The notes under the pieces: model-generated | Told to the model about the DNA's origin: nothing | The model's input: the letters and a program-made list of their open reading frames with translations, nothing else | Database searches by the model: none | Part shown: in pieces, positions 1 through 64,000 of the stretch | Numbering within the stretch: position 1 is the stretch's first letter | How the letters are laid out: each line of letters begins with the position of its first letter | DNA from: Candidatus Omnitrophota bacterium | GTDB taxonomy: Bacteria > Omnitrophota > Gorgyraeia > JABMRN01 > RBG-13-46-9 | Direction of reading: 5' to 3' | Assembly (NCBI GenBank): GCA_024542975.1 | Contig: JAMXCZ010000001.1 | Location: 24,141 to 88,140, forward strand | Length of the DNA: 64,000 bases | Translations under genes and position numbers: made by a program

Positions 1-300
1 ATTAAGCCCGCCTCTTTCAAGGCTTTTTTGTCTACAACCGTATCTTTTCTGAACGTGCTAAGGACGTCCACATTCACAATCTGGAATATTTTTTTTGTCG
101 CGTGCGTGAAACCACGCTTGGGAATTCTCCTAAAAAGCGGCATTTGCCCGCCTTCAAAACCCAACCTGCGCGTAGCCCCGGAACGGGACATTGCGCCCTT
201 ATGTCCACGCGTCGAAGTTTTTCCATGGCCGGAGCCGGAACCGCGCCCGACGCGTTTCGGAGACCTGTTTGCCCCTTTTGGCTTACGTATATCTTCGATT
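1..300 (-). CDS. rplO: 50S ribosomal protein L15 (N-terminal 100 aa; gene continues beyond window start)
   Basis: Own translation of minus strand from ATG at 298-300: [66 protein letters not shown]..., the L15 glycine-rich signature. It lies immediately downstream of rpsE, as in the spc operon. Confidence 0.8.
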
Positions 301-301
301 T

Positions 302-805
302 TCATTCGTGTTTCCTGTAAAGCCTGACTGACTGAAGCCCTACCAATGTTGCCTTTACCACATTTATCGGGTTTCGCGATCCCAAGCATTTTGTCAGTAT
401 ATCTCTTATGCCGAATGCCTCGCAGAGTGCCCTGACTCCTCCACCTGCAATTACGCCGGTTCCGGGATGGGCCGGTTTTAGCATTACCATACCGGCCTTA
501 AACCTTCCGATTGCCTCGTGCGGTATGGTAGTTTCCCGCATCTGGATTGAAACAAAGGATTTCTTTGCGACGGCAAGGGCCTTGCCGATGGCAGCGGAAA
601 TTTCATTAGCTTTCCCGAATCCTATTCCCGCCATCCCCTTGCCGTTTCCTGCTACAGCGAGAACATTGAAGGAAAATCTTCTTCCGCCTTTTACAACTTT
701 CGCAACCCTTCTTATGCTTACAATTTTCTCTATGAAGGTTTCTTCCCCCTCAATTCTGGGACCCCTCCCCCTCTTCCTTTGTGCTTGTCCTTTATTTGTG
801 GCCAT
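302..805 (-). CDS. rpsE: 30S ribosomal protein S5
   Basis: ORF translation (167 aa) has the S5 dsRBD and C-terminal domain (…[27 protein letters not shown]…). Position in spc operon. Confidence 0.95.
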
Positions 806-818
806 ACTCGTCCTTTAT

Positions 819-1175
819 TTAAAATACTAATCCGTTTTTTCTTGCAGCTTCCGCGAATGCCTTAAGACGCCCGTGATACCGATAGCCGGCCCTGTCAAAA
901 GCGACCTTGCCGAACCCCTTGGCCTTTGCCCTCCTGGCAAATTCCTCTCCGAAAAGTACCGCCGCTTTTACGTTGCCTCCGTAGCTTAATTTGCTCCGAA
1001 AATCCGGCGCATTTGTAGATAAGGAAAAAAGTGTCCGGGACACCGTGTCGTCGATAAGCTGGCCGGACAGATTCTTATTGCTCCGTGTAATACAAAGCCG
1101 CGGCCGCTCGTTATTGCCGGAGATTTTTTTCCGCAAGATCTTATGCCTTCTTTTTCGCCCGATAAGCTTTCTCAT
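819..1175 (-). CDS. rplR: 50S ribosomal protein L18
   Basis: 118 aa with L18 family ending (…FDRAGYRYHGRLKAFAEAARKNGLVF). Synteny between rplF and rpsE. Confidence 0.95.
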   Translation of the reverse strand: MRKLIGRKRRHKILRKKISGNNERPRLCITRSNKNLSGQLIDDTVSRTLFSLSTNAPDFRSKLSYGGNVKAAVLFGEEFARRAKAKGFGKVAFDRAGYRYHGRLKAFAEAARKNGLVF

Positions 1176-1711
1176 TTTACCACCGTTTTCCCGGCCTTAT
1201 GCCTCACATACTCGTTCGCATATCTTATGCCCTTGCCCGTATATGGCTCGGGTTTAAAGTAATCCCGTATCTCGGCAGCTACCTCGCCCACCTTTACCTT
1301 GTCAACGCCTGATACGACCAGTTGTGTGGGCTTGGGCGCCTTTACTGTTATGCCTTCGGCAATCTGGTGCTTTATGGGGTGTGAGAAACCGAGATTGATT
1401 TCCAACGTGTTACCCTCTACCTTAGCCTTAAAACCCACGCCTTTTATTTCGAGCTCCTTTGCATACCCCTCCGTTACGCCTTTTATCATGTTGGCAATGA
1501 GGGCCCGTGTCATGCCATGAAGGCTCAGCTCTCTTTTTTCATCAGACACTCTCTTCACTATAACTTTATTCTCGGTGACAGTCACCTTAATCGGATGCCT
1601 GATCCTGTGCTCGAGCGCGCCTTTGGGGCCTTCGATAAAAACAACGGATTCCTTGACCTCGACTTTTACGCCGCCGGGTATATCAATGGGTTTTTTTCCG
1701 ATTCTCGACAT
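1172..1711 (-). CDS. rplF: 50S ribosomal protein L6
   Basis: 179 aa starting MSRIGKKPIDIPGGVKVEV…, the classic L6 N-terminus. Synteny. Confidence 0.95.
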   Translation of the reverse strand: MSRIGKKPIDIPGGVKVEVKESVVFIEGPKGALEHRIRHPIKVTVTENKVIVKRVSDEKRELSLHGMTRALIANMIKGVTEGYAKELEIKGVGFKAKVEGNTLEINLGFSHPIKHQIAEGITVKAPKPTQLVVSGVDKVKVGEVAAEIRDYFKPEPYTGKGIRYANEYVRHKAGKTVVK

Positions 1712-1718
1712 TTTTTAC

Positions 1719-2117
1719 CTACCAAACATGGCAAAGGAGTTCTCCGCCCAATTTTTTTTCTCTGGCCTCGTTGTCGGTCATAAGGCCTTTGGAAGTTGAA
1801 ATAATAGCAACGCCTATCCCGCCATAGACTCTTTTTATCTCTTTACTTTTTACGTAGACCCTTCTGCCGGGTTTTGAGATTTTCTTAAGGCCCGTAAGAA
1901 ACGGGGTGTTATTTTTTTCGTACTTGAGGTAAACTTTGATTATCCCCTGTAACTTATCTTCGATCGTCTTGTGGTTTGCGATAAAGCCTTCCTGTTTTAA
2001 GATCCCAAGCATGCTCTCGTGGAGCAGGGACCGCTTTATGAAAACCGTTTTCTTGCGCGCCATAATTCCGTTTTTTATGATAGTCAGCATATCCGCTATC
2101 GGGTCCGTTACGGCCAT
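1719..2117 (-). CDS. rpsH: 30S ribosomal protein S8
   Basis: 132 aa starting MAVTDPIADMLTIIKNG…, the S8 signature. Confidence 0.95.
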   Translation of the reverse strand: MAVTDPIADMLTIIKNGIMARKKTVFIKRSLLHESMLGILKQEGFIANHKTIEDKLQGIIKVYLKYEKNNTPFLTGLKKISKPGRRVYVKSKEIKRVYGGIGVAIISTSKGLMTDNEAREKKLGGELLCHVW

Positions 2118-2174
2118 CTATTCCTCCTTAAACCTTAAAAAAATATTAAGTCCGACCTTTTTGAATCCGGGCGA

Positions 2175-2387
2175 TTACCAGCTCGCCTTTACGACACCGG
2201 GTATCTCACCCCGGGACGCCAATTCACGGAAGCATATTCGGCAGAGCTTGAACCTTCGCATGTAGCCGCGCCTGCGACCGCAAAGTTCGCAACGGCAGTA
2301 TGCTCTTACCTTAAACTTCGGTTTTCGCTTCGCCTTTATTATCAGACATTTCTTTGCCACAAATTCACCTTTTAAACGGCATTCCAA
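2175..2387 (-). CDS. rpsZ: 30S ribosomal protein S14 type Z (zinc-binding, CxxC…CxxC)
   Basis: …[49 protein letters not shown] matches the short zinc-ribbon form of S14. The true start is probably an internal or alternative codon near 2360. Confidence 0.9.
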
Positions 2388-2928
2388 AAAGTGTCAAAAG
2401 CTCAGCGCTCGCTTCCTTGCTATCTGCGCTCGTAGCGATAGTCACATCCATGCCATGCACTTTTTGGATTTTATCGGCATCAAGCTCCGGGAAAATACTC
2501 TGCTCGGTTATTCCGAAAGAGTAATTGCCGGCATGGTCAAAAGAGCCTGCCGGTAATCCCCTGAAGTCCCTGATCCTGGGTATCACTATATTAATCAGCC
2601 TGTCCAGAAATTCGTACATCCGCGCCTTTCGCAAAGTGACTTTGCATCCCACGAGAGTTCCTTTCCGTATCTTGAAGCCTGCAATATCCTTCTTTGCCGC
2701 TGTGCTTACCGGTTTTTGCCCTGTAATCAGCGCGAGTTCCTTTGAGACATCGTCGAGGTATTTCTTTTCTCGCGCCGCTTCTCCCAGGCCCACGTTTATA
2801 ACCACCTTTATAAGCCGCGGAACCTCGTACGCGTTTTTATATCCGAACCGCTCCATCATCTTCGGGGTGATCTCTTTTCTATATTTTTCCAAAAGACGGG
2901 GTGTCATTTTTAAAATACCTCTTTGCAT
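2365..2928 (-). CDS. rplE: 50S ribosomal protein L5
   Basis: 187 aa: …[40 protein letters not shown]…, L5 family. The start may be the internal M at 2907. Confidence 0.95.
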
Positions 2929-3221
2929 CTTTTACAAAAACGCGATTTCGTGCTATCCTTCAATATTTTAAACCCGACCTTGGAGGGTCGGTTGCAGCCT
3001 TTGCAAAAGAGGGCCAAATTCGACATATTTACGGACGACTCCTTCTCCACTATGCCGCCCTTTTCGTTTTCGCGGGTGCGGCGCGCATGCTTTTTAACAA
3101 AGTTCACCCCTTCTACGATCGCCCGATCCCTCGCCGGGATGGTTGCGAGCACTTTGCCGGTCTTGCCTTTATCTTTGCCGGCAAGCAGCATTACCGTGTC
3201 GTTCTTTTTTATTCTCGCCAT
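2910..3221 (-). CDS. rplX: 50S ribosomal protein L24 with unusual C-terminal CxxC…CxxC motif
   Basis: MARIKKNDTVMLLAGKDKGKTGKVL… is an L24 KOW domain. The C-terminus is …[33 protein letters not shown], with four Cys. Confidence 0.9.
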   Translation of the reverse strand: MARIKKNDTVMLLAGKDKGKTGKVLATIPARDRAIVEGVNFVKKHARRTRENEKGGIVEKESSVNMSNLALFCKGCNRPSKVGFKILKDSTKSRFCKRCKEVF

Positions 3222-3222
3222 A

Positions 3223-3591
3223 TTAAATCACCTCGGGCGCCAAAGAAACTATCTTCAAAAAATTCTTTTCGCGCAATTCCCTTGCCACCGGGCCGAAAAT
3301 TCTTGTCCCCCTGGGGTTTTTTTGCGCGTCTATTAAAACTATCGCATTGCGGTCAAACACAAGATATGATCCGTCAGGCCGCCTTATCGGGAAAGCTGTG
3401 CGTACAATGACCCCTTTGGCAACTTCACCTTTTTTAACCGCCGCGTCGGTGGTGGCCTCTTTTATATTGCAGCTTATGATATCTCCTATTTCGGCGGAAT
3501 CCTTTCCCGAACGTCCGATAACACCTATGCAGGAGGCCTTCTTTGCACCGGTATTGTCCGCTACATCCAGTATTGTGCGCATTATAATCAT
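3223..3591 (-). CDS. rplN: 50S ribosomal protein L14
   Basis: [24 protein letters not shown]… is the L14 signature. The ORF-finder extension to 3639 overlaps rpsQ and was rejected. Confidence 0.93.
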
Positions 3592-3599
3592 TACAGACC

Positions 3600-3866
3600 T
3601 TAAGTTGTTTTTTTTACGATCTCGACAAGTTTCCAGCACTTGTCTTTTGAAAGCGGCCTCGCAAGCCTTACCCTCACGATATCGCCGACCTTGGCAGAAT
3701 TCTTTTCGTCGTGAGCCTTGAATTTAGTAAAGCGCTTGATCGTCTTTTTAAAAATCGGGTGCACAGCATGGTGGCTTGCGACGACCGCTATGGTCTTTGC
3801 CATGCGGGCGCTTACAACGGTTCCGACCATTTCCTTGCGAGGACGTGTTTTTTTATTTGTCTCCAC
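3600..3866 (-). CDS. rpsQ: 30S ribosomal protein S17
   Basis: 88 aa: …[72 protein letters not shown]…, S17 family. Confidence 0.93.
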
Positions 3867-4056
3867 GGGGCTTCTCCTTCAAAATCGTGCGCAGGCGCGC
3901 GATGTCCTTTTTTGCTTCGCTTATCCTGTGAGGCTTCTCTACCCTGCCTGCCTTTTGCTCAAAGCGAAATTTATAGAGCTCCTCTTCAAGAGTAATAACC
4001 TTCTGGTCGATTTCAGCAACCGTCATGTTCCTTATATCCTGCGGTTTTAGCGTCAT
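3853..4056 (-). CDS. rpmC: 50S ribosomal protein L29
   Basis: 67 aa: MTLKPQDIRNMTVAEIDQKVITLEEELYKFRFEQ…, L29 family. Synteny between rplP and rpsQ. Confidence 0.9.
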   Translation of the reverse strand: MTLKPQDIRNMTVAEIDQKVITLEEELYKFRFEQKAGRVEKPHRISEAKKDIARLRTILKEKPRGDK

Positions 4057-4057
4057 A

Positions 4058-4471
4058 TCAGTGGCCCCTCGAAACGAATTTCGTCCTTAGCGGCAGTTTA
4101 TGGGATGCGCGGCACAGCGATTCGCGCGCGAGGTCAAGCGGCATTCCTTCCATTTCGAAAAGCACCTTTCCTCTCTTGATAACACATACCCAATGATCGG
4201 GCGCGCCTTTTCCTTTTCCCATTCGTGTTTCCGCGGGCTTCTTGGTAACCGGCTTGTCCGGGAACACCCGTATCCATACTTTTCCGCCGCGCCTCGTATG
4301 TCGCATTAAGGCGACACGGGCAGCTTCAAGCTGCCTGTCTTTGATCCAACCGTTCTCGAGCGCCTTCAGGCCAAATTCACCGAAACTGAGTTGCGCCCCG
4401 GCGGAACTTTTCCCTCTTCGCTTGCCCCGTTGGGATTTTCGATATTTAACGCGTTTTGGCATTAACGCCAT
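4058..4471 (-). CDS. rplP: 50S ribosomal protein L16
   Basis: [22 protein letters not shown]…, L16 signature. Confidence 0.95.
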
Positions 4472-5126
4472 TTGCCGTCTCCCTAGTTACTTTTAACCCG
4501 ATTTTCTCGCCTTTGTAAACCCATACCTTAATGCCGATAAGGCCGTAAGTCGTATGGGCCTCGGTAAAACCGTAGTCAATATCAGCCCGCAACGTTTGCA
4601 GGGGTATTTTTCCGTATCGTATAGTTTCTTTTCTCGCGATTTCTGCCCCTCCGAGCCTCCCGGAAAGTTTTATCTTCAACCCCTCACAACCTGCGTCTCT
4701 GGCCATCTGAAGTGACCGTTTTAAAGTTCTCTTAAACGCTACCCTCTTCTCAAGCTGCAGGGCTATGTTTTCAGCGATAAGCTGCGCCTCAGTTGCGGCC
4801 TGTTTTACCTCTTTTATATCCAGAAAAATCTGTTTTTCACCTATGTAAGATTGCAGTTCTTCTTTTAAGGCCTCGATTTCAGATCCTCTCCTGCCTATCA
4901 CAACGCCGGGCCTCGCCGTATGGATGATGAGCCGTATTCGTTCGCCTGTGCGTTCTATTTCAATATTGGAGACTGCGGCCCCGTAGAGCTTGTTCTTCAC
5001 GTATCTCCTTAGCCGTATATCCTCGATAAGCATCGAAGGAAAACTCTCCTTTTTGGCAAACCACCTGGATCTCCAATCCTTTATTATTCCCACTCGTAAA
5101 CCGTATGGATGTGCTTTTTGGCCCAT
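4446..5126 (-). CDS. rpsC: 30S ribosomal protein S3
   Basis: 226 aa starting [24 protein letters not shown]…, an S3 KH domain. Confidence 0.95.
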
Positions 5127-5128
5127 TT

Positions 5129-5548
5129 TTATTTTCCTGCCTTCACCGGTTTTTTAGGTTTAATCTTTCCCTGTTTCTTCGGGGCCCTTTGGGCCTTTCC
5201 GGGAATTTTCCGAGGAGCATCCAGTTCTACCAGAACATGGCTTGTCCTTTTTCGTATTTCCCCGGCCCTCCCCATTGACATCGCGCGAAACCGCCGTAAC
5301 GCCGGGCCCATATTGACCGCGATCTTCGATATGAAGAGCTCTTCTACGTCAAAAGTTTTTTCCGGTTTACGTTTGGCATTATTCAATGCCGATTCAATAA
5401 CCCCTTTTATGATTGCCGCTCCCTTTTTATTGGTATTGAGAAGGAGGTAGATCGCGTTAGTCACCTTTTTCTTGCTTACCATGCTGGCGATGAGCCGCAA
5501 TTTCTTAGGGGATATCCGTAAATATTTTTCTAATGCTCTTGTTACCAT
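5129..5548 (-). CDS. rplV: 50S ribosomal protein L22 (Lys-rich C-terminal tail)
   Basis: MVTRALEKYLRISPKKLRLIASMV…, L22 family, with a C-terminal …KKQGKIKPKKPVKAGK tail. Confidence 0.93.
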   Translation of the reverse strand: MVTRALEKYLRISPKKLRLIASMVSKKKVTNAIYLLLNTNKKGAAIIKGVIESALNNAKRKPEKTFDVEELFISKIAVNMGPALRRFRAMSMGRAGEIRKRTSHVLVELDAPRKIPGKAQRAPKKQGKIKPKKPVKAGK

Positions 5549-5569
5549 AATTGCCTTAAATCTAGCCTT

Positions 5570-5854
5570 TTACGTTTTTTCCAGTGAAACTTCTGTTGCA
5601 GCGCCGTGCCTTCTGAATGTCCGGGTCGGCGCAAATTCTCCGAGCTTGTGCCCGACCATATTTTCCGTAACAAAAACAGGTATAAATTTTCTCCCGTTGT
5701 GTACGGTAAACGTAACGCCTACGAAGTCCGGGGGTATATCACACCTTCGAGCCCAGGTCTTTATCGGCTTTTTATCCCTTGCCTTTTCCGCTCTCTGGAC
5801 CTTCATCAGTAATTTCTCGTCAACATAGGGGCCTTTTTTTGTCGAACGGGACAT
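5570..5854 (-). CDS. rpsS: 30S ribosomal protein S19
   Basis: [19 protein letters not shown]…[32 protein letters not shown]19 family. Confidence 0.95.
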
Positions 5855-5882
5855 ATTTTACTCCTTAATTAAATATCGAATT

Positions 5883-6704
5883 TCATTTCCGTCTTCTTAA
5901 AATATACTTATCGGATCGTTTCGGCTTTCTGGTCTTTAACCCTTTTGTTATTTTGCCCCAGGGCGTTGTTGGGTGCCTACCACCGGAGGTTTTGCCTTCG
6001 CCGCCGCCCATTGGGTGGTCGACAGGATTCTTCGCTACGCCTCTCGAGTACGGCCGAATCCCCATATGCCGCGACCTTCCCGCCTTGCCGATCACAATAC
6101 TATCGTGTTCAATATTGCCGACTTGTCCGATTGTCGCAAAGGAGCTCTGTTTGATAAGGCGTATTTCGCCCGATGGCATTTTAATCTGGGCGTACTTGCC
6201 TTCTTTCGACATGACGACCGCAAGATCCCCGGCGCTTCTTGCGATCTTGGCGCCCCTACCCTTTTCCAACTCTATGCAGTGAACCGGTATGCCGAGAGGT
6301 ATTCGTTCGAGAGGCAGGGCATTGCCCACTTTGATTTCGGCGTCCACAGACGACACTAGCCTGTCCCCGAGTTTCAGCCCATCAGGACAGATGATGTACC
6401 GCTTCTCCCCATCCTGATATTTGAGAAGCGCAATGCGGGCAGTCCGGTTCGGGTCATATTCTACGGCTATAACATCTGCCGGAATTTCGTATTTATCTCT
6501 TTTGAAATCGACAATACGCCATCTCCTCTTGTGGCCACCGCCTCTATGGCGCGAGGTTATCCTTCCGTATATGTTTCTTCCACCGCTCTTTTTTAATGCA
6601 ACCGTAAGGGATTTTTCGGGGGTATCCTTTGTGATCTCGTCAAAGGTATATCCGCTCCCCCATCTCCTTGTCGGCGTAGTAGGCTTAAATTTCTTAATCC
6701 CCAT
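5883..6704 (-). CDS. rplB: 50S ribosomal protein L2
   Basis: 273 aa with …[22 protein letters not shown]… and …[16 protein letters not shown]…, L2 family. Confidence 0.97.
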
Positions 6705-6755
6705 CCCTATCCTGATCCTTTTCCGTTTTTTGTGTTCCGGTTTTTAGTTTTCTGC

Positions 6756-7034
6756 TCATGCAACATCGATCTTGTGCCCTTCCTTAAGTGTCACAACAGC
6801 CTTCTTCCAATCAGCTGTCTTACCTTCCACGAGCCGCACACGCTTCATCTTGCCCTTCATAGTTAAAGTGTTTACCTTTTTGACTTTTACCTTATATATT
6901 TCTTCTATCGCCTGTTTGATCTCAATTTTATTGGCGGTTTGCGCTACGCAAAAAAGGTATTTATTAAAATGTAAAAGATTCGAGCCTTTTTCTGTCCTGA
7001 GAGGGCTTGTAACTATGGCATAAGGGCTTTTCAT
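6756..7034 (-). CDS. rplW: 50S ribosomal protein L23
   Basis: 92 aa: …LHFNKYLFCVAQTANKIEIKQAIEEIYKVKVKKVNT…, L23 family. Synteny. Confidence 0.9.
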   Translation of the reverse strand: MKSPYAIVTSPLRTEKGSNLLHFNKYLFCVAQTANKIEIKQAIEEIYKVKVKKVNTLTMKGKMKRVRLVEGKTADWKKAVVTLKEGHKIDVA

Positions 7035-7699
7035 GCGGCACCCCTTTTATTAAGTAAGTCGATGGCATCCTTCGTTACAACCACATAATCGTGCGACAAA
7101 ACGTTAAGCGCCGTAACTTTATCGGACTCCGCGACTGTCATGCGCTTTATGTTTCGCGTAGCCCTGAAAAGTTTCTGGTCTATTTCTTTTACAACAAGAA
7201 GAACGGTATTTCTTAAATTCAACTTTTTAAAAAAATCGGCGACAATCTTGGTCTTTCCCTCTTCGGCGGGTACGCCGTCAATAGCCACGACCCGCCCGCT
7301 CTTTAATTTGGCGTTTATACTCGATACAAAAGCACTTCGCTTCATCTTTTTCGGTATGCTGTATCTAAAATCCCTGGGCTTCGGCCCAAAGACTATTCCC
7401 CCGCCCCGCCAGATCGGATTTCTTATGGAAGAGACCCTCGCCCTGCCGGTTCCTTTTTGTCTCCATGGTTTTTTTCCGCCACCCCTTACCTCGCTTCGGG
7501 TTTTTGTGCTGGCAGTGCCCCTTCTCTGATTTGCCCTGTACATCGTGAGGGACTGATAAAGAAGCGACTTGTTGACCCGACCGCTGAAAACGTCCTTATT
7601 TAACTCAAGCGTTCCGGCATTTTTGCCGTTCGAGTCAAACACGGGTATTTTATTAACCTGCGAATTACTTTTTGTTTTCATCTGTCTTCTGCCCGGCAT
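7031..7699 (-). CDS. rplD: 50S ribosomal protein L4
   Basis: 222 aa: …YRANQRRGTASTKTRSEVRGGGKKPWRQKGTGRAR…, L4 family. The start may be the internal M at 7681. Confidence 0.93.
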   Translation of the reverse strand: MPGRRQMKTKSNSQVNKIPVFDSNGKNAGTLELNKDVFSGRVNKSLLYQSLTMYRANQRRGTASTKTRSEVRGGGKKPWRQKGTGRARVSSIRNPIWRGGGIVFGPKPRDFRYSIPKKMKRSAFVSSINAKLKSGRVVAIDGVPAEEGKTKIVADFFKKLNLRNTVLLVVKEIDQKLFRATRNIKRMTVAESDKVTALNVLSHDYVVVTKDAIDLLNKRGAA

Positions 7700-8354
7700 C
7701 CGGGGCAGCCTCTTTTTCTCTTCGGGCGGGCTTCTTTTTGGCTTGCCGCACCAGGAGAACGCTCTCCCTATGTCCCGGAACAGCGCCTTTTACCACTAAA
7801 AGATTATCCTCTTCTACTATCTTTACCACTTTCAGGTTTTGCACCGTAATCTTTGCTGCGCCCATGTGCCCCGGCATGGTTTTTCCTTTATGCACTCTGG
7901 AAGGATAAGAGCTTGCGCCTATAGATCCCACCCGGCGATGAAACATCGAACCGTGCCCGCTCTCTCCGCCTCTCCAATTCCATCTTTTCATACCCCCCTG
8001 AAAGCCCTTTCCTATGCTTTTGCCCGTTATATCTACGTAATCACCGGCTTTGAATATGTTGACCATCACCTTATCGCCAGTTTTGCAGGAAGCATCGGAT
8101 TCAAGCCGTATTTCTTTAAGTGTCCTTTTTGGGCTAATTTTTAACTTGTCAAACCATTTCTTTTCCGGCATTTTTACCTTGGAGGCCTTCTTATCACCGT
8201 AGCCCAAAAGAACAGCGGAATATCCCGACGTATCCTTCGACCTTGTCCCAAGAACATAACAGGGTCCGGCCTCGATGAGGGTAACGGGAACAACGCGCCC
8301 ATCTTCGTCAAAAATATTCGTCATCCCTATTTTTTTTCCGAGTATTCCGGTCAT
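7665..8354 (-). CDS. rplC: 50S ribosomal protein L3 (Lys-rich C-terminal tail)
   Basis: MTGILGKKIGMTNIFDEDGRVVPVTLIEAGPCYV…, L3 signature. C-terminal …KKKPARREKEAAPDAGQKTDENKK. Confidence 0.95.
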   Translation of the reverse strand: MTGILGKKIGMTNIFDEDGRVVPVTLIEAGPCYVLGTRSKDTSGYSAVLLGYGDKKASKVKMPEKKWFDKLKISPKRTLKEIRLESDASCKTGDKVMVNIFKAGDYVDITGKSIGKGFQGGMKRWNWRGGESGHGSMFHRRVGSIGASSYPSRVHKGKTMPGHMGAAKITVQNLKVVKIVEEDNLLVVKGAVPGHRESVLLVRQAKKKPARREKEAAPDAGQKTDENKK

Positions 8355-8370
8355 ATAATTCTCTCTGTTG

Positions 8371-8465
8371 CGCTGTCATTCCCGCTTCCGCGGGAATCCA
8401 TATTCTACATCTCGGGATCCCCGCTTCCGCGGGGATAAATTTCGCCCTATGATATAAGGCGAAAT
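8371..8465. promoter_or_regulatory. Intergenic rpsJ-rplC structured element: two tandem near-identical hairpins (attcccgc-ttcc-gcgggaat and atccccgc-ttcc-gcggggat) plus a 10-bp hairpin (aaatttcgcc…ggcgaaattt)
   Basis: Read directly from the sequence. The two 8-bp stems differ by one compensatory pair (t/a to c/g). Confidence 0.4.
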
Positions 8466-8801
8466 TTACTTTATTTCCACATTGACTCCGGCCGGCAAGT
8501 CGAGCCGCCTTAAGGAATCAATAGTTTTAGCAGTCGGGCTTATTATCTCGAGAAGTCGCTTGTGCGTCTTTATTTGAAACTGCTCACGTGACTTTTTATC
8601 GATATGAGGCGACCTTAAAACCGTAAAAATTTCCCTTTTTGTAGGAAGAGGCACCGGCCCTGCAACAACCGAGCCTGTTTTTTTTACCGTTTGAACGATT
8701 TCCTCACAGGCCAAGTCTAAAATCCTATGGTCGTAGGCCATAAGCTTTATCCGTATCCTTACCGACTTATCCTGTTTTACTTTTAATTGCTTTGCTGTCA
8801 T
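8466..8801 (-). CDS. rpsJ: 30S ribosomal protein S10
   Basis: …[70 protein letters not shown]…, S10 family. Confidence 0.95.
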
Positions 8802-8804
8802 CAG

Positions 8805-10001
8805 TTATTCGCTAATCTCCGTTACCACACCGGCTCCTACGGTGTGCCCGCCTTCGCGTATGGCGAAGCGCAGGCCTTTTTCCATTGCTATGGGCTCTAT
8901 GAGGACTATATCCATCGTTACGTTGTCGCCGGGCATCACCATTTCAACGTCTTTGGGCAGCGTAACGCTTCCGGTTACGTCGGTGGTTCTGAAGTAGAAC
9001 TGCGGCCTGTAGCCGTTAAAGAAGGGTGTGTGGCGGCCTCCCTCTTCTTTCGTAAGGATGTAGGCCTCTCCCTTGCATTTTGTGTGGGGGGTTATGGTGC
9101 CGGGTTTAGCGAGCACCTGGCCTCGCATGAGGTCCTTCTTCTCTACGCCTCTAAGGAGGACACCAATGTTATCGCCTGCCTGGCCGTGGTCGAGTATCTT
9201 TCGGAACATTTCAACGCCTGTTACTACGCTCTTCTTGGTGGGTTTAAGGCCTACGAGCTCTATCTCTTCGCCTGTTTTCACCTGGCCGCGTTCTACCCGG
9301 CCTGTGCCTACGGTGCCTCTTCCGGTTATGCTGAATACATCTTCTATCGGCATGAGGAAGGGCTTATCTATGTCTCTCTTGGGTGTGGGAATAAAGTCGT
9401 CTACGGCTTTCATCAGTTCAAATATGCATTTTACGGCCTCTGCGTCATCGGGAGAGCGCATGGCTTTGAGAGCGCTTCCTTTTACAACCGGCGTCTTATC
9501 TCCCGGGAACTTATATTTTGTCAGAAGCTCTCTTACTTCGAGTTCTACGAGGTCTAAGAGCTCTTTGTCATCTACGAGGTCTATCTTATTGAGGAAGACT
9601 ACGATTGCGGGAACGTTTACCTGGCGGGCTAAGAGTATGTGCTCCCTTGTCTGGGGCATGGGGCCGTCTGCGGCTGATACTACGAGTATGGCGCCGTCCA
9701 TCTGGGCTGCGCCGGTTATCATGTTTTTGATGTAGTCGGCGTGGCCGGGGCAGTCTATGTGGGCGTAATGCCGCTTTTCGGTCTCGTATTCAACGTGCGC
9801 TACTGCGATGGTAAGGATCTTGTTTTTGTCCCTTACCAATCCGCCTTTTGCGATTTCCGCATAGCTTTTGGCCTGAGCCTGGCCTTTTGTTGCAAGGACA
9901 GTGGTTATAGCGCTTGTGAGACAGGTCTTGCCGTGGTCAATATGTCCAATGGTGCCTACATTCACATGAGGTTTTGTGCGTTCAAACTTTTGCTTTGCCA
10001 T
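8805..10001 (-). CDS. tuf: Elongation factor Tu (copy 1, end of str operon)
   Basis: 398 aa with GHIDHGKT and DCPGHADY GTPase motifs. Full-length EF-Tu. Strong SD (aggagg) upstream. Confidence 0.98.
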
Positions 10002-10040
10002 TGTTTGGCCCTCCTATTTTTGAAATTCCGAACTTCAATG

Positions 10041-12161
10041 TCACTTTTGTACTTCTCCCTGAATAACTTTCTCTGCGATATGTTTCGGCACTTCCTGGTA
10101 AAATGAAGGCTCCATTGTATATGTTGCGCGCCCTTGTGTCAAGCTCCTTATGGCTGTCGCGTACCCAAACATCTCTGCGAGCGCAACAAAGGCGTGTACG
10201 ATCCTTGCGCTCCCAGCCTGGGCCATGGCTTCTATTTTGCCCCTCCTGGAGCCCAAGTCTCCCAGAACGTCTCCAAGGTATTCCTCGGGCGTTGTTACTT
10301 CAAGGTCCATTATGGGTTCCATTAAAACCGAGGTTGCCCTTTTCAGGCCGTCCCGCAAAGCGATTGAAGCAGCCATTTTAAACGCGATGTCGCTCGAATC
10401 CACTTCATGGAACGAGCCGTCGTAAAGCGTTACTTTTATGTCGACGACGGGATATCCCGCCAAAACGCCGCTTTTGGCGGAATTTATGATCCCTTTCTCA
10501 ATGGGCGATATGTATTCCTTGGGGATCTGCCCGCCTTTTATTTTATTTACAAAAATAATACCCTCACCTTTTTCTGCCGGCTCAAGCTCTATTTCCACAT
10601 GGCCGTATTGCCCTCTTCCTCCGGACTGCTGAATAAACTTGCCTGTTGCCTCCACTTTTTTCTTTATGGTCTCCTTGTAAGCTACGTGCGGTTTTCCGAC
10701 ATTGGCCTTAACGTTAAATTCACGCCCAATCCTCGTAATTATAACATCAAGGTGAAGCTCACCCATCCCGTTTATCAAGGTTTGCGCAGTGTCCTGGTTG
10801 TAACGCACTGTAAAAGACGGGTCCTCTTCCACAATTTTCCTGAGGGCCTTTGCAAGTTTATCCTGATCGGCTTTCTTGGCCGGCTCTATCGCCATTGAAA
10901 TGACAGGCTCGGGGAAATGTATTTTTTCCATGAGGATCGGGCGTTCCTCATCGCATAGGGTGTCTCCCGTGGTGGTTTTTTTAAGGCCTACCACAGCCGC
11001 AATGTCGCCCGCGGTAACTTCCGTTACGATTTCCTGCTTATCGGCGTGCATTCTGACTATTTTTCCGATCCGTTCTTCCACATTTTTTGTAGCGTTATAA
11101 ATATATTTTCCTGTTTCGAGCTTGCCGGAATAAACCCTTACAAAAATAAGTTTTCCTACGAATGAGTCGGTCATGATCTTAAATGCCAGAGCGCAGGTGC
11201 CTTTTTTGTCACCCACCTCTCTCTCTTCCTCCGCGTGCGTTTGGGGATTTACGCCCTTAGCCGGCGGTATGTCAAGAGGGGACGGCAGGTAATCCGTTAT
11301 GCCGTCAATCAGAAGCTCAACGCCCTTGTTCCGAAATGCCGTGCCGCAAAATACGGGAATAAACTTGTTTTTTATCGTGGCCCGCCGTATGAATTCTTTC
11401 AATTCATTAGGATAAATTCCGTCGTCATTGACGTATTTTTCCATGGCCACGTCATCAGTTTCGGCGATTTTAGCGATCAAATTATGCCGATAGTGGCTTG
11501 CGCTTTCTTTGACTTCGTCCGGCATGGGGATCTCCTTTCGCGTAACAGCCATATCCTCCCCTTCGAATTCGTAAGCCTTCATATCGATAAGGTCCACAAT
11601 ACCCCTAAAGTTATCTTCACTCCCGATAGGTATCTCTACAGGCTGCGCATTGGCGCGGAGCTTTTCATGAATCCCATTCACAGCCTTTATAAAATCGCTG
11701 CCGGTCCTATCCATCTTGTTGATAAATGCGATCCTCGGAACGCCATAGCGCTCCGCCTGCCGCCACACCGTCTCGGATTGCGGCTGCACGCCTGCTACGC
11801 CACAGAACACTACGACAGCCCCGTCCAGAACCTTAAGCGAACGCTCTACCTCAATCGTAAAATCTACGTGCCCGGGCGTATCAATGATGTTAAGCTTGCG
11901 ATCGTTCCAAAAACAGGTAATCGCAGCGCTTGTGATGGTAATGCCCCTCTCCTGCTCTTCCTCCATCCAGTCGGTAGTCGTAGTGCCATCGTCTACGTTT
12001 CCTATCTTATGGATTTTCCCCGCGTGATAAAGTATACGCTCGGTAAGGGTGGTTTTCCCCGCGTCGATATGCGCAATAATACCGATGTTTCTCGTCTTTT
12101 TTAATTCAGTCATCGCCTTGTCAGTCATTTCGTCTTTTTCCTCAAGCTGCGCGCTTAACAT
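10041..12161 (-). CDS. fusA: Elongation factor G
   Basis: 706 aa with …[20 protein letters not shown]… and the EF-G domain IV/V signature. Synteny rpsG-fusA-tuf. Confidence 0.97.
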
Positions 12162-12182
12162 CCGTTCCGCAATCCTTCTTAA

Positions 12183-12653
12183 TCACCAGCGATAGTGACT
12201 AAATGCCTTGTTCGCCTCTGCCATCTTATGGGCTTCTTCCCGTTTTTTTACGGCGCTGCCGGTTCTGTTGTAGGCATCCAGAATTTCGCCCGCAAGCTTT
12301 TCCTGCATGGGCTTGCCTTTTTTCGCTCGGGCAAAATCGCGTATCCACATCATGGCCATAAAATTGCCGCGACTGCGTTCTACTTCCATCGGCACCTGAT
12401 ATGTTGCGCCGCCCATCCTGCGTGGCCTGACTTCAAGTAGCGGCCGGGCGCTATCTATCGCCTTCTCGAAAACCTCGACGGGGGTTTTGTTGCCCGTTTT
12501 TTCGGCCAGAATGCCCAGCGCCCCGTAAACAATCGTTTCTGCAGTGGATTTCTTCCCTTTTATCATGACCATATTTATGAACTTCGATAGCAACTGATTA
12601 TTATATTTTGGATCCGGTAAAATCTCCCGTTTATCCGCTCTTCTTCGTCTCAT
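12183..12653 (-). CDS. rpsG: 30S ribosomal protein S7
   Basis: [22 protein letters not shown]…, S7 family. Confidence 0.95.
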
Positions 12654-12679
12654 ATCACTCTCTTCCTTACAGCTTATCG

Positions 12680-13054
12680 CTACTTCTTCAACATTTTCGC
12701 CCCATACTTGGAGCGCGATTTTTTCCTGTCCTGAACGCCTGAAGTATCCAGTGTGCCCCTCACAATGTGATATCTTACACCGGGCAGGTCCTTCACCCTG
12801 CCTCCCCTTATGGTAACGATCGAGTGCTCCTGAAGGTTGTGCCCTACGCCGGGTATATATCCCGTAACCTCGATGCCGTTTGTAAGCCTGATCCTTGCGA
12901 CCTTACGCAGCGCTGAATTCGGTTTCTTGGGCGTTTGAGTCTTTACTTGCAGGCACACACCCCGCTTCTGCGGGCACTGCTCAAGCGCTCGCGATTTTGT
13001 TTTTCTCTTAAACCGTTCTCTTCCCTGCCTTACAAGTTGGTTTATGGTCGGCAT
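12680..13054 (-). CDS. rpsL: 30S ribosomal protein S12
   Basis: [51 protein letters not shown]…, S12 family. Confidence 0.97.
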
Positions 13055-13073
13055 TTATTTTCACCCTTATTGC

Positions 13074-16000
13074 TCATTTACTTTTTTTGCCTTTCTTCGC
13101 GGCCTTTTTGGTTTTTTTCTCTTTCTTTTTCACTACCTTTGGCGCGCTTTTTTTCTCCCCGGCGTTTTCTTCTTTTTTCTCTTCCTTTTTTACTTCACAA
13201 ATTTCTTTTATGAGCTCGATATCCTTATGAGCTTTGAATCCTGTCCCTGCGGGTATAAGGTGGCCCATTATTATATTCTCTTTGAGGCCCAAAAGATTAT
13301 CCACCTTACCGCTTGACGCCGCTTCCGTCAATATCCGGGTTGTTTCCTGAAAACTCGCAGCGGAAATGAAACTTTCGGTTGTAAGCGACGCTTTGGTTAT
13401 TCCTAAGAGTACGGGCGTTGCGCTTGCGGGCTTAGCCTTGCGCTTTATGGTCTTCGCGTTCTCTATTTTAAATTTGGGCTTATCCACCTGCTCGCCGATT
13501 ATGAATACCGTGTCTCCCGGATCTTCTATTTTTATCTTTCTGAGCATCTGGCGTATTATTACTTCTATGTGCTTATCATTGATCCTTACGCCCTGCAACC
13601 TGTAAACTTCCTGGACTTCATTCAAAAGATAATCCTGAAGCACTTTTTCGCCGGACACCTTCAATATGTCCTGAGGCACTACCGGGCCGTCTATAAGCTG
13701 CTGGCCGGCTATTACCTTGTCGCCCTTGTATACGTTCAGGTGCTTGCCGTGCGGTATGAGATACTCTTTTTTCATGCCTGTGGGGCTATTTATTATCACG
13801 CGCTTCTGCCCCTTTTTCGACTCGCCAAATTCAACAACTCCGTCAATCTCGCTTATGATGGCCGGGTCCTTCGGACGCCTTGCTTCAAATAGTTCAGCGA
13901 CACGCGGAAGGCCGCCTGTTATGTCTTTTGTTTTTGTGATTTTTCGCGGTGTTTTCGCCAGAACGTCGCCCGCAGACACGGCCTCCTTATCATTTACGGT
14001 GATAACCGCACCTGACGGAAGCGGATAGATTGCGAGCACCTCTTTTTTAGCGTTCAATATCACAATTTCGGGATGATACTCGCCTTTGTGTTCAACGATA
14101 ATGCGATTTTTTATCTTGGTGCTCGGATCCAATTCCTCCTTCATCGTGATGTCTTCCTTGATATCCTCATACCGAACCTTACCCTCTACCTCTGTCAGGA
14201 TCGGCACGGTATACGGGTCCCATCGCACAATTATCATTTTCTTGTCAATGTCAGATCTCCCGGCAGCGAACACCGTAGCCCCTTGCGGCACGGTATGCCG
14301 TTCCAATTCCCTGCTTGAACTGTCGTCAATACTGATCTGCCCGTTGCGGTTTAAGACAATGAACTGGCCCGCTTTTTTGCCGGCTACTGTTTTCAGGTTG
14401 TGATATTTCAGAATACCCTTATTCCTGCTTTCAATGTACGATTGTTCGATTACGCGGCTTGCAGTGCCTCCTATGTGAAACGTTCTCATCGTAAGCTGCG
14501 TGCCCGGCTCTCCGATCGATTGCGCCGCAATAACGCCAACCGCCTCACCCAACTCAACAGGCTTGCCTGTAGCAAGATTTCTGCCATAGCATTTGGCGCA
14601 TACGCCGCGCTTCGACTCGCACGTCAAAACGCTCCTTATACGCATCCTCTCAATGCCGGTTTCTTCTATTTTTTCCGCTTTTTCCTCGGTAATTTCCTGG
14701 CCATTTTCTACGATTACTTCGTCGCTTACGGGATTTACGGTATTGTCAAGCGCTATCCTCCCGATTATTCTCTCGGCAAGTGAGGCAACAACCTCGTCAC
14801 CTTCTATGATGGCGCTTACAAAAACTCCGTTGAGCGTTCCGCAATCCCCCTCGCTGATTATTACATCCTGCGCCACGTCAACCAACCTTCGCGTTAGATA
14901 TCCGGAATCGGCGGTTTTGAGCGCCGTATCCGCAAGCCCTTTTCGCGCGCCGTGCGTGGAGATAAAATAGTCCAAAACAGTGAGGCCCTCTCGGAAGTTA
15001 GCGATAATCGGTATTTCAATAATTTCACCCGACGGCTTCGCCATAAGCCCTCTCATTCCGGCAAGCTGCCGTATCTGCTGGGTGGAGCCCCTCGCGCCCG
15101 AATCCGCCATCATAAAAATTGGGTTAAAAGAGTCGAGCTCCGCAAAAATCAGGTCTGCGACCGCCTCGGTAGTGTGCGTCCAAAGGTCAATGATCTTGTT
15201 ATAGCGCTCGCCGTCGGTTATGATTCCCTTTTTATACTGATCGTCCACCTTCGCCACTTCGGCCTTCGTCTTTGTTATGTACTTTTCTTTTTCCTTGGGT
15301 ATATTTAAATCGTCGATTGAAATAGACAGACCGGCGAGCGTCGCCTCTTCAAAGCCGGCTTTTTTCAATCTATCTAAGAGTTCCACTGTTTCAGAATTAC
15401 CTTTTTTGTTATAACAATCGGTAATTACATCGCTTATCTTCGACTTATCCATTACCTCGTTTACAAATCCAAGCCCCTCGGGCAGAAGGTCGTTAAAAAT
15501 CACTCTTCCCACGGTAGTCTGGATGATCTCAGTTGCCATTCGCACTTTTATTTTCGCGTGAAGCGCAACCACTTCATTCTGATGCGCCGTAATCACCTCA
15601 TCTACATCCGCGAAAAGTTTACCTTCGCCTTTCATTCCGTCTTTTTCTTTCGTCAGATAGTAGCAGCCGAGAACGATGTCCTGCGACGGCACTACGATGG
15701 GGCGCCCGTTTGCCGGCGAGAATATGTTATTAGTCGAAAGCATTAAAAGCCTTGTTTCCATCTGCGCCTCCAGAGATAGCGGAACATGAACCGCCATCTG
15801 GTCACCGTCAAAATCAGCATTGAAAGCCGCGCATACAAGAGGGTGTATTCGTATCGCTTTCCCCTCGACAAGAATCGGCTGAAATGCCTGCACCCCGAGC
15901 CTGTGAAGTGTCGGAGCGCGATTTAGCATCACGGGATGGTCCCGTATAACCTCATCCAATATGTCCCATACCTCGAGTTTCGCATTTTCGACCATTTTTT

Positions 16001-17165
16001 TTGCGCTTTTTATCGTATGCACAAAACCTTTTTCCCGTAACTTACGTATGATGAAGGGTTCAAATAATTCAAGTGCAATTTTTTTCGGCAGGCCGCACTC
16101 ATGAAGTTTCAGTTCCGGGCCTATTACGATTACGCTCCTACCGGAATAGTCGACCCTTTTGCCCAGAAGATTCTGCCTGAACCTGCCCTGCTTGCCCTTC
16201 AGCATATCAGCGAGAGATTTAAGAGGGCGGTTGCCGGGGCCGAGGACTGGCCTCCCATGACGCCCGTTGTCAAACAGAGCATCGACCGCCTCCTGAAGCA
16301 TGCGTTTTTCGTTGCGTATAATTACTTCGGGCGCTTTAAGCGCAAGTAGTTTTTTAAGCCGATTATTTCTATTGATCACCCTTCTATAGAGGTCATTCAG
16401 GTCACTTGTCGCAAACCTTCCGCCATCGAGCGGCACAAGCGGCCTTAAATCGGGGGGTATGACGGGTACTACGTCCAATATTATCCACTCCGGGCTGTTA
16501 CCGGAGTTTCTAAAGTTTTCGATGACTTTCAAAACTTTTATATTTTTTTTCTGCGCATGAGAGGTCTTAGCCTCGTGTATTTCTTTTTTTAGCTTTTCTG
16601 CCAGTTTGTTAGGTTTGACCTCGAGAAGAAGCTTCTTTATGGCCGCCGCGCCCATTTCGGCCTTGAACTCCTTACCGTATTTCTCCCTGTATTCCACATA
16701 TCTTTCCTCGCTCAAGAGCTCCTTCTTCTTAAGCGGCGTATTGCCCGGATCAATTACGATATATTCCTCGTAATATAGCACCTTCTCGAGCGAACGCACG
16801 TTGAGTTGCAGCATATTTCCCATGCGCGAGGGCGTCGCCTTAAAAAACCATACATGTGATACCGGACACGCAAGTTCAATATGCCCCATTCTTTCTCTGC
16901 GGACACTGGAGCGTGTAATCTCGACTCCACAACGGTCGCACACGATTCCCTTATGTTTAATTCGTTTATATTTTCCGCAGTTACATTCGTAGTCACGGGT
17001 CGGGCCGAATATGCGCTCGCAAAAAAGCCCGTCTTTCTCCGGTTTTAAAGTCCTGTAGTTAATAGTCTCGGGCTTCTTGACTTCGCCCCTGGACCATGAT
17101 TTTATAGTCTCTGGAGAACTTAGTTTTATGCTTATCGCCTCAAACCGGTTGGTTGCCTCTAGCAC
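13074..17165 (-). CDS. rpoC: DNA-directed RNA polymerase subunit beta' (Lys-rich C-terminal tail)
   Basis: Contains …[14 protein letters not shown]… catalytic motif and zinc-binding CNCGKY…CDRCG. The ORF-finder start at 17210 is TTG and overlaps rpoB. A GTG at 17163-17165 gives [25 protein letters not shown]…, aligning with canonical rpoC N-termini, 1 nt after the rpoB stop. Confidence 0.95.
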
Positions 17166-20100
17166 TTTATTCCCCCTACTTTTGTTTTTTCCAACTTTAC
17201 GTCCAGGCAAAGACTCTGAAGTTCTTTGATAAGAACGTTGAAAGATTCCGGAGTTCCCGGTTGGAAGGCGGTTTCGCCTTTAACAATAGCTTCGTATATT
17301 TTGGTTCTTCCCATTACGTCATCGCTTTTTACCGTAAGCAGTTCCTGAAGTGTGTAGGCGGCGCCGTATGCTTCGAGGGCCCAAACTTCCATTTCACCAA
17401 AACGCTGCCCGCCAAATTGCGCTTTGCCCCCCAGAGGTTGCTGCGTAACCAGGGAATACGGCCCGATACTTCTCGCATGGATTTTGTCATCTACAAGATG
17501 TATGAGCTTCATTATATAGATGTAGCCCACTGTTACCTTCTGGTCAAAGGGCTTCCCGGTCAAGCCATCGTTTAACGTTACCTTGCCGTTCTCGGGAATA
17601 CCGGCAGCCTTCATTTCCTTTTTTATCTCATTTTCGCGCGTTCCGTCAAAAACAGGCGTGGTGACCTTGAACCCCAAAAGCTTCGCAGCCCAACCCCGAG
17701 GTGTCTCCAGTATCTGGCCAACGTTCATTCTGCTCGGAACGCCGAGGGGATTAAGCACGATTTCGACGGGTGTCCCATCGTCTAAGAAAGGCATATCCTC
17801 TTCCGGCAAAATTTTGGCAATAACACCTTTGTTGCCGTGCCTGCCCGCCATTTTATCGCCGACCGAAAGCCTCTTTTTGCTGGCAACGTAGACAACTACT
17901 TTCTTCAGGACTCCGGGTGGCAATTCATCTCCGCGCTTTACATGGTCGATTTCCCTTTCCTGCTCATAGGACAATTCCTCGATCTGTGCATTTAAAAGGC
18001 GCATAACCCTTGCGATTTCGTTTTCAAGCTGCGGATTTTCCACAAGCTTGATATTGTCGAGGTCTACTCTTTCAATCTTGCCGAGGTCGCGCGCCTTTAC
18101 ACAAGTGTTGTGCTTTATCAATATTTTTCCGCTCGCGTTGTCCAGGAGACTCGTTGCCAGTTTCTGGCCGACAAGGAGCTTATGCATCTTCCGCGCTTTT
18201 TCCTCTTCAATTTTTTTAATCTGGGCAGAGAACGTTGCTTCGATCTTTTTTATTTCCTTCTGCTCCTTCGCCCTTTCTTCCCTTGTTTTCGCGCGCGCTT
18301 CCTTCCTCGCAAATACCTTAACATCCACCACGATACCCTCTATGCCGGGCGGAACAGTCAAAGAAGCGTCGCGTACGTCACCGGCTTTTTCTCCGAATAT
18401 TGCGCGAAGCAGTTTCTCTTCGGGCGAAAGTTCCGTTTCGGATTTAGGCGTTACCTTGCCCGCCAATATGTCGCCCGGAGTAACTTCTGCGCCGATTCTT
18501 ACAATGCCGCCTGCGTCCAGGTTGCCAAGTGCCTCTTCTCCCACGTTTGGTATGTCCCTTGTGATCTCTTCATTGCCCAACCTCGTATCGCGGGCATCTA
18601 TCTCAAATTCTTCTATGTGGAGCGAAGTGTATATATCTTCTTTTAATACCTTTTCACTTATCAGGATCGCATCTTCGAAATTGTATCCACGCCATGGCAT
18701 GAAAGCCACAAGAACATTCCTGCCCAATGCAAGCTCGCCTTCCTTGGTGGCAGCGCCATCCGCAATTATGTCACCCGCCTTCACCTTATCCCGCACTTTA
18801 ACTATGGGCCTCTGGTTTATTGTGGTATTTGCGTTGGAGCGCTCAAATTTTCTTAAGGGGTATTTCTTTCCGCTGACTACAATTTCTTCGCTGTCAACAT
18901 AGCTTACGGTGCCGTTCGTATGCGCAATCACAACGGTTCCGGAATCTTTCGCTGCCCTATACTCCATACCTGTGCCGATCAAAGGGGCCTCGGCTTCGAG
19001 TAAGGGCACAGCCTGCCTCTGCATATTCGAGCCCATGAGCGCCCTGTTAGCATCGTCGTGCTCCAAAAACGGTATCAGGCTTGCGGCAATGCTTACCAGC
19101 TGGCAGGGTGATACGTCCATGTATTGAACCTTTTTAGGTTCCGCTGATATGAAGTCGCGTTTATACCGGCTGAACACCTTGTCATTCACAAATGCACCTT
19201 TTGTGTTTATCCGTTCATTGGCCTGCGCAATTATATATTCGTCTTCGGTGTCAGCCGAGAGGTATTCGATTTTATTGGTAACTTTGCCGTTTTCAACTCT
19301 TCGATACGGGGTCTCGAGAAAACCGAATTCGTTGACGCGCGCGTATGTAGAGAGTGAAGTTATAAGGCCTATGTTCGGGCCTTCAGGTGTCTCGATAGGG
19401 CACATTCTGCCGTAATGCGAATAGTGCACATCCCTTACCTCGAAACCCGCCCGCTCTCTATTTAGCCCCCCGGGGCCAAGGGCACTCAATCTTCTTTTGT
19501 GTGTAAGCTCCGCAAGGGGATTTGTCTGATCCATAAATTGCGAGAGCTGGCTTCTTCCGAAGAAATCCTTGACGATGCTCGATATCAGTTTGGCATTGAT
19601 AAGATTATGCGGCATAACGCTGTCGAGGTCGTATATGTTCATTCTTTCCCGTATTGACCGCTCAAGCCGCACCATACCTATGCGAAGCTGGTTAAGCAAA
19701 AGTTCGCCGGCGGACCTGATCCTACGATTTCCCAGATGATCAATGTCATCGGTCGGGCCGCCTTCGTTTTTTATTTTTATCAATTTTTTTACGACTGCCG
19801 TAAGTGTTTCGCAATCCAGAGTTGCGCGGTCAGGCGACGACGCCATTTGCAGCTTTCGGTTTAGCATATGCCTTCCTACGCGCCCGAGGCTGTAGCGCTT
19901 TGGGCTAAAAAACAACCTGTCGACCAATCCGAGCGCCGAATCAAGCGTCGGGGGATCGCCGGGGCGAAGTTTCCTGTATACATCAAGAAGCGCTTCTTCT
20001 CTGGTTCTCGTAGTATCACGCTCAATCGTTTTCACGATTTCGGGAAACTCTTCACTTAAGATCGATAAGTCCCTTATTTTTGCGTACCACAACCGTTTAG

Positions 20101-20866
20101 CAAGCTCCTTTGTAATATGCTCGCCGCTTTTCGCCAGTATGGAATTGGATGCGTCATCCATTATATCTTCCGCCAAAACAGAATTTATGTAATCTGTAAG
20201 CTGGCTTTCGCGCGTAATTTTTATTTTTTGAACGCCGCTGAATGCCTTTAGAATATCTTCATCTTTGGAAAGCCCGAATATTCTCAAAAATATCGACCCT
20301 ACGAATTTTCTGCGCCTATCAAGATAAACATGCAGGATGTCTGTAGGGTCAATTTCAAACTCGACCCACGCCCCACGGTAGGGTATTATGCGAGCAGAAA
20401 ATATTGTTTTGCCGCTCGGATGTTTGTTCTCCTCGAAAGATATCCCGGGCGAACGGTGCAGCTGACTGACAACCACGCGCTCGTCGCCGTTTACTATAAA
20501 CGTGCCTGTCGGCGTCATGAGGGGCAGGTCGCAAAAATATACTTCCTGCTCTTTCGTGTCTTTAGGCGTTTTCAGCCTGAGCTCGAGGCGAAGCGCTCCG
20601 GCGTATGACATGCCTGTTTTTATACATTCCTCTATAGTGTATTTCGGTTTTCCGATCGCGTAATTTATATACTCAAGCGTATATGCCTTATCCGGCGTTT
20701 CAATGGGAAACATCTCGCGAAAAAGGCCCTCTAATCCCACCGGTTGCCTTCGGGTCTTCGAAACGCCTACCTGCAAAAGCTTCGCATAACTCTCAATCTG
20801 TATCGCAATCAGATTTGGGAAATCGAAACATTTTGGTATTTTTGAGTAATCTTTGCGTTTGGTCAC
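17159..20866 (-). CDS. rpoB: DNA-directed RNA polymerase subunit beta
   Basis: 1235 aa with rifampicin-cluster region and …[15 protein letters not shown]… . SD (aggaga) upstream. Confidence 0.97.
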
Positions 20867-20916
20867 GTATTTTTCTCCTATCGGTTAACTTATCCGGCTA
20901 ACACGCTACGGAATTC

Positions 20917-21396
20917 TTACTTCAGTTCTACCTTTGCACCGACTTTTTCGAGCTGAGCCTTTATCTTGTCCGCTTCTTCTTTTGTTGCGCCTTCTTTAAC
21001 CGGCTTTGGAGCGGATTCCACAAGGGTCTTCGCCTCTTTGAGCCCAAGAGTCGTAATGGCTCGTATTTCCTTAATTACCTGTATCTTGTTCGCGCCTATG
21101 TCCGCGAGCACAATCGTAAACGCGGTCTTTTCCTCCTGGGCGGCACCCGCCTGGCCCGCAGCTCCGGATGACAACGCCGGCATTGCCATCGCCGCCTGGG
21201 CACTCACGCCAAATTTTTCCTCAAGTGCCTTCACGAAATCCGCAAGCTCGATAACCGTCATCTTCTCGATCGTTTCCATGACGCTCTTCATCTTGGCGCT
21301 CAATTCGATTTTTGTTTCAACCTTTTTTTCTTCCTTTTTTTCCTCGACTTTTACAGTCTCGGTCTTAGTTTCTTCCGCTTTTTTTTCCTCAGTCAT
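20917..21396 (-). CDS. rplL: 50S ribosomal protein L7/L12 with 35-aa K/E-rich N-terminal extension
   Basis: C-terminal 124 aa are canonical L7/L12 (…[12 protein letters not shown]…[36 protein letters not shown]…). A strong SD (aaggagga, 4-nt spacer) precedes the ATG at 21396, supporting the long form. Confidence 0.9.
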
Positions 21397-21416
21397 CGTA
21401 TCCTCCTTGTTTAAGC

Positions 21417-21941
21417 TTAGCTTCGTTTTTTCTTTATTTCATTCACCGCGCAAACGAAGTTTCGCAGGAGGCCGCTTAGAACCCCTACAAAACCGGTTAT
21501 CGGGCTTTTCATATAACTGGCAACCATGCCGAACAACGCCTCTTTCGACGGCAGGGCCGCAAGGTATTCCACCCTGGAAACGTCTTCAAATTTTCCGTCA
21601 ATCAGCGCCCCGCGCAATTTGAGCGCCTTGTATTTCTTCGCAAAACCTACAAGCGTTTTGGAAGCCTTTATAATGTCCCCTGCAAATCCTATGCCGATTT
21701 CACCCTTAAATAATTGATCAAAATCAGGAATTTCGAGCTCTCTGAACGTGCGTTTCGCAATAGCATTCTTTACAACGCAATACTTCGAGGACACCATGTT
21801 CAATTCTCGCCTCAGTTTTTCCATTTCCTGTGAACTTAAGCCATTATAGTTTGTAATAACGAAATCGGGCATGTCCTGGGCCTTGGATGCAAGCTCCGCA
21901 AGCATATATTTTTTTGTGCTTATTCCGAATTTTTCTTCCAT
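21417..21941 (-). CDS. rplJ: 50S ribosomal protein L10
   Basis: …[54 protein letters not shown]…, L10 family. The ORF-finder extension to 22091 overlaps rplA and was rejected. Confidence 0.88.
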
Positions 21942-21949
21942 AGTTTCCG

Positions 21950-22648
21950 TTATCTCCTGAACTCTGAAATATCCAGTTTTAGCCCGGGCCCCATAGTCCG
22001 GGATATAGTTACAGACTTTATTGCCTGGGGCCGTGTTAAGGCTGCATTGGACGACAATATTGAATTTAAAAGTTTTTTTATGTTTTCGCATAGCGCTTCT
22101 TTTGAAAACGAAATTTTTCCTACGCCGGCGTGCAGGCCGCTCTGCTTGTCCATTTTAAACTCGATCTTGCCGGCCCTTACTTCTTTTACCGCTTTGGTAA
22201 TATCGTCCGTAACGGTTCCCGTCTTTGGATTGGGCATAAGGCCCCTCGGGCCCAATATCTTTCCTAGTTTCGCTATCTCACGCATCATACCGGTCTCCGC
22301 TATTGCGACATCGAAGTCACACCACCCGGCGGATACCTTCTTTATCAGTTCGTCCGAACCGATGAATTCGGCGCCTTCCTCCTTCGCCTTCTTTTCGTTC
22401 TCTCCCCTGCAGAAGACGGCTATTCTTACGGTTTTTCCTGTCCCATGCGGCAGGAGGGCTGTTCCCCTCACTATATCGGTTGGGTTTTTTGCATTTAAGG
22501 TGAGGTTCATACCCAATTCCACCGTTTCGTCGAATTTGCCTTTGGGCAAATCTTTGAGGATGTCAAGCGCCTCATCGAGCTTGTAATGCTTACCTTTATC
22601 ATAGAGGGCAGATATTGCTTTTTGGCGTTTGCTCAATTTGCCTGTCAT
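21950..22648 (-). CDS. rplA: 50S ribosomal protein L1
   Basis: 232 aa: …[42 protein letters not shown]…, L1 family. Confidence 0.95.
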
Positions 22649-23154
22649 TTCGTATCCTTCCCGCTTTTAGCCTGCGTGACTTCCCCAGCTGCCGTCTCGC
22701 CTTCTTTCGGGGTTACCTCGGTCCGCTTTTCCACTATATCAATACCCATGCTTCTTGCGGTGCCCGCAACTATCTTCATAGCCCCTTCTATGTCGATTGC
22801 GTTTAAGTCTTTCATTTTTATCTTCGCGATTTCCTGAACTTCCTTCTTTGTCACCTGTCCGGCCTTTTCCCTGTTCGGGACGCCGCTTGCTTTTGCTATT
22901 CCGCATGCCCGCTTTAACAGCACACTGGATGGCGGGCTCTTTATTATGAAGGTAAAGGATCTATCCTTATACGCAGTGATCACGACAGGCATGATGAGCC
23001 CTCCGTCCTGCCCCTTCGTCTTTTCATTAAAACTCTTGCAAAATTGCATTATGTTCAGGCCGTGCTGTCCCAGCGCCGGGCCTACCGGAGGCGCAGGGTT
23101 CGCCTGTCCGGCGGGACAATACAACTTTATTATCGCTTTAATTTCTTTAGCCAT
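22645..23154 (-). CDS. rplK: 50S ribosomal protein L11 (extended C-terminus)
   Basis: [43 protein letters not shown]…, L11 signature. About 28 extra C-terminal residues. Confidence 0.95.
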
Positions 23155-23176
23155 TTTTACCCTTAGAACTTGTCAT

Positions 23177-23710
23177 TTATACCTTTTCCACCTGCCACAT
23201 TTCGAGCTCTACCGGTGTAGACCGCCCGAAAATGGATATCGAAACTTTTATTTTGCCTTTTTCGTGGTTCGTTTCCTCTACGGTGCCGTTGAAGTTATTA
23301 AACGGGCCCTCAACTACGCGGATCGCTTCTCCTTTGTCAAACAGGACCTTTGGAATCGGCTTCGCTTTCGTTGTTTCGCTTTGCTTTAATATATTTTTTA
23401 TTTCTTCTTCCGTAAGCGGAGTGGGCCTGGAACGCGGCCCCACAAATCCCGTAACACCGGCCGTGCGCCTTATGAGATACCATGTCTTGTCGTTAAGCTC
23501 CATTTCGACCAACACGTACCCCGGGAAAAATTTTCGTTCGCTTACTTTTTTCTTACCGCCCTTGATCTCCGAAACCTGCTCCGTAGGGACTATGATCTGC
23601 GCGACAAACTCCTTGAGCGCGGAATCCTGCTCGAGTTTCTTTTGTAAATTGATTTTTACCCTTTCCTCGAGGCCCGTTTGTGTATGGATAACGTACCATT
23701 TATGCGACAT
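23177..23710 (-). CDS. nusG: Transcription termination/antitermination factor NusG
   Basis: 177 aa with NGN domain (WYVIHTQTGLEERV…) and KOW (…GEAIRVVEGPFNNFNGTVEE…). Confidence 0.95.
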   Translation of the reverse strand: MSHKWYVIHTQTGLEERVKINLQKKLEQDSALKEFVAQIIVPTEQVSEIKGGKKKVSERKFFPGYVLVEMELNDKTWYLIRRTAGVTGFVGPRSRPTPLTEEEIKNILKQSETTKAKPIPKVLFDKGEAIRVVEGPFNNFNGTVEETNHEKGKIKVSISIFGRSTPVELEMWQVEKV

Positions 23711-23711
23711 C

Positions 23712-23894
23712 TTACCTCAGTACAAAATTAATGACGTTTGACCAGATGAAATCGCAGAATGCGATAAATATAGCCAGAATAATTACCGAAACAATAACGA
23801 CTATCGTAGAGTTGATGAGCTCTTGCCTGGTTGACCATGAAACCTTTTTCAGCTCAAGCTTAACCTCGTTTACAAACTTCGCGATTTTATTCAT
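23712..23894 (-). CDS. secE: Preprotein translocase subunit SecE
   Basis: 60 aa with a single TM helix (…VVIVSVIILAIFIAFCDFI…). Conserved position between tRNA-Trp and nusG. Confidence 0.85.
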   Translation of the reverse strand: MNKIAKFVNEVKLELKKVSWSTRQELINSTIVVIVSVIILAIFIAFCDFIWSNVINFVLR

Positions 23895-23952
23895 TCGTAT
23901 TACGTTCTATCTGTTTTCGCACGTTTTCGGCCTCTTTCCCGGAATTTCGAAG

Positions 23953-24027
23953 TGGCAGGAGCGGCAGGAATCGAACCTGCAGTCACGGCTTTGGAGACCG
24001 TTGGTTTGCCAATTAACCGACGCTCCT
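23953..24027 (-). tRNA. trnW: tRNA-Trp (anticodon CCA), CCA 3' end encoded
   Basis: Reverse complement is AGGAGCGTCGGTTAATTGGCAAACCAACGGTCTCCAAAGCCGTGACTGCAGGTTCGATTCCTGCCGCTCCTGCCA. Cloverleaf with anticodon loop CUCCAAA. Confidence 0.9.
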
Positions 24028-24047
24028 AACCCAGATTGCTAATTGCA

Positions 24048-24198
24048 CTATTTAATTTCTTTATGTTTCGTGTGTTTCCTGCAAAATGGACAATATTTCG
24101 AGCGCTCCATCCGCGTCGGGTTTTTCTTTTTATTTTTTATAGAACTGTAATTTCTGTTTTTGCACTCCGGGCATTCAAATGTTATTATGTCTTGCACG
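24048..24198 (-). CDS. rpmG: 50S ribosomal protein L33 (zinc-ribbon type) with apparent frameshift in a G4/T5 homopolymer
   Basis: Own translation. GTG at 24196-24198 gives [26 protein letters not shown], the L33 N-terminus. The C-terminal half …[23 protein letters not shown] is in a different frame. The shift lies at cgggg/ttttt around 24117-24125. Confidence 0.6.
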
Positions 24199-25401
24199 GT
24201 TATTCGCTAATCTCCGTTACCACACCGGCTCCTACGGTGTGCCCGCCTTCGCGTATGGCGAAGCGCAGGCCTTTTTCCATTGCTATGGGCTCTATGAGGA
24301 CTATATCCATCGTTACGTTGTCGCCGGGCATCACCATTTCAACGTCTTTGGGCAGCGTAACGCTTCCGGTTACGTCGGTGGTTCTGAAGTAGAACTGCGG
24401 CCTGTAGCCGTTAAAGAAGGGTGTGTGGCGGCCTCCCTCTTCTTTCGTAAGGATGTAGGCCTCTCCCTTGCATTTTGTGTGGGGGGTTATGGTGCCGGGT
24501 TTAGCGAGCACCTGGCCTCGCATGAGGTCCTTCTTCTCTACGCCTCTAAGGAGGACACCAATGTTATCGCCTGCCTGGCCGTGGTCGAGTATCTTTCGGA
24601 ACATTTCAACGCCTGTTACTACGCTCTTCTTGGTGGGTTTAAGGCCTACGAGCTCTATCTCTTCGCCTGTTTTCACCTGGCCGCGTTCTACCCGGCCTGT
24701 GCCTACGGTGCCTCTTCCGGTTATGCTGAATACATCTTCTATCGGCATGAGGAAGGGCTTATCTATGTCTCTCTTGGGTGTGGGAATAAAGTCGTCTACG
24801 GCTTTCATCAGTTCAAATATGCATTTTACGGCCTCTGCGTCATCGGGAGAGCGCATGGCTTTGAGAGCGCTTCCTTTTACAACCGGCGTCTTATCTCCCG
24901 GGAACTTATATTTTGTCAGAAGCTCTCTTACTTCGAGTTCTACGAGGTCTAAGAGCTCTTTGTCATCTACGAGGTCTATCTTATTGAGGAAGACTACGAT
25001 TGCGGGAACGTTTACCTGGCGGGCTAAGAGTATGTGCTCCCTTGTCTGGGGCATGGGGCCGTCTGCGGCTGATACTACGAGTATGGCGCCGTCCATCTGG
25101 GCTGCGCCGGTTATCATGTTTTTGATGTAGTCGGCGTGGCCGGGGCAGTCTATGTGGGCGTAATGCCGCTTTTCGGTCTCGTATTCAACGTGCGCTACTG
25201 CGATGGTAAGGATCTTGTTTTTGTCCCTTACCAATCCGCCTTTTGCGATTTCCGCATAGCTTTTGGCCTGAGCCTGGCCTTTTGTTGCAAGGACAGTGGT
25301 TATAGCGCTTGTGAGACAGGTCTTGCCGTGGTCAATATGTCCAATGGTGCCTACATTCACATGAGGTTTTGTGCGTTCAAACTTTTGCTTTGCCATTGTT
25401 T
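24199..25401. repeat. About 1.2-kb duplicate covering the tuf CDS plus SD region; the other copy is at 8804-10006
   Basis: The two tuf ORFs give identical 398-aa translations. Flanks checked by eye: identity starts at the stop codon and ends at the first mismatch just past the SD (g/a in ggccct/agccct). Confidence 0.9.
24200..25396 (-). CDS. tuf: Elongation factor Tu (copy 2, tufB-like)
   Basis: 398-aa translation identical to copy 1. Sits in the conserved tRNA-Thr / tuf / (rpmG) / tRNA-Trp / secE / nusG context. Confidence 0.98.
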
Positions 25402-25430
25402 AGCCCTCCTATTCATTAATAACCCACGAC

Positions 25431-26105
25431 TCATGACTTACCGCTTACAGCAGAGCCCATGATCGGCTTCGAACCGATGACCTCATCCTTACCATGGATG
25501 TGCTCTACCAACTGAGCTACATGGGCATATTCTCTCGCCCAATCTTTGATTATGCCTAAAAGTTTCGTATTGTGTACGTATATTGTAATCGTACCGAATT
25601 CCGAATGCCTCTTTACGCTTCCGCCGTTTCGGTTTTTCAAAATTGTCGTTTTTGTAAATTGGGTTATCGCGAGGCCTAGAAATTTTGCCCAGTACCCCTT
25701 CGCCTTTTTACGCGAAATATCCGGGTACACGATCAAAGACATTTTTATCTTATCGTTTTCCACTCCGCAGACAACTTTTAAAAATTTAACAAAAATTTTC
25801 ACGAGCGCGGGATTGGAATTGGAAAAACGCACTGAGTTTTTATTTTTTGTATTTCCTTCTGTGAGATAAAGCCCAAGCGCCATCGCCTTCAGATGGTCTT
25901 CTTCGGGTGTAAGATCTGACAGGATATCGAAGGGGTCACCGCTTCGGTTATTCTTGATGTAGGAAGCCTCTTTGTGGCTACGTATGGTGATCTTATTTAA
26001 AGACAGTACTCCGCGTACTTTTCTCGTCGAAATGCCATACATGGAGGCCACTTCACTCACTGAATTTCCGCTTCTGTAACTCCTAATGATTTCACCGGTT
26101 TCCAT
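25431..26105 (-). CDS. Hypothetical protein with N-terminal helix-turn-helix and a LAGLIDADG-like motif (possible homing-endonuclease-like); reading frame runs through tRNA-Thr
   Basis: ORF track 224 aa. HTH: EIIRSYRSGNSVSEVASMYGISTRKVRGVL. LAGLIDADG-like: AMALGLYLTEGNTKNKNSVRFSNSNPALVKIFVKFLK. The last 31 codons (25431-25526) are the antisense of tRNA-Thr with no in-frame stop before 25431, so the real C-terminus is uncertain. Confidence 0.45.
   Translation of the reverse strand: METGEIIRSYRSGNSVSEVASMYGISTRKVRGVLSLNKITIRSHKEASYIKNNRSGDPFDILSDLTPEEDHLKAMALGLYLTEGNTKNKNSVRFSNSNPALVKIFVKFLKVVCGVENDKIKMSLIVYPDISRKKAKGYWAKFLGLAITQFTKTTILKNRNGGSVKRHSEFGTITIYVHNTKLLGIIKDWAREYAHVAQLVEHIHGKDEVIGSKPIMGSAVSGKS
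25454..25526 (-). tRNA. thrT: tRNA-Thr (anticodon GGT)
   Basis: Reverse complement is GCCCATGTAGCTCAGTTGGTAGAGCACATCCATGGTAAGGATGAGGTCATCGGTTCGAAGCCGATCATGGGCT. Anticodon loop AUGGUAA. Directly upstream of tuf as in thrT-tufB. Confidence 0.85.
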
Positions 26106-26152
26106 GCTTTCCTGCTTCTGTAGGAGAAACTCGTTCAGGGTAACAAAGTCCT

Positions 26153-26182
26153 AAATATACCACATAAAGCCCGTTTGTCAAG
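26153..26182 (-). promoter_or_regulatory. Candidate sigma70-type promoter for the HTH/LAGLIDADG-like ORF (TTGACA -35, 17-18 nt spacer, TGgTATATT extended -10)
   Basis: Minus-strand read …ggcTTGACAaacgggctttatgtggTATATTtagg…, about 45 nt upstream of the ATG at 26105. Confidence 0.3.
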
Positions 26183-26221
26183 CCTTTTTTTAACTTTTTT
26201 TAGCTTTTTTATCATAGCTGT

Positions 26222-26351
26222 CCAAATTAGCTACCGTGTCATTCCTGTGAAGCTTGTCCCTGCGAAAGCAGGGACAAGCTTCACAGGAATGACAGAGAAA
26301 ACGGACTTTTGGCACAGTCTGTTCGCGGGAATGGCACGGTAGCAAATTTGG
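26222..26351. repeat. Nested inverted repeat: perfect 26-bp stem with GAAA tetraloop (26238-26293) flanked by 17-bp outer IR arms (26222-26238 and 26335-26351, 1 mismatch)
   Basis: Read directly: gtcattcctgtgaagcttgtccctgc-gaaa-gcagggacaagcttcacaggaatgac. Outer arms are ccaaattagctaccgtg and cacggtagcaaatttgg. Confidence 0.6.
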
Positions 26352-26398
26352 ACACGAGTGAAAAAGTACATGCAATTTTTAGCCGAACAGTTTACCTT

Positions 26399-26536
26399 CA
26401 TAGACGCGAGCGTGAAAACCTCTGCCGCGTTGAGGGCTTTATTGTATATCCTGACATCATCCATTGCGCCGCTGAAATAATATCCTCCCGCCTTTCCTAT
26501 GCTGAAAGGGGTGGTCATTCTATTTAACAAATCCAC
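26399..26536 (-). pseudogene. Remnant of a LamG/laminin-G-like (concanavalin-type) domain C-terminus
   Basis: Minus-strand ORF fragment …MTTPFSIGKAGGYYFSGAMDDVRIYNKALNAAEVFTLAS carries the characteristic LamG terminal motif (F.G.iDeVRIYNrALsaaEi). No upstream body; a stop lies immediately 5'. Confidence 0.35.
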
Positions 26537-26635
26537 TTTTCTTGTTACAGATGCATCTTTTTCCAGTACTCCATTTGCATAGAAATCAATATCTTCACCC
26601 CGTTTGCCTACAGTGATAGTTATATGCTGCCAGGT

Positions 26636-26796
26636 GAGAAAAAGGGGACGGTTCTCACTAAGATGTTCTGGATGAATGAGTTATGGCCAATTTATGCCTT
26701 ATTTAAAAAAACATGTAAAGGGTTGTGAAAATATCAATGAATAATTACGTAACTCCATGCTGCTTAATGAGACAGCAAGAACCGTCCCCTTTTTAT
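26636..26796. repeat. Long-range inverted repeat (17 bp exact, about 27 bp imperfect) separated by 122 nt, upstream of the protease gene
   Basis: Left arm gagaaaaaggggacggttctcactaag (26636-26662). Right arm cttaatgagacagcaagaaccgtcccctttttat (26763-26796). Exact core aaaaaggggacggttct / agaaccgtccccttttt. Confidence 0.5.
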
Positions 26797-26986
26797 GGTT
26801 CGCGCTAGTGGCGAACACTGCATCAATGTTAACTCTTACAAAAGTTAGCTATAATCGATTACCTTTTATGGGGCATCGGGTATACTTATTTTAGGTATAT
26901 AGCCGAGGTTTAAACCTTCTATCCGAGATGTTTTTTTGGCGATTAACTTAAAGTTTTGAAAAGTTTTGGAAGAGGGGGAAAATGAA

Positions 26987-29900
26987 ATGAAAACGAAAAG
27001 CATAGTCAGAATAGGTGCGATATTATGTTTCCTTGTTTTCGTAGCTGTGTTTTCTTCGGGAAATCCCGCATATGGGTTGTTGGATGAGAGTAGATCTAGA
27101 CAACGAAACCTGCTGGAAGCAGATCACCCCTACGCTCCCGGTGAGGTTTTGGTTAAGTTCAAAGAAGGGGTAGACCCGCAAGTAGCGCTCGAGAAGGGTA
27201 AAGTACGCGCCCAAAGCATTCAGCGCGCCTATTCTGTAAAGCCGGAGATAGCAAAATTTAAAAAAGACTACGCATTAGAAAGAGACCAAAACGGCTGGTA
27301 TTGGTTTAGGGGTAAAAACTACAAAGAAAGCGCCGATATCTCTGATGAGGAGTTCTTTCAGGAGGTTTACGCAGAGATGAGCCCTGAGAAAAAATCGCTC
27401 TATCGGACGTACAAAATAATCCTTCCCGAGAATATGAACGTTAAAGACGCAGTGATTAGATTACAACACGAGCCGTCTGTAGAATATGCCGAACCTAATT
27501 ATATTGCGAAAGCCTTTGCGGTGCCGAACGATCCTTATTACAACTCAAACGGAAGCTGGGGTCAGTCCTATGATGATTTGTGGGGGCTGAAGAAAATTCG
27601 GTGTCAAGCGGCTTGGAATGTCTCCCAGGGGGAAGGGGTGGTTGTCGCAGTGATAGATTCAGGGGTCGATTATAATCACGAAGATTTTTTCAAGGATGAA
27701 AACGGTAATGGCAGGTTAGACGAGGGTGAGCAATATAACATCTGGATAAATGAGGGCGAAATTCCGGGTAATGGTATCGATGATGACGCCAATGGCTATG
27801 TAGATGATATCTATGGTTATGACTTTGTTTATGGCGATCCAGATCCTTCCGATTTTTTTGGTCACGGTACCCATTGCGCCGGGACAATAGCCGCTGTTGG
27901 CAATAATAACTTGGGAGTTATTGGAGTTGCACCCAAGGCAAAGATTATGGTTCTTAAGGGGCTGAGCGACGACAGAGGATCCGGTAATAACGACACACTT
28001 GTAAATTGTATTAAGTATGCTGCGGATAATGGCGCGCATATTATCAGCAATTCCTGGGGAGGGCCAAGCGCACAAGCGTACAAAGATGTTTTTGCTTACG
28101 CCCAATCTCAAGGTTGTTTATCAATAGCTGCAGCGGGCAATAGCGGTGGGGATGAAATATTTTATCCTGCAGGCCTCTCAACTGTAATGGCTGTTTCCGC
28201 ATCCGATCACAATGACCAAATATGCCTTTTCTCTACTTACGGTGAGCACATAGAGGTTTCAGCTCCGGGTGGCGGCATACAAGATGAATTCGGCGGAGGC
28301 AGGGATGACCTATATAATATTTTATCCACCATGTCTGATAATTCAAAATTAGCTAAAAGTCACCCTAAACTTAAAATTTCCAATGGCTACTGGCGGATGG
28401 CAGGAACTTCCATGGCTTGTCCGCACGTAGCGGGCGTAGCCGCTTTGGCGCGTTCGATTTTTCCCGGTTTGACCAATGAAGAAATACGTCAGAAAATTCA
28501 AGCCGCTTCGAATGATATTGGCGAGGCGGGTAAAGATATTTATTTTGGCTACGGGCGAGTGGATGCATACGGCACTTTGCTAACTTTCGTTATTGATATA
28601 ACCTCTCCTCAACACCAAAGCTATATTCGCGGGAATGTAGATGTTTTTGGTAATGCCTTTGTTGGTGATGGCAAGTTTCAGAGCTATGAGCTTTACTGCG
28701 CTTCCAAAGATAATTCCGGCGAAGAGCCCCCTGTTTTGATTATCTCTTCCAATAATCCTGTCCAAGATGGATTTTTAACCCTGCCTGATAAGCCGTGGGA
28801 TACCACTCAATGCTCTGAAGGAAGCAATATTCTTACTCTAAAAGTTATTACTACAGACGGCGTTGAGTTGACAAGTTTTATCGGGGTAATTATCGACAAT
28901 GAGAATCAACCTCCCGAATTTATTAATCTTAGGGATAAACAGGTAGCCGTAGACGAAATTATTAGGTTTAAAGTAGAAGCGCAAGACCCGGATGACCCCA
29001 AACATCCTTTAGGATGGGGGGAATTAGTCTATTCCGCAGATAGCCTTCCTGAAGGTGCGGAGTTTAATCCGCAGACTCAAATCTTTTTCTGGCGTCCTGG
29101 CGAACTAGGCGTCTACGAAGTTAGTTTCAAGGTAAGCGACAGTGCTTATACCATAGCAAGAACCATAGCCATTACTACACATGTTATGCAGAAAATGCGG
29201 ATAACCACCGAACTTTCATACAAAGATTCCGCCCATATTTATATGGATAAGATTGTTTGGATGGACGATCGTAATAACGGCCAGCCTGATATTTATCTGT
29301 ACGATCTATCCACGGGTCGGGAGATTCAAGTGACCGATAGTAGTTATGCCGAGCTAGACCCTTTTGTTTACGAAGATAAAATTCTCTGGTGGGATGGCTC
29401 AAGCGAAATGTACGCTGAATACCCTTATATAAACTACGATATCTTCATGCGCACCTATGATTCTCTTACCGGCAAACTCGGCCCAATAATCCAGGTAACA
29501 ACCGACCCTCACGCACAATCCGTACCTAAAATGTACAAAGATAAAATTCTCTGGACTGATAACCGAAACGGCATGCTTGATGTTTACTTACGTACTTACG
29601 ATTCTTCTACGGGTGAGTTGGGCCCGGAAGTCGCAATAACTTCCGATCCCGACTACTATCAGTATCAGGCATCTATGTATGAAGATACGATTGTTTGGGC
29701 CGATGAACGAGTGGGCCAATTGTATTATTTTGGTATTTACATGCGTACTTATGATTCTTCCACAGGTGAGTTAGGGCCGGAAATTGGAGTATGTACGAAT
29801 CCTAGCATGCAGATAGGTCCTCTTATCAATAGAGATAGAATTGTCTGGCTGGACTGGCGAAATGGAGGCATTCAAAACCCCGATATTTATATGCGTGGGT

Positions 29901-30649
29901 ATGACTCTTCCACCGGGGAGCTTGGCCCAGAGATGCCGCTTGTTACCAACCCTTCAAAACAGGTGTGTGGAAGAATATATGAAAACAATGTCCTCTGGGT
30001 TGATGATCGCTTTGCTGATGGTCTACCATTTGCGGCATATGATTTCGACATCTATATGTATAATTTATCTACCGATCAAGAAATCCGGATAACTGATGAG
30101 ACAGGATATCAGTATGGTCCCTCTATGTATCATAACCGAATTGTCTGGTCTGGTTACGATTTAGAAGATAAAGGCTATGCTATTTATATGCTCTCAATAT
30201 TTTTATCCCCTCAAATTACCTCTCTTAGCCCGACTACGGTTTCAATTGGTTCCACTATTACCATAACAGGCAATAACTTTGGCTATACCGTGGAAAGAGC
30301 AGGCGTGAAATTTGCTAATGGAGTTCATGCGCTCATTGACTCATGGTCTAACGATGAGATTACCTGTAGGGTGCCGGAAGGGGCGCAATCAGGTTTGTTA
30401 AAAGTGATTACAAGAGGGGGAGAAAGCGAAGGGGTTCAGATAACAGTGGGGGTTCCTAGCGGTCTACCCGGTGATGTCAACGGTGACGGCAAAGTCGACA
30501 TACTCGACCTCAATATCGTAGCCCGGGCGTTCGGCTCGAGTAAAGGCGATCCCGGCTGGGATGCGAGGGCTGACCTTGATATAAGCGGCACAGTTGGCAT
30601 AGGCGACCTCATAATCGTGGCAAGGAATTTCGGGAAAGTGGCGGGTTGA
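26987..30649 (+). CDS. Secreted subtilisin-like serine protease (peptidase S8) with N-terminal fervidolysin-like prodomain, seven-blade TolB/PD40-like beta-propeller, IPT/TIG domain and C-terminal type-I dockerin
   Basis: Signal peptide MKTKSIVRIGAILCFLVFVAVFSSGNPAYG. Catalytic triad VVVAVIDSGVD / HGTHCAGTIAA / GTSMACPHVAGVAAL. Seven repeats of about 50 aa (…IVW.D.R.G..DIY.RTYDSSTGELGPE…). IPT-like PQITSLSPTTVSIGSTITITGNNFG… . Dockerin GDVNGDGKVDILDLNIVARAFG…DLDISGTVGIGDLIIVARNFG. Start taken as ATG 26987 (SD agaggggga 8 nt upstream); the ORF-finder TTG at 26966 was rejected. Confidence 0.9.
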   Translation: MKTKSIVRIGAILCFLVFVAVFSSGNPAYGLLDESRSRQRNLLEADHPYAPGEVLVKFKEGVDPQVALEKGKVRAQSIQRAYSVKPEIAKFKKDYALERDQNGWYWFRGKNYKESADISDEEFFQEVYAEMSPEKKSLYRTYKIILPENMNVKDAVIRLQHEPSVEYAEPNYIAKAFAVPNDPYYNSNGSWGQSYDDLWGLKKIRCQAAWNVSQGEGVVVAVIDSGVDYNHEDFFKDENGNGRLDEGEQYNIWINEGEIPGNGIDDDANGYVDDIYGYDFVYGDPDPSDFFGHGTHCAGTIAAVGNNNLGVIGVAPKAKIMVLKGLSDDRGSGNNDTLVNCIKYAADNGAHIISNSWGGPSAQAYKDVFAYAQSQGCLSIAAAGNSGGDEIFYPAGLSTVMAVSASDHNDQICLFSTYGEHIEVSAPGGGIQDEFGGGRDDLYNILSTMSDNSKLAKSHPKLKISNGYWRMAGTSMACPHVAGVAALARSIFPGLTNEEIRQKIQAASNDIGEAGKDIYFGYGRVDAYGTLLTFVIDITSPQHQSYIRGNVDVFGNAFVGDGKFQSYELYCASKDNSGEEPPVLIISSNNPVQDGFLTLPDKPWDTTQCSEGSNILTLKVITTDGVELTSFIGVIIDNENQPPEFINLRDKQVAVDEIIRFKVEAQDPDDPKHPLGWGELVYSADSLPEGAEFNPQTQIFFWRPGELGVYEVSFKVSDSAYTIARTIAITTHVMQKMRITTELSYKDSAHIYMDKIVWMDDRNNGQPDIYLYDLSTGREIQVTDSSYAELDPFVYEDKILWWDGSSEMYAEYPYINYDIFMRTYDSLTGKLGPIIQVTTDPHAQSVPKMYKDKILWTDNRNGMLDVYLRTYDSSTGELGPEVAITSDPDYYQYQASMYEDTIVWADERVGQLYYFGIYMRTYDSSTGELGPEIGVCTNPSMQIGPLINRDRIVWLDWRNGGIQNPDIYMRGYDSSTGELGPEMPLVTNPSKQVCGRIYENNVLWVDDRFADGLPFAAYDFDIYMYNLSTDQEIRITDETGYQYGPSMYHNRIVWSGYDLEDKGYAIYMLSIFLSPQITSLSPTTVSIGSTITITGNNFGYTVERAGVKFANGVHALIDSWSNDEITCRVPEGAQSGLLKVITRGGESEGVQITVGVPSGLPGDVNGDGKVDILDLNIVARAFGSSKGDPGWDARADLDISGTVGIGDLIIVARNFGKVAG
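29215..30190 (+). repeat. Intragenic tandem repeats (about 150-nt period, seven units) encoding the beta-propeller blades
   Basis: Nucleotide-level repeats visible, e.g. atgcgtacttatgattcttccacaggtgagttagggccggaa / ttacgtacttacgattcttctacgggtgagttgggcccggaa / atgcgtgggtatgactcttccaccggggagcttggcccagag. Confidence 0.55.
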
Positions 30650-30721
30650 AATAGGAGCCTTTTCACGTCCCGGGCAGATGCTATCTTTCGGGCAAAGCTC
30701 CACAAAATTTTTTCGAGTGAT

Positions 30722-31294
30722 TTAGTTTGAGCGGAGATGCTGGTCTACGTACTGGGCAATCATCTCGCGTATTTTGGCCGGCGGCAGGACTTTGAAATAG
30801 GCGCGGATAAGAGCGTGCGCAATTTCGTGTAAGAGTGTCGCCTCCGTACTCGTATTTGCGTAAGTGGTTATGGAATTGGTCGCGTGAGAATAAAAGGCGA
30901 TCGGGCCTCTTTCGTAGTGACGGTACACGTATATTTTTATGTGGAACCGCGCGGGATACATGTCGAGAATGGCCTCGACTTTTTCAACCAGCCTATCGAT
31001 CCTGTTTTTGGCGAGGCCGGGATATGAGTATATGTTTATCTCCTGGTCGCCCGTTATGTTCCAGAGAAAGGCCTCCAGGTCTTCTTCGTGAGTATAGAAT
31101 ATCGTGGTATATGCAGTCGAAAACGTTTCGAATTCTTCCGTCGCCTCGAGGCCGGTAATTTCTTCGACCGCTTCCTTGTTTTCGATCGCTTCTATGGATT
31201 CGGAATCTTCGGCAGGGGTTTCGGCGGCGATTGAGTAAGGTGCTTGAATAAAAAGGAGTGAGACAACAAGGAGGCTCTGGAAAAGTTTGCTCAT
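30722..31294 (-). CDS. Secreted hypothetical protein with C-terminal HExxH motif (putative small Zn-metallopeptidase)
   Basis: Signal peptide MSKLFQSLLVVSLLFIQAPYSIAAE, acidic linker, …TEATLLHEIAHALIRAY… . Confidence 0.55.
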   Translation of the reverse strand: MSKLFQSLLVVSLLFIQAPYSIAAETPAEDSESIEAIENKEAVEEITGLEATEEFETFSTAYTTIFYTHEEDLEAFLWNITGDQEINIYSYPGLAKNRIDRLVEKVEAILDMYPARFHIKIYVYRHYERGPIAFYSHATNSITTYANTSTEATLLHEIAHALIRAYFKVLPPAKIREMIAQYVDQHLRSN

Positions 31295-31298
31295 ACGG

Positions 31299-31874
31299 CT
31301 AGGAGGTTTTGAAAAAGGCGATTTTATCTTTTATTTTGGATATCGCATCCTTTACCTCTTTCACATGCGCGTCATTCGCATACCGCCCCGCAAAATCATC
31401 CGCCTCTCCCGTGGCGCGCTTTACCTCTTTAAGGCGACTGTCAATTGCGTCCAATGCCTTGTTGAGCGCCGTTTGCATTTCCTTAAGCTGGTCGGCTTTG
31501 CGCAATTTCACGCGTCCGACAAAATTCCCTTCGGCCATCTCACCCAGGGTTTTCTCAAACCTGAAAAGTGGGCCTGCGATCCTGTGAGAAAGCAGGACAA
31601 ATATAACGCTGCCCGCAAGCGCCATCGCCGTCCCGACAACGAGCGCAATTATCGCAAAGCTTGCGACAAAGAAGCTGGAGGTCCTTTCGATTACAAAGTG
31701 CGACCCGGAATAACCGGTCGTGAGCGTCTCGCCTGACATGTGCATAAAAAGCCCCGTGATAAAAAGCGCCTCGACAAGCAAAAGAAAAATGAAACCGAGA
31801 ATAAACTTTGTCTGGAAGGATTTTTTTATAAAATAATTTTTCCGCATCATTGGTTTTTTCCCGAATGCCTTCAT
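31299..31874 (-). CDS. Membrane protein with two TM helices and a HAMP domain, no recognisable output domain
   Basis: TM1 FILGFIFLLLVEALFITGLF, TM2 FFVASFAIIALVVGTAMALAGSVIFVLL, then a HAMP-like LSHRIAGPLFRFEKTLGEMAEGNFVGRVKLRKADQLKEMQTALNKALD. Confidence 0.55.
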   Translation of the reverse strand: MKAFGKKPMMRKNYFIKKSFQTKFILGFIFLLLVEALFITGLFMHMSGETLTTGYSGSHFVIERTSSFFVASFAIIALVVGTAMALAGSVIFVLLSHRIAGPLFRFEKTLGEMAEGNFVGRVKLRKADQLKEMQTALNKALDAIDSRLKEVKRATGEADDFAGRYANDAHVKEVKDAISKIKDKIAFFKTS

Positions 31875-32500
31875 TTTACGACTTCCTTTGCTATTAGTTT
31901 TTTGTTGATCTGTATTTCTGATCCCATTTTTTTCTCCTCCAGCCAGCTCTCGAGCTTCTCGGCCTTCTTTCTTCTCGTTATGGCTTCTTTTACCCGGTCA
32001 TGGATCTCTTCAAGAGGCGGAAGATTGGAGTTTTTCCCCGTAATGCTCTTGTAGTATAGCTCCACTTCCCCGTCAGTTACGAAAACGTAACGGTCTAATT
32101 CCTCATTTTTACGGTTAACGAAATCCCGTATCAGCGTCTGCTCCCAGAACGCCTTTATCGTATCAACAAAACCCTGTTCTTCAGCCATTTTTTTATCCAT
32201 GGCTTCCTGTATAATGAGTTGCCTCTTAATTAAATTATCGACCAGGTCATCCAACATCTTCCCGTCAACCTCGAGGGTGGGATCCTGCCTCACCCTGTTT
32301 GAAATCTCACGCCTAAGTTCTTTGAGGTAAATGGGTTTGCCATTTACGGTCGCAACGGAGGTAGTTTCTTCTTTTTCTTGGGAGCCGCAGCCAGGCAGGA
32401 ACAAAAGAGCCGCAAGTATCATTGCCGAAAACGATCTGTACTTTGCGATTTCCTTCATGTGTTTCATTTTATTCCTTTTTAAACATTTTAGCAAGAACAA
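31871..32500 (-). CDS. Lipoprotein with SurA N-terminal-like chaperone domain
   Basis: Lipobox LFLPGCGS; …TVNGKPIYLKELRREI… resembles SurA/PpiD N-domain. Likely start at internal M (MKHMKEIAKY…). Overlaps the downstream gene by 4 nt. Confidence 0.5.
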   Translation of the reverse strand: MFLLKCLKRNKMKHMKEIAKYRSFSAMILAALLFLPGCGSQEKEETTSVATVNGKPIYLKELRREISNRVRQDPTLEVDGKMLDDLVDNLIKRQLIIQEAMDKKMAEEQGFVDTIKAFWEQTLIRDFVNRKNEELDRYVFVTDGEVELYYKSITGKNSNLPPLEEIHDRVKEAITRRKKAEKLESWLEEKKMGSEIQINKKLIAKEVVK

Positions 32501-32628
32501 AAATCCCTACGTGCGTATGGAGCGTTCTTCTTCGCTGAATATTTACATATTCAGCTTCGAAGAAACTGCTTTTCTGCTTCGCGAATTCCTGCGAAGCCGA
32601 AAGCGAAAGCATTTCGGCGAAGCAGAAG

Positions 32629-32699
32629 AGCGGGAGAGCGGAATCGAACCGCCGTGTGTAGCTTGGAAGGCTACCGTTCTACCATTGAACTACTCCCGC
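32629..32699 (-). tRNA. glyT: tRNA-Gly (anticodon TCC)
   Basis: Reverse complement is GCGGGAGTAGTTCAATGGTAGAACGGTAGCCTTCCAAGCTACACACGGCGGTTCGATTCCGCTCTCCCGCT. Anticodon loop CUUCCAA. Confidence 0.85.
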
Positions 32700-32842
32700 A
32701 TTTGCGAAGCAAATGCGATTCTGAGGCAGTGCAGAAGATGCGACGACCTGAGGCATACCTTCGTAAGGTCCTTCGTCAAAACGAATTGCTCCCTTGAGTC
32801 ACAATTTGTGTTTTCCCCAGGATTACTTCTGCTTCGCAGAAG

Positions 32843-32929
32843 TGGTGGGGAGAGAAGGATTCGCACCTTCGTAGGCTAAAAGCCGCCAGATTTACAGTCT
32901 GGTCCGTTTGACTACTCCGGCATCTCCCC
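32843..32929 (-). tRNA. tyrU: tRNA-Tyr (anticodon GTA), long variable arm, CCA encoded
   Basis: Reverse complement is GGGGAGATGCCGGAGTAGTCAAACGGACCAGACTGTAAATCTGGCGGCTTTTAGCCTACGAAGGTGCGAATCCTTCTCTCCCCACCA. Confidence 0.85.
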
Positions 32930-33033
32930 AAATTTTCAAAGAAAAAATTTCGTAAAGGTCCTTCGCTCTGCAAAAAATGCTCCTATTCGTCGCATTTTTT
33001 ATGTCGCTCAGGATCACTTCTGCTTCGCAGAAG

Positions 33034-33109
33034 TGGAGCTAGCGGTCCGAATTGAACGGACGACATCCTCATTACAAGTGAGGTGCTCTACCAACTGAGC
33101 TACGCTAGC
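33034..33109 (-). tRNA. thrU: tRNA-Thr (anticodon TGT), CCA encoded
   Basis: Reverse complement is GCTAGCGTAGCTCAGTTGGTAGAGCACCTCACTTGTAATGAGGATGTCGTCCGTTCAATTCGGACCGCTAGCTCCA. Confidence 0.85.
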
Positions 33110-33121
33110 AGGTATCTAACT

Positions 33122-33979
33122 TTAAAGAATTTTCTTTATCGCTTGCGGTAGCTTTTCCAGGAGATCAGTGGCGATCAGGCTAAACTGGCCTTTTTCTTTT
33201 GCTGCCAGATCTCCGGCCAGGCCGTGCAGGTATACGCCTATCACGGTAGCACTGTACGGATTTATTCCCTGCCCCACAAAGCTTGCTATCATGCCGGTAA
33301 GCACGTCCCCTACACCGGCTGTGCTCATCCCCGAATTTCCTGTCCGGTTTATATAGGTGTTACCTTTCGGATCCGCGATAACGGTCTTGCGGCCTTTAAG
33401 GGCCAGGATTACTTTATGCTTTTTCGCAAAGTCACTCGCGGTTTTTTCTCTGTTAGCCTGGATGGCGCGCACGTCTTTGCCGACGAGGCGCGACATCTCG
33501 CCCGGATGCGGCGTAAGCACTGTAGGAAGGATGCGTTTTTTCAGAATATCCGCATTTCCTGCGAGGGCAATTATACCATCCGCGTCAAGTATCACGGGTT
33601 TATTAATTTTCTCGAGCAAATTTCTTACGAGCTTTTGGGTTTCAGGGTGCCGCGAGATGCCGGGGCCAACAACCACAGCGTCGGTTTTTTTAACAAACTG
33701 CAGAATTATTTTTTCCGCAGGAAGGGCGAGCGCACCGTCCTTGACTTCGGGAAGCGCAAGCGTCATAGCCTCGGTAAGCTTGGTTTCCATAATAGCATTC
33801 AGGCTCTTGGGAACCCCGCAGGTGACGAGGCCGCTTCCGGAACGCATCGCCGCCTGACTCGCGAGAAAAGCCGCGCCCGTCATGCCCTGCGATCCGGCGA
33901 GTACAAAAACATGCCCGAAATCTCCCTTATGAGAATCTTCTCTCCGGCGCGGAATCTTCGAAATGTGCTTCTTTACCAT
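33122..33979 (-). CDS. nnr: ADP-dependent NAD(P)H-hydrate dehydratase (YjeF C-terminal / Nnr family)
   Basis: …HKGDFGHVFVLAGSQGMTGAAFLASQAAMRSGSGLV… is the carbohydrate-kinase-like YjeF_C fold. Start taken at MVKKHISK (ATGA overlap with the acpS stop). Confidence 0.8.
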   Translation of the reverse strand: MVKKHISKIPRRREDSHKGDFGHVFVLAGSQGMTGAAFLASQAAMRSGSGLVTCGVPKSLNAIMETKLTEAMTLALPEVKDGALALPAEKIILQFVKKTDAVVVGPGISRHPETQKLVRNLLEKINKPVILDADGIIALAGNADILKKRILPTVLTPHPGEMSRLVGKDVRAIQANREKTASDFAKKHKVILALKGRKTVIADPKGNTYINRTGNSGMSTAGVGDVLTGMIASFVGQGINPYSATVIGVYLHGLAGDLAAKEKGQFSLIATDLLEKLPQAIKKIL

Positions 33980-34362
33980 TATGTCCCCCTCACTAAAATT
34001 GCGGTTGCGACCGCATGCCCTTTGCAATGCGCCATACTAAGCACAACCTTGTCGATTTTTTCTCTTTTTTTCAGCCTCTTTGCGCTGCGGTGAAAATTGA
34101 CATACGGCCTGCCGCTTTTATCATTTAAGATCTCGATATCCTGCCACTTGCGAATACTTGACAGTTTATCTCCGAAAGCCTTGAGCACTGCTTCCTTCGC
34201 GGCGAAGCGCGCGGCAAAATGCTGGCTCTGGAACCTGCGGCTTTCGGAATATTTTATCTCGCCCTCGGTAAAGATTTTATTCAACAAATTCCTGCCCCAT
34301 TTTTTCCGGGTATCCCGGAAGCGCGATATCTCCACTATGTCTATGCCGGAACCAACGATCAT
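33979..34362 (-). CDS. acpS: Holo-[acyl-carrier-protein] synthase
   Basis: MIVGSGIDIVEISRFRD…, AcpS signature. Confidence 0.85.
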   Translation of the reverse strand: MIVGSGIDIVEISRFRDTRKKWGRNLLNKIFTEGEIKYSESRRFQSQHFAARFAAKEAVLKAFGDKLSSIRKWQDIEILNDKSGRPYVNFHRSAKRLKKREKIDKVVLSMAHCKGHAVATAILVRGT

Positions 34363-35072
34363 TTTACCAATTCCTTCATTTCCAGGACAGCTTTTCTTAT
34401 CCCCGTAAAAATCGCTCGCGCGATTATTGAGTGCCCGATATTGTATTCTTCGATTTCCTTTATGCGCCGTAACGGCGCGGTGTTCGTATAGTGCAACCCA
34501 TGGCCCGCAAAAACCTTAAGTCCCATCTCCCTCGCCAAAGAGGCGCTTTTTTTAAGCGCCAAAAATTCTTTTTTAACCTCGCGTTTGCTTCCGGCTTCTG
34601 CGTAGCGGCCGGTATGGAGCTCTATCATGGACGCCCCGGCTTCCTTTGAAGCTCTGATCTGCCGGGCGTCCGGGTCGATAAAGAAACTCACTTCGATGCC
34701 GGCTTTCTGCATTTTCCGAAGCGCCTTCGCAATTCGGCGCCTCCCCGAACAAACATCAAGGCCGCCTTCGGTCGTAAGCTCCATGCGCTTCTCCGGAACA
34801 AACGTAACCTGGTCCGGTTTTGCGTCAATGGCAATATCGATAATTTCACGGGATGCGGCCATTTCCAGGTTCAGCTTGATTCCAAGCACGCGCTTGAGTT
34901 TGTATAGGTCGCAATCCTGTATATGGCGCCGGTCTTCCCTTAGATGGCAAACGATTGAATCCGCGCCGGCTGACTGGCATATAATAGCTGCGCGTATAGG
35001 ATCGGGATAGTCAATTTTTCTTGCCTGTCGCAATGTCGCAACATGGTCGATGTTTACGCCTAATTTGGGCAT
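34359..35072 (-). CDS. pdxJ: Pyridoxine 5'-phosphate synthase
   Basis: MPKLGVNIDHVATLRQARKIDYPDP… plus …LHTGRYA…, PdxJ family. Confidence 0.93.
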   Translation of the reverse strand: MPKLGVNIDHVATLRQARKIDYPDPIRAAIICQSAGADSIVCHLREDRRHIQDCDLYKLKRVLGIKLNLEMAASREIIDIAIDAKPDQVTFVPEKRMELTTEGGLDVCSGRRRIAKALRKMQKAGIEVSFFIDPDARQIRASKEAGASMIELHTGRYAEAGSKREVKKEFLALKKSASLAREMGLKVFAGHGLHYTNTAPLRRIKEIEEYNIGHSIIARAIFTGIRKAVLEMKELVK

Positions 35073-35078
35073 CGGAGT

Positions 35079-35522
35079 TTATTTTTCGCGCGCTCCTTTG
35101 ATTTTTTTGACGGCAAGATAAACCTGAACCTTTGCGCCCTGGGGCGTTACCGAGCGGGATACGCTTTGTAATTCAATCTCGACAGTTTTGGTTTTTGTGT
35201 GCTCACTCAAATCTATTGGTTCTGTGTAAAGAAATTTTTTATCAGCCAGGAGTCCCGCTGGTCCTATGACCAAAATGGACTCCGGGAACAGCTTCGTATC
35301 GGAGTCAAGGAATTCATGCCCTTCCGGAACTGCCCCCACAAAGATTGGCTTAACGGTTAAGGGCTTGGATATATAGTCCGCGCGTTTGAAAAGTTTTTCG
35401 AGCACCGTTTGCTCTGAATCCGTCTTTGTCGTCTCGCCTACGTAAATCAGCGTTATAAAGGCGAGAAGAAGCGCCAGTAGTTTAAAACCGATATTATTCA
35501 GTAAAATGTAACGAATTCTCAT
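35079..35522 (-). CDS. Hypothetical membrane-anchored protein downstream of cdaA (possible CdaR/YbbR-like regulator by position)
   Basis: N-terminal TM LLALLLAFITLIYV. Assignment is by position after the diadenylate cyclase only; the domain was not recognised with confidence. Confidence 0.4.
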   Translation of the reverse strand: MRIRYILLNNIGFKLLALLLAFITLIYVGETTKTDSEQTVLEKLFKRADYISKPLTVKPIFVGAVPEGHEFLDSDTKLFPESILVIGPAGLLADKKFLYTEPIDLSEHTKTKTVEIELQSVSRSVTPQGAKVQVYLAVKKIKGAREK

Positions 35523-36331
35523 TTTTGTGAATTGTGATCTGCCATACGGGAAACAATTTTATTCCAGAAATCGAATACGGATTTTTTGGATTTTTTCGGC
35601 CTGAAAATATTGTTAAGAACGCGCGCAAATTCTTTCTCATCGAGATGCCGCGTAAGCCTGCCGTTTACGGCGATGGAAATGTCGCCCGTTTCTTCACTGA
35701 CGACAACGCAAACAGCGTCTGTCTCCTCGGAGAGGCCTATTGCTGCCCTGTGCCTGGTGCCAAGCGCAGTGCTCACGTGCGGATTTTGGGTAAGCGGCAT
35801 AAGGCAGCCTGCCGCCGCGATGACTGACCCTTGCACAACAATACCTCCGTCGTGAAGCGGCGTATTCGGAGAAAATACCGTGTTCAGCAGTTCGCTTGAA
35901 ACATGGCTATCCATCTTTATCCCGCTTTCTATGTAGGGTTTTAGGCCGATCTCCCTTTCTACCGCAACGAGGGCTCCGATTTTCTTTTTCGATAGGATAA
36001 GCGCCGCTTTCGCGATCTCATCAAGCGCCTGCTGCTGCCCGGAGAACATGCCGAATTGCCCGATTCGCGCAAGCCCGCGTCTCAGCTCCGGCTGAAAAAT
36101 AATAACGAAAGCGATAACCGATATAGTGAAAAGCCGCGTCAGGATCTGGTTTATCGTCTCCAGCCGTAACTCTTTGCTTATCAGGAATATGATGACTATT
36201 ATGATTATGCCCTTTAGAACCTGGACAGCTCGCGTCCCTTTTATAAAAAGAAGGAGCATGTAAATAACAAACCAGAGTATACCTAATTCTACGACAAACC
36301 GGATTTGTTCCGCAAAATTAAAAATCATAAC
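35519..36331 (-). CDS. cdaA: Diadenylate cyclase CdaA (DisA_N domain)
   Basis: Three N-terminal TM helices, then …GALVAVEREIGLKPYIESG…LHDGGIVVQGSVIAAAGCLMPLT…TRHRAAIGLSEETDAVCVVVSEETGDISIA… with DGA and RHR motifs. Start taken at MIFNFAEQ. Confidence 0.85.
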   Translation of the reverse strand, partial: VMIFNFAEQIRFVVELGILWFVIYMLLLFIKGTRAVQVLKGIIIIVIIFLISKELRLETINQILTRLFTISVIAFVIIFQPELRRGLARIGQFGMFSGQQQALDEIAKAALILSKKKIGALVAVEREIGLKPYIESGIKMDSHVSSELLNTVFSPNTPLHDGGIVVQGSVIAAAGCLMPLTQNPHVSTALGTRHRAAIGLSEETDAVCVVVSEETGDISIAVNGRLTRHLDEKEFARVLNNIFRPKKSKKSVFDFWNKIVSRMADHNSQK

Positions 36332-37110
36332 CCTTTCTCGATTAAGGCATCCGTCATGCGCACAAGATCCCTGGTCTCTTTTACGTCGTGAGCCCTCAGG
36401 ATGTCGGCGCCGTTCGCAATTGCAATGACCGATGCGGAAAGGCTTCCCGCAAGTCTCCGAGAGGTGCCACATCCGAGAAGCGAACCTATAAAAGACTTTC
36501 GGGAAACTCCGATAAGTATTGGAAATCCGAGGGCTTCGATCTCTTTAAGCCCCCTTATGATGCTCAGGTTGTGCGCTACGGTTTTCCCGAAACCGATCCC
36601 GGGATCAACTATAATTTTATCCGGCTGGATACCTCGAGCGAGCGCAATATCAATAGACTCCCTAAGTCCGTCCGAAACTTCGCCCATGAGGTCTCTGTAG
36701 TTCGGACTTTCCTGCATATTTTTCGGTGTCCCTTGCATGTGCATAACAGAAACCGCTACGTCGTGCCTGGAAATTACGCCTGCCATCGCCGGATCGTACC
36801 TGAGGCCAGTTACGTCATTCACCATTGTTGCGCCGGCCCGAATGGCGTGAAGCGCGACTTCATGTTTTGAAGTGTCGATTGAAACAGGTATGTCGATTTC
36901 ACCTGCTATGCGCTCAATTATCGGTATAGTGCGGTCGAGCTCCTCTTGAAGGCCGACCGGTTCCGAACCGGGCCTGGTAGATTCTCCACCGACATCTATA
37001 ATATCTGCGCCGTCACGCGCCATCATTTCTGCATGCCGAATCGCGGCGGTGTCATCGGTAAAGTTTCCGCCGTCAGAGAACGAATCCGGTGTTCTGTTCA
37101 AAATACCCAT
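36325..37110 (-). CDS. folP: Dihydropteroate synthase
   Basis: …IMGILNRTPDSFSDGG… and …IIDVGGESTRPGSEPV…, DHPS family. Start at MGILN. Confidence 0.9.
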   Translation of the reverse strand: MGILNRTPDSFSDGGNFTDDTAAIRHAEMMARDGADIIDVGGESTRPGSEPVGLQEELDRTIPIIERIAGEIDIPVSIDTSKHEVALHAIRAGATMVNDVTGLRYDPAMAGVISRHDVAVSVMHMQGTPKNMQESPNYRDLMGEVSDGLRESIDIALARGIQPDKIIVDPGIGFGKTVAHNLSIIRGLKEIEALGFPILIGVSRKSFIGSLLGCGTSRRLAGSLSASVIAIANGADILRAHDVKETRDLVRMTDALIEKGL

Positions 37111-37159
37111 TATAAGGGTACGGCCGGAAAGCGGTAAGACGTATTTACCGCACTTTAAT

Positions 37160-39079
37160 TCACGCTTTTTTCTTTGTTTTATTGCTACCGGCATTTTTCT
37201 CTTGTTCGTCCAGACCCAAAAGTTTTTTTACCTCAGTATCGTCCAAGACTTCTTTGATTAAAAGCGTCTCCGCCAGGACCTTCAGCTTATCCCTGTTCGC
37301 AGCGAGCGTAGATCTGGCGTTCTGGTAGCATTCGTCTACGATACGCTTTACTTCATCGTCTATAAGCTTGGCTGTCTCGTCGCTGTAGTTTCTCTCCTCG
37401 TGGATGTCCCTTCCCAGGAAAATCTGCTCATGCCGCTTGCCATAAGTCAGGTGCCCCAGCTTCTCGCTCATGCCGAATTGTGTCACCATGTTGCGCGCGA
37501 GCTCCGAAACCTGGACCAAGTCGTTGTGCGCTCCGCTGGAGAGTTGATTAAAAATAATGTCCTCCGCAGTCCTGCCGCCCAGCGTGACTATAAGCTTTGC
37601 AATAAGTTGCTTTTTTGTCGTAATGTACCTGTCGTGCTTGGGAGGATTGAATGTATATCCCAACGCCATGCCGCGGGGAATTATCGTTACTTTATGCATT
37701 GGGTCGGCATCCTCAGTGAGAAGAGAAAGTAGCGCATGCCCCGATTCGTGGTAAGAAACAATCGCCTTTTCCTCTTTTTTGATGACGCGCGACTTGCGCT
37801 GCGGCCCGGCCATCACCCGTTCTAATGCCTCCTCAAGGTCTTCCTGTACCACGGCCTCCCGTCCTTTACGCGCGCTAAGGAGCGCCCCCTCATTGACCAG
37901 ATTCGCCAGGTCCGCTCCCGAGAAACCGGGCGTCTGACTTGCGAGCCTCTTCAATATGACATCTTTGCTGAGCTTGACCTTTCTGACATGGACTTTCAAT
38001 ATTGCTTCGCGCCCGTTTATGTCCGGCCTGTCTATGACAATGTGCCTGTCGAAACGCCCGGGGCGCAAAAGCGCGGGATCCAGAACGTCCGGCCTGTTCG
38101 TCGCCGCTATTAAAATCACACCGGCCTGGGTATCAAATCCGTCCATTTCAACCAAGAGCGCATTCAGCGTCTGCTCTCTCTCGTCATGGCCGCCGCCTAT
38201 TCCGGCAAAACGCTGGCGCCCTACCGCATCGATTTCATCCAGAAAAATTATACAGCCTTTCTTTGTGATCTTTACGCTTTTTTTGGCCTGCTCGAAAAGG
38301 TCCCTCACACGCGAGGCGCCTACGCCAACAAACATCTCCACGAAATCAGATCCGGAAATACTGAAAAACGGAACCTTTGCTTCCCCTGCTACTGCCTTTG
38401 CAAGGAGCGTCTTTCCGGTTCCGGGCGGCCCCACGACAAGAACTCCCTTCGGCATTTTTCCGCCAAGACGCTGAAATTTTTTCGGGTCTTTTAAAAATTC
38501 TATAACCTCGGCTAATTCCTCCTTGGCTTCATCCACACCGGCTACATCCGCAAATGTAACGCGCAGATGTTCTTCGGTGGCAAGTTTTGCCCGTGACTTT
38601 CCGAAGGAAAGGATCCCCCTCCCTCCTCCGCCGGCAGCCGCCCCCCGGTATATGAAGAACCACAAAAACAGAATGAAAATAAGCATGGGGCCCAGCGAAT
38701 AGAAAAGGTTTGCAAGGAAGCTTCCGGACGGGCGTATATCAAATTCGCTTACGTTGGTCCTGAGAAGCGCGAGAAGCGCGGGGTCGTTTTCCGGAATGTT
38801 CACCATGTACCCCCTGCCGTCCTCAAGCTTACCGCTTATTTTGTTTTCGACTTTTACCGCGGACACAATCGCACCGGTTGTGTCATTCACGACGAGCATG
38901 TCGAAAAATTCTTTGTAGGTAAGCTCCGCAGGCGCCTTTTCAAACGTGACGGTTGCCCACTGTATAAGATAGGTTATGCCAAAAACGATCGAGAGAAGCA
39001 GTATCACATTCCTGCTATTCGAAGGCTGCTTTTTCCCGCCCTTTTTCTGCGGGTTATTTGTCGTTTTTATATTTTTCAT
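37160..39079 (-). CDS. ftsH: ATP-dependent zinc metalloprotease FtsH
   Basis: Walker [12 protein letters not shown] region, HESGHAL zinc motif, two N-terminal TM helices. Confidence 0.97.
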
Positions 39080-39139
39080 ATTAGCTTCATATCATATCAA
39101 AAAAATAGTAAAGACGCAATAGTTTTCGGGGAAAAGGGG

Positions 39140-40135
39140 TCAAACCCTTTTTCCCCGCGTAAAGAGTAAGCGGTCCACAGCCTTCGTTACTTTCACGCCG
39201 CCGGGAAGGTCCAGCGACTTTCCCGTGCTTTTTGTCCGGAAAAAATAGTCTATGTCTTTCCAGTGGCGAAACGTTAGTTTCTTTATGTTCCCGCCCGCAA
39301 GCCTGAATGCTTCCCGCAATATTTCTTTTTGCAGCGCCTTGGGCTGCAAAAGTATGTCGCGAAGTAAAACATAGCGCAAGTGCTTTCCGGATCGGATCGC
39401 GGGTTTTAGTTTTTTTGCTTCTTCTTCAATAAATTCGAAGTCACCCCGCAACGACTCCGCCAAGTTGGAAAGCGACCGTTTGAGGCGCGGGTTAATTTTT
39501 TCGAGATACGGAATGATTCGGTTGCGAATATTGTTGCGCAAAAATTTATTTTCTGCGTTTGTCGCGTCAATCCTAAACGGTATTCTTTTCGTCCGCAGGT
39601 ATTCCAGTATTTCTTTTTTCTCGATCTCAAGGAGCGGCCGGATGAATTTTACTTTTTTGTCGATTCGTACCGGATGTATTCCAACAACGCCGCGAAGGGT
39701 TGCGCCCTTCAGGATACGCATTAACACTGTCTCCGCCTGGTCATCCAATGTATGGGCCGTAGCAACAGTGCGTATCCCGAGTTTTACAGCCGCATTTTTA
39801 AAAAAGTCATACCTCTCTTCCCTCAGCCTTTCCTCCAGGGAAAACATGGATTTTGCTTTTTGCGGCGGTTTTAATTTTTTGTACAGGAATTTTATGCCCA
39901 GTGTTTTCGCCAGATTCTTTACAAATTCCGCGTCCCGGCTGGAAGCGGCACCCCGTATCCCATGGTCAATATGCGCAACGGAGAGCCTTATATCCAGACG
40001 GGCTTTTAGTTTATCCAAAATGCGCATGAGAAAAACGGAATCCGGCCCCCCTGATACGCCGACAAGCACCTTCTCGCCTTTCTCAAGCATTCCATAGTAG
40101 CTTATTGTGTTAAGGATCTTTATATCCGGGCCCAT
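39140..40135 (-). CDS. tilS: tRNA(Ile)-lysidine synthetase
   Basis: PP-loop VLVGVSGGPDSVFL. Start taken at MGPDIKIL to avoid overlap with the tRNA at 40146-40219. Confidence 0.85.
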   Translation of the reverse strand: MGPDIKILNTISYYGMLEKGEKVLVGVSGGPDSVFLMRILDKLKARLDIRLSVAHIDHGIRGAASSRDAEFVKNLAKTLGIKFLYKKLKPPQKAKSMFSLEERLREERYDFFKNAAVKLGIRTVATAHTLDDQAETVLMRILKGATLRGVVGIHPVRIDKKVKFIRPLLEIEKKEILEYLRTKRIPFRIDATNAENKFLRNNIRNRIIPYLEKINPRLKRSLSNLAESLRGDFEFIEEEAKKLKPAIRSGKHLRYVLLRDILLQPKALQKEILREAFRLAGGNIKKLTFRHWKDIDYFFRTKSTGKSLDLPGGVKVTKAVDRLLFTRGKRV

Positions 40136-40145
40136 AAATAAGGAG

Positions 40146-40219
40146 TAGCGGGGGAGAGACTCGAACTCTCGACTTGCCGGGTATGAGCCGACCGCTCTAA
40201 CCAACTGAGCTACCCCGCC
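40146..40219 (-). tRNA. tRNA with CAT anticodon (Met or Ile2/lysidine substrate)
   Basis: Reverse complement is GGCGGGGTAGCTCAGTTGGTTAGAGCGGTCGGCTCATACCCGGCAAGTCGAGAGTTCGAGTCTCTCCCCCGCTA. Anticodon loop CUCAUAC. Lacks the three consecutive G-C pairs of the initiator anticodon stem. Confidence 0.75.
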
Positions 40220-40248
40220 ACGTTTTTTTTATTTTGTTTTACTATATA

Positions 40249-41184
40249 TTATTGGACTGTGTTTGTCAAGTCTGCCTGGAAAAATCCGCCCGAGATATGC
40301 ACGCCTCCCGCCTCATCCACAATAATGCAGTCAACCATCGTCATTCTCTTCGCTGCTGCAATCGCCTCGCGTGGCTCATATACGTAGAAGGCCGTTGCCA
40401 GCGCATCCGCCGTCATGCAATTGCCCGTCACCACAGTTACGCTTTTGTAAATATCTCTTACGAGGAGCCCTGTCTTTGGATTTATTATGCGGGAAAATTT
40501 CTCCCCGCCCGTTTCGGTAAATCTTTCGTACCCGCCTGATGTGGCAATGCCTTTGTTGCGTACCGTTAAGATTTCAACAATTTTATTCGAATCTTTCGGG
40601 TCCCGGACACCCACTTTCCAGCCATTGCCGGCCGGCCCGTCCCCCATGCAATACATGTCCCCGCCGGCGTTAATCAAGGCATTGCGGACTCCGTATTTTT
40701 TTAAGGTCGCAATCCCTTCGTCCACGATAAAGCCCTTCGCAATACCGCCTAAATCAATGCTTACACCGGATTCGGTAAAATAAATGCGCTTCCTGTATTC
40801 ATCAAGCCTCCACTTGCCAGAGCCAAGGCTGACATCAAAGACGCCGGATGTCTGCGCATATAGCGCTTTGGATCTCTTCAATACGCGAAACATCTCATCC
40901 GAAATCCGCAGCTTGTCTTTTTTTCTCAATCTGTTTATCAAAGACAATTCGCTATCATCCGAAAAATAGTCGAATTTTCTTTCCAATTTTTTCATGCGCG
41001 AAATGACTTTTTCTACGAGGCGTTCCCTAAAAGCGCTTTCCAGTTCATCCACGATCTCGATCGACGCAAAGGTGTCCATAAGGAAAAAGTTCTTGGTATA
41101 AGGCGGGGCCTTGGCGCATCCGGAAATAAAAAGAAGGCTTGAAAGGATGGCGGGAATAAATTGGGCGATTTTAACCCTGGGCAT
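40249..41184 (-). CDS. apbE: FAD:protein FMN transferase (ApbE family) lipoprotein
   Basis: Lipobox FISGCAK; …DLGGIAKGFIVDEG… ApbE signature. Confidence 0.85.
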   Translation of the reverse strand: MPRVKIAQFIPAILSSLLFISGCAKAPPYTKNFFLMDTFASIEIVDELESAFRERLVEKVISRMKKLERKFDYFSDDSELSLINRLRKKDKLRISDEMFRVLKRSKALYAQTSGVFDVSLGSGKWRLDEYRKRIYFTESGVSIDLGGIAKGFIVDEGIATLKKYGVRNALINAGGDMYCMGDGPAGNGWKVGVRDPKDSNKIVEILTVRNKGIATSGGYERFTETGGEKFSRIINPKTGLLVRDIYKSVTVVTGNCMTADALATAFYVYEPREAIAAAKRMTMVDCIIVDEAGGVHISGGFFQADLTNTVQ

Positions 41185-41205
41185 TGTAGTTCCTGAAAGA
41201 TACGC

Positions 41206-42969
41206 CTAAAAGAGGCCTGTTATCTTTCCTTCTTCGTCAATATCAATTTTTGTCCCACGTGGGGTTTTGGGCAGGCCCGGTAAGATTTTTACATTACTTG
41301 AATAAGCCGTTATGTAGCCTGCGCCGCGCGAGATGTCAAGATCGTCCACCGGGAATTTAAAACCGTGCGGCCTCCCCTTCCTCTTCGGGTTATGCGACAG
41401 GGAAAGTTGGGTTTTTACCATGCATATCGGAAGGTTATCCAGCTTTAATTTTTTAAACATCATTGACTTTCTGTTCATCTCATCGGAAAACGTCACTTCC
41501 TTTGCGCCATAGATCGATTTTGCGATCCGCCTTACCTTGTCTTTTATGGGTATATCAAGCGGATAAAGAAAGCGGAAGGACGATTTTTTCTTACAGGCTT
41601 CCATTACGGCGAGAGCTAACGCCTGCGCCCCTTCCCCGCCTCTTGACCACGCCTCGCTTACCGCTACGCTGTCTATGTCCAGAGTTTCAACCCTGCGCTT
41701 TATGGCTGCAATCTCTTTCTCGGTATCCTCCTTGAAACGGTTTATGCATAACACGACCGGCACCATAAAAACACGTAAATTTTCGATCTGTTTTTCCAAA
41801 TTCGAAAAGCCTCTTTCTACGGCGGAAACATTCTCGCGGAAAATTTCCCGGGGTAGCGGCTTTCCGGCTGTAAGCTCAAAATCTCCACTGTGCATCTTAA
41901 GAGCGCGCACGGAAACTACGATTACCGCAGCATCCGGCTTTATGCCGCTTGCTCTGCACTTGATATTAAAAAATTTTTCGGCACCTATATCGGCCCCGTA
42001 TCCTGTCTCCGATATGGCATAATCAGAAAGCCCGAGCGCAATGCGGTCAGCGATAACCGAGCTTGTGCCGAGCGCTATATTCCCAAACGAACCCGCATGC
42101 ATGAAACAGGGGGTGCCTTCGCTTGTCTGGAGTATATTTGGCTTGATCGCGTCTTTGAGAAGTGCCGCCATGCCGCCGGCTATCTTGATCGACTCACTGG
42201 TAATCGGCTTTCCTTTTTTTGTGAAACCGAGGATCATCTCACCTATGCGCCTCCTCATATCCTTAAAACTTTCACTAAGGCCGAGAATAGCCATAAGCTC
42301 TCCTGCCGCCGCCTGTTCGAAACCGGTTTTTCGCGGATTTCCATCCGTCTTGCTACCGAGCCCTATCGATACTGTCCTCAAAAAACGATCGTTTATGTCC
42401 GTAGCCCTCTTGCACAAAATCGAATTGGCGTCTATGTCCAGAGGGTTCCCCTCGAATATCGAGCTATCGAGAAAAGCAGCGCACAGATTCTGCGCTGTGA
42501 GAACCGCGTGGTTATCTCCCGTAAGATGCAAGTTCGCGTCCTCCCTCGGAAAGACCTGCGCGCGCCCACCGCCTGTCCCGGGCCCCCTCATTCCAAAAAC
42601 CCCTCCCAGGGATGGCTGCACAATACAAGCAATAGCCCTTTTCTTAAGCCGCGTTAAGGCCATGGAAAGCCCTATCGCCGTTACGGTTTTTCCTTCCCCG
42701 TAAGGCGTGGGCGTAACCGAGGTTACAAGAATATACTTCCCTTTCTTTTTTGCCTTCAAAGACTTAAGTAGCTCAAGCGACAATTTAGCCTTATAAAGCC
42801 CGTATGGTTCCAGAAACTTCTTTCTTATGCCGACAGAACGCGCAACTTCCGCTATCGGCTTAAGGACTATCTTAGGCATCCGCACCTTTTTTATAACTAC
42901 CGGTACGGGTCTCTTAAGAGGTAATCTGCGCGCTTTTATCTTCTTTTTGAATAAAGATCGCTTTTTCAT
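41206..42969 (-). CDS. fhs: Formate--tetrahydrofolate ligase
   Basis: …PTPYGEGKTVTAIGL… P-loop and …GFTKKGKPITSESIKIAGGMAALLKDAIKPNILQTSEGTPCFMHAGSFGNIA…, FTHFS family. Possible alternative start at 42879 (MPKIVLKPIAE…); the first 30 codons are K/R-rich. Confidence 0.93.
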   Translation of the reverse strand: MKKRSLFKKKIKARRLPLKRPVPVVIKKVRMPKIVLKPIAEVARSVGIRKKFLEPYGLYKAKLSLELLKSLKAKKKGKYILVTSVTPTPYGEGKTVTAIGLSMALTRLKKRAIACIVQPSLGGVFGMRGPGTGGGRAQVFPREDANLHLTGDNHAVLTAQNLCAAFLDSSIFEGNPLDIDANSILCKRATDINDRFLRTVSIGLGSKTDGNPRKTGFEQAAAGELMAILGLSESFKDMRRRIGEMILGFTKKGKPITSESIKIAGGMAALLKDAIKPNILQTSEGTPCFMHAGSFGNIALGTSSVIADRIALGLSDYAISETGYGADIGAEKFFNIKCRASGIKPDAAVIVVSVRALKMHSGDFELTAGKPLPREIFRENVSAVERGFSNLEKQIENLRVFMVPVVLCINRFKEDTEKEIAAIKRRVETLDIDSVAVSEAWSRGGEGAQALALAVMEACKKKSSFRFLYPLDIPIKDKVRRIAKSIYGAKEVTFSDEMNRKSMMFKKLKLDNLPICMVKTQLSLSHNPKRKGRPHGFKFPVDDLDISRGAGYITAYSSNVKILPGLPKTPRGTKIDIDEEGKITGLF

Positions 42970-43065
42970 TCGGCCTCACTTTCATGTATAGCCTATGATT
43001 ATAGTAAATATATCTGCCCTTGTCAATAGAATACGGGGACGTTTCATACAGATTGACGGAAAAAT

Positions 43066-43695
43066 CTAAGATTTTTCCGTCTTTAATAAATGAAACGTCC
43101 CCTCCGAGTAGAACTTCACCGGGCGGAAGGATCTGCGGTGGATTGGGCAGGGCCCGTATTCGTCTATCCGCGCCATGTGCTCTTTTGTGCCATAGCCCTT
43201 GTGTTTTGCAAAGTTATACCGTGGAAATTTTTTGTGCAGGCGCTCCATCATCCTATCTCTTGTTACTTTCGCGACTATTGACGCGCATGCTATCGAAAGG
43301 CTTTTTGAGTCGCCTCTTATTATATGTGAACACCTGAAACGTGTTGTGAATTTTATTTTCCCGTCTACAAGCAAAAAGTCGGGCTTTATGGCGAGATTAC
43401 CTACCGCCTCCTGCATAGCGCGCTTTGTGGCGTTATAGATGTTGATCTCATCTATTGTGCGCTCGCTTATTGTCCCGATTCCAAAATGCGCTTTTCTTAT
43501 GATTTCCCTATATGCGAGAAGGCGTGCTCGGGGGGTGAGTTTTTTGGAGTCGTCTATCCTGTTTTTGAAGCGCGTATCACGCAGAACGAGCGCGCAGGCT
43601 ACGACCGGACCCGCAAGAGGGCCGCGGCCGGCTTCGTCAACACCCGCGATATGTCTGTAACCTACCCTACGAGCCTTCCGCTCGTGGAGCAGCAT
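43066..43695 (-). CDS. rnhB: Ribonuclease HII
   Basis: …[27 protein letters not shown]…, RNase HII catalytic motif. Confidence 0.9.
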
Positions 43696-44062
43696 CCGGG
43701 CCGGATGAGGCCGTCTTGCTTTCGATTTTTTCCTCAACCTTCGATTTCTTACCTTTCTTTTCCCTAAGGTAATACAATTTGGCTCTTCGGACCTTACCCT
43801 TTTTCTTTACTACCACTTTTTCCACAAAAGGCGAGTGCAAAAGGAACGTCCTTTCGACGCCCTCCCCGTATGAGATCCTCCGGACCGTAAATGTAGAGCG
43901 AACACCGGAACCCTTCTTTCTTATGGCCACCCCTTCAAAAACCTGCGTCCTCGACTTCTCTCCCTCTTTTATCTTAACATGCACGAGGACCGTATCGCCG
44001 ATTTTAAATTCCGGAATTTCCTTCTTTAGATATTTTTCCTCAAAACGTTTTACCTTTTCCAT
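43667..44062 (-). CDS. rplS: 50S ribosomal protein L19 (Lys-rich C-terminal extension)
   Basis: [53 protein letters not shown]…, L19 family. Confidence 0.93.
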
Positions 44063-44082
44063 CGGTAAATCTCCTCTCTATT

Positions 44083-44805
44083 TCATTTTATCGAGTTATC
44101 AAACATTAAGTCGCGCCGTTTTTCTTTAGTCTTTTTCACGGCTTCTTTTTGGCGCCACGAGGCTATCTTCTTGTGGTTGCCGCTCAGTAAGACATCCGGA
44201 ACCCTGAGCCCCAGGAATGCACGAGGCCTTGTATAGTGGGGATATTCAAGCAAATTCTTTTCGAAAGACTCGCAATGCAATGAGCCCTCGTCCCCCAAAA
44301 CACCGGGGATCAATCTTACCACCGCGTCCAATACCGCCATTGCCGGTATCTCGCCCCCGGTCAGGATGTAATCACCTATCGAAACTTCATCGGTAATAAA
44401 TTCCCGCACCCTTTCGTCTATCCCCTCGTAATGGCCGCATATAAGTACAAGATGTCGTAGTTTCGAAAATCTCTTCGCGTTCCTCTGGTTGAAAGTATCG
44501 CCCTTTGGCGTGAGAAGAACCACGCGCGTACCTTTTGCGGCGCGCTTTTTGCTTCGGATATTTTTGAACTCGTTTTTGCCTAAAAGGCTTACGAGCGCTT
44601 TCTGTATGGGCTCGACAAGCATGACCATGCCGGAACCACCGCCGTAGGGCCTGTCATCCGCGGACCTATGCCTGTCGCTCGTCCATTGTCTTAAATTGTG
44701 AACCCCGATCTTTAGCTTGCTTTTCTTCTGCGCAATTTTGAGCATGGACTCGCCTAGTATATTCTCGAACATTTTTGGGAACAATGTCAGTATATCTACT
44801 TTCAT
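44083..44805 (-). CDS. trmD: tRNA (guanine37-N1)-methyltransferase
   Basis: [28 protein letters not shown]…[11 protein letters not shown]…, TrmD SPOUT family. Confidence 0.95.
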
Positions 44806-44842
44806 GCCTTATATTTGGTGTTGATTCAAAGTCCGTCTGCTG

Positions 44843-45085
44843 TTAACGTATTCCCTGCTTCTTCATGAGGCTTTTTACCGTAACGGACGGCTTCGCCCCG
44901 TTTTTGAGCCAGTAAAGCGCCCTCTCTTTATCGATTTTTATGTCTGCCGGGTTTTTTTTCGGGTCGTAATAACCTATCTCTTCCAAAAACCGGCCGTCCC
45001 TCGGATTTGTGTGCTCCGTTGCAACGATGCGGTAGAAGGGTTTTTTGTTTGTTCCCATTCTTTTCAGCCTCAGCACTACTGCCAT
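44843..45085 (-). CDS. rpsP: 30S ribosomal protein S16
   Basis: [42 protein letters not shown]…, S16 family. Confidence 0.93.
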
Positions 45086-45098
45086 TTCATTTCCTCCT

Positions 45099-46367
45099 TT
45101 AGTCCTCTTTTTCTCTCCATACTTTTGCGCCTAACAGCGAAAGTTTTTTATCAATATTTTCATAGCCGCGGTCCAGGTGGTATATTCTGTGAATATTTGT
45201 TTTTCCTTTTGCTACAAGCCCCGCCAGCACCAAAGCGGCCGATGCCCTCAAATCCGAAGCCATAACATCTGCGCCGCTTAAGGTTTTTACACCGCGTATT
45301 ATGGCGTTTGGCCCTTCAAGCAAAATGCGGCTTCCCATCCTGCTAAGCTCGCTTACGTGTATGAACCTTTCGGGATAGATCTTTTCCGTTATCACACTGA
45401 TCCCGCGAGCGAGGCAGAGAACGCTCATCATCTGCGCCTGCATGTCCGTCGGGAAACCCGGATAAGGCAACGTCGCCAAAGCCGTCGGGCGTATCTTGCG
45501 CATCGTGGGCCTCGACACGATTATGCCGTCTGCGCGTTCTGCGACATTTATTCCGCATTCCCGCAGTTTGTCGATCACGGCCAAAAGGTGCGCGGGATTT
45601 GCGCCCTTGACGAGGACCTCACCACCTGTTATGGCGGCAGCCAGCATATATGTCCCGGCCTCTATGCGGTCAGGCACGACACTGTAGTTTACGCCACACA
45701 GCTTTTTTACGCCCTCTATTTTGATTGTGGGCGTAGAGTGTCCCGTGATCTTTGCGCCCATCGCAATCAAAAAATTCGCCAGGTCAACGACCTCAGGCTC
45801 GCACGCGGCGTTTTCAATGACTGTTACGCCTTCTGCAAGCGTCGCCGCTGTCATCGTATTTGCGGTAGCCAAAACGCTTGAGCCGAAATGTCCACCCAGG
45901 TAGATCTTGGCCCCTCTTAATTTTTTTGCCTTTGCAACGATATACCCGGATTTTATCTCGATCTTCGCCCCCAATTTTTCCAATCCCTTGAGGTGCAAAT
46001 CGATAGGGCGCGGCCCGATCACACATCCTCCGGGAAATGAAACCTCTGCATACTTGGCCCGGGCAAGCATCGGGCCTAACACACAAACCGATGCCCTCAT
46101 CGTACTTACAAGGTTGTACGGCGCGCGCGTTTTTTTGAAAGAGCCTGATATGGCGATGCTTCCCTTTTTACGCGCGACACCCGTCTCCAGGGCGCGCAAT
46201 ATCTTAATCATAGTATCGACATCCGTAAGAGACGGTACATTGTGCAAAACGCATCTCTCGTCCGTTAAGAGGGATGCCGCCATTATCGGCAGCGCCGCAT
46301 TTTTTGCGCCGCTTATTGTGACCTCGCCTCTAAGAGGATTCCCACCCTCTATGACCAGCTTATCCAT
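45099..46367 (-). CDS. murA: UDP-N-acetylglucosamine 1-carboxyvinyltransferase
   Basis: [34 protein letters not shown]…, EPT family. Cys-containing loop present. Confidence 0.95.
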
Positions 46368-47013
46368 TTTTCCTCCCCTTCACGATCCTGTCTATTCCGG
46401 AATAGTCTTTGTAAATTTCGGCGTCCCCGAAAACACCTGAAGTCTCGAGCATTGCCTTTACGCATGACGCCTGATCATACCCCACTTCTGTGAGAAGAAC
46501 CGCCCCTCTCTTCATAAAAAAGTGCGCCTCGTTTACTATTCTCCGGTAGAAATCCATTCCATCTCTGCCGCCGTATAGCGCAACATACGGGTCTTCCTTT
46601 ACTGCTTCCGGAAGCGACGTGAAATCCGCAAGCGATATATACGGCGGATTCGAAATCACCAGGTCAAAGCTGAGCTCGGATCTCTGCCATAAATTTTCAA
46701 AAAGATCGCTTTTTACAAATTCGATCCTCTGTTCCATGCCATATCTGACCGCATTTTTTTTTGCAACCGAAAGAGCCATCTCTGAGATATCCAGAGCCAC
46801 TATTCTACTCGAGGGAATATAGTTTGTCAAACTTATTGCGATATTTCCGCACCCGGTGCCTATATCCAGTATTTCGCACCTCTCACCTTCCGGGATTTCC
46901 TTTGAAATAATAGATACCGCCTTTTCCACCAAAACCTCTGTTTCAAAACGCGGAAAAAGCGTCGTGTTTCCGGTTTCAAACTCAAAATCCATGAAATGAG
47001 CTACCTTTGCCAT
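46360..47013 (-). CDS. prmC: Release factor glutamine methyltransferase (PrmC/HemK, methyltransferase domain only)
   Basis: SAM-binding DIGTGCGNIAISL and NPPY motif. Downstream of prfA. Confidence 0.8.
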   Translation of the reverse strand: MAKVAHFMDFEFETGNTTLFPRFETEVLVEKAVSIISKEIPEGERCEILDIGTGCGNIAISLTNYIPSSRIVALDISEMALSVAKKNAVRYGMEQRIEFVKSDLFENLWQRSELSFDLVISNPPYISLADFTSLPEAVKEDPYVALYGGRDGMDFYRRIVNEAHFFMKRGAVLLTEVGYDQASCVKAMLETSGVFGDAEIYKDYSGIDRIVKGRKNG

Positions 47014-47046
47014 AGTATTTTCGGTTGTTAATCAGTTAATTCCGAC

Positions 47047-48111
47047 TTAGCTTTTTAGCTTCGAGCGCCTGTCGGCGTCCTTAAGCGCTTCCGCGATCTC
47101 ATCCATATCACCGTTTAAAACGCCTTCAAGATTATGTATCGTAAAACCTATCCTGTGATCCGTAACCCGATTGGCCGGAAAATTATACGTTCGTATTTTC
47201 TCGGACCTGTCGCCTGTTCCGACCTGTATCTTCCTGTTCTCGGATCTTTTTTTTCGGTGATCCTCTTCCATTTTGTCCAGGAGCCTGGCCCTCAAAACAC
47301 GCATAGCCTTTGTCTTATTCTTATGCTGCGAACGTTCGTCCTGGCAACTCACTACGAGCCCTGTCGGTAAATGAGTAATCCTTACTGCGGAGTCAGTAAC
47401 GTTTACGTGCTGCCCCCCCCTCCCGCCTGCCCTAAAAACATCGATTTTCAGGTCCTGTGGATTTATCTCGAGGTCTACGCTCTCGGCCTCGGGCAAAACT
47501 GCGACCGTCGCCGCCGAGGTGTGTATCCTGCCGCTCGCTTCGGTAAGGGGCACGCGCTGGACGCGGTGAGTACCGCTTTCGTATTTTAGCACCGCATATA
47601 CGCTTTCACCCGACACCGAAAAAATAATTTCTTTAAACCCGCCCTTCTCTGTCGTGCTTCTCGACATTATTTCAATCTTCCAGTTTTTCTTTACCGCATA
47701 TTTGGAATACATGCGGAAAAGGTCTTGCGCGAAAAGCGCCGCCTCGACGCCGCCGGTGCCCTGGCGTATTTCCATTATGATATCCTTGTCGGCGTGCTTG
47801 TCTTTTTCTTCCAAAAGCGCCTCAAGTTCGTTAATAAGGGCGCCTTTCTTTTCATTGAGGAGATGTAATTCCTCGCGCGCCAGTTTCAGGAACTCCTCTT
47901 CGTGATCTTTTTCTTTCGCTACGCTTTCGAGGGATGAGATCTCGCAGACAAGATGCCGGTATTCCTCATATTTTGAAACGGCCTTCTGGAGAGAGGCGAG
48001 CTCCTTGGCGTATTTTTTGTACTCCCCGCGATTTGCAATAACCTTCGGATCTGCGCAGAGCGCCTGAAGCGCCTGAAATCTTTTTAGTTTCTCTTCTAAT
48101 TGCTCAAGCAT
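47047..48111 (-). CDS. prfA: Peptide chain release factor 1
   Basis: …[25 protein letters not shown]… GGQ motif. PxT-type decoding region (RF1). Confidence 0.95.
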
Positions 48112-48379
48112 TTTTGTTCATTTTATCCGTATCCGTATTTTCTTCCGGTTTTACCGCTGTCTTTTTTGGCTTAGGTTTTTGCCTCTTCTCGTATCTCTTC
48201 ATGAATTTGTCCACCCTTCCAGCCGAATCAACAAGTTTTTGCTTGCCGGTGAAAAAGGGATGACACTGCGAACATATCTCAACGTGTATGTTCTGTTTGG
48301 TGCTCCGCGTATTTATCACCGCTCCGCAGGCGCAGACTATCGTAGAGTCCTTATATTCCGGATGTATCTTATCCTTCAT
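48104..48379 (-). CDS. rpmE: 50S ribosomal protein L31 (zinc-binding, extended Lys-rich C-terminus)
   Basis: [48 protein letters not shown]…, L31 family. Confidence 0.9.
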
Positions 48380-48391
48380 CGCTTCCTCCTA

Positions 48392-49678
48392 TTATTGCTG
48401 GTTTAGTGCCTTCAAAAAATCTTTGTTTGACTTTGTCTTTTTTAGTTTTCCGATCAAAAGCTCCATCGCTTCTACGGAATTCAGGTCGCTCAGGGCTTTT
48501 CTCATAAGCCATATCTTCTGCAATTCATCGTTTCCTACAAGCAGCTCTTCTTTGCGCGTATTGGACTTTTTAATATCGATCGCAGGGTAGACCCTTCGTT
48601 GGAAAAGAGTCCGGTCAAGCTGAAGTTCCATGTTGCCTGTCCCTTTAAATTCCTCGAATATGACTTCATCCATCCGAGAGCCGGTATCTACCAGAGCCGT
48701 AGCCATTATCGTAAGAGATCCACCCTCCTCGATATTACGCGCAGCTCCGAAAAACCTTTTTGGCTTGTGAAGAGCATTCGAATCCACGCCTCCGGAAAGG
48801 ATCTTGCCGGAATGCGGCATAACCGCATTATAGGCGCGCGCGAGGCGCGTTATGGAGTCTAAGAGGATCACAACATCCCTTTTGTGCTCCACCAGCTTTT
48901 TCGCCTTCTCCAGAACCATCTCCGCTACCTGTATGTGCCGCTCCCCGGGCTCATCGAAAGTGGAACTTACAACCTCGCCTTTTACGGACCTGATCATGTC
49001 GGTAACTTCTTCGGGGCGCTCGTCTATCAACAGTACCATCAGAACCGCATCCGGGTAGTTTGTAGTAATGCTGTTTGCGATTTTCTGCAAGAGTACCGTT
49101 TTCCCACTATAGGGCGAGGCTACGATCATCCCGCGCTGCCCTTTTCCTATCGGCGTAAGGAGGTCCATGACTCTCATCGAGACCTCATCCGGTTTTGTCT
49201 CAAGAACAAATCGTTCGTTGGGATAAAGCGGGGTGAGGTTATCAAAAAGTATTTTGTCCTTCCCGCCCTCCGGATTTTCGAAATTTACCGCTTCAACTTT
49301 CAGTAGGGCAAAATATCTTTCCCCTTCTTTCGGAGGCCTAATCTGACCGCTTACGGTATCCCCTGTCTTTAGGTCGAATTTTCTAATTTGAGATGGTGAG
49401 ACGTAGATATCGTCAGGGCACGGCAGGTAATTATAATCCGGGCTTCTGAGAAATCCAAAACCGTCCTGGAGGATTTCCAGCACGCCTTCCCCAAAAATAA
49501 GTCCTTCTTTTTCGGTTTTCGCCTGTAGGACCTTAAATATAAGATCCTGTTTCCTGAGGCCGGCTATACTGTTAATCTTCATGCCTTTGGCGACTTTATT
49601 TAACGCAGTCATGCTCATCTCTTTCAGGCTCTCAATGTTAATATTATCCACTGCTACCTCCTTGTTATTTCTTGCCAT
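48392..49678 (-). CDS. rho: Transcription termination factor Rho
   Basis: N-terminal …[17 protein letters not shown]… (CSD), Walker A …[21 protein letters not shown]…, Q- and R-loops. Confidence 0.95.
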
Positions 49679-50235
49679 ATTTTAACCACGGCCTTACGCG
49701 TGTTTTCTCTCGACTTATCGTTATTGATCACAAAATCGGCGTATTTTACTTTTTCCCGAAGCGGCATTTGCGCGGCCTGCCTTTTAATGGCCTCGCGTGG
49801 GGTAAGCCCCCGGGCCATCCCCCGCCGGATCCATTTTTGCCGCTTCGCGCGGACTACTACGACTGCGTCGACCGCCCTATGCAGGCCCACTTCTATGAGA
49901 AGCGGCGCATCTATGACAGTAACGGCTCTTTTGGATTTTCCGGATTCATCTTTTATTTTTTTTATTACCTTTGGATGGATTATGCGGCACAATTTCTGAA
50001 GTGCCCTTTTATTTGCAAATACGGCTCCCGCCAGTTTTTTCCTGCTTATTACCCCTTGCGTAAAAACTTTTTTCCCGAAATTATTACGAATAGCTTTTTT
50101 GATTTCCGCGTCCTTTTTATATAAGTCGCGCACAAGCTTGTCAGCGTCAATAACACGGGCACCCAAATCTTTGAAAAAGGACGCAACGGTTGATTTACCC
50201 GCACAAAGGCCGCCCGTTATGCCGATCCGTTTCAT
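49654..50235 (-). CDS. coaE: Dephospho-CoA kinase
   Basis: [16 protein letters not shown]… P-loop, CoaE family. Confidence 0.9.
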
Positions 50236-52904
50236 ACCTCGACCTTTTCCATCTCAAGCCAGTTCTTGCCGGCTTTAAGGCTTATCCGCACAGGGACTTT
50301 GAGCTTCATCACGTGCTCCATGACGTCTTTGACAGCTCCTGCCAGCGCCATACGCGACTTCTCGTCAACCTCAAAAACCAACTCATCATGCACCTGCAGA
50401 ATCATCTTCGCGTCAAACTTATCAAGCACGCCTCTTAGGTTTATCATGGCAAGCTTTATGAGATCCGCCGCGGAGCCCTGTATGGGCGTATTGATCGCGG
50501 TTCGCTCGGCGAAACTTCTCACCTGCGCGTTTTCGCTCTTTATTTCAGGAATATAACGGCGCCTTCCAAGAAGGGTCGTAACATACCCGTTTTTAGAGGC
50601 GAAATCGATCCGGCTTTGCAGATACTCTTTGATGCCGGGGTACCGCTCGAAATATGCGTCGATAAACTTGGCTGCCTCGCTTACGTCGATGCCGAGATCC
50701 CGGCTAAGGCCGTAGGCGCTCATCCCGTATACGATACCGAAATTTACCGTCTTTGCGGCGCTACGCATCTCCGGGGTCACGTCTTTTTCTTCCGCGCCGT
50801 ATATCATGGACGCAGTAGCCTTGTGCACATCGCCTTCGCGCCGGAACGCATCGACAAGGCTCGTGTCACCCGAAAGGTGCGCAAGAATCCGGAGTTCTAT
50901 CTGCGAATAATCGGCCGACAGTAAAATCTGCGATTTTCCTTCCGCGACAAAAGCCTTGCGGATTTTTTTGCCCATATCCGTTTTTATCGGTATATTCTGC
51001 AGGTTCGGGCCGCTCGACGAAAGCCGGCCGGTAGCAGTTACGGCCTGATTAAATGACGTGTGTATCCTGCCGGTGCGCTCGTTTATGAGCCCTGGCACAT
51101 TATCTACATACGTTGACTTAAGTTTCGCGAGCTCCCGATACCGTAGAATCTCCTTCGGCAGCTCCCAATCCGCGGATAAAGTTCTCAGCACCTCTTCATC
51201 CGTAGAGGCGCCGGTCTTTGTCTTTTTTATTATCGGCATCTTTAGTTTCTCGAAAAAAATAACCTGAAGCTGCTTGGGGGACCTTATGTTGAATTCTTCA
51301 CCGGCGAGTGAAAAAATCTTTTTTTCCAGTTTTTTTATTTCTTCTTCCATCTCGGCAGAAAGGGCGGCGAGGTATCCGGTGTCCACACTTACGCCGCACA
51401 ACTCCATGCGCGCCAATACATCGACAAGGGGCATCTCTACGTCGCGGAATAAATCATACAGCCCCTTTTCTTTAAGTTTATTTTCCAGGATTTTCCGAAG
51501 TCCAAACGCCGCGTCGCTGTCCGCGCAGCAATAATCGCGCACCTTACCCACATCTACCTTATCCATGGTTATGGCCTTTTTGCCTTTTCCTATCAACTCC
51601 TCGATCGACCCCATTATTCGTCCGGTGTATTCAAACGAAATATCGTTCAGATTATGCGTAAAGCGCGAGGGGTTCAAAAGATAAGAAGCTATCATCGTAT
51701 CAAACCCTATCCCCTTTACCGAGATGCCTTCATTCTTTAATATTAACGAGTCGTATTTTATATTCTGGCCTATTTTCTCAAGCGTTCCATCCTCAAATAT
51801 GGGCCTTAGCGCGCCCAGGGCCTCATCCATCCGCATATCAGAAAGCGCGTTAAGCGGAACATAGCGCGCCGTACCCTCTTTCCAGCAAAATGAAACGCCT
51901 ACGGGACGCGCCCGCATCGGATCATGGTGGGTTGTCTCAAAATCAAATGCAAAGGCTCCGGCGCGCCGGAGGGTTTTTACGAGCTCCTTGAGGCCCTTTT
52001 TGCAGTCAACTAGGGCATAATCACCCTTGCGCTCCTGTTTAGGCGCAACTTCCTTGAGCAGGTTCCTGAACTCCAGCTCCGCAAAAAGGCCGGCAAGCGC
52101 TTCCCTATCGAACTCCTCCGCGCGAAAGCCTTTAAAATCTGCTTCGATAGGAACCTCGCAATGTATCGTAGCAAGATCTTTGCTTAAAAGCGCAAGCTCC
52201 CGCGATTCATCTATTTTTTTTCGTCTGGATTCGCTTTTTATTTTATCTGAGTTTTTTAAGATGTCTTCCAGGCTGCCAAATTCGCGCATAAGCTCTCTTG
52301 CGGTTTTCTCCCCTATGCCGGGCACCCCGGGTATACTATCGGAGGCATCCCCCATAAGTGCCATAAGGTCTGTCATTTTACAAGGTTCTACGCCAAACCT
52401 CTCGCGCACCTCCTTTTCGCCGAGAACCAAACCGTCCTTGCTGGGATTATAAACCTTGGTGTGCGGCCCCACAAGCTGCAGCGCATCCTTGTCGCCGGTA
52501 ACGAGAAATGTATCTATTCCTTCCGTTTCGGCTTTTTTTGCGAGCGTCCCCAATATGTCATCCGCCTCATAACCCTCTGCCTCATATATTGATATGCCAT
52601 AAGCCCGTATCACTCGCTTAATATAGCCAAGCTGGCTTACCAGGTCATCCGGCATGGGTTTGCGCGTAATTTTATAGCCCGCGTACTTCTTATGCCGGAA
52701 TGTAGGGCCCTTCAGATCGAACGCCACAGCAATTATATCGGGCGCCTCATCCTTTATAATCTTTCGTATCATAGTGATTACGCCATAGATAGCGCCCGTA
52801 GGCTGTCCCTTCGAATTTGAGAGGTGGCGTATAGCATAAAAAGCCCGATAACAGAACGAATTGCCGTCGATTAAAAAAAATCTTTTTTTATGCGCGCCGG
52901 GCAT
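50232..52904 (-). CDS. polA: DNA polymerase I
   Basis: 890 aa: 5'-3' exonuclease N-terminus, 3'-5' exo-like middle, polymerase motifs (…DYSQIELRILAHLSGD…, …QVHDELVFE…). Confidence 0.97.
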   Translation of the reverse strand: MPGAHKKRFFLIDGNSFCYRAFYAIRHLSNSKGQPTGAIYGVITMIRKIIKDEAPDIIAVAFDLKGPTFRHKKYAGYKITRKPMPDDLVSQLGYIKRVIRAYGISIYEAEGYEADDILGTLAKKAETEGIDTFLVTGDKDALQLVGPHTKVYNPSKDGLVLGEKEVRERFGVEPCKMTDLMALMGDASDSIPGVPGIGEKTARELMREFGSLEDILKNSDKIKSESRRKKIDESRELALLSKDLATIHCEVPIEADFKGFRAEEFDREALAGLFAELEFRNLLKEVAPKQERKGDYALVDCKKGLKELVKTLRRAGAFAFDFETTHHDPMRARPVGVSFCWKEGTARYVPLNALSDMRMDEALGALRPIFEDGTLEKIGQNIKYDSLILKNEGISVKGIGFDTMIASYLLNPSRFTHNLNDISFEYTGRIMGSIEELIGKGKKAITMDKVDVGKVRDYCCADSDAAFGLRKILENKLKEKGLYDLFRDVEMPLVDVLARMELCGVSVDTGYLAALSAEMEEEIKKLEKKIFSLAGEEFNIRSPKQLQVIFFEKLKMPIIKKTKTGASTDEEVLRTLSADWELPKEILRYRELAKLKSTYVDNVPGLINERTGRIHTSFNQAVTATGRLSSSGPNLQNIPIKTDMGKKIRKAFVAEGKSQILLSADYSQIELRILAHLSGDTSLVDAFRREGDVHKATASMIYGAEEKDVTPEMRSAAKTVNFGIVYGMSAYGLSRDLGIDVSEAAKFIDAYFERYPGIKEYLQSRIDFASKNGYVTTLLGRRRYIPEIKSENAQVRSFAERTAINTPIQGSAADLIKLAMINLRGVLDKFDAKMILQVHDELVFEVDEKSRMALAGAVKDVMEHVMKLKVPVRISLKAGKNWLEMEKVEV

Positions 52905-53099
52905 ATTTATAAAACATCCGATTTTATTTCTCGATTAGTTTACTTAACCAGGTTGGTTTTTTTGTAATTTCGACCTAGCAGAATTTACAACAATGCCTTG
53001 TGCTCTGGCCACACCCTAACACATGCACACACGGCTGTCAAGCATTTTTCGCACCGCGACGCACCGAAATCCGCCTAAAACGGGCCTTGCATATCGCCC

Positions 53100-53444
53100 C
53101 TAAGTGAATATGAAAAATAGAATGATAAGCGTTATACCGGCGCAAGCGAGATAGAAATCATTGAAATAGAAAAAATCCCGGATCCTGTCCCGGTAAGATT
53201 CGGAATACTCGGCTTCGGGTAAAATCTTTATCTCTTCTCTTGGCGCGGATATAGGGGTGGTGCTCGCAATCCTGGCGCGAATCTCCTGCCGGATCGCCTC
53301 TACCTGTTCTCTCCGGAACCGTATAAATTTTCCACCGACCTTGTAAGCGGGAAGTTCACCGCTTGCAACGAGTTCCCGTATCTTTGTCCTGGGGATACCC
53401 AGGAGCGCAGCGACCTCTTTGACCGTTATGAGTTTTTCCGGCAT
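53100..53444 (-). CDS. Excisionase-family (HTH_17-like) DNA-binding protein with C-terminal transmembrane helix
   Basis: ITVKEVAALLGIPRTKIRELVASGELPAYKVGGKFIRFRREQVEAI HTH. C-terminal FYLACAGITLIILFFIF hydrophobic helix. Confidence 0.5.
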   Translation of the reverse strand: MPEKLITVKEVAALLGIPRTKIRELVASGELPAYKVGGKFIRFRREQVEAIRQEIRARIASTTPISAPREEIKILPEAEYSESYRDRIRDFFYFNDFYLACAGITLIILFFIFT

Positions 53445-53527
53445 GGTTTTATTACTTTTTTATCGAGATCCTTCACTCGCTTTCGCTCGTTCTGGATGAG
53501 CCCTCTAACATGAAAAACATCGAGGAC

Positions 53528-54058
53528 TCATTTTATTCGTTCGCTGTTAAGCCAGTCTTCGATCTTTGCCTTCTCAAACCGCCATTTATTTCCATCTTTT
53601 TCTGCGGGAAGCTTGCCTGCGCTCGCCCATTCCACAACCACGGCTTTGTCGACTTCCAGAAACTGAGCCACTTCTTCGATGGTTAATGCCTCCGAAGGGC
53701 TTCCCCCGGGCTTCTCCTCAAGCATGTTACAGTAGCCTTCCATGATAGCCCCCGCAGCAACAGTCAGGGCCGGCGTCCTAATAGTTCCCACTACGCACGC
53801 GGGAGCAATCAAACTGAGATCCTTCTGCGCCGAAATGTCACCCGTAACCTTACCCGCGACGATAATGGACTCCCCTATTATATCGGCATTTACGATGGCC
53901 TGAGCGCCGATAGTAAGAATGCCTTTCGTCTGGAGCTTCCCTTCAAACCTGCCGTTAATTCTTAAGTTTACGGCATCCTTGAATGTGAGCGTACCTTGCA
54001 TACTCGCGTCAACTTCTAAAACCTTCTCTTTCGGTTCTTCTTCTCGCCTTCTCCTCAT
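53528..54058 (-). CDS. Bactofilin-domain protein fused to a C-terminal excisionase-family HTH
   Basis: Bactofilin beta-helix repeats (…GTLTFKDAVNLRINGRFEGKLQTKGILTIGAQAIVNADIIGESIIVAGKVTGDISAQKDLSLIAPACVVGTIRTPALTVAAGAIMEGY…), then LTIEEVAQFLEVDKAVVVEWASAGKLPAEKDGNKWRFEKAKIEDWL. Confidence 0.6.
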   Translation of the reverse strand: MRRRREEEPKEKVLEVDASMQGTLTFKDAVNLRINGRFEGKLQTKGILTIGAQAIVNADIIGESIIVAGKVTGDISAQKDLSLIAPACVVGTIRTPALTVAAGAIMEGYCNMLEEKPGGSPSEALTIEEVAQFLEVDKAVVVEWASAGKLPAEKDGNKWRFEKAKIEDWLNSERIK

Positions 54059-54062
54059 AATT

Positions 54063-55022
54063 TTACCTCCACTTTTTATTCAACGCTTCGCCTAAACCGG
54101 CAACCATAGCGGCATTATCTACACACAATACCGGTGGCGGATAAAAAATTTGAACCTCCGATTTATCACACGCGCATTTAAGCTTCTCCCGCAACCGCAT
54201 ATTTGAAATAACACCGCCGCCCAGAAGAACGCTTTTTATTCCGAACTTTTTCGCGGCTCTCTTTATCCGCTCGGTAAGCACGTCAAACACGGCTTCCTGA
54301 AAAGACATAGCTATGCGCGCAATCTCTTTCCGATTCATTTTTTTCTTTTTGACATGGTAAAGAACCGCGGTCTTCACCCCGCTTAAGCTGAAGTCATATG
54401 AACCTTTGTCCAAATAAGCCCGCGGGAACTTAATCGGGGTCCCTCTTCTAAACCTTTTTGCGTATCTTTCTATTTTTGGGCCGCCAGGATATCCGATGCC
54501 CAGAATTTTCGCGACCTTATCAAAGGCCTCGCCCATGGCATCGTCTCGACTTCTTCCTATTATATCAAAATCTCTAAAAGATTTACAGATAAAAATGTTT
54601 GTGTGGCCGCCCGAAACAACGCACCCGATAAAGGGAAACCTTATTAAAGCGGCGTCTTTGCACAAAAAATTTGCGTATATGTGCGCGTGCAGGTGATTTA
54701 TGTTTATAAGATCGATGTTTCTTGAATAGGAGAGCGCCCTGGCAAATGAAACCCCTGTCAAAAGGCAGCCCGGAAGGCCGGGCGCGCCTGTAACAGCAAC
54801 CAAATCTATATCACCGAGAGTCTTCCCGGCCGCCCTTAACGCTTTCTTTGTTACGCGATTTATATATTCGATATGAAATCTGGAAGCGATTTCAGGAACC
54901 ACCCCCCCGTATTTCGCATGCAGGGGAACGCTGGATGAAACTATGTTGGATAGAATTTTGCGCTTCTCTACAACAGCGCAAGCAGTTTCGTCACATGAAG
55001 TTTCGATGCCCAATGTCGCCAT
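54063..55022 (-). CDS. tsaD: tRNA N6-adenosine threonylcarbamoyltransferase
   Basis: MATLGIETSCDETACAVV… Kae1/TsaD signature. HxH metal site (…HLHAHIY…). Confidence 0.93.
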   Translation of the reverse strand: MATLGIETSCDETACAVVEKRKILSNIVSSSVPLHAKYGGVVPEIASRFHIEYINRVTKKALRAAGKTLGDIDLVAVTGAPGLPGCLLTGVSFARALSYSRNIDLININHLHAHIYANFLCKDAALIRFPFIGCVVSGGHTNIFICKSFRDFDIIGRSRDDAMGEAFDKVAKILGIGYPGGPKIERYAKRFRRGTPIKFPRAYLDKGSYDFSLSGVKTAVLYHVKKKKMNRKEIARIAMSFQEAVFDVLTERIKRAAKKFGIKSVLLGGGVISNMRLREKLKCACDKSEVQIFYPPPVLCVDNAAMVAGLGEALNKKWR

Positions 55023-55105
55023 TTAGTATACCTTATTTTTACGAAAAAGCAACCCAAAAGTTCCGCTCGGCGGCTCTCGGCGCGTGTCTTCCCTGCTCAA
55101 ACATC

Positions 55106-56401
55106 TCATATTTGCTCTTTACCCTGCTTGTAGAAAAGTATTCCGCGTAACATGTCTATCGCTGCCTGCATCTGGTTGTCGTAGATGATCTCTTCTTTCG
55201 TCACTTCTTTTTTCTTCTCTTTCTCTTCTTCCTTGCTTTCTATTTTATCGAACACATCGCCTGTTTTTTCGATTACTTTCTTTTCCTGCCTTAACTTTAC
55301 CTCTACATCAGGTGTTATTCCGGTATTGCTTATACTGCGGCCTTTAGGCGTGTAATACGCTGCTGTAGTCAACCTCACCGCCGAGCCGTCCTTAAGGGGG
55401 ATAATCGTCTGAACGGATCCTTTGCCAAAAGTCTTGGTGCCCAGTATTATCCCTCTTTGATTTTCCTGGATTGCGCCGGCAACGATCTCTGAAGCGCTCG
55501 CAGATCCTTTGTTAACAAGGACAACCATCGGAAAATCAGTAAAGCTCTGCTTTCCGGTAGATATATACACCTTGTTCTGGGCAGGCACCCTGCCTTTAAG
55601 GGAAACCACGACCTTTCCTTCAGGCAGAAAATTGTCCGAAACTGCATACGAGGCGTCCAGGAGGCCACCGGGGTTATTGCGTAAATCCAAGATCAGCGCC
55701 TCCATACCGTCTTTTTTTAAACCGGATATTTTTTTCGCAAGCTCCCGGCCCGTTCTCTCCTGAAATTCAATAAGTTTGATGTAGCCGATCGTCTTATCGA
55801 TGATCCTTACGGTTTTTATGCTTTTCAATTTTATGATGCTTCGCACGATCGTAAAATCCAGAAGTTTTTCTTCGCCCTCACGCAAAACTGTAATGGTAAC
55901 CTTTGTGTTCGGTTTTCCCCGCAATTTCTTTACGGCATCGGTGAGATTGAGGCCTCTGGTAAGTTTTCCTTCGATTTTGACAATTCTATCCCCTGCCTTG
56001 AGTCCGGCTTTTTCCGCGGGCGTTCCGTCAATCGGGGCGATAACAGTCAAAATACTGTCCCTAATGCCGATTTCGATGCCCAGGCCGCCAAATTCGCCTT
56101 TCGTATCTATCTCCATTTCTTTAAAATCGTCCGGGTCCATAAAATGGCTGTATCCGTCAAGAGAGGAAAGAAGCCCTTCGAGAGCGCCATAGACGAGTTT
56201 CTTCGGCTCAATCTCCTCGACGAAATCGGACTGGACAATTGTAATTGCGTCCGCGAAGAGTTCGACCTGTTCGTATAATTCCTTATCCGGGGCCCCGGAT
56301 TCATCCGCTACGCACCGCATGTACACATATACAGAGCCGCAAATAACCAAAATGAGAGAGAGTCCGATCTTTAAAAATGACGATGCCGCTTTATTTTTCA
56401 T
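55106..56401 (-). CDS. ctpA: Carboxyl-terminal processing protease (peptidase S41) with PDZ domain
   Basis: PDZ (…GLKAGDRIVKIEG…), S41 catalytic region (…GSASASEIVAGA…), N-terminal signal/TM. Confidence 0.9.
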   Translation of the reverse strand: MKNKAASSFLKIGLSLILVICGSVYVYMRCVADESGAPDKELYEQVELFADAITIVQSDFVEEIEPKKLVYGALEGLLSSLDGYSHFMDPDDFKEMEIDTKGEFGGLGIEIGIRDSILTVIAPIDGTPAEKAGLKAGDRIVKIEGKLTRGLNLTDAVKKLRGKPNTKVTITVLREGEEKLLDFTIVRSIIKLKSIKTVRIIDKTIGYIKLIEFQERTGRELAKKISGLKKDGMEALILDLRNNPGGLLDASYAVSDNFLPEGKVVVSLKGRVPAQNKVYISTGKQSFTDFPMVVLVNKGSASASEIVAGAIQENQRGIILGTKTFGKGSVQTIIPLKDGSAVRLTTAAYYTPKGRSISNTGITPDVEVKLRQEKKVIEKTGDVFDKIESKEEEKEKKKEVTKEEIIYDNQMQAAIDMLRGILFYKQGKEQI

Positions 56402-57830
56402 TCTCCAACCTTTCTTTCAGGATTTTGTTTGCCTTCCCGGGATCAGCCTTTCCCTTGCTCTTTTTCATGACCTGTCCTACCAAAAACATTATCGCATTTG
56501 TTTTTCCATTTTTGTAGTCCGTGGCGGACTTTTCGTTTTCCCGAAGCACCTCGCGAACAATAGAGACAAGTTCACCGGAATCCTTTATCTGCCCGAGCCC
56601 CTTCCGGCGCACTATTTCCTCCGGATCTCCGCCTGAATCAAAAACATCTATGAGAACCTGTTTTGCGGCCGAGCCTGTAATCTCCTTCTGCTGGATCAAT
56701 TTAATAAGCCCGGCTAGGTGCGCCGGTGTGACGCGCGTCTTTCCGATCGCAACGTGCCGTTCATTCAAGGCGGATGTTATGTCGCCTAAAAGCCAATTTG
56801 CAATTTCCTTGGGGCTATTGAGGATCTTTACCGTCTTTTCGAAAAAATTCGCTATATCCGCATCTCGCGTCAATCCCGTAGCATCATATTCGCCGAGGGA
56901 ATATTCGGAAGCAAACCGTTTTTTCTTTGCCTTCGGAAGCTCCGGTATCGTATGCCTTATCTTTTCTATTTCTTCGTCGCTTGCCACAAACGGTATAAGA
57001 TCCGGCTCCGGAAAATAACGATAGTCGTGGCTTTCCTCCTTTACCCTCATTGATATCGTGATCCTTTTCTTCTCGTTCCAGAGACGGGTTTCCTGAACCA
57101 CTTTTTTCCTTTTTTTTAAGAGCTCGATCTGCCTTTCGGATTCATAGGCCAACGCATCCCTTACGGCCTTAAACGAGTTCATATTTTTAAGCTCTGCCTT
57201 GACGCCCAAAGACCTCTCGCCCTCGGGCCTCACTGATATATTCGCATCGCACCTTAAGCTTCCCTCTTCCATATTGCAATCCGAAACCTCTATATATTCC
57301 AGAATCGCTTTAAGATTCTCGAGGTAAAGGCTTGCCTCTTCCGGCGAACGGATATCGGGTTCGCTGACTATCTCCAGAAGCGGGGTACCGGCCCGATTAA
57401 GATCCACGTAGCTCGCTTGTGCCTCTCTCGTATGAATAAGTTTTCCCGCATCCTCTTCAAGATGCACCCGCGTTATGCCGATTTCTTTTCTTACCCCTTT
57501 ATTTTCGATTTCCAGATGCCCCCTGAAGGCAAAAGGTAGATCATATTGTGATATCTGGAAATTTTTGGGTAAATCGGGATAGTAATAATTTTTCCTGTCA
57601 AATTTTATAAGCTTTTGTATTTCGCAATCCAGCGCGAGCGCGGCTTTCAACGCAAAGCGGAACGCTTTTTCATTCAGGACCGGAAGCGCTCCGGGCAGAC
57701 CCAGGCAGACAGGGCAGGTAGAACTATTCGGCGGCAGGCCGAATTTCGCCCTGCATCCGCAAAAAGCCTTAGTTTCCGTCAAAAGCTGCGTGTGGACCTC
57801 AAGCCCTATAACTGTTTCGTATCGTTTCAT
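56391..57830 (-). CDS. gatB: Asp/Glu-tRNA amidotransferase subunit B
   Basis: MKRYETVIGLEVHTQLLTETKAFCGC…, GatB signature. Confidence 0.95.
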   Translation of the reverse strand: MKRYETVIGLEVHTQLLTETKAFCGCRAKFGLPPNSSTCPVCLGLPGALPVLNEKAFRFALKAALALDCEIQKLIKFDRKNYYYPDLPKNFQISQYDLPFAFRGHLEIENKGVRKEIGITRVHLEEDAGKLIHTREAQASYVDLNRAGTPLLEIVSEPDIRSPEEASLYLENLKAILEYIEVSDCNMEEGSLRCDANISVRPEGERSLGVKAELKNMNSFKAVRDALAYESERQIELLKKRKKVVQETRLWNEKKRITISMRVKEESHDYRYFPEPDLIPFVASDEEIEKIRHTIPELPKAKKKRFASEYSLGEYDATGLTRDADIANFFEKTVKILNSPKEIANWLLGDITSALNERHVAIGKTRVTPAHLAGLIKLIQQKEITGSAAKQVLIDVFDSGGDPEEIVRRKGLGQIKDSGELVSIVREVLRENEKSATDYKNGKTNAIMFLVGQVMKKSKGKADPGKANKILKERLENEK

Positions 57831-57882
57831 GATTAAATGTTGTATTTCCTGCTTACAGCTTATAGCTTATAACTTAAAGCTG

Positions 57883-59274
57883 TTATAATTTCGGTTTCCT
57901 CTTAGAAAATGCCGTATTCTGCTCAAACGTATACGCAACCCTGATCAGGCTTTCTTCGTCAAACGCCTTGCCGAGAAACTGCAGGCCTATCGGTAAACCC
58001 GATTCGGTGAAACCGCACGGAACGGATATGCCGGGAATGCCGGCAAGATTGGCTGGTATCGTAAAAATGTCCGACAGGTACATGCTAAGCGGGTCATCTA
58101 TCTTCTCCCCGATTTTGAAAGCCGCAGTCGGCGTTGTCGGTGTCAGGATAACGTCGCATTTTTTAAAAGCCTCTTTGAAATCATTCTTTATCAGGGTCCT
58201 CGTCCTCATCGCTTTCAGGTAATACGCTTCGTAGTACCCGCTTGAGAGCGAATATGTCCCGAGAAGGATTCTTCTTTTAGCTTCACTCCCGAAACCTTTG
58301 GTGCGCGTTTCTATGTACATATCTATCATACTTTTCGCATCTTCGCGCAATCCATACTGGTCCCCGTCAAAACGCGCAAGATTGGAGCTCGCCTCCGCCG
58401 GCGCGATTATATAGTAACAGCTTACGGCGTATTCCGTATGCGGCAGGCTTACATCAATAAGTTCCGCGCCGAGATCCCGCAATATATTTTTGGCAGCTTC
58501 AATTTTATCCGCCACTTCCCTATCCAGACCATTCGATGGAAAATATTCTTTGGGAATGCCAAGCTTCATATTTTTAATAGTTTTTTCCAGTGATTTTGTA
58601 AAATCCGGAACCGGGAGACTTGCGGACGTTGAATCCATTTCATCATAACCGGAAATTACGTTAAGAAGAGACGCGCAATCGCTTACATTGCCCGTAATGG
58701 GGCCTATCTGGTCGAGGCTCGAAGCAAAAGCAATCAGGCCATAACGCGAGACCCTGCCGTAAGTGGGTTTCATACCGCAGACGCCGCAAAGTGCCGCCGG
58801 TTGCCTTATAGAGCCGCCTGTATCAGACCCCAAAGCCATCGGCACCTCACCCGAGGCTACTGCCGCAGCACTCCCGCCACTTGAGCCGCCGGGTATCCGC
58901 TCCAGATCCCACGGGTTTCTGGTAGGCCCATAACACGACGTCTCGCACGAAGAGCCAAAGGCAAACTCGTCCATATTGGACTTCCCCATCAAAATAAAGC
59001 CGGCTTTTCTAATCTTCGTGATAACAGTAGCATCATACGGAGGCTTAAAACCCTTGAGTATCCTGGAGGCGCAGGTCGTAGGCTCGTCCCTTACGCAAAT
59101 ATTATCTTTTATAACAATCGGCGTCCCGGAGGCTACGCCACCGGAGAGCGAGGCGGCTTCTTCGGAGCCCTGAACCTTTTCCTTGTCGATATAGATAATG
59201 GCGTTCAGCTTTTTATTTACATCCCTTATGCGGTCTAGGCAGGCCTTCACCGTATCTCTTAAGTTTTTCTTCAT
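57883..59274 (-). CDS. gatA: Glutamyl-tRNA(Gln) amidotransferase subunit A
   Basis: Amidase signature GGSSGGSAAAVA and Ser-cisSer-Lys triad region. Confidence 0.95.
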   Translation of the reverse strand: MKKNLRDTVKACLDRIRDVNKKLNAIIYIDKEKVQGSEEAASLSGGVASGTPIVIKDNICVRDEPTTCASRILKGFKPPYDATVITKIRKAGFILMGKSNMDEFAFGSSCETSCYGPTRNPWDLERIPGGSSGGSAAAVASGEVPMALGSDTGGSIRQPAALCGVCGMKPTYGRVSRYGLIAFASSLDQIGPITGNVSDCASLLNVISGYDEMDSTSASLPVPDFTKSLEKTIKNMKLGIPKEYFPSNGLDREVADKIEAAKNILRDLGAELIDVSLPHTEYAVSCYYIIAPAEASSNLARFDGDQYGLREDAKSMIDMYIETRTKGFGSEAKRRILLGTYSLSSGYYEAYYLKAMRTRTLIKNDFKEAFKKCDVILTPTTPTAAFKIGEKIDDPLSMYLSDIFTIPANLAGIPGISVPCGFTESGLPIGLQFLGKAFDEESLIRVAYTFEQNTAFSKRKPKL

Positions 59275-59275
59275 G

Positions 59276-59578
59276 CTATCCGATTATTCTGGGAACGCGG
59301 AAAAAATCACCCTTACGATCAGGAGCATTTTTGAGCGCCTCCTCCGGCGTAAGCGACTTTCGGGCAACGTCTTTTCTAAAAACATTCTTGAGATTCTCCA
59401 GAGGGTGGTTTGTAGGCGGGATATCCTTTGAATCAACGAGATCAATCTTCCGTATGTATTCCAATATGGACTCGAGCTGCTTCTTGTATTTAGTAACCTC
59501 TCTATCCGAAAGGGCAATACGCGAGAGCCTAGCCACATTACGCGTCATTTTCTCGTCAATAATTTTTCGTTTCGCCAT
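59276..59578 (-). CDS. gatC: Asp/Glu-tRNA amidotransferase subunit C
   Basis: 100 aa. …VARLSRIALSDREVTKYKKQLESILEYI… GatC family. Synteny gatC-gatA-gatB. Confidence 0.88.
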   Translation of the reverse strand: MAKRKIIDEKMTRNVARLSRIALSDREVTKYKKQLESILEYIRKIDLVDSKDIPPTNHPLENLKNVFRKDVARKSLTPEEALKNAPDRKGDFFRVPRIIG

Positions 59579-59611
59579 ACTGCGTTAAATTACCATATAT
59601 ACCCCCTGTTG

Positions 59612-60439
59612 TCAATCCCATACGTTTGTTAGGCGGGCGAAGTCTTTGAGGGAGAGGGTTTCGGGGCGTGAATTTGGGTTGATTTTGGCGGACTTAAGGA
59701 AAGCTAATGTTGCGGTTTTTTTTAGGTTTTCGTCGGTCAAGGAATTTGCTATGGTTTTTCGCCTCTGGCTGTAGGCTTTTTTGATTATTCGGAACATGCG
59801 TGCTTCGTCTTTTACGCTTACCGGGTTCGTTTTGCGCATGCCAAGCTTGAGAAATGCGGATTCGACTTCCGGAGCGGGATAAAATGAATTTTTTGAGATC
59901 TTGAAAAGGATTTCCGGCCGGGTGTAATATTGAACATACAGGCTAAGTCTCCCGGTTTCCTTTGAACCCGGCCCTGCTACGATTCTTTCCGCCACCTCTT
60001 TTTGCACTACGAGATAAATCGTCTCTATGGCGGCCCTCTTGTCTATGAGTTTTTCAATTATGGGGCTGGTGATGTAATAAGGGAGATTTCCGTAAACAAC
60101 CATTTTTTTGCCACGGACTCTCCCCGCTATGTCAAAGTCCAGAAAGTCCTGTTCTAAAAGCTCGACATTGCTCGGCAGCCTCAAAGCCTCTTTGAGAATT
60201 CGGACTATAGTTCTATCCTTTTCTATCGCAAAAACCTTCCCCGCGATTTCAGCGAGGCTGCGCGTAAGCTCACCGAAACCGGCACCGATCTCGATAACTG
60301 TGTCGCCCGAATTCAGGCCCAGGTTCGCAAGAATCTTCTCCTCGATATTTTTATCGATAAGAAAGTTCTGCCCCAGCCTCTTAACCGGCCGGAACCCGTA
60401 TTCATTCCAAAGGTTCAGCAATTCCGTTTTTGTTAACAT
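59612..60439 (-). CDS. rsmA: 16S rRNA (adenine1518/1519-N6)-dimethyltransferase
   Basis: …RPVKRLGQNFLIDKNI… and …VIEIGAGFGELT…, KsgA family. Confidence 0.93.
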   Translation of the reverse strand: MLTKTELLNLWNEYGFRPVKRLGQNFLIDKNIEEKILANLGLNSGDTVIEIGAGFGELTRSLAEIAGKVFAIEKDRTIVRILKEALRLPSNVELLEQDFLDFDIAGRVRGKKMVVYGNLPYYITSPIIEKLIDKRAAIETIYLVVQKEVAERIVAGPGSKETGRLSLYVQYYTRPEILFKISKNSFYPAPEVESAFLKLGMRKTNPVSVKDEARMFRIIKKAYSQRRKTIANSLTDENLKKTATLAFLKSAKINPNSRPETLSLKDFARLTNVWD

Positions 60440-60451
60440 ACTTTTTTTAGG

Positions 60452-61441
60452 TCACGCCAGTCGCACAGCGAGCTTTATCGCCTCGATCATTGACGAAGGG
60501 TCTGCTGTGCCCTTTCCTGCAATGTCAAATCCTGTGCCGTGATCTGGGGAGGTCCGGATGAACGGAAGTCCTATCGTAAGATTTACGCCCCTCTCAAACG
60601 CAACCATTTTCAGTGGTATCAATCCCTGGTCGTGATACATGCAGACTACAGCGTCGAATTCTTTGCGGTAGGCCTTATAGAAAAGCGTATCCGCCGGAAA
60701 GGGCCCGGATATTCCTTTTATTCGTTTGTTGAGATACGCTACGGCAGGCCGTATAACTCTGCCTTCTTCCTTTCCCAAAAGCCCGCTTTCACCGGCGTGT
60801 GGATTAAGAGAAGCGATACCGATTTTCGGGTAGCGTATTCTAAAAAATTTTTTTAGTGCATAATGGGTATTTTCTGCTGCCGTGATGATCTTCTCTTTTG
60901 ACAGCTCTCTCACGGCTTCTCCGAGCGGTAAATGCCGCGTTGCGAGGCTTACCTTCAAGGGCCCGCCTGTAAGCATCATGGTTATTTTTTTATATCCCGT
61001 AATGTCCGAAAAAAGCTCCGTATGGCCACTCCATTTATATCCTGCATTATTTATGGCCGCCTTATTTATGGGAGCGGTAACGATCGATGCTCTCCGGTCG
61101 CTCTTTACGATTACGATAGCGCGCAAAATATATTCTATCGACGCCTTGCCACTTAAGCGGTCTGCGTTATTCGATCGGAACTTTTTTTTGGCGGGGCGGG
61201 AAAAGTTATTTAAATCGATGAAATTAGCCGCACGCCCTACGGGTCTGATCAAAGAATCCGCGTCTATTTTTAACGCGCGCGCAACGTTCTGAAAAACCTC
61301 GTAGTCACCGATTACAAGCGGAATAAATTTTTTTGTGCGGGGAAGTTTTCGGAGCGCCTTTAATATTACCTCGGGGCCGATTCCTCTCGGGTCGCCACCG
61401 GTTATAACGACTAATTTCTTATCTGAATGCGATGTAGGCAT
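60452..61441 (-). CDS. pdxA: 4-hydroxythreonine-4-phosphate dehydrogenase
   Basis: …VITGGDPRGIGPEVILKA… and …SPDHGTGFDIAGKG…, PdxA family. Confidence 0.9.
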   Translation of the reverse strand: MPTSHSDKKLVVITGGDPRGIGPEVILKALRKLPRTKKFIPLVIGDYEVFQNVARALKIDADSLIRPVGRAANFIDLNNFSRPAKKKFRSNNADRLSGKASIEYILRAIVIVKSDRRASIVTAPINKAAINNAGYKWSGHTELFSDITGYKKITMMLTGGPLKVSLATRHLPLGEAVRELSKEKIITAAENTHYALKKFFRIRYPKIGIASLNPHAGESGLLGKEEGRVIRPAVAYLNKRIKGISGPFPADTLFYKAYRKEFDAVVCMYHDQGLIPLKMVAFERGVNLTIGLPFIRTSPDHGTGFDIAGKGTADPSSMIEAIKLAVRLA

Positions 61442-62378
61442 TTTCTTTTAGCCTGGCAATCAGATGTCCGAGTTTCACTTGCCTTTTCCTGCTGACTAAG
61501 GACTGCTCGATTCCTTCTTTTTCTTCTGCAAAGCTCTTTGTGCTTTCTTCTACCCTGTCCTCTACCCTGAACAAATGAAATCCAAGCTTCGTCTCTAAAA
61601 TACCCGAAATCTCGCCTACTTGCATATCAAACACAAGCGTGTCCATCCTTGCGATAAGCTGCCCCCTTTTGACCCAGGCCATATCGCCGCCTTTATCAGC
61701 ATAAGGCCCATCGGAATACTGTCTTGCCAAAAGTCCGAAATCGCTTCCTTCTCTTAGCCTGTATAGAATCTTTTGCGCCACCTTCAGAGCTTCGTCTCTC
61801 GTGCGATCTTTGCTTGTCTTAACGAGTATGGCCCGGAGCTTCACCTTAAGCGGCTCTTTGAACTCAGATTTATGGGTTTTGTAGTAATCCAGGATTTCAG
61901 TCGGCGAAACCGAAATCTTCCCCATAACTTCTGAATTGATAAGCTTCTCTATCCTGAGCCATTCCTTGAATCGTTTTTTTAATTCACTCAAACGCAGGTT
62001 CTCCTGTATCAGGCTAATTTCAAACTCTTCCTCGCTGGAAAAGCGCCTCCTTACCTCCCTAACCTTAGCCTCTATCTCATCGTCGGTGGCTTCGATTTTC
62101 CGCCTTTTCGCTTCGCCGAGGAGGATTTTATCGTCGACAAGCCTCTCAATCACACTACGCCTGGCCGTGTCAATTCTTTCTGCGAGTTCCTGCCCGCTAT
62201 AAATATTTCTATGCTTCGCGTAGATCGGCAAAAGTATTTTGTCGACTTCGCTCTGCGTGATAACATAGTCGTTAACAATAACGACTATCTTATCTATAAC
62301 TTCGGCATGCGTGTCGGGAACGCAACAACGAAAAAGTAGATATACCGTAAGACATAAAAATTTTGTTTTTTTCAGCAT
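61419..62378 (-). CDS. surA: SurA-like periplasmic chaperone / parvulin-type peptidyl-prolyl isomerase
   Basis: Signal peptide, SurA-N-like region, parvulin domain (…GGDMAWVKRGQL…GFHLFRVEDR…). Upstream of pdxA-ksgA as in E. coli surA-pdxA-ksgA. Confidence 0.8.
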   Translation of the reverse strand: MLKKTKFLCLTVYLLFRCCVPDTHAEVIDKIVVIVNDYVITQSEVDKILLPIYAKHRNIYSGQELAERIDTARRSVIERLVDDKILLGEAKRRKIEATDDEIEAKVREVRRRFSSEEEFEISLIQENLRLSELKKRFKEWLRIEKLINSEVMGKISVSPTEILDYYKTHKSEFKEPLKVKLRAILVKTSKDRTRDEALKVAQKILYRLREGSDFGLLARQYSDGPYADKGGDMAWVKRGQLIARMDTLVFDMQVGEISGILETKLGFHLFRVEDRVEESTKSFAEEKEGIEQSLVSRKRQVKLGHLIARLKENAYIAFR

Positions 62379-62385
62379 GGTTATA

Positions 62386-63252
62386 TCAATTTTCTTCGGG
62401 ATTTTCGCCGGGAGATATGCTTTCTAAGAGGTTCGCATTAACGGTAATTTGTGCGTTTTCTTTAAGCCTTGAAACAAGTTTATTGAAGCGGATTTTCTTT
62501 TTAAGCCTTGACAGGGCTTGCTCAATGGAATCGCGCACTTCGACAAGCTCTTTTGCTTCGGGCTTCGTGCGTTCCGTGAGCTTAATAATGTGATACCCGA
62601 ACTTCGTCTTTACTACCCCGGATATTTCATCGACTTTCATGTCAAAACAGGCATCTTCGAATTCCGGCACCAATTGAGTTCTGGTAAAATAACCTATGTC
62701 GCCACCCGCCTCGGAAGTAGGGTCTATGGAGCGAGCGCGTGCAAGGTCTTCAAAATTCTTGCCGCTTGAAAGCTCCGCCAAAATGCTGTCCGCCTCTTCC
62801 TGGGACCTGACCAAAATATGAGATGCGCGCAGTGACTCTTGAGTCGCAAACCTGTATTTATTTGCGCTGTAATAGTCCTTTATCTCGGCCTCATCCACCA
62901 CAACCTTGTCCTCGACCTCATCCTTCAAAAGGCGAGCCATTACAATCTTTTTTTTCGCTTCCTTAAAAAGACGCCGGACTTCCTCTTTTTGGTCCAACTT
63001 TTTTGCCATGGCCTCGTTAAACAGAAGCCGGTCTACAATGAGTTCGTCAAGAAACACCCTCTGGTTCTTGCTGACAACGTCCTGATATCGCGCAGGCAAT
63101 TTGGATATTATCTCGTTGAATTCGCCCAGTGTAATCTCCTCGATCTCATTGATGGTAGCCAAGACTTTCTCATTGTTGCGTTTCGCACATCCGTTATTCA
63201 AAGCCAATACAAAAACTATTCCAACGAAAATATGTACCATTTTTATATTCAT
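62386..63252 (-). CDS. Second SurA/PrsA-like parvulin peptidyl-prolyl isomerase (paralog)
   Basis: Signal peptide MNIKMVHIFVGIVFVLALNNGCA. Parvulin domain …GGDIGYFTRTQLVPEFEDACFDMKVDEISGVVKTKFGYHIIKL… . The ORF-finder extension to 63372 was rejected. Confidence 0.75.
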   Translation of the reverse strand: MNIKMVHIFVGIVFVLALNNGCAKRNNEKVLATINEIEEITLGEFNEIISKLPARYQDVVSKNQRVFLDELIVDRLLFNEAMAKKLDQKEEVRRLFKEAKKKIVMARLLKDEVEDKVVVDEAEIKDYYSANKYRFATQESLRASHILVRSQEEADSILAELSSGKNFEDLARARSIDPTSEAGGDIGYFTRTQLVPEFEDACFDMKVDEISGVVKTKFGYHIIKLTERTKPEAKELVEVRDSIEQALSRLKKKIRFNKLVSRLKENAQITVNANLLESISPGENPEEN

Positions 63253-63311
63253 AGCCTCTTTTACCTCTATATTGTGGTATATATTAGCACGGATGCACCC
63301 CACGCGCAAGT

Positions 63312-64000
63312 CTAAAGACCGTCCCCTTGTTTTGGTTTTAGAGCTTCTATTGAGTCTCGGAGCAGCCTGCAATACAAGTCGAACCCTATGCTATCTATGT
63401 AGCCGTGCTGTTCCATGCCCAGAAGGTTTCCTGCGCCCCTAATTTGCAGGTCTTGCATGGCTATTTTGAAGCCTGAACCCAATTCCTGGTATTTTTTTAT
63501 GGTGCTGAGCCTTCTTTGAACGTCTCCGGTCAGGGTCCCCATGTTCCCGACAATCAGGTAGCACCACGCCCGGCGATTGAACCGGCCTACCCTGCCGCGT
63601 AGCTGGTAAAGGCCTGCCAGGCCGAACCTGTCTGCATTATTAATAAAAATGGTATTCGCATTTGGTATGTCTATTCCCGATTCGATAATCGTGGTGCAAA
63701 CTAAAATATCGATATTCCCTTTTATAAACTCGCCCATTGTGCTTTCCAGGTTCTTTTCGTTCATCTGGCCGTGAGCTACCGCAATCCTTGATTCCGGGGA
63801 CATCCTTTTTATCCGCTCGCATATCTTCTCGATGTCCTCCACCCTATTGTGGACAAAATAAATTTGCCCGCGCCTTTTTATTTCCTTTTTTATGGCCTCG
63901 CGTATAACGCGGGTATCGAATTCCGTAATATGCGTTTTCACCGGAAGGCGCTCCAAAGGAGGGGTATCGATTACGGATATATCCCGGCCTCCCATAAGGG
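63312..64000 (-). CDS. mfd: Transcription-repair coupling factor Mfd (C-terminal part; gene continues beyond window end)
   Basis: Helicase C-terminal motifs (…ILVCTTIIESGIDIPNANTIFINNADRFGLAGLYQLRGRVGR…) and TRCF C-terminal domain. Confidence 0.9.
   Translation of the reverse strand, partial: LMGGRDISVIDTPPLERLPVKTHITEFDTRVIREAIKKEIKRRGQIYFVHNRVEDIEKICERIKRMSPESRIAVAHGQMNEKNLESTMGEFIKGNIDILVCTTIIESGIDIPNANTIFINNADRFGLAGLYQLRGRVGRFNRRAWCYLIVGNMGTLTGDVQRRLSTIKKYQELGSGFKIAMQDLQIRGAGNLLGMEQHGYIDSIGFDLYCRLLRDSIEALKPKQGDGL

Follow-up and report, generated by a model that had tools for sequence, protein, structure and literature searches.

The two tandem hairpins in the spacer between rpsJ and rplC of this Omnitrophota genome are best explained as a degenerate, inward-facing pair of Ssn-related (dRS3/NTS/SRM) hairpin repeats and not as a conserved regulatory RNA of ribosomal proteins, a reading to which we assign a probability of about 0.8. 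The new element of this result is that the pair is an Omnitrophota copy of an already known repeat family. Members of the family are DNA-level repeats, i.e., short G+C-rich palindromes with oriented flanks (GTC on the 5' side, C-Y-R-G on the 3' side) that form a hairpin in single-stranded DNA (PMC11893778). In the studied cases, a single-domain GIY-YIG nuclease of ~95 aa (Ssn) binds the hairpin and cuts a few nucleotides upstream, and hairpins of this kind typically flank the Ssn gene on both sides, in the manner of a small mobile element (PMC11893778). This assignment removes a false lead: the compensated base pair that distinguishes the two hairpins resembled a new riboswitch-like element of ribosomal proteins, and is an ordinary polymorphism within a selfish or domesticated family of DNA repeats. 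It also means that Ssn-type (dRS3/NTS-like) hairpins extend to Omnitrophota and can occupy an essential, highly expressed operon.

The rpsJ-rplC spacer and its hairpins

The window, i.e., the whole stretch of 64,000 nt (64 kb) that was analysed, contains a run of minus-strand genes that comprises rpsL, rpsG, fusA, tuf, rpsJ, rplC, rplD and others. The GC skew of the window tracks gene orientation, with the contributions of replication and transcription not separated. The genes and elements around the spacer, in the order of transcription, are as follows:

8805-10001, minus strand: tuf
8466-8801, minus strand: rpsJ (S10), the upstream gene, 3 nt after tuf; Pfam Ribosomal_S10 on the identical gene of L083, an independent assembly of the same organism
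8355-8465, minus-strand operon: rpsJ-rplC spacer, 111 nt
8436-8468, minus strand: hairpin A, 15-nt arms (8436-8450 and 8454-8468), 93% complementary
8413-8439, minus strand: hairpin B with flanks, ttt-ATCCCCGC-GGAA-GCGGGGAT-CCCG, the inverted, degenerate partner unit
8417-8436: hairpin B, ATCCCCGC/TTCC/GCGGGGAT
8398-8416, unstranded: A+T-rich segment between palindromes C and B, 19 nt, CCATATTCTACATCTCGGG
8374-8401, plus strand: hairpin C with flanks, an NTS/SRM-like unit, T-GTC-ATTCCCGC-TTCC-GCGGGAAT-CCAT
8378-8397: hairpin C, ATTCCCGC/TTCC/GCGGGAAT
8355-8374, minus strand: rplC leader/ribosome-binding stretch, agcgcaACAGAGAGaattat-ATG, unpaired in the centroid fold
7665-8354, minus strand: rplC (L3), the downstream gene; L3 protein MCQ9206303.1

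Hairpins B and C lie exactly where the original prediction had placed them, each with a perfect 8-bp stem and the same 4-nt loop, and the compensated change from T-A to C-G that it described is real; it affects stem pair 3 and is the sole difference between the two hairpins. Their starts are 39 nt apart. As the operon is on the minus strand, the order of the hairpins in the mRNA is A, B, C, and the loops of B and C read GGAA there. The third hairpin, A, is also present, with arms longer than the 10 bp originally described. It extends over the rpsJ stop codon (8466-8468), and its pairing is better on the mRNA strand, where a G.U pair takes the place of a C.A mismatch on the plus strand. Neither the window nor 211 loci gave a second copy of hairpin A, with the exception of L083, the same organism. 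Hairpin A is a separate stem-loop outside the repeat family, is not accounted for by the repeat model, and may act at the RNA level.

The predicted RNA fold of the spacer has an energy of -49.6 kcal/mol (z = -5.6), and the folds of each hairpin as single-stranded DNA have z values of -2.8 to -6.3, with stability predicted on both strands. There are 13 perfect hairpins with stems of at least 8 bp in the whole 64-kb window, and B and C are two of them. Using the 16-mer core with up to three mismatches, we found four matches in the window compared to 0.88 expected, and none of 100 shuffles reached four; the two remaining matches fall in coding sequence, one of them, at 12960, within rpsL. The spacer of L083 is identical; thus, the window spacer is not an assembly artefact.

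Relationship to Ssn-related repeats

The core of hairpin C (8378-8397) fits exactly the pattern ATTCCC-N8-GGGAAT of the Neisseria repeat dRS3. Approximately half of the dRS3 copies sit in a 28-nt oriented repeat, the Neisseria Transformation Sequence (NTS), CGTCATTCCCGCGMAVGCGGGAATCYRG (PMC11893778, Nat Commun 2025). The NTS is bound and cut solely as single-stranded DNA, and is not cut as double-stranded DNA, as RNA or as the reverse strand; cleavage is by the 94-aa nuclease SsnA, which consists of a single GIY-YIG domain (PMC11893778). Cleavage is governed by the three bases upstream of the palindrome, the C directly after the palindrome matters most for binding, and the identity of the loop is dispensable for cleavage (PMC11893778). 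Across phyla, ssn genes are flanked by Ssn-related motifs (SRM), and the authors of that study themselves liken the NTS to REP elements (PMC11893778).

Read on the plus strand, the hairpin C unit TGTCATTCCCGCTTCCGCGGGAATCCAT matches 23 of the 28 NTS positions, including both determinants, namely GTC at 8375-8377 for cleavage and C at 8398 for binding. The five mismatches fall at position 1, at three positions of the loop and at the final base, the flank CCAT (8398-8401) ending in T and not in G, as is the case in 14 of 121 family copies among the matches listed. Hairpin B, read on the minus strand, has kept the C on the 3' side (CCCG, a downstream flank found in 4 of 121 among the matches listed) and carries TTT instead of GTC on the 5' side, i.e., it has a part of the flank signature. 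The published search rules, an NTS with at most one mismatch or the SRM regular expression HGTCWYN(0-2)YYVSBRHN(0-5)WNVSBRGN(0-2)RNCYNB (PMC11893778), do not recover the window copy, which has five mismatches to the NTS; the strict SRM expression has no match in the window. The failure of these strict patterns is due to the loop, and the SRM expression with relaxed loop positions matches 8374-8401. On the GTC strand, the loop of hairpin C is TTCC, compared to GAAA (24 units), GAAG (11), GGAA (4) and others in the family. A TTCC-type loop was found in none of 58 other units, and the combination of flank and loop seen in the window occurs in 0 of 121 among the matches listed. By their loops, B and C are direct repeats; by their flanks, they are an inverted pair.

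The search for further copies of the hairpin that the original prediction had proposed gave none in the window, and at least 120 stretches in public metagenome contigs of 34-74% G+C that contain the exact 20-mer ATYCCCGCGGAAGCGGGRAT. Conservation extends beyond the searched 20-mer, and the flanks are oriented: among the matches listed, GTC lies directly upstream in 104 of 121, C is at position +1 downstream in 113 of 121, and CCA follows the stem in ~105 of 121, with G as the next base in 93. The paired architecture is present in the family as well, an inverted partner hairpin (YTGG-stem-loop-stem-GAS) lying within 80 nt in 33 of 121 of the matches listed, with 10-35 nt between the hairpins of a pair among these matches; the corresponding layout of the window is GTC[C]CCA-13 nt-GGG[B]. 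The metagenome loci listed have 1-2 copies each. An additional test for intergenic location, based on whether a copy is inside a long open frame, was dropped since it is unreliable on high-G+C contigs.

The base pair that differs between B and C covaries across the family: it is T-A in 104, C-G in 15 and mismatched in 3 of 122 listed copies (Fisher p = 3e-16), and the ATCCCC...GGGGAT variant, as in hairpin B, is found with GTC/CCAG flanks in 15 listed metagenome copies. The loci that contain the seed have 75 further GTC-hairpin-CY units with other stems, compared to 9 in the reversed-sequence control, and these units represent 25 different perfectly complementary stems. The 25 complementary stems and the covarying pair show that the hairpin structure is selected across the repeat family. 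The original claim that covariation indicates selection for the hairpin therefore holds for the family and does not carry over to a local function, because the T-A/C-G pair is a standing polymorphism of the family and provides no evidence for such a function. Moreover, the sequence of B and C and their flanks are conserved in unrelated organisms and contexts, which a local mRNA function cannot explain.

Association of the hairpin with GIY-YIG genes is observed outside the window. In three loci (L163, L087 and L143), the hairpin is 25-35 nt away from a gene for a GIY-YIG protein of 90-96 aa (PF01541, E from 1e-11 to 1e-17), and the layout of L163, hairpin - GIY-YIG gene - inverted hairpin, is the same as the NTS-ssnA-NTS arrangement of PMC11893778. 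No GIY-YIG gene was found in the 64-kb window by tblastn with an approximate consensus query; the same query recovered the true GIY-YIG genes in the three loci, where they were confirmed by Pfam. Proteins similar to Ssn are extremely abundant and strongly conserved: the number of matches at E < 1e-15 exceeds 7,800. The named proteins among the best 120 of these >7,800 matches belong to Nitrospirota and Chloroflexi, and no Omnitrophota-named protein is among these best 120. Ssn-like GIY-YIG proteins of ~96 aa (P0129-P0248) are 75-88% identical across Nitrospirota- and Chloroflexi-named contigs, and most of their genes lie on very short contigs of 0.5-2 kb, a pattern to be expected of a gene that is repeated and moves horizontally.

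Altogether, hairpin C and the NTS/SRM have in common an identical 8-bp stem (ATTCCCGC/GCGGGAAT), the GTC 5' flank and the C-C-A 3' flank, and the window pair also resembles NTS/SRM in its arrangement as inverted units and in the wide taxonomic spread of such units. The differences concern the loop (GMAV in the NTS/SRM versus TTCC in the window, i.e., flipped relative to the flanks), the partner B, which is without GTC, the host, since Omnitrophota are unmentioned in the main text of PMC11893778, and the position inside an essential ribosomal-protein operon, unlike that of the NTS/SRM. A further point of comparison is the neisserial intergenic mosaic elements (NIME), in which RS elements of 19-214 bp have been described (PMC1797815). 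The two palindromes of the window with their 19-nt filler of lower G+C resemble a minimal dRS3-RS-dRS3 unit, and the site is likewise variable between close relatives. However, hairpin B (ATCCCC...GGGGAT) is off the dRS3 pattern, the window has a single unit and no array, and NIMEs have been described as Neisseria-specific (PMC1797815).

Spacer turnover and competing readings

In 79 other Omnitrophota species genomes, the rpsJ-rplC spacer is 0-138 nt long (median 31) and unrelated in sequence; in the three closest species, with rplC proteins 67%, 63% and 56% identical, it has 2, 11 and 1 nt. Spacers of 20 nt or less occur in 34 of the 79 species, so that structure in this gap is not a phylum-wide requirement. 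The S10 regions of other Omnitrophota, 393 kb in all, gave no NTS-like hairpin. A spacer that is absent or unrelated in relatives is the outcome that the original prediction had itself named as speaking against it.

Closer relatives, with rplC DNA identity of 89-91%, were collected via a 90% protein cluster. Eight of them (L081 and L204-L210) have a 42-44-nt spacer with a small unrelated hairpin. In L211, the spacer has 125 nt and is filled by a different palindrome, CGTCATTGCGAGG...CCTCGCAATGACG (L211 430-540; fold -48 kcal/mol), and L082 (1-25) begins inside a palindrome of this type. The rplC genes of L211 and L081 are 97.5% identical and their spacers are unalignable, L081 being without the palindrome; both presence/absence and allele replacement at the spacer are therefore seen among close relatives. 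The palindrome of L211 stops 25 nt before the rplC start, and the ...GGGAATGAC of the window stops 23 nt before it; just the last ~20 nt before the rplC start (ACAGAGAG...) are common to the window and L211/L082. Compared to the 91% relative, the window spacer is alignable over about the last 10 nt only, and a clean insertion boundary can therefore not be drawn. The GTCATTGCGAGG element of L211 has a GTC...GAC frame, and units of the L211 type (GTCATTGCGAG) co-occur with NTS-like units in metagenome loci.

The rpsJ-rplC gap of the phylum is thus characterized by fast turnover and by repeated filling with hairpins. Among the 36 Omnitrophota spacers of at least 40 nt, the fold has z < -2 in 21 and z < -3 in 11, their sequences being unrelated. 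Unrelated strong hairpins recur in this single gap across L001-L080, and a subclade of five (L016, L034, L044, L050 and L067) has a common hairpin (..ACATAAGTTATGGAGC..) in the first ~50 nt after the rpsJ stop. For these five sequences, RNAalifold gives 16 pairs; in 8 of these, both positions vary while the pairing is preserved, and the subclade hairpin is a candidate for a genuine RNA element. The recurrent hairpins of the gap, including that of the subclade, might bear on the balance of EF-Tu and S10 versus the remaining ribosomal proteins.

Two observations concern the neighbouring tuf genes. The window has two of them (8805-10001 and 24200-25396), which are 100% identical over all 1197 nt, and the identity extends no further than 1-5 nt beyond the coding sequence; this probably explains the breaks immediately upstream of rpsJ in many public contigs of relatives. 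The gap between tuf and rpsJ has 3 nt in the window (8802-8804) compared to 103 nt in the close relative L204 (9523-9625), where it is rich in palindromes (GCTGTAAGC...GCTTACAG, TAAGCTTTAAGC...), suggesting that more than one gap of the operon is unstable in the genus.

An RNA-level element, with the three hairpins acting as an attenuator of the L4/S10 type, as an RNase III/E site, or as a block to 3' exonucleases that raises tuf-rpsJ over rplC and the genes downstream, is an unlikely explanation of B and C. The strong transcript fold, the GGAA loops (GNRA-type) on the mRNA, the open ribosome-binding stretch of rplC, and the location of hairpin A at the stop codon with better pairing on the mRNA strand would all fit such an element, as would the frequency of structured spacers in Omnitrophota and the 8 compensated pairs of the subclade hairpin. 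It should be noted that hairpin A, the structured spacers and the subclade hairpin concern the site more than the B/C repeat; the structured spacers and the subclade hairpin suggest that a hairpin at this spot may be useful and that the repeat may be co-opted, and a secondary benefit at the RNA level could be protection of the 3' end of the tuf-rpsJ transcripts. Conversely, the structure is not conserved in the nearest relatives, many species have hardly any spacer, and B and C with their flanks are conserved in unrelated organisms and contexts. Rfam at gathering thresholds gave six tRNAs only for the whole window, and at E up to 10 gave chance-level matches only for 8250-8600 (FtrB, 20 bits versus 66 needed). 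Both strands of 8250-8900 have no terminator-like site, hairpin A has no U-tract, and this interval has no sigma-70-like promoter consensus. An intrinsic terminator was rejected because there is no G+C-rich stem with a direct U-tract in 8250-8900, and an autoregulatory leader or attenuator was rejected because there is no Rfam match and the spacers are unrelated in the 79 species and 8 close relatives. Thus, of the candidates originally put forward, the two at the RNA level, i.e., the L4-type attenuator and the RNase processing site, are contradicted by relatives that have no spacer or an unrelated one, and are not supported by Rfam or by the scan for a terminator or promoter consensus. The L4-bound leader of the E. 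coli S10 operon, which combines transcription attenuation with translational control, is similar in being a structured RNA in the S10 cluster; however, it precedes rpsJ and has been conserved in relatives, whereas the structure in the window lies after rpsJ and is neither conserved nor accompanied by an Rfam match or a terminator.

The remaining candidate of the original prediction, a REP-like element, came closest of the three and was essentially right, in that B and C are members of a family of dispersed hairpin repeats (dRS3/NTS/SRM). REPs that are associated with RAYT carry a GTAG-type 5' tetranucleotide, and the RAYT gene is flanked by REPs. A classical REP/BIME maintained by a RAYT (an IS200/IS605-like tyrosine transposase) is nevertheless highly improbable: the conserved flank is GTC/CCAG and not of the GTAG type, and the genes beside the copies encode GIY-YIG proteins and not transposase-like ones, although the window does have a short extragenic palindrome as an inverted pair in an intergenic gap and the analogy is made in PMC11893778. 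The REP/BIME of Enterobacteria and Pseudomonas are likewise short extragenic palindromes, often in inverted pairs, which are transcribed in operons and can stabilise the upstream mRNA; their consensus and flank signature are different, and the enzyme of the present family is a GIY-YIG nuclease, not a Y1 transposase. Two further readings are barely credible. Two 20-bp palindromes that are nearly identical and 39 bp apart just upstream of rplC could be double-stranded operators for a dimeric regulator of an internal rplC promoter, but a symmetric operator needs no compensated changes, of which the family has many, no sigma-70-like promoter is present, and the same sequence occurs in the metagenome stretches (at least 120) in unrelated contexts while being absent in relatives. 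A hairpin that arose by chance or by local duplication and belongs to no family would agree with the presence of one pair only in the window, with the abundance of G+C-rich GNRA-capped hairpins, and with some exact 20-mer matches expected by convergence; this reading is refuted by the conservation of the flanks (GTC in 104 and C in 113 of 121 among the matches listed), which, together with the linked GIY-YIG genes, convergence of generic hairpins cannot produce. A CRISPR array was rejected, since the window shows two copies separated by 19 nt, compared to at least three direct repeats with spacers of ~30 nt or more.

If B and C are an Ssn-related pair, as we favour, their arrival between rpsJ and rplC in this Omnitrophota lineage would be recent, either by transposition-like copying or by recombination with another copy. 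The operon has few non-coding sites, of which this gap is one, and for this reason the pair would be retained or tolerated here. Such tolerance is probable, given that the ribosome-binding stretch of rplC is unpaired in the centroid fold. Transcription of the pair into two GGAA-capped RNA hairpins would be a by-product that at most stabilises or punctuates the tuf-rpsJ message. Should the genome encode Ssn, hairpin C on the plus (template) strand would be a potential site of binding and cleavage, and hairpin B would be at most a binding site. The flipped loop may have resulted from a strand-switch inversion within the palindrome or from conversion between two copies. With the loop of C flipped and B devoid of the cleavage determinant, the site may be a decaying copy.

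A more far-reaching combination of these elements is tentative and rather doubtful. Under this combination, the rpsJ-rplC gap would be a swap site for Ssn-type hairpin repeats in the genus, the repeats would have been recruited as RNA punctuation between the abundant tuf-rpsJ message and the remainder of the ribosomal-protein operon, and the flipped loop of hairpin C would be the footprint of hairpin extrusion and strand switching in vivo. The swap-site part is based on the ATTCCCGC pair of the window and the GTCATTGCGAGG...CCTCGCAATGAC element of L211/L082, which end 23-25 nt before the rplC start, and the punctuation part on the strong hairpins of unrelated sequence that fill this gap again and again in the phylum.

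A long-stem palindrome elsewhere in the window

The repeat units in the 64 kb comprise the pair described above and one possibly related palindrome:

26237-26294, unstranded: long-stem palindrome with perfect 27-bp arms, GTCATTCCTG...GAAA...CAGGAATGAC, in the element 26208-26365

This palindrome is intergenic and is nested in a 44-nt, 80% inverted repeat whose right arm contains GCGGGAATG. With its ends and the GAAA loop, it reads GTCATTCC.../...GGAATGAC, which can also be written GTCATTCCTGTGAAGCTTGTCCCTGC-gaaa-...GGAATGAC. The RNA fold of 26208-26365 has an energy of -97 kcal/mol (z = -12). The element has the 9-mer GGAATGACA in common with hairpin C (3 matches versus 0.36 expected) and, like hairpin C, has a C-rich stem with a GNRA-type cap. 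It might belong to the same repeat superfamily as a long-stem form, the resemblance in sequence being suggestive only.

Two predicted reading frames lie near this palindrome. The ORF at 26231-26536 (minus strand) matches only the last 35 residues of Laminin_G_3 (Pfam E = 9e-8), indicating a truncated gene remnant beside the nested palindrome; this adjoining remnant suggests a rearrangement at the palindrome. The ORF at 25431-26105 (minus strand, 224 aa) has a weak match to HTH_28 below the Pfam cut-off, and its 3' end overlaps the tRNA gene at 25454-25526; probably, the gene is in fact shorter than this ORF, or part of the ORF is spurious.

What the first reader, a model, noticed from the sequence alone, without database searches (positions are those of the whole stretch)
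25527..32628. Conserved thrU-tyrU-glyT-thrT-tufB tRNA operon split by a 7-kb block of accessory-looking genes
On the minus strand the tRNAs occur in exactly the E. coli order: Thr(TGT), Tyr(GTA), Gly(TCC), then Thr(GGT) immediately 5' of the second tuf. Between tRNA-Gly (32629) and tRNA-Thr(GGT) (25526) lie about 7.1 kb holding the window's only plus-strand gene (the S8-propeller-dockerin protease), an HTH/LAGLIDADG-like ORF abutting the tRNA, a LamG gene remnant, two large inverted-repeat structures and a three-gene envelope cluster. A gene fragment, a homing-endonuclease-like ORF and reversed strand polarity together suggest insertion or rearrangement into a tRNA operon.
Basis: partly seen in the sequence, partly recalled or inferred. 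Interest (0 to 1): 0.7.

Follow-up and report, generated by a model that had tools for sequence, protein, structure and literature searches.

The report
Protein gene overlapping a tRNA gene
The 7-kb gap in this tRNA cluster is partly a real, ordinary local insertion. The gene next to tRNA-Thr is not part of it: it is an old, conserved gene whose reading frame runs into the tRNA gene, so the same DNA encodes both the end of a protein and the start of a tRNA.

Summary
On the minus strand lie Thr(TGT), Tyr, Gly(TCC), 7.1 kb, then Thr(GGT)-tuf.

1. ORFX (25431-26105, HTH plus a LAGLIDADG-like domain) and its strong promoter are not inserted. All 30 relatives that carry an ORFX homologue and include its 3' end (Omnitrophota wherever the record names a taxon) have ORFX directly before tRNA-Thr(GGT), as does the window. 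ORFX diverges in step with neighbouring housekeeping genes (r = 0.95). dN/dS is 0.08-0.16.
2. The SurA_N/HAMP/190-aa cluster also lies upstream of the ORFX promoter in four relatives' loci. In two (L018, L019) it directly abuts the promoter.
3. About 4.5 kb (about 26213-30721) is specific to this genome: the S8 protease, which is a codon-usage outlier, a LamG fragment and the hairpins. It has no integrase and no flanking repeats.

In 8 relatives tRNA-Gly lies 190-310 bp from ORFX.

The notable part is that ORFX reads through the whole tRNA gene. In one sub-lineage ORFX has its own stop codon before a complete tRNA. There it keeps a diverged copy of the first nine tRNA-derived codons, with the amino acids conserved through synonymous changes. 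So the tRNA-derived tail is under selection as protein.

A paralogue (ORFY) sits the same way before tRNA-Tyr genes that carry a group I intron. ORFX's function is inferred, not shown. Most likely it is a domesticated relative of a homing endonuclease.

The parts
33034..33109 (-). tRNA-Thr(TGT), first tRNA of the upstream cluster
   Evidence: ARAGORN; Rfam 70.9 bits
32843..32929 (-). tRNA-Tyr(GTA). It is intact here: no group I intron and no ORFY paralogue
32628..32699 (-). tRNA-Gly(TCC), last tRNA of the upstream cluster
31871..32500 (-). SurA_N-like chaperone-domain gene, first gene of the three-gene envelope cluster
   Evidence: Pfam SurA_N_3 E 1.6e-8. Homologues lie upstream of ORFX in L007, L018, L019 and L026. 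Codon usage within the window's range
31299..31874 (-). Membrane protein with a HAMP-like segment
   Evidence: Weak HAMP match. Homologues in L007, L018, L019, L026. Native-like codon usage
30722..31294 (-). 190-aa secreted-looking protein with an HEIAH (HExxH) motif and no family match
   Evidence: Translation; no Pfam or NCBIfam match. Its homologue's stop codon directly abuts the ORFX promoter in L018/L019
26213..30721 (.). DNA specific to this genome (about 4.5 kb), lying between the three-gene cluster and the ORFX promoter
   Evidence: blastn homology to relatives ends at 26201-26212 and resumes at 30735. L018/L019 join these two points directly. L020, with ORFX 91% identical, diverges at the same point
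26966..30649 (+). S8 serine protease with fervidolysin-type prodomain, Ig-like domain, beta-propeller repeats, TIG and dockerin. It is the window's only plus-strand gene
   Evidence: Pfam and NCBIfam. GC3 0.424 and synonymous-codon score -0.036, against 0.052 +/- 0.020 for the other genes. Best non-self homologue is 44% identical, and the named hits are mostly Omnitrophota
26639..26794 (.). Inverted repeat with perfect 17-nt arms and a 122-nt spacer. The inner arm coincides with the truncation point of the LamG fragment
26405..26640 (-). LamG (Laminin_G_3) gene remnant: C-terminal part only, with no start and no N-terminal half
   Evidence: Pfam profile positions 116-150 of 151; translations
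26208..26365 (.). Long nested hairpin: a 27-bp perfect palindrome inside 44-nt imperfect arms. It is unique in the window
   Evidence: Fold -89.3 kcal/mol, z = -13.9
26154..26212 (-). Conserved promoter of the ORFX-tRNA-Thr(GGT)-tuf unit: an A-rich upstream tract, TTGACA, a spacer of 16 nt by the scan's count (first hexamer starts at 26181, second ends at 26154), then TG-TATATT
   Evidence: Best promoter-like site in 24-34 kb, 11 of 12 matches plus TG. Alignable in all 15 loci compared
26106..26153 (-). 5' untranslated region of ORFX, with the conserved motif CCTACAGA at 26117-26124
   Evidence: Alignment of 15 loci; sequence
25431..26105 (-). ORFX: 224 aa, an N-terminal helix-turn-helix plus an alpha/beta domain with a LAGLIDADG-like motif (LKAMALGLYLTEG). 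Codons 194-218 are the tRNA-Thr(GGT) gene
25453..25526 (-). tRNA-Thr(GGT), lying entirely inside the ORFX reading frame. Its first 27 nt encode the end of ORFX's last predicted helix
24200..25396 (-). tuf (EF-Tu), second copy. It is 100% identical over 1203 nt to the copy at 8805-10001

Best explanation
The window comes from an Omnitrophota genome. The 7.1-kb interval is a three-layer composite, not one insertion.

Layer 1 (oldest) is a transcription unit with its own strong promoter: promoter, 5'UTR, ORFX, tRNA-Thr(GGT), tuf. ORFX occupies the tRNA's 5' leader. Its frame continues straight into the tRNA gene, so the first 27 nt of the tRNA also encode the last turns of ORFX's C-terminal helix. 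This arrangement is inherited vertically across a whole clade and is under strong purifying selection.

Layer 2 is a SurA_N / HAMP / 190-aa envelope cluster, shared with some relatives.

Layer 3 is about 4.5 kb found only in this genome: an S8 protease of a fast-evolving Omnitrophota family, a LamG pseudogene fragment and long hairpins. It was placed by illegitimate recombination at a recurrent breakpoint just upstream of the ORFX promoter. Because the extra DNA lies between two predicted transcription units, expression of the tRNAs and tuf should not be disturbed.

How ORFX works (inferred, not shown). ORFX descends from a family of HTH-LAGLIDADG-like genes that live in tRNA leaders and spacers, where RNase P and the 3'-end processing enzymes cut the tRNAs free. 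Such a site is as harmless for an insertion as an intron. Its paralogue ORFY is tied to a group I intron in tRNA-Tyr, which resembles collaborative homing.

In this clade ORFX looks domesticated. It most likely acts as a DNA-binding (possibly autoregulatory) protein made from the unprocessed leader of the tRNA-Thr/tuf transcript. RNase P cleavage at the tRNA 5' end would leave an ORFX mRNA with no stop codon and no codons for the last helix turns. Full-length protein could then come only from transcripts translated before they are processed.
For: tRNAs and genes.

ORFX reads through the tRNA. The stop is at 25431 and the tRNA lies at 25453-25526. 81 homologues at 56-91% identity were found. 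In a 60-sequence alignment, E192, Y193, Q198, V200 and E201 are invariant, and the 49 read-through members continue into ..VAQLVEHIHGKD... The junction DNA has the tRNA's first base directly after the Tyr codon in 13 of the 14 sequences compared (the window and 12 loci).

The locus is conserved. All 30 relatives' loci that carry an ORFX homologue and include its 3' end have it directly before tRNA-Thr(GGT), as does the window.

The gene is real and inherited vertically. dN/dS is 0.079 (window vs L020) and 0.164 (L004 vs L005). In deeper pairs pS is 0.74-0.86 against pN 0.10-0.16. Pairwise ORFX identity tracks Nnr, PdxJ and AcpS with r = 0.954 over 45 pairs.

The tail is protein. Five loci where ORFX has its own stop keep S-Y-[VI]-[AS]-Q-[IL]-V-E-[HR], with synonymous differences in 8 of 9 codons, followed by a complete tRNA 2-113 nt downstream. 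These forms are nested among read-through forms in a neighbour-joining tree. AlphaFold puts residues 180-205 in one helix.

Promoter.

Layering. tRNA-Gly lies 190-310 bp from ORFX in 8 loci. The cluster abuts the promoter in L018/L019. The DNA upstream of the promoter differs in nearly all the relatives I examined. The protease is a codon-usage outlier (z = -4.4) whose nearest homologue is 44% identical.

Family context. Six of six ORFY loci have a group I intron in tRNA-Tyr, and none of the 8 intact tRNA-Tyr loci (the window and seven relatives) has ORFY. Distant family members also end in tRNA-derived peptides.

Domestication. The putative catalytic acid E83 is replaced by H, N or Q in 17 of 60 sequences that stay intact and conserved.
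Against: - No transcript, protein or activity data exist. The promoter, the co-transcription and the RNase P competition are all inferred from sequence.
- Beyond residue 205 or so the read-through tail is predicted to be disordered, and its stop position varies, so most of the overlap may be incidental.
- In ORFY the read-through occurs in two different frames, which shows that read-through as such need not be functional.
- The neighbour-joining tree has no bootstrap support.
- The order in which layers 2 and 3 arose rests on a small number of metagenome-derived loci.
- Correlated divergence with flanking genes could in part reflect co-conversion of linked DNA.
Confidence: 0.72

Rival explanations
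1. One reading: the whole 7.1 kb, including the HTH/LAGLIDADG-like ORF, is one accessory block inserted into a thrU-tyrU-glyT-thrT-tufB operon. The insertion was perhaps driven by the homing-endonuclease-like gene or by a tRNA-targeting element.
For: The extra DNA is real relative to the 8 relatives where Gly lies 190-310 bp from ORFX. It contains a gene fragment, a gene on the opposite strand with odd codon usage, and long hairpins.
Against: ORFX and its promoter are present and syntenic in all the relatives' loci that carry it, and they evolve vertically. The three-gene cluster is shared with L007, L018, L019 and L026. There are no tRNA-derived direct repeats, no integrase and no transposase. 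The DNA specific to this genome ends upstream of the promoter, not at the tRNA.
Confidence: 0.05
2. ORFX is still an active, selfish, free-standing homing endonuclease. It cuts ORFX-less tRNA-Thr(GGT) loci at the leader/tRNA junction and copies itself in. Its conservation reflects selection for continued homing. The read-through is a side effect of inserting exactly at the tRNA's first base.
Against: ORFX divergence mirrors the flanking housekeeping genes (r = 0.954). It is present in 8 of 8 metagenome contigs with tuf at least 89% identical to the window's, and absent only from more distant lineages. No degenerate copy was seen among 81 homologues. The key acid is lost in a whole subclade that remains under purifying selection (pN 0.115 against pS 0.855). 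It has its own conserved strong promoter and 5'UTR.
Confidence: 0.2
3. The read-through into the tRNA has no function. ORFX effectively ends at Tyr193, and the tRNA-encoded residues are a tolerated, meaningless extension. The overlap is then an annotation curiosity.
For: Residues 207-224 are predicted to be disordered. Stop positions after the tRNA vary between relatives. ORFY reads into tRNA-Tyr in two different frames or stops just before it. Most members of the wider family end near the position equivalent to Tyr193.
Against: In five loci where the tail is no longer part of a tRNA, its nine residues are kept through many synonymous substitutions. The predicted last helix runs through residues 194-205. 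No homologue has a stop codon between Tyr193 and the tail.
Confidence: 0.2
4. Nothing was inserted. The genes between Gly and Thr(GGT) are the ancestral arrangement, and the relatives with Gly next to ORFX have lost them.
For: The three-gene cluster has native-like codon usage. It is found upstream of ORFX in four other loci (L007, L018, L019, L026).
Against: Gly-ORFX adjacency occurs across the deepest splits of the ORFX clade (L013 and L017 as well as L002-L009). The DNA upstream of the promoter is different in nearly every lineage. The protease segment is absent from the closest relatives and is compositionally atypical.
Confidence: 0.08

Closest known systems
E. coli tufB operon (thrU-tyrU-glyT-thrT-tufB), followed by secE-nusG-rplKAJL-rpoBC
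   Same: Same four tRNAs with the same anticodons in the same order, with Thr(GGT) directly before tuf. In relatives tuf is followed by secE, nusG, L11, L1, L10, L12 and rpoBC.
   Different: A protein gene (ORFX) and a conserved strong promoter lie between Gly and Thr(GGT). The four tRNAs are therefore predicted to belong to two transcription units. In this genome a further 6.4 kb separates them. In other Omnitrophota the Thr-Tyr-Gly cluster is not followed by Thr(GGT)-tuf at all.
Free-standing homing endonucleases and collaborative (trans) homing, e.g. F-CphI with the cyanophage psbA intron and T4 mobE with I-TevIII (PMC3984707, PMC2790892, PMC6083498)
   Same: [quoted passage not shown] ORFY abuts tRNA-Tyr genes carrying a 205-nt intron in 6 of 6 loci. 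ORFX is its paralogue in the same relative position before another tRNA.
   Different: The ORFX tRNA has no intron. ORFX is fixed, vertically inherited and under strong purifying selection. It is chromosomal in a bacterium rather than in a phage. It overlaps its host gene in frame. Nuclease activity is untested.
WhiA: a bacterial transcription factor built from degenerate LAGLIDADG domains plus a helix-turn-helix
   Different: WhiA has two LAGLIDADG-like domains and a C-terminal HTH (my own knowledge). ORFX has one such domain and an N-terminal HTH. There is no detectable sequence similarity.
Genomic islands and integrative elements that target tRNA genes
   Same: Variable accessory DNA next to tRNA genes.
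   Different: No integrase, no direct repeat of a tRNA 3' end, and the variable DNA lies upstream of a promoter rather than at a tRNA 3' end.
Group I introns at position 35/36 of bacterial tRNA genes (PMC13011429)
   Same: The tRNA-Tyr intron in relatives L004, L006, L009 and L021-L023 lies between anticodon positions 35 and 36. It matches Rfam RF00028 at 82-107 bits. It has no internal ORF, like most bacterial tRNA introns.
   Different: That paper reports this site as enriched in Patescibacteria and rare in other phyla, and does not mention Omnitrophota. It looked for endonuclease genes only inside introns. Here the candidate gene lies outside, in the tRNA's leader. The window itself has no intron.

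Membership tests
tufB-type tRNA operon (thrU-tyrU-glyT-thrT-tufB) | Order Thr(UGU)-Tyr(GUA)-Gly(UCC)-Thr(GGU)-tuf on one strand | tested here: met
tufB-type tRNA operon (thrU-tyrU-glyT-thrT-tufB) | The four tRNAs are contiguous | tested here: not met
   7.1 kb lies between Gly and Thr(GGT) in the window. In the relatives with Gly closest, ORFX and its promoter still lie between them
tufB-type tRNA operon (thrU-tyrU-glyT-thrT-tufB) | All four tRNAs and tuf are co-transcribed from a single promoter upstream of the first tRNA | not testable with these tools
   Needs transcript mapping. A conserved consensus promoter upstream of ORFX predicts two transcription units
LAGLIDADG homing endonuclease | LAGLIDADG helix motif ending in a conserved acidic residue | tested here: inconclusive
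   The motif LKAMALGLYLTEG is present and highly conserved. The terminal Glu is found in 43 of 60 sequences and is replaced by His, Asn or Gln in 17
LAGLIDADG homing endonuclease | Match to a curated LAGLIDADG sequence model | tested here: not met
   No Pfam or NCBIfam LAGLIDADG match for ORFX. One distant family member matches LAGLIDADG_3 below threshold, E 0.0088. A profile search against PDB sequences matches only the HTH
LAGLIDADG homing endonuclease | Alpha-beta-beta-alpha-beta-beta-alpha fold | tested here: inconclusive
LAGLIDADG homing endonuclease | Sporadic distribution and mobility, with a tree that disagrees with the host's | tested here: not met
   r = 0.954 with flanking housekeeping genes. 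Present in all sampled contigs of the clade and absent only from more distant lineages
LAGLIDADG homing endonuclease | Site-specific DNA cleavage | not testable with these tools
   Needs an enzyme assay
Collaborative homing pair (free-standing endonuclease gene plus ORF-less group I intron) | A group I intron in the adjacent host gene | tested here: not met
   tRNA-Thr(GGT) is intact, and no intron match is found anywhere in 25300-33200 even at E up to 1. The feature is met for the paralogue ORFY in relatives
tRNA-targeting integrative element / genomic island | Integrase or recombinase gene in the block | tested here: not met
   Pfam and NCBIfam scans of all block ORFs
tRNA-targeting integrative element / genomic island | Flanking direct repeats derived from the tRNA 3' end | tested here: not met
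   The only long direct repeat spanning the block is the similarity between the two tRNA-Thr genes themselves
WhiA-type domesticated LAGLIDADG regulator | Two degenerate LAGLIDADG domains followed by a C-terminal HTH | tested here: not met
   The model shows an N-terminal HTH (residues 3-52) and a single alpha/beta domain (67-205)

The most novel reading that the evidence does not exclude
ORFX and tRNA-Thr(GGT) form a true dual-coding pair: 27 nt serve both as the tRNA's acceptor/D-arm and as codons for a selected helix of a protein. Making the full-length protein and maturing the tRNA (RNase P cleavage) would then be mutually exclusive on any one transcript. That would couple the level of a DNA-binding protein to tRNA processing and translation at the head of the tuf / secE-nusG / ribosomal protein / rpoBC gene block.

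More broadly, ORFX would be the domesticated member of a large, undescribed family of HTH-LAGLIDADG-like genes: about 900 clusters at 50% identity with E below 1e-10. These genes use tRNA leaders and inter-tRNA spacers as a safe site, relying on the cell's tRNA-processing enzymes the way introns rely on splicing. [quoted passage not shown]
Probability: 0.35. Interest if true: 0.8.

Novelty: new variant of a known kind. Interest (0 to 1): 0.6.

Why it matters
The insertion itself is ordinary. It shows only that the boundary upstream of one promoter is a recurrent rearrangement point in these genomes.

The ORFX-tRNA pair matters more, for four reasons.
- Conserved same-strand overlaps between a protein gene and a tRNA gene, with evidence that the tRNA-derived codons are selected as protein, are to my knowledge (no targeted literature search was made for such overlaps) not a described feature of bacterial genomes.
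- The pair gives a concrete, testable case of a protein whose synthesis should compete with RNase P processing.
- It points to tRNA leaders and spacers as a home for endonuclease-like genes. Surveys that look for such genes only inside introns would miss this. It may help explain how ORF-less tRNA introns spread.
- There is a practical consequence. Gene callers will report these ORFs as 'hypothetical proteins' overlapping tRNAs, and curators may delete them as artefacts.

Tried and rejected
- Direct repeats of the tRNA-Thr 3' end at the block's flanks: none. Only the similarity between the two tRNA-Thr genes appears.
- Other copies of the two inverted repeats, which would indicate a MITE: none in the window or in the 20 loci held at that time. 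Public collections were not searched for them.
- A relic of a group I intron, or any other known RNA, in 25300-33200: none at E up to 1. Only spurious hairpin matches appeared.
- Sequence search of ORFX against PDB: nothing for the single sequence. The profile matched only a designed HTH repeat protein, 8vd6.
- Foldseek against PDB: no significant or LAGLIDADG hit. The AlphaFold database library was not available.
- A metagenome scan with an alignment of distant family members failed because no stretch was conserved enough. I used the single scan for the tRNA 43-mer instead.
- Horizontal transfer of the protease from another phylum: rejected, because the named homologues are mostly Omnitrophota.
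- Chimeric assembly as the cause of the 4.5 kb: unlikely. Both flanks are collinear with relatives, and the protease is recorded on a 91.9-kb NCBI contig.
- Base pairing between the conserved 5'UTR motif CCTACAGA and the tRNA 5' end: only 5 bp by eye, so not pursued.
- Homology between the ORFX promoter and the leaders of ORFX-less loci: not evident. The exact ancestral insertion point of ORFX could not be reconstructed.
- Literature searches for Omnitrophota tRNA introns, homing endonucleases, or endonuclease genes in tRNA leaders found nothing relevant in the held library.
- My first correlation of ORFX against neighbouring genes wrongly included an ORFY locus. I recomputed it without that locus.

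Full report
**1.

ARAGORN and Rfam agree on six tRNAs in the window, all on the minus strand. Read in the direction of transcription they are Thr(TGT) 33109-33034, Tyr(GTA) 32929-32843 and Gly(TCC) 32699-32628. After 7.1 kb comes Thr(GGT) 25526-25453, then tuf (25396-24200) and tRNA-Trp. This is the order of the E. coli tufB operon (my own knowledge).

The interval holds five ORFs and a gene fragment:
- a SurA_N-like gene, 31871-32500;
- a membrane/HAMP-like gene, 31299-31874;
- a 190-aa ORF with no family match, 30722-31294;
- a 1227-aa plus-strand protease (S8, propeller, TIG, dockerin), 26966-30649;
- the C-terminal third of a LamG domain, about 26405-26640;
- a 224-aa ORF, 25431-26105, called ORFX here.

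Both inverted repeats are real and unique in the window. The larger one folds at -89 kcal/mol, z = -13.9. The plus-strand ORFs elsewhere that I tested have no Pfam match and overlap ribosomal protein genes on the other strand. So the protease is the only convincing plus-strand gene.

**2. Source**

The protease is 100% identical to an NCBI protein from an Omnitrophica metagenome-assembled genome, on a 91.9-kb contig. Every named homologue of ORFX and of its paralogue is Omnitrophota. (Some records are titled 'uncultured Planctomycetia', a binning label.)

**3. What relatives show: three layers**

I collected the window plus 31 loci that carry an ORFX homologue. They came from species-representative genomes, from contigs encoding ORFX homologues, and from a metagenome search for the tRNA's first 43 nt. 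In all 30 loci that include the ORF's 3' end, ORFX lies directly before tRNA-Thr(GGT), as it does in the window. tuf follows wherever the contig continues.

Many contigs stop just after the tRNA. The likely reason is that tuf is duplicated: in the window the two copies are identical over 1203 nt, which would break short-read assemblies.

In 8 loci (L002, L003, L004, L006, L008, L009, L013, L017) tRNA-Gly(TCC) ends only about 190-310 bp before the ORFX start. These loci span the deepest branches of the ORFX tree. The simplest ancestral order is therefore Thr-Tyr-Gly-[promoter-ORFX/Thr(GGT)]-tuf.

The DNA immediately upstream of the ORFX promoter differs in nearly all the relatives I examined:
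- a HAMP-GGDEF gene and two unknown genes in L001;
- housekeeping genes on the other strand in the complete chromosome L005;
- a 3890-aa kinase-like gene in L015;
- unrelated sequence in L020, whose ORFX is 91% identical to the window's.

L003 and L008 instead carry 2.2 kb and 5.4 kb between Tyr and Gly.

The SurA_N/HAMP/190-aa cluster is found upstream of ORFX in L007, L018 and L019 as well. Two of its genes are also in L026. In L018/L019 (ORFX 83% identical) the last gene's stop codon abuts the promoter directly.

blastn homology between the window and its relatives stops at 26201-26212 and resumes at 30735. So about 4.5 kb (about 26213-30721) is specific to this genome. It holds the nested hairpin, the LamG remnant, the second inverted repeat and the protease.

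The protease is the clearest compositional outlier among the 50 genes I scored. Its GC3 is 0.424 against 0.48-0.61 for the others. Its synonymous-codon score is -0.036 against 0.052 +/- 0.020. Its best non-self homologue is only 44% identical and belongs to a large family of multidomain Omnitrophota proteases. The three-gene cluster has native-like codon usage.

I found no integrase, no transposase and no tRNA-derived flanking repeats.

**4. A conserved promoter makes this two transcription units**

All 15 loci aligned share an A-rich tract, then TTGACA, then a spacer (16 nt in the window by the scan's count), then TG-n-TATAxT, followed by a 5'UTR with the invariant motif CCTACAGA about 10 nt before the start codon. 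In the window this is the best promoter-like site between 24 and 34 kb (26181-26154; 11 of 12 matches plus TG).

The variable DNA always lies upstream of this promoter. It therefore separates two predicted units and does not break one. This is inferred from sequence only.

**5. ORFX reads through the tRNA gene**

The ORFX frame runs ...W-A-R-E-Y | A-H-V-A-Q-L-V-E-H-I-H-G-K-D.... The bar marks the first base of the mature tRNA (GCC CAT GTA GCT CAG TTG GTA GAG CAC ...). The stop codon is at 25431-25433, 20 nt after the tRNA's 3' end.

In 13 of the 14 junction sequences compared (the window and 12 loci) the tRNA's first base follows the Tyr codon directly. In the 60-sequence alignment, W189, E192, Y193, Q198, V200 and E201 are invariant.

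ORFX is a real gene under strong constraint:
- dN/dS is 0.079 (window vs L020) and 0.164 (L004 vs L005).
- Deeper pairs have saturated synonymous sites (pS 0.74-0.86) with pN of only 0.10-0.16.
- Mean pairwise identity is 69% for ORFX, against 64% for Nnr and 63% for PdxJ next door.
- ORFX identity tracks these neighbours with r = 0.954 over 45 locus pairs, as tightly as the neighbours track each other (0.89). The pairs are not independent, so I use this figure descriptively.

**6. The tRNA-derived tail is selected as protein**

One monophyletic sub-lineage (the roughly 202-aa forms) has its own stop codon. In five such loci ORFX ends ...E-Y-S-Y-[V/I]-[A/S]-Q-[I/L]-V-E-[H/R]-stop, and a complete tRNA-Thr(GGT) follows 2-113 nt later.

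The nine tail codons are a diverged copy of the tRNA's first 27 nt. Between loci they differ mostly by synonymous changes: TCT/TCA, TAT/TAC, GTT/GTA, GCC/GCT, CAG/CAA, ATC/ATA/ATT, GTG/GTT/GTC/GTA and GAG/GAA. The few amino-acid changes are conservative. Once freed from the tRNA constraint, the tail is still kept as protein.

AlphaFold (60-sequence alignment, mean pLDDT 82.6) places residues 180-205 in one helix that runs across the junction. Residues 207-224 are predicted to be disordered.

In a neighbour-joining tree rooted on the paralogue, the own-stop forms are nested among read-through forms. More distant relatives (P0082, P0083, P0084, P0086) also read into a Thr(GGT)-like tRNA. Read-through therefore appears ancestral, and the own-stop form appears to be a later resolution by duplication of the tRNA's 5' end. 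The tree has no support values, so I hold this direction of change with moderate confidence.

In either direction, codons that derive from tRNA sequence became part of a protein.

**7. Family context**

A paralogue about 32% identical, called ORFY here, lies between tRNA-Thr(TGT) and tRNA-Tyr in L004, L006 and L009. It has 497 homologues, all Omnitrophota where named.

- In L004 its stop codon (TAA) directly abuts the first base of tRNA-Tyr.
- In other members the frame runs into tRNA-Tyr in two different frames, and on into an intron.
- All six ORFY loci examined have a group I intron in tRNA-Tyr (RF00028, 82-107 bits).
- None of the 8 intact tRNA-Tyr loci (the window and seven relatives) has ORFY.
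- In L004 the intron is 205 nt and lies between anticodon positions 35 and 36. Removing it restores a tRNA-Tyr that ARAGORN recognises.

A profile search finds 909 clusters (at 50% identity) with E below 1e-10. Most are about 200 aa long and end at the position equivalent to Tyr193. Several end in peptides such as ..AEVAQW or ..AEIAQLVEH that look like translated tRNA 5' ends. The family as a whole thus seems to live directly upstream of tRNA genes. I verified this at the DNA level only for ORFX and ORFY.

**8. What ORFX is**

The rest (residues 67-205) is an alpha/beta domain beginning with LKAMALGLYLTEG, which resembles a LAGLIDADG helix. Support for that assignment is modest:
- Foldseek finds none.
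- ORFX has no Pfam LAGLIDADG match. One distant relative matches below threshold.
- The link between ORFY and a group I intron is independent circumstantial support.

The residue at the position of the catalytic acid is Glu in 43 of 60 sequences and His, Asn or Gln in 17. That subclade is still under purifying selection.

Among 13 metagenome contigs with the identical tRNA 5' 43-mer, the 8 with tuf at least 89% identical to the window's all carry ORFX. The 5 without it have tuf 77-88% identical and a short, different leader. ORFX is therefore fixed in one clade, not sporadic.

**9. How it most likely works**

Shown:
- the overlap between ORFX and the tRNA gene;
- its conservation across the clade;
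- selection on the tail as protein;
- the conserved promoter sequence;
- the layered structure of the interval.

Inferred:
- The promoter drives one transcript carrying ORFX, tRNA-Thr and tuf.
- RNase P cutting at the tRNA's 5' end would leave an ORFX mRNA with no stop codon and no codons for the last helix turns. Only transcripts translated before processing would give complete protein; the rest would be handled by ribosome rescue.
- ORFX is a domesticated descendant of a leader-resident endonuclease-like gene, and now acts as a DNA-binding, possibly autoregulatory, factor.

I put about 0.45 on domestication with a non-nuclease role and about 0.2 on an active selfish endonuclease. The remainder goes to other or unknown roles.

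In L004-L006 the ORFX frame ends on top of the tuf start (ATGGCTAA). That would allow translational coupling, but it is not general.

**10. Comparison with known systems, and novelty**

The insertion (layers 2 and 3) is an ordinary local rearrangement.

The closest known parallels to ORFX/ORFY are free-standing homing endonucleases and collaborative homing (PMC3984707), and WhiA-type domesticated LAGLIDADG regulators. ORFX fails or leaves open several defining features of each; see the membership table.

A recent survey of bacterial tRNA introns looked for endonuclease genes only inside introns. It reports site 35/36 as typical of Patescibacteria and does not mention Omnitrophota (PMC13011429).

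I found no paper in the held library describing endonuclease-like genes in tRNA leaders or Omnitrophota tRNA introns. That is absence from this library only, not proof that nothing has been published.

**11. Caveats**

- All relatives are metagenome-derived and many contigs are short.
- There are no expression data.
- The fold assignment is tentative.
- The tree is a simple distance tree without support values.
- The mechanism that placed the 4.5 kb is unknown.

Noticed in passing
L004:4055-4945; also L006 about 8065-8885, L009 about 2557-3354, L021/L022/L023 about 6001-6900: A paralogue of ORFX (ORFY, about 32% identical, 497 homologues) fills the spacer between tRNA-Thr(TGT) and tRNA-Tyr. 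Its stop codon abuts tRNA-Tyr, or its frame reads into it. [quoted passage not shown] Loci with an intact tRNA-Tyr, including the window, have neither. This looks like a collaborative-homing pair in a bacterial chromosome.
   Followed up: partly
window 8804-10006 and 24199-25401: The two tuf copies are 100% identical over 1203 nt: the coding sequence plus 1 and 5 flanking bases. This implies recent gene conversion. It probably explains why relatives' contigs break just after tRNA-Thr(GGT).
   Followed up: yes
window 32610-32628, 32826-32844, 33017-33035: Each of the three upstream tRNAs (Gly, Tyr, Thr-TGT) is followed directly at its 3' end by the same short palindrome (CTTCTGCTTCGCAGAAG or a variant). 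Around Tyr and Thr it is part of a 62-nt repeat. This may be a processing or termination signal. tRNA-Thr(GGT) lacks it.
   Followed up: no
window 26117-26124 (motif) within the 5'UTR 26106-26153: The motif CCTACAGA, about 10 nt upstream of the ORFX start codon, is invariant in 15 loci that otherwise differ a great deal. It could be an operator, a ribosome-binding element or part of an RNA structure.
   Followed up: no
window 30722-31294 (-): The 190-aa protein with no family match has a signal-peptide-like N-terminus and an HEIAH (HExxH) motif near its C-terminus. It may be a small secreted metallopeptidase-like protein.
   Followed up: no
L004, L005, L006: junction of tRNA-Thr(GGT) and tuf: In these relatives the ORFX frame runs through the tRNA and the tuf ribosome-binding site, and stops on top of the tuf start (ATGGCTAA). 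This would permit translational coupling of ORFX and tuf. Other relatives stop earlier.
   Followed up: partly
ORFX residues 2-50; proteins P0104, P0110, P0143 and others: The N-terminal HTH of ORFX matches proteins that consist of 7-15 tandem copies of the same HTH unit (up to 927 aa). It also matches a designed 'CAP repeat' protein in the PDB (8vd6, E 6.6e-8).
   Followed up: no
L024, L028, L031, L032, L033: These loci have a tRNA-Thr(GGT) 5' half identical to the window's over 43 nt but no ORFX. They share a different short leader that is conserved among themselves (..TCAAGCGGATGGTGGAG..). In two of them tRNA-Gly lies on the opposite strand.
   Followed up: partly
L021-L023 (other Omnitrophota lineages): The upstream synteny (FtsH, FolP, PdxJ, AcpS, Nnr, Thr(TGT), ORFY/Tyr) is kept. 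But Gly is followed by thyA, gpsA and other genes, not by Thr(GGT)-tuf. So the E. coli-like four-tRNA order is not universal in the phylum.
   Followed up: no
window 53528-54058 (-): A 176-aa protein that combines a bactofilin domain with a C-terminal HTH_17 DNA-binding domain.
   Followed up: no
L026 (reverse-complement orientation), about 1-910: A roughly 300-aa ORF, rich in basic residues and transposase-like, lies next to the SurA_N/HAMP genes upstream of ORFX. It is the only mobile-element-like gene seen near any of these loci.
   Followed up: no

Follow-up and report, generated by a model that had tools for sequence, protein, structure and literature searches.

The closest described relatives of the element analyzed here belong to the family of the 28-nt 'Neisseria transformation sequence' (NTS, CGTCATTCCCGCGMAVGCGGGAATCYRG), which contains the dRS3 core ATTCCC-N8-GGGAAT (Chenal et al. 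2025, Nat Commun 16:2388, PMC11893778). The same study defined NTS with at most one mismatch and introduced a wider 'Ssn-related motif' (SRM), HGTCWYN(0-2)YYVSBRHN(0-5)WNVSBRGN(0-2)RNCYNB. Repeats of these two types often flank the ssn gene, which encodes a single-domain GIY-YIG protein (cd10448). One such protein, SsnA, binds the hairpin solely as single-stranded DNA (ssDNA), cuts a few nucleotides upstream of it and does not interact with RNA of the same sequence (PMC11893778). Cleavage is governed by GTC, the three bases directly 5' of the palindrome, and SsnA binding depends most on the C that directly follows the palindrome on its 3' side (PMC11893778). In N. meningitidis, altering the sequence of the palindrome while keeping its structure abolished activity (PMC11893778). 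A substrate in which the NTS loop was swapped for an extended complementary stem was still cut (PMC11893778, Fig. 6b). The study also drew an analogy between NTS/Ssn and the REP/RAYT systems, and raised as an open question whether the NTS-ssnA-NTS arrangement is a mobile element (PMC11893778).

We analyzed a stretch of 64,000 nucleotides, referred to throughout as the window. It carries a nested palindrome that a sequence-only reading had described as a perfect 26-bp stem with a GAAA loop inside a 17-bp outer inverted repeat. Both parts are real and both are slightly longer than first described. One T:A pair extends the stem to 27 bp and gives a perfect 58-nt palindrome (Table 1). Its two 27-nt arms (26237-26263 and 26268-26294) are 100% complementary across the 4-nt loop, and both strands of the stem begin with 5'-TGTCATTCCTGTGAAGCTTGTCCCTGC. 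The outer repeat, originally a 17-mer at 26222-26238 and 26335-26351 with one mismatch, reads directly as 18 nt, again with one mismatch. Inward of it the pairing goes on (GTCATTCCTGTGAA, 26238-26251, with TTCGCGGGAATGGC, 26322-26335), and because the complementarity extends inward a repeat finder reports 44-nt arms at 80% (26208-26251 and 26322-26365). The stem 26-mer had no chance match in 100 shuffles, and neither the stem nor the outer repeat has a further copy in the 64-kb window besides the element itself. Folding of both strands, which had been proposed as a check, gave structures far better than those of shuffled sequences on each strand (z about -14). As RNA, positions 26200-26375 reach -97.3 kcal/mol on one strand and -89.3 kcal/mol on the other (z = -14.4 and -13.9, respectively); as ssDNA, positions 26215-26358 fold at -53.6 and -52.0 kcal/mol (z = -14.1 and -13.5), and none of 200 shuffles folded as well. 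A separate public assembly record (L001, ENA ERZ23499028) is 100% identical to the window over 7111 nt and holds the element well within its contig, which makes an artifact of contig ends unlikely.

Table 1. Coordinates of the palindromic element, its parts and related features in the window
Feature	Positions	Strand	Remarks
Outer repeat, left arm	26220..26237		GTCCAAATTAGCTACCGT; pairs with 26336-26353, 1 mismatch
NTS-type 5' half-site	26238..26251	+	GTCATTCCTGTGAA, preceded by T; family consensus GTCATTCCCGCGAA
Perfect 58-nt palindrome	26237..26294		27-bp stem and GAAA loop
27-nt spacer	26295..26321		weak small hairpin possible (GGACTTTTGGCACAGTC)
Third, degenerate half-site	26322..26335	-	GCCATTCCCGCGAA on the minus strand; no hairpin partner
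Outer repeat, right arm	26336..26353		ACGGTAGCAAATTTGGAC
Second family member, near-canonical NTS-like hairpin	8374..8401	+	TGTCATTCCCGC-TTCC-GCGGGAATCCAT; rpsJ-rplC spacer
Conserved sigma-70-type promoter (context only)	26154..26181	-	TTGACA-16-TATATT, TG-extended, A-tracts upstream

The ends of the palindrome consist of YGTCATTCCYGYGAAG and its complement, and this sequence is the 5' half of the published NTS. Taken with T 26237 and G 26252, the half-site agrees at 13 of 16 positions with the consensus Y-GTCATTCC-CGC-GAA-R, derived from the 252 family half-sites listed (see below). The first 16 nt on each strand are common to the window hairpin and the family (TGTCATTCCTGTGAAG compared with YGTCATTCCCGCGAAR). 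Two C-to-T differences in the half-site are both compensated in the partner arm, where two C:G pairs have become T:A. The GTC that lies 5' of the ATTCC palindrome is present at 26238-26240 of the plus strand and again, read on the minus strand, at 26293-26291, each time with a T before it.

Past the shared nucleotides the return arm of the small hairpin is absent, and 28 nt of extra palindrome (GCTTGTCCCTGC-GAAA-GCAGGGACAAGC) come before CACAGGAATGAC. The small hairpin of the family, in which about 4 nt of loop separate ATTCCCGC from GCGGGAAT, is not formed, as ATTCCTGTG and CACAGGAAT are 28 nt apart (stem plus loop). Two 5' half-sites (TGTCATTCCTGTGAAG on each strand) are instead joined through an inner hairpin, CTTGTCCCTGC-GAAA-GCAGGGACAAG, into one perfect 27-bp stem. 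GGAAT is followed by G (26291) and not by C, since the palindrome continues into GAC. The published SRM expression has no match in the window, and in a linear comparison the long hairpin differs from NTS at 13-14 of 28 positions. The element is like NTS/SRM in its 5' determinant (YGTCATTCC-YGYG-AAG), in its ATTCC.../...GGAAT stem, in its intergenic site and in forming an ssDNA hairpin, but it has 28 nt of perfect stem instead of a short loop, and its GTC is paired whereas that of NTS is single-stranded. It also differs in being symmetric, so that both strands bear the 'forward' site.

The third half-site agrees with the family consensus at 13 of 14 positions and lies inverted, 27 nt from the fused hairpin. 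Because it faces that hairpin, the stretch enclosed by the outer arms has an inverted half-site at each end, as an ordinary pair of the family does. We found two related sites in the 64-kb window. The second, 18 kb from the palindrome, agrees with NTS at 23 of 28 positions (5 mismatches), has both the 5' GTC and the 3' C (GGGAATC) and forms the small hairpin; none of 10 shuffles of the window gave a match at 5 or fewer mismatches. A match to CCCGCTTCTGCGGG at 12961 was dismissed, as it lies inside a coding sequence that is just upstream of rpoC and that by operon position we take to be rpsL (ribosomal protein S12). A motif scan for a GIY-YIG/Ssn ORF gave no match in the 64-kb window, where tblastn with the Ssn-like protein of locus L100 reached a best E of 2.3, and 53 kb of related orthologous loci contain no ssn gene. 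With two members in the window and none in these 53 kb, the family has not expanded in this lineage.

We retrieved the repeat family from the stem ends only, by using the pattern GTCATTCC NNN GAA, a gap of 13-43 nt, and TTC NNN GGAATGAC. This pattern has 22 fixed bases, and by our estimate about two matches are expected by chance. It returned more than 119 loci (a lower bound) in the GTDB species representatives, as well as 7 viral contigs. The hosts among the matches listed include Alpha-, Beta- and Gammaproteobacteria, Bacteroidota, Ignavibacteria, Chloroflexota, Planctomycetota, Nitrospirota, several Patescibacteria, Atribacterota, Spirochaetota, Gemmatimonadota, Myxococcota, Actinomycetota and others. 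Nearly all of the listed matches are head-to-head pairs of small hairpins, forming units of about 65 nt. The ordinary unit is composed of GTCATTCCCGCGAArGCGGGAATCCAG, a spacer, and CTGGATTCCCGCyTTCGCGGGAATGAC (the reverse complement). In the matches listed, the positions that the pattern leaves free read GCGGGAATCCA, mostly at 85% or more (72-99% per position), and both halves are canonical small hairpins in 99 of the 126 loci. The published SRM expression fits 157 of the 252 half-sites listed, and NTS with up to three mismatches fits 175 of them. The base preceding GTC (position -1) is C in 49% and T in 49% of these half-sites, and in the family logo built from them C stands just 3' of the palindrome in 94%. 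By these fits, the retrieved population is the NTS/SRM family. The sequence-only reading had named many dispersed copies as confirmation of a repeat family: they exist across bacteria for the hairpin core, and not for the 130-bp composite as a unit.

An all-against-all BLAST of the ORFs flanking more than 120 family loci returned, as common to them, only spurious translations of the repeats. A GIY-YIG gene is found within the 8-kb stretch in one of the 126 loci listed (L100, 74 nt from its pair), so the absence of an Ssn gene near a copy is the norm. Because we took the retrieval pattern from the window sequence, what ties the window hairpin to NTS is the 15 shared nucleotides per arm and the intermediates L043 and L133. 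The search with the inner core returned no match in viral contigs.

The fused long form recurs outside the window, in L043 (a Gammaproteobacteria MAG), L133 and L132/L134 (two independent metagenome loci), as a 56-nt palindrome. In these loci the exact NTS 5' half CGTCATTCCCGCGAAG is joined to the AAGCTTGT-SCCYGC core of the window. The architecture GTCATTCCYGYG-AAGCTTGT-SCCYGC-loop is found in the window and in L043, L133 and L132/L134, that is, in four independent copies, with 46 invariant columns. In the alignment of the four copies the stem has 27 pairs, with 97% of the cells paired and 5 pairs changed on both sides, and it exceeds all 500 shuffles. By direct reading, AAGCTT is the sequence that results when a GAAG loop is fused with CTTC, its complement. 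A shortened fused NTS is what the inner GTCCCYGC-GAAA-GCRGGGAC hairpin resembles, and we interpret the long form as one NTS-derived palindrome nested in another. The window hairpin is related to the NTS/SRM family. Four candidates had been put forward from the sequence: the relic of a MITE or IS end, a site of recombination or cleavage, a structured RNA and a protein-binding palindrome. The cleavage site, along with the idea of a repeat family, was right in kind, as the stem ends bear the signature of NTS/SRM (dRS3-like), a dispersed family whose members are cut by Ssn ssDNA nucleases; the other three were not supported, as discussed below.

To place the element in its genomic setting, we compared the window with orthologous loci. 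On the minus strand the window carries tRNA-Thr/Tyr/Gly, a variable segment, the HTH ORF, tRNA-Thr, tuf and tRNA-Trp. Next come ORFs fitting the usual secE-nusG-rplKAJL-rpoBC-rpsLG-fusA order, followed by a second tuf and the S10 operon; the genes from secE to fusA were assigned by ORF position and size, and tuf alone was tested with a profile. The element had been placed between an HTH/LAGLIDADG ORF and a LamG remnant. The HTH ORF and the Laminin_G_3 remnant are indeed its neighbors, and the LAGLIDADG part has neither a Pfam match, even at E <= 5, nor Foldseek support. The HTH ORF encodes 224 aa and has 81 homologs at 57-91% identity, one of which bears the source name 'Candidatus Omnitrophica'. 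In all seven orthologous loci (L128-L131 and L135-L137) the HTH ORF lies directly upstream of tRNA-Thr/tuf, with the conserved promoter ahead of it. In the window this promoter matches at 11 of 12 positions; it has a conserved leader and drives the HTH ORF, tRNA-Thr and tuf; the end of the element lies 39 nt upstream of its -35 box.

The nucleotide homology of all seven orthologous loci to the window ends at 26200-26210, which is 10-20 nt short of the outer repeat. Neither the palindrome nor any GYCATTCCYGYG half-site occurs in these loci (53 kb), including the closest one, whose HTH protein is 91% identical. In L130 and L131 a 190-aa gene, found at 30722-31294 in the window, directly abuts the HTH gene. 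Because the two genes abut there, the 4.5 kb that separate them in the window are specific to its lineage. This segment contains a dockerin-bearing subtilase, a 156-bp inverted-repeat unit, the C-terminal Laminin_G_3 remnant and the palindrome. We searched its far end for an NTS-gene-NTS layout and found no matching repeat. At the same position upstream of the A-tracts, unrelated long palindromes occur in L136 (25-nt arms) and L128 (a 320-bp inverted-repeat unit). Since these two loci carry unrelated palindromes there, the spot upstream of the A-tracts evidently accumulates palindromic DNA.

We conclude that the element is probably a non-coding, lineage-specific copy of the NTS/SRM superfamily, whose repeats occur in most bacterial phyla. 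Its fused architecture is rare, and it sits where a conserved operon gives way to a variable segment. We consider the outer repeat first and then the rival readings. Nesting in an unrelated outer inverted repeat is found also in L026 (35-nt arms), L133 (25-nt arms) and L132 (15-nt arms). Flanking repeats scoring 12 or more surround 8.3% of 120 pairs compared with 1.3% of 537 control positions, and those scoring 14 or more surround 5.8% and 0.2%, respectively. In L050 the loop of a AAAACCGGAAA...TTTCCGGTTTT hairpin, terminator-like in form, holds an NTS pair, and in OZ251545.1 the flank with one arm of the outer repeat occurs twice, at L026 and at L043. Such elements may settle in the loops of palindromes already present, as L050, L007, L018 and L026 suggest, or composite units may be built around them within each genome. 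A bolder reading is that the fused 56-nt palindrome, made of two NTS 5' halves joined via AAGCTTGT and GTCCCYGC-GAAA-GCRGGGAC, is a distinct element that moves between phyla with an Ssn-type determinant on both strands, and that it and NTS pairs generally insert into the loops of pre-existing palindromes. We give this only a small chance of being right. If loop insertion were true, NTS pairs would be non-autonomous, ssDNA-mobilized 'hairpin MITEs' of a GIY-YIG-based insertion system, and not static regulatory repeats.

The outer repeat may also be taken at face value. The element would then be a classical MITE or the relic of an IS end, with outer repeats of 18-32 nt as the terminal inverted repeats of a DDE transposase and the inner hairpin as cargo. 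In favor of this, the element has clear terminal inverted repeats and counts as an insertion when set against the orthologous loci. Two of these, L128 and L136, have palindromic elements of unrelated sequence at that spot, and the repeated flank with one outer arm in OZ251545.1 points the same way. Classical MITEs, such as the Correia elements, are like it in having about 130-160 bp, terminal inverted repeats, an intergenic site by a promoter and presence or absence between relatives. This origin is nonetheless improbable. A search for target-site duplications, which the sequence-only reading had proposed, found no direct repeat at five candidate boundaries (including 26220/26353, 26222/26351, 26208/26365 and 26238/26335). 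The outer repeat (GTCCAAATTWGCTACCGT) has no copy in the window other than its own two arms and returned no match in the JGI metagenomes. No transposase gene was noticed near the element. What is conserved across organisms is the inner GTCATTCC signature and not the outer repeat. The element differs from classical MITEs in its uncopied termini and its internal conserved part, as well as in lacking a target-site duplication.

A transcribed structured element is very unlikely, whether it were a small RNA or served the pseudogene upstream as its terminator or insulator. The hairpin is very stable on both strands and lies between the decayed LamG ORF and a strong promoter, where insulation from read-through would be useful. 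Against this, the sequence-only reading had already noted the lack of a T-tract, and none is present on either strand: the plus strand continues downstream with AGAGAAAACGG and the minus strand with ACGGTAGCTAAT, and no terminator-like site was found in 25400-27100. Searches of Rfam, at the gathering threshold and in permissive mode, returned only generic hairpins below threshold, with a best score of 29 bits compared with a gathering threshold of 90 (miRNA-precursor models, 26-29 bits compared with 90-160). The element is, moreover, missing from all orthologous loci, and SsnA reportedly shows no interaction with an RNA version of its substrate (PMC11893778).

There is a slim chance that the palindrome arose locally, when host DNA underwent inverted duplication or a template switch, and that it resembles NTS by coincidence. 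Its perfection suggests recent formation, and it falls outside the strict definitions of NTS and SRM; yet three unrelated contigs share its 56-nt architecture, with the invariant columns and compensatory changes described above, and both the third half-site beside it and the near-canonical NTS-like hairpin elsewhere in the window speak against coincidence. A similarly thin share of probability goes to explanations that we have not thought of. The least credible of the readings is a site for the adjacent HTH and LAGLIDADG-like protein, bound or cut as an operator or homing site by a single-motif homodimer on the palindrome, since the seven orthologous loci keep the gene, its promoter and its leader although the palindrome is absent from them, the palindromes that two loci have at that spot are unrelated in sequence, the hairpin signature occurs in more than 100 genomes without that gene nearby, and the LAGLIDADG assignment itself found no support.

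The assignment to the NTS/SRM superfamily invites comparison with other repeat systems as well. In Neisseria, dRS3 repeats and the Neisseria intergenic mosaic elements (NIMEs) are like the window element in their ATTCC-N-GGAAT core, in being mosaics of units bounded by inverted half-sites, and in bordering a variable gene segment beside conserved genes. The dRS3 core ATTCCC-N8-GGGAAT, however, is not found in the window hairpin, which has ATTCCT and a spacing of 34. The window organism also belongs to another phylum, being probably a relative of Omnitrophota to judge from the source name of one HTH homolog, and it has one copy, not hundreds. The REP/BIME repeats and their RAYT proteins (IS200/IS605-like Y1) are similar in that short extragenic palindromes form ssDNA hairpins, often occur as inverted pairs and are tied to a small, single-copy, domesticated nuclease gene. 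They differ in the 5' signature, which is GTAG and not GTC-ATTCC, and in the enzyme, which is HUH/Y1 and not GIY-YIG. The attC sites of integrons likewise recombine as ssDNA hairpins and are imperfectly conserved in sequence, but direct reading shows that the window stem is perfect and has neither RYYYAAC/GTTRRRY cores nor extrahelical bases; an integrase gene was not noticed near the element.

If the window element behaves as its family does, a mechanism can be proposed. When DNA becomes single-stranded during replication, repair, transformation or conjugation, either strand would snap into the hairpin. The hairpin would display the 5'-GTC-ATTCC... determinant, to be recognized by Ssn-family GIY-YIG endonucleases and cut a few nucleotides upstream. 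Such repeats may spread and persist alongside Ssn nucleases, as REPs do with RAYTs, and may mark recombination-prone, variable intergenic DNA and foster rearrangements nearby. We only infer that an Ssn-type enzyme of the organism binds or cuts the window copy, and the same holds for the route by which the element arrived. Recognition of this copy by Ssn is possible but rather doubtful, because the copy lacks the 3' C and has an altered stem sequence, and because the window contains no ssn gene.

The NTS/SRM family was published in 2025 and dRS3 was known long before. Our analysis goes slightly beyond the published description (PMC11893778) in three respects. Most of the retrieved copies listed are head-to-head pairs of about 65 nt that enclose no gene. 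A minority of the pairs are nested in unrelated outer palindromes, about 6- to 30-fold above control positions. The long form, fused and perfectly symmetric, is found again in organisms that are unrelated, and its stems there are compensated.

For the locus itself the consequence is small: it is lineage-specific repeat DNA at the edge of a variable segment, ahead of the tRNA-Thr/tuf promoter. For annotation, hairpins across many phyla can now be labeled as Ssn-related repeats, and so can the spurious translations that they give rise to (VIPAKAGI, RHSRESGNP, DSRFRGND and WIPAFAGMT). If Ssn enzymes cut the symmetric forms on both strands, or mobilize the pairs, the mobility of NTS-ssnA-NTS would become directly testable.

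Two relatives whose orthologous loci lack the main element, L136 and L128, carry long palindromes at the same position, a short way upstream of the conserved promoter's A-tract/UP region, and these palindromes are unrelated in sequence. This position looks like a hot spot of palindromic insertion.

Within the lineage-specific segment, a 156-bp unit bounded by a perfect 17-bp inverted repeat sits exactly where the Laminin_G_3 remnant is broken at its 5' end. This unit could be another small mobile element; alternatively, it could be a scar from the rearrangement by which the Laminin_G_3 gene was truncated. The same segment hosts the subtilase gene, which contains four internal repeats of approximately 150 nt each and is missing from two orthologous loci of relatives (L130 and L131).

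Elsewhere in the window, the spacer between rpsJ and rplC in the S10 operon bears two hairpins (8374-8438) that have CCCGCTTCCGCGGG in common. The corresponding spacer of L128 also contains hairpins, but they differ from those of the window. The window further holds two near-identical copies of tuf, and it is at tuf copies that contig breaks fall in related assemblies, including L001, a separate record identical to the window over 7111 nt.

Features of the window and of orthologous loci in relatives
Feature	Position	Strand or context	Details
Near-canonical NTS-like site	8374-8401	antisense relative to S10 operon transcription	
Other spacer hairpin	8415-8438	between rpsJ and rplC	GGGATCCCCGC-TTCC-GCGGGGAT
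tuf copies	8805-10001; 24200-25396		
Inverted repeat	26639-26655 / 26778-26794	ends of 156-bp unit	17 bp, AAAAAGGGGACGGTTCT
Subtilase	26966-30649	+	1227 aa; He_PIG, TIG, dockerin
Subtilase repeats	29236-29908		
L136 palindrome	L136 10-59		arms 25 nt, no spacer
L128 palindromic unit	L128 9555-9872		320 bp, arms 38 nt

In the family loci retrieved by stem-end pattern (L002-L127), reading frames without stops run through the NTS pairs, which are small hairpins lying head to head, and yield recurring pseudo-peptides (VIPAKAGI, RHSRESGNP, SFPRKRES, DSRFRGND and WIPAFAGMT). These pseudo-peptides group into cross-phylum 'protein families', and they probably give rise to spurious database entries for hypothetical proteins.

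What the first reader, a model, noticed from the sequence alone, without database searches (positions are those of the whole stretch)
53100..54058. Bactofilin fused to an excisionase-type HTH, paired with a paralogous HTH protein ending in a TM helix
The bactofilin beta-helical polymer domain is normally a cytoskeletal scaffold. Here it carries a C-terminal HTH_17-like DNA-binding domain (LTIEEVAQFLEVDKAVVVEWASAGKLPAEKDGNKWRF). The neighbouring gene encodes the same HTH type (ITVKEVAALLGIPRTKIRELVASGELPAYKVGGKFIRF) anchored by one C-terminal TM. Together they could tether DNA to a bactofilin filament or to the membrane, as in chromosome or plasmid positioning or polar organisation, within an otherwise housekeeping stretch.
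Basis: partly seen in the sequence, partly recalled or inferred. Interest (0 to 1): 0.55.

Follow-up and report, generated by a model that had tools for sequence, protein, structure and literature searches.

The report
Bactofilin-HTH fusion plus anchored HTH partner
Omnitrophota bacteria carry a conserved, undescribed gene pair: a filament-forming bactofilin fused to a small DNA-binding-type domain, always followed by a related protein with a membrane anchor, which probably links membrane, filament and possibly DNA.

Summary
Window 53528-54058(-) encodes a 176-aa protein with a bactofilin beta-helix (Pfam 76.7 bits) and a C-terminal HTH_17 winged helix (51 bits). Window 53100-53444(-) encodes a 114-aa HTH_17 protein ending in a hydrophobic helix. 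This is not a one-off. More than 1000 homologues exist, with 522 confirmed stretches in species-representative genomes, and the 80 inspected are all Omnitrophota-type. The two genes are adjacent in 77 of 77 testable loci and in four more divergent lineages whose neighbours differ. The fusion is as conserved as tsaD and gatB.

The partner has a near-invariant aromatic motif (DFFYFNDFY) before its terminal helix, found only in this family. In core Omnitrophota the fused HTH is net acidic, and the arginine that reads DNA in BldC, its closest solved relative, is Glu/Asp in 75 of 81 sequences. DNA binding is therefore plausible but unproven. Divergent lineages keep more canonical basic residues.

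My best reading (about 0.4) is a membrane-anchored bactofilin scaffold that tethers DNA through many weak contacts. The rivals are a purely protein-protein membrane anchor and a BacR-like sequestered regulator. I found no paper describing it. I rate it a new variant of a known kind, of moderate interest.

The parts
53528..54058 (-). Gene A: bactofilin-wHTH fusion protein, 176 aa (the stop codon is included in the coordinates)
   Evidence: ORF; Pfam Bactofilin plus HTH_17; 100% identical database entry P0001 from an Omnitrophica MAG, named 'polymer-forming cytoskeletal protein'
54023..54058 (-). N-terminal basic tail (residues 1-12, MRRRREEEPKEK). It is a degenerate version of the bactofilin membrane-targeting sequence and has no hydrophobic residue at position 2
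   Evidence: Family N-termini: many relatives have MLGKGKK, MMGKKDKK or MIGKRDRK. The canonical MTS is MFSKQAKS, with F2 and K4/K7 essential (PMC12448750). pLDDT is below 50 for residues 1-10
53729..54022 (-). Bactofilin beta-helix core (residues 13-110)
   Evidence: Pfam 76.7 bits; phmmer hits to BacA 2n3d and TtBac 6ria; AF2 pLDDT 88-97; Foldseek TM-score normalised to the target 0.75-0.79. The residue aligned to TtBac F105, which lies at the polymerisation interface, is window M106, and across the family it is L46/F25/I6/M3/V1
53687..53728 (-). Variable, disordered linker (residues 111-124)
   Evidence: pLDDT below 50 for residues 116-122; linker length is 4-17 aa across the family
53540..53686 (-). 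C-terminal HTH_17 (BldC/excisionase-type) winged helix (residues 125-173). It is net acidic and has Glu143 at the position of BldC Arg30
   Evidence: Pfam and TIGR01764 hits; Foldseek to BldC 6ama (rmsd 1.5 A, 38% identity), Pukovnik Xis, RdfS, RacA and pSK1 Par; column statistics; BldC contact residues (PMC5859096)
54066..54070 (-). GGAGG Shine-Dalgarno sequence for gene A. It lies inside the last codons of tsaD, 7 nt before the ATG, and the tsaD stop codon is 4 nt from that ATG
   Evidence: Read directly from the sequence. Across relatives the median gap from the upstream gene to gene A is 26 nt
53100..53444 (-). Gene B: tail-anchored wHTH partner, 114 aa (the stop codon is included in the coordinates)
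   Evidence: ORF; HTH_17 at 55.6 bits; family alignment A2. It lies immediately downstream of gene A in 77 of 77 testable loci, with a median gap of 11 nt
53286..53432 (-). Partner HTH_17 winged helix (residues 5-53)
   Evidence: Pfam hit; the closest solved sequence is Pukovnik Xis 4j2n; AF2 places the wHTH at residues 8-44
53181..53285 (-). Partner linker (residues 54-88): one helix followed by a disordered stretch of variable length
   Evidence: AF2 shows a helix at 45-60 and pLDDT of about 50 for residues 61-83; linker length is 7-50 aa across the family
53151..53177 (-). Near-invariant aromatic motif DFFYFNDFY (residues 90-98), directly before and overlapping the hydrophobic helix
   Evidence: In alignment A2 (23 sequences), D90, F91, Y93, F94, D96, F97 and Y98 are invariant. 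Motif variants are counted across the loci. A profile of the motif plus helix finds only this family, and the motif occurs once per locus
53103..53159 (-). C-terminal hydrophobic helix (residues 96-114), a putative tail anchor
   Evidence: Mean Kyte-Doolittle hydropathy 2.11 over 19 residues. In 75 of 77 relatives the best window exceeds 1.6, and by the median it ends at the last residue of the protein. AF2 predicts a helix at 96-113 with pLDDT above 90

Best explanation
The two genes encode a dedicated two-protein module that is a core feature of Omnitrophota. Gene A polymerises through its bactofilin beta-helix. Because bactofilin filaments are non-polar, subunits meet head-to-head and tail-to-tail, so the short linker should present the C-terminal winged-helix domains in two-fold related pairs at every second subunit interface along the filament (inference). 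Gene B is inserted in the cytoplasmic membrane by its C-terminal helix and holds a paralogous winged helix in the cytoplasm on a flexible linker. I propose that the filament lies at the membrane, held there by the N-terminal MTS-like tail where one is present and by the partner. I further propose that the arrayed winged helices of both proteins bind DNA weakly and with little sequence specificity, so that many weak contacts tether or organise the nucleoid at the membrane. This would be a nucleotide-independent chromosome-anchoring scaffold. Shown here: the domain identities, the fold, conservation of the polymerisation-interface residue, the terminal hydrophobic helix, obligate gene pairing, co-transcription signals and phylum-wide conservation. 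Inferred: polymerisation, membrane insertion, physical cooperation of the two proteins, and DNA binding.
For: Domains and folds. The closest solved relatives of the HTH are all DNA-bound or DNA-binding wHTH proteins. Several of them oligomerise on DNA or tether it: BldC filaments on direct repeats, RdfS, RacA, pSK1 Par and Pukovnik Xis. Eight basic positions are conserved in the fused HTH: 132, 149, 154, 160, 163, 165, 174 and 176. The partner keeps K/R at the equivalents of BldC positions 29 and 30 in 59 and 47 of 77 sequences, and R42 and R44 of its wing are invariant or nearly so. Divergent lineages with the same two-gene architecture keep canonical recognition-helix residues. The fusion in L084 has 'DPKTLNQW' against BldC 'DPKTVTRW'. 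The fusion in L086 has 'SQKVKKW'. The partner in L084 has 'SHRNFKKMVRQKK'. This suggests that DNA binding is ancestral to the module. The pair is adjacent in 77 of 77 testable loci and in 4 further lineages while the flanking genes change. The median intergenic gap is 11 nt. The fusion is as conserved as its housekeeping neighbours: median 54% identity against 52-55% for tsaD, ctpA and gatB. Precedents exist for links between bactofilins and DNA-binding proteins encoded in the same operon: BacP-PadC-ParABS (PMC5703909) and BacR-BacE/F (PMC13649987). A membrane anchor supplied in trans can rescue an MTS-less BacA (PMC12448750).
Against: In core Omnitrophota, including this window, the fused HTH lacks most side chains that contact DNA in BldC. 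The Arg30 equivalent is E/D in 75 of 81 sequences, Lys26 is S/N/G/A, Thr27 is V/L/M, Lys33 is N/S/D and Arg47 is W/L. The domain's net charge averages -1.8, with a range of -4 to +1. Most partners begin the recognition helix with S-E-E-E, and their HTH net charge ranges from -7 to +5, which is unusual for a conserved DNA binder. No DNA target, repeat array or conserved non-coding site was found. No complex could be modelled. Nothing here shows polymerisation or membrane insertion directly.
Confidence: 0.4

Rival explanations
1. A protein-protein anchor with no DNA involved. In core Omnitrophota the fused winged helix has been repurposed as a docking module. It binds the partner, either HTH to HTH in a BldC-like head-to-tail contact or through the aromatic motif. 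The tail-anchored partner would then be the membrane anchor or nucleator of a conventional bactofilin scaffold that positions envelope or division enzymes.
For: The DNA-facing ridge of the fused HTH is conserved but acidic or polar, and the domain has invariant Trp residues that are probably surface-exposed (W144, W159). That pattern suggests selection for a surface other than a DNA-binding one. The window protein and its close relatives lack the hydrophobic position 2 of the MTS, so they would need another anchor. PbpC-type anchoring in trans is known. The hydrophobic residues that form the BldC head-tail interface (F21, V23, W31) correspond to the invariant L134, V136 and W144. The aromatic motif plus helix is exclusive to this partner family. 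PDZ, SPOR and CtpA-type envelope genes recur nearby.
Against: The charges of the two proteins show no complementary covariation; the only correlation is positive, rho 0.37. Divergent members keep canonical basic recognition helices. Many family members still have an MTS-like N-terminus and so would not need an anchor. Every structural neighbour of this wHTH type in the fold search is a DNA binder.
Confidence: 0.27
2. A polymer- or membrane-sequestered transcription regulator, similar to BacR. One or both HTH domains are sequence-specific regulators of the BldC type. Their access to DNA would be controlled by bactofilin assembly and by membrane tethering, coupling gene expression to envelope or cell-cycle state.
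For: The closest solved HTH is BldC, a global developmental regulator that acts as a DNA-bound multimer. B. subtilis BacR is an HTH protein encoded with bactofilins. It binds them, is held at the membrane, and moves to the nucleoid on cell-wall stress. A bactofilin-PilZ fusion in the same subtype (P0224) suggests that signalling domains can be attached to this scaffold.
Against: There is no room for a dedicated promoter or operator. Gene A starts 4 nt after tsaD, the median upstream gap is 26 nt, and the gap between the genes is variable with a median of 11 nt. The promoter scan found nothing above the shuffled controls. The base-reading residues are not conserved in the fusion. A covalent fusion cannot be released from the polymer the way BacR is. 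The very high, housekeeping-like conservation fits a structural role better.
Confidence: 0.2
3. A remnant of a mobile element or a defence system: excisionase or MADS1-type HTH genes that happen to sit next to a bactofilin.
For: JGI names several members 'excisionase family DNA binding protein'. There are sub-threshold matches to MAD1 (NCBIfam 46.8 and 39.6 bits against a cut-off of 80; PADLOC mad1).
Against: No integrase, methylase or other defence gene is nearby. The position is fixed in core housekeeping synteny across the phylum, and conservation equals that of tsaD and gatB. The matches cover only the generic HTH and are below the curated cut-offs.
Confidence: 0.02

Closest known systems
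Canonical bactofilins (C. crescentus BacA, T. thermophilus TtBac)
   Same: The same beta-helical core by sequence (Pfam 76.7 bits; phmmer to 2n3d and 6ria) and by predicted fold. The polymerisation-interface position is hydrophobic. Many family members have a short basic N-terminal tail resembling the MTS.
   Different: This family carries a folded C-terminal wHTH domain in place of a short disordered tail. The MTS hallmark, a hydrophobic residue at position 2, is lost in the window protein. There is an obligate downstream partner gene.
M. xanthus BacNOP-PadC-ParABS (PMC5703909)
   Same: A bactofilin scaffold is linked to DNA and chromosome organisation through a protein encoded immediately downstream, and the C-terminal extension of the bactofilin is the docking site.
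   Different: In Myxococcus the link is indirect: BacP's disordered tail binds PadC (a ParB-like domain protein), which binds ParA and DNA. Here a wHTH is fused to the bactofilin itself, and the downstream protein is a tail-anchored wHTH, not a ParB-like adaptor. No parAB genes were seen in the inspected loci.
B. subtilis BacR (YhbD, DUF4004)-BacE/BacF (PMC13649987)
   Same: An HTH protein is genetically coupled to bactofilins, binds them, and is found at the membrane; DNA binding and bactofilin binding are coupled.
   Different: BacR is a separate, soluble protein of about 210 aa with a DUF4004 C-terminal domain, restricted to Firmicutes, and it can be released to the nucleoid. Neither protein here matched DUF4004. 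Here the HTH is covalently fixed to the polymer and the second HTH is membrane-anchored.
Streptomyces BldC (PDB 6ama, 6amk)
   Same: It is the best structural and sequence match for the fused HTH (rmsd 1.5 A, 38% identity). It is a minimal wHTH without a dimerisation domain that works only as a multimer arrayed on DNA.
   Different: BldC is basic and uses Lys26 and Arg30 to read bases and Arg47 and Arg48 in the wing. The Omnitrophota domain has S/N/G/A, E/D, W and R/K at those four positions. Its multimerisation would come from the fused bactofilin rather than from DNA-templated head-tail contacts.
B. subtilis RacA and S. aureus pSK1 Par (wHTH fused to an oligomerising domain, tethering or partitioning DNA)
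   Same: The same MerR/BldC-type wHTH fold appears among the Foldseek hits (5i44, 8csh). The design logic, a DNA-binding wHTH plus a self-associating domain plus a membrane or pole anchor, is the one proposed here (the functions of RacA and Par are from my own knowledge).
   Different: Their self-associating part is a coiled coil, not a bactofilin. RacA is anchored via DivIVA rather than a dedicated tail-anchored paralogue. There is no sequence-level relationship beyond the fold.
Bactofilins with their own transmembrane segment (for example P. mirabilis CcmA; discussed in PMC12448750)
   Same: Stable membrane insertion is used instead of, or in addition to, the peripheral MTS.
   Different: There the TM segment is N-terminal and part of the bactofilin polypeptide. 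Here the hydrophobic helix is on a separate, co-transcribed partner protein.

Membership tests
Bactofilin (PF04519, DUF583) | Sequence match to the bactofilin profile above the curated threshold | tested here: met
   76.7 bits against a gathering score of 27.9, covering profile positions 2-97 of 98; phmmer E 8.6e-6 to BacA and 2.9e-5 to TtBac
Bactofilin (PF04519, DUF583) | Right-handed beta-helical core fold | tested here: met
   AF2 pLDDT 88-97 over residues 13-112, all beta strands; Foldseek top hits 2n3d and 6rib, TM-score normalised to the target 0.75-0.79
Bactofilin (PF04519, DUF583) | Hydrophobic residue at the C-terminal polymerisation interface (TtBac F105; the corresponding BacA mutant is F130R) | tested here: met
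   The aligned position is M106 in the window protein and L46/F25/I6/M3/V1 across 81 family members. The F130R and F105R mutants are described and in the title of PDB entry 6ria
Bactofilin (PF04519, DUF583) | N-terminal membrane-targeting sequence (M-F-S-K-x-x-K type, with F2 and K4/K7 essential) | tested here: inconclusive
   About half of the family has M-[LMIF]-[GST]-[KR]-x-x-K-like N-termini. The window protein starts MRRRREE and has no hydrophobic position 2
Bactofilin (PF04519, DUF583) | Nucleotide-independent polymerisation into filaments | not testable with these tools
   This needs purified protein examined by EM or sedimentation, or imaging in cells
HTH_17 / excisionase-type winged helix (PF12728, TIGR01764); BldC family | Profile match above threshold for both proteins | tested here: met
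   PF12728 scores 51.1 and 55.6 bits against 27; TIGR01764 scores 44.8 and 57 bits against 28.8. NF033787 HTH_BldC scores only 27.5 and 13 bits against 77, so neither is a BldC-subfamily member by NCBIfam
HTH_17 / excisionase-type winged helix (PF12728, TIGR01764); BldC family | wHTH fold (two helices, a beta-hairpin wing, then a third helix) | tested here: met
   AF2 for the fusion gives H127-134, H138-147, E153-155, E158-162 and H163-175. AF2 for the partner gives H8-15, H19-28, E34-36, E40-44 and a helix from 45. Foldseek to BldC gives rmsd 1.5 A
HTH_17 / excisionase-type winged helix (PF12728, TIGR01764); BldC family | Conservation of the DNA-contacting residues defined in the BldC-DNA structures (K26, T27, T29, R30, W31, K33, H46, R47, R48) | tested here: not met
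   In the fusion only the W31 and R48 equivalents are kept, and the R30 equivalent is E/D in 75 of 81 sequences. In the partner the positions 29 and 30 are K/R in 59 and 47 of 77 sequences, but positions 25-27 are mostly E-E-E. Divergent lineages are closer to canonical
HTH_17 / excisionase-type winged helix (PF12728, TIGR01764); BldC family | DNA binding | not testable with these tools
   This needs EMSA or DAP-seq, or nucleoid co-localisation in a heterologous host
Excisionase / recombination directionality factor of a mobile element | Association with an integrase or recombinase and a variable, element-borne location | tested here: not met
   The position is fixed between tsaD (or mgtC) and polA, larB-like or PDZ genes in 82 loci, and no recombinase is present in the flanks
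MADS defence system protein MAD1 | Score above the equivalog cut-off, and the presence of the other MADS genes | tested here: not met
   NF047737 scores 46.8 and 39.6 bits against a cut-off of 80. PADLOC matches cover the HTH only. The neighbours are housekeeping genes
BacR/YhbD (DUF4004, PF13171) bactofilin regulators | DUF4004 domain | tested here: not met
   No PF13171 hit appears at E up to 1 for either protein; the resemblance is functional and genetic only
Tail-anchored membrane protein | A single hydrophobic helix at the extreme C-terminus, with the rest of the protein cytoplasmic | tested here: met
   The best 19-residue hydropathy window is at least 1.6 in 75 of 77 sequences and, by the median, ends at the last residue. 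AF2 predicts a helix with pLDDT above 90. Actual insertion and topology are untested

The most novel reading that the evidence does not exclude
Omnitrophota use a bactofilin filament that binds DNA directly. Pairs of built-in winged-helix domains are displayed along a non-polar, nucleotide-independent polymer. Together with a dedicated tail-anchored paralogue, the filament fastens the nucleoid to the membrane. This would be the first cytoskeletal polymer with an intrinsic DNA-binding domain: a minimal, phylum-wide chromosome-anchoring or segregation device in very small cells, distinct from ParABS-based and PadC- or RacA-type adaptor systems.
Probability: 0.3. Interest if true: 0.75.

Novelty: new variant of a known kind. 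Interest (0 to 1): 0.55.

Why it matters
Bactofilins are known as membrane-associated scaffolds that recruit clients through short peptides or adaptor proteins. No bactofilin with a built-in nucleic-acid-binding fold has been studied, and I found no paper on bactofilins in Omnitrophota. This module is as conserved as tRNA-modification and translation genes across an entire, largely uncultured phylum of very small cells, so it is likely to be central to their cell biology.

If the winged helices bind DNA, the pair would be a very simple, energy-independent way to couple chromosome, cytoskeleton and membrane. If they do not, it would be a clear case of an excisionase/BldC-type HTH evolving into a protein-docking module, and of a bactofilin that relies on a separate tail-anchored partner.

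Either outcome is directly testable with two small proteins of 176 and 114 aa in a heterologous host. The invariant DFFYFNDFY membrane-proximal motif is itself an undescribed feature.

Tried and rejected
1. Charge covariation between the partner HTH or linker and regions of the fusion, as a sign of an electrostatic interface: no complementary signal across 76 pairs. The only nominal correlation was positive, and it is confounded by phylogeny.

2. A profile of the aromatic motif plus terminal helix searched against 5.8 billion proteins, to find the anchor on other domains: it returned only N-terminally truncated gene calls of the same partner family. The first attempt failed because the query was too short.

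3. Promoter and terminator scans around the pair: nothing above the shuffled controls. The terminator-like hairpin at 53193-53178 lies inside the partner's coding sequence, where the T-run encodes the Phe-rich motif.

4. Defence-system and mobile-element readings: rejected on sub-threshold, HTH-only matches and on fixed housekeeping synteny.

5. MamR (magnetosome) similarity: E of only 0.001-0.004, far below the cut-off of 100 bits. It reflects generic HTH similarity.

6. Representatives that seemed to lack the HTH: several have nonsense-like C-termini and look like frameshifted or truncated calls (P0193, P0195, P0198, P0202). A few are genuine bactofilin-only or differently fused proteins.

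7. Literature searches for bactofilin with Omnitrophota, and for bactofilin with excisionase, HTH_17 or MerR: no description of this architecture.

Full report
**1. What is there**

The finding's coordinates exactly span two same-strand ORFs.
- Gene A is 53528-54058(-), 176 aa.
- Gene B is 53100-53444(-), 114 aa.

Gene A scores 76.7 bits on Pfam Bactofilin (residues 13-110, cut-off 27.9). It scores 51.1 bits on HTH_17 (residues 125-173, cut-off 27). Gene B scores 55.6 bits on HTH_17 (residues 5-53). The NCBIfam 'excise' domain model is above its cut-off for both.

AlphaFold2 on a 23-sequence alignment gives gene A a mean pLDDT of 82. The model has a beta-helix at 13-112 (pLDDT 88-97), a disordered linker at 116-122 and a winged helix at 125-175. 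Foldseek against PDB puts BacA (2n3d) and the T. thermophilus bactofilin (6rib, 6ria) first. BldC follows (6ama, rmsd 1.5 A over 48 residues, 38% identity). Pukovnik Xis, RdfS, RacA and pSK1 Par also appear. Sequence searches of PDB agree.

The gene B model (pLDDT 72) has these parts:
- a wHTH at residues 8-44
- a helix to residue 60
- a disordered stretch at 61-83
- a helix at 84-94, with a break at N95
- a very confident terminal helix at 96-113

The last 19 residues have a mean Kyte-Doolittle hydropathy of 2.1. The two HTH domains are 35% identical (pairwise E 1e-10).

**2. It is a conserved family, not a curiosity**

Gene A has 1074 database homologues at E below 1e-3. The best 120 are all 158-197 aa (nearly all 175-182 aa) and carry both Pfam domains. 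Every named one is an Omnitrophota (Omnitrophica) MAG.

A scan of one genome per GTDB species found 522 confirmed stretches. The 80 best are all Omnitrophota MAGs, or MAGs labelled 'uncultured Planctomycetia' or 'uncultured bacterium' that share the same synteny.

An exhaustive HMMER pass over 1.84 billion representatives shows only about 20-25 clusters at 50% identity that cover both domains. Below them the list merges into ordinary bactofilins.

Gene B lies immediately downstream of gene A in all 77 loci whose contig extends far enough. The median gap is 11 nt, and some pairs overlap.

Gene A's ATG is 4 nt after the tsaD stop codon, and its GGAGG lies within the last tsaD codons. Across relatives the median upstream gap is 26 nt. 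The pair is therefore co-transcribed with its neighbours and has no room for a regulatory region of its own.

Gene A is as conserved as the housekeeping genes around it. Its median identity to the window protein is 54%, against 52-55% for tsaD, ctpA and gatB. Gene B evolves faster, at a median of 40%.

**3. The pair is the unit**

The flanking genes change while the pair stays together.
- Most lineages have an MgtC-family membrane protein between tsaD and gene A (54 loci). Downstream they have an AIRC (LarB-like) gene in 45 of 74 loci, or a secreted TPR/PDZ protein in 16 of 74.
- The window's lineage has tsaD, then the pair, then polA.

Four more divergent lineages (37-43% identity to gene A) have unrelated neighbours. 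These include dnaE with a hybrid kinase, SPOR with TPR/PDZ, and SIS with CTP-transferase. Gene A is still followed, within -11 to +126 nt, by a 97-105 aa HTH_17 protein with a C-terminal hydrophobic helix.

One still more distant fusion (28% identity, L083) has no such partner. It sits beside a Volactin-family actin homologue (Pfam E 2e-91) and a ParA/MinD-type ATPase.

**4. New anatomical features**

(a) Gene B carries a near-invariant aromatic motif, DFFYFNDFY, at residues 90-98. In the 23-sequence alignment D90, F91, Y93, F94, D96, F97 and Y98 are invariant. The motif sits immediately before and overlaps the hydrophobic helix, and 16-19 residues follow it to the C-terminus. A profile of only this motif plus helix, searched against 5.8 billion proteins, retrieved only truncated gene calls of the same family. 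The anchor is therefore specific to this module. 62 of 77 partners end with K/R among the last four residues, so the topology is not settled.

(b) The N-terminus of gene A in many relatives resembles the bactofilin membrane-targeting sequence: MLGKGKK, MMGKKDKK or MIGKRDRK, against BacA MFSKQAKS. The window protein (MRRRREE) and its close relatives lack the hydrophobic position 2, which is essential in BacA.

(c) The position aligned to the polymerisation-interface residue TtBac F105 is hydrophobic throughout the family (L/F/I/M/V).

**5. Does the fused HTH bind DNA?**

The BldC-DNA structures define the contacts (PMC5859096).
- Lys26 and Arg30 read bases.
- Thr27, Thr29, Lys33 and Trp31 touch phosphates.
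- His46, Arg47 and Arg48 of the wing sit in the minor groove.

The alignment is anchored by the shared motif W-A-x-A-G-K-L. The gene A equivalents across 81 sequences are:

| BldC residue | Gene A position | Residues in the family |
|---|---|---|
| K26 | 139 | S/N/G/A |
| T27 | 140 | V/L/M |
| T29 | 142 | variable |
| R30 | 143 | E/D in 75 of 81 |
| W31 | 144 | W, invariant |
| K33 | 146 | N/S/D |
| H46 | 158 | variable |
| R47 | 159 | W in 68, L in 11 |
| R48 | 160 | R/K/H |

The domain is net acidic (mean -1.8), although eight basic positions are conserved, mostly in the wing and the last helix. Because the acidic residue is itself conserved, this is a selected surface and not decay.

The partner keeps K/R at the equivalents of positions 29 and 30 in 59 and 47 of 77 sequences, and it has an invariant wing arginine (R42). 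Most partners, however, start the recognition helix with S-E-E-E, and the net charge of the HTH ranges from -7 to +5. The window's partner is the basic variant (P-R-T-K-I-R-E, net +4).

In the divergent lineages both proteins look more canonical:
- gene A in L084 has 'DPKTLNQW', against BldC 'DPKTVTRW'
- gene A in L086 has 'SQKVKKW'
- the partner in L084 has 'SHRNFKKMVRQKK'

My reading is that DNA binding is probably ancestral to the module. In core Omnitrophota it is either weak and non-specific, relying on many contacts at once, or partly replaced by protein-protein contacts.

**6. Mechanism**

Bactofilins form non-polar filaments without nucleotides and usually lie on the membrane (abstract of PMC12448750; 6rib). 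In a head-to-head, tail-to-tail polymer the C-termini of neighbouring subunits meet. With a linker of only about 13 residues, the winged helices would be presented as two-fold related pairs at regular intervals. This step is inference; the geometry comes from my knowledge of the TtBac filament.

The partner would place a second, paralogous winged helix at the membrane on a flexible tether of 7-50 residues.

The explanation I favour (about 0.4) is a membrane-filament-nucleoid tether built from many weak wHTH-DNA contacts. Known relatives of this logic are:
- BacP-PadC-ParABS, in which the adaptor encoded next to the bactofilins binds DNA non-specifically and compacts nucleoids in E. coli
- BacR-BacE/F
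- RacA and pSK1 Par, which use the same wHTH fold (their functions are from my own knowledge)

The rival explanations are:
- A pure protein-protein anchor (0.27). Here the acidic, Trp-bearing surface of the fused HTH docks onto the partner. This would supply in trans the membrane anchor that MTS-poor members such as the window protein lack. Anchoring in trans works for BacA.
- A sequestered regulator of the BacR or BldC type (0.2). This is disfavoured because there is no operator space and because a covalent fusion cannot be released.
- A mobile-element or defence remnant (0.02). This is rejected on synteny and on sub-threshold, HTH-only matches.

**7. Novelty and limits**

Public annotation calls the proteins 'polymer-forming cytoskeletal protein', 'helix-turn-helix domain-containing protein' or 'excisionase family DNA binding protein'. 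Full-text searches found no paper on bactofilins in Omnitrophota or on a bactofilin-HTH_17 fusion. The library is limited to open-access papers and bioRxiv.

Both domains are well known. What is new is the fusion, the obligate tail-anchored paralogue with its private aromatic motif, and the phylum-wide, housekeeping-like conservation. I therefore rate it a new variant of a known kind.

The limits of this work are:
- Only the 80 best of the 522 genome hits were inspected.
- Taxon labels are those of the records.
- No complex prediction, TM predictor or electrostatic surface calculation was available.
- Polymerisation, membrane insertion, the interaction between the two proteins and DNA binding are all untested.

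Noticed in passing
window 8805-10001 (-) and 24200-25396 (-): Two EF-Tu (tuf) genes whose products are 100% identical over 398 aa lie about 15.4 kb apart, on either side of the large ORFs at 13074-20866. Their overlapping reverse-frame ORFs have nearly the same lengths (256/257 aa and 220 aa), which suggests the DNA is near-identical too. This is the classic tufA/tufB-type duplication, or possibly an assembly repeat.
   Followed up: partly
window 26966-30649 (+): A 1227-aa S8 subtilase with a fervidolysin-like prodomain, a TIG/IPT domain and a C-terminal type I dockerin. It is the only large plus-strand gene in a stretch that is almost entirely on the minus strand. A dockerin in an Omnitrophota genome hints at a cell-surface or cohesin-based assembly.
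   Followed up: partly
L083 290-5567 (JGI metagenome 3300009777, contig Ga0105164_10002154): A distant bactofilin-HTH_17 fusion (28% identity to the window protein, N-terminus MKFFPQKKRN) has no HTH partner downstream. It sits in a same-strand cluster with a Volactin-family actin homologue (Pfam E 2e-91), a ParA/MinD-type ATPase carrying a C-terminal AMPK1_CBM/CBM48 domain, and three proteins without Pfam matches. It looks like a cytoskeletal or positioning gene cluster of unknown taxonomic origin.
   Followed up: partly
proteins P0224 and P0219 (from the representative search): The same bactofilin subtype (I/LDV.A.MQG...NLRI.G.FEG.L) also occurs fused to a C-terminal PilZ domain (P0224: Bactofilin 86 bits plus PilZ 39.6 bits) and to a C-terminal hydrophobic segment (P0219). 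This scaffold therefore appears to be a platform for different small C-terminal binding modules.
   Followed up: partly
L004, L009, L014, L017, L021, L024, L031, L033, L041, L046, L048, L055, L058, L059 (record titles): MAGs deposited as 'uncultured Planctomycetia bacterium' (binchicken co-assemblies) carry the Omnitrophota-type gatB-ctpA-tsaD-bactofilin-HTH-partner synteny, at 49-69% identity to the window protein. The NCBI labels are probably placeholders or misassignments.
   Followed up: no
L018 and L044 (MAG JAPLMG01); L073 and L076 (MAG JAGONY01): Two contigs of the same MAG each carry a copy of the pair (154 of 176 and 170 of 177 identical residues between copies). This could be strain heterogeneity in the bin or a true duplication.
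   Followed up: no
window 53178-53193 (-): A terminator-like hairpin followed by a T-run lies inside the partner's coding sequence. The T-run is the Phe codons of the DFFYF motif, so it is probably a by-product of coding. Any effect on transcription was not tested.
   Followed up: no
L015 4285-4956 and homologous positions in 54 loci; L015 5949-6689 and homologous positions in 45 loci: Most Omnitrophota have an MgtC-family membrane protein (some with an ACT-like C-terminal domain) between tsaD and the bactofilin gene, and an AIRC (LarB-like) gene right after the partner. Both are absent at this position in the window's lineage, where polA follows after a 195-bp spacer (52905-53099).
   Followed up: partly
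L001 6916-7884; L086 2289-3946: A secreted TPR/PDZ protein recurs next to the pair: downstream in 16 of 74 loci, and upstream in a divergent lineage where it is preceded by a SPOR-domain protein. Together with ctpA upstream, this gives the neighbourhood an envelope or division flavour that might be functionally relevant.
   Followed up: no
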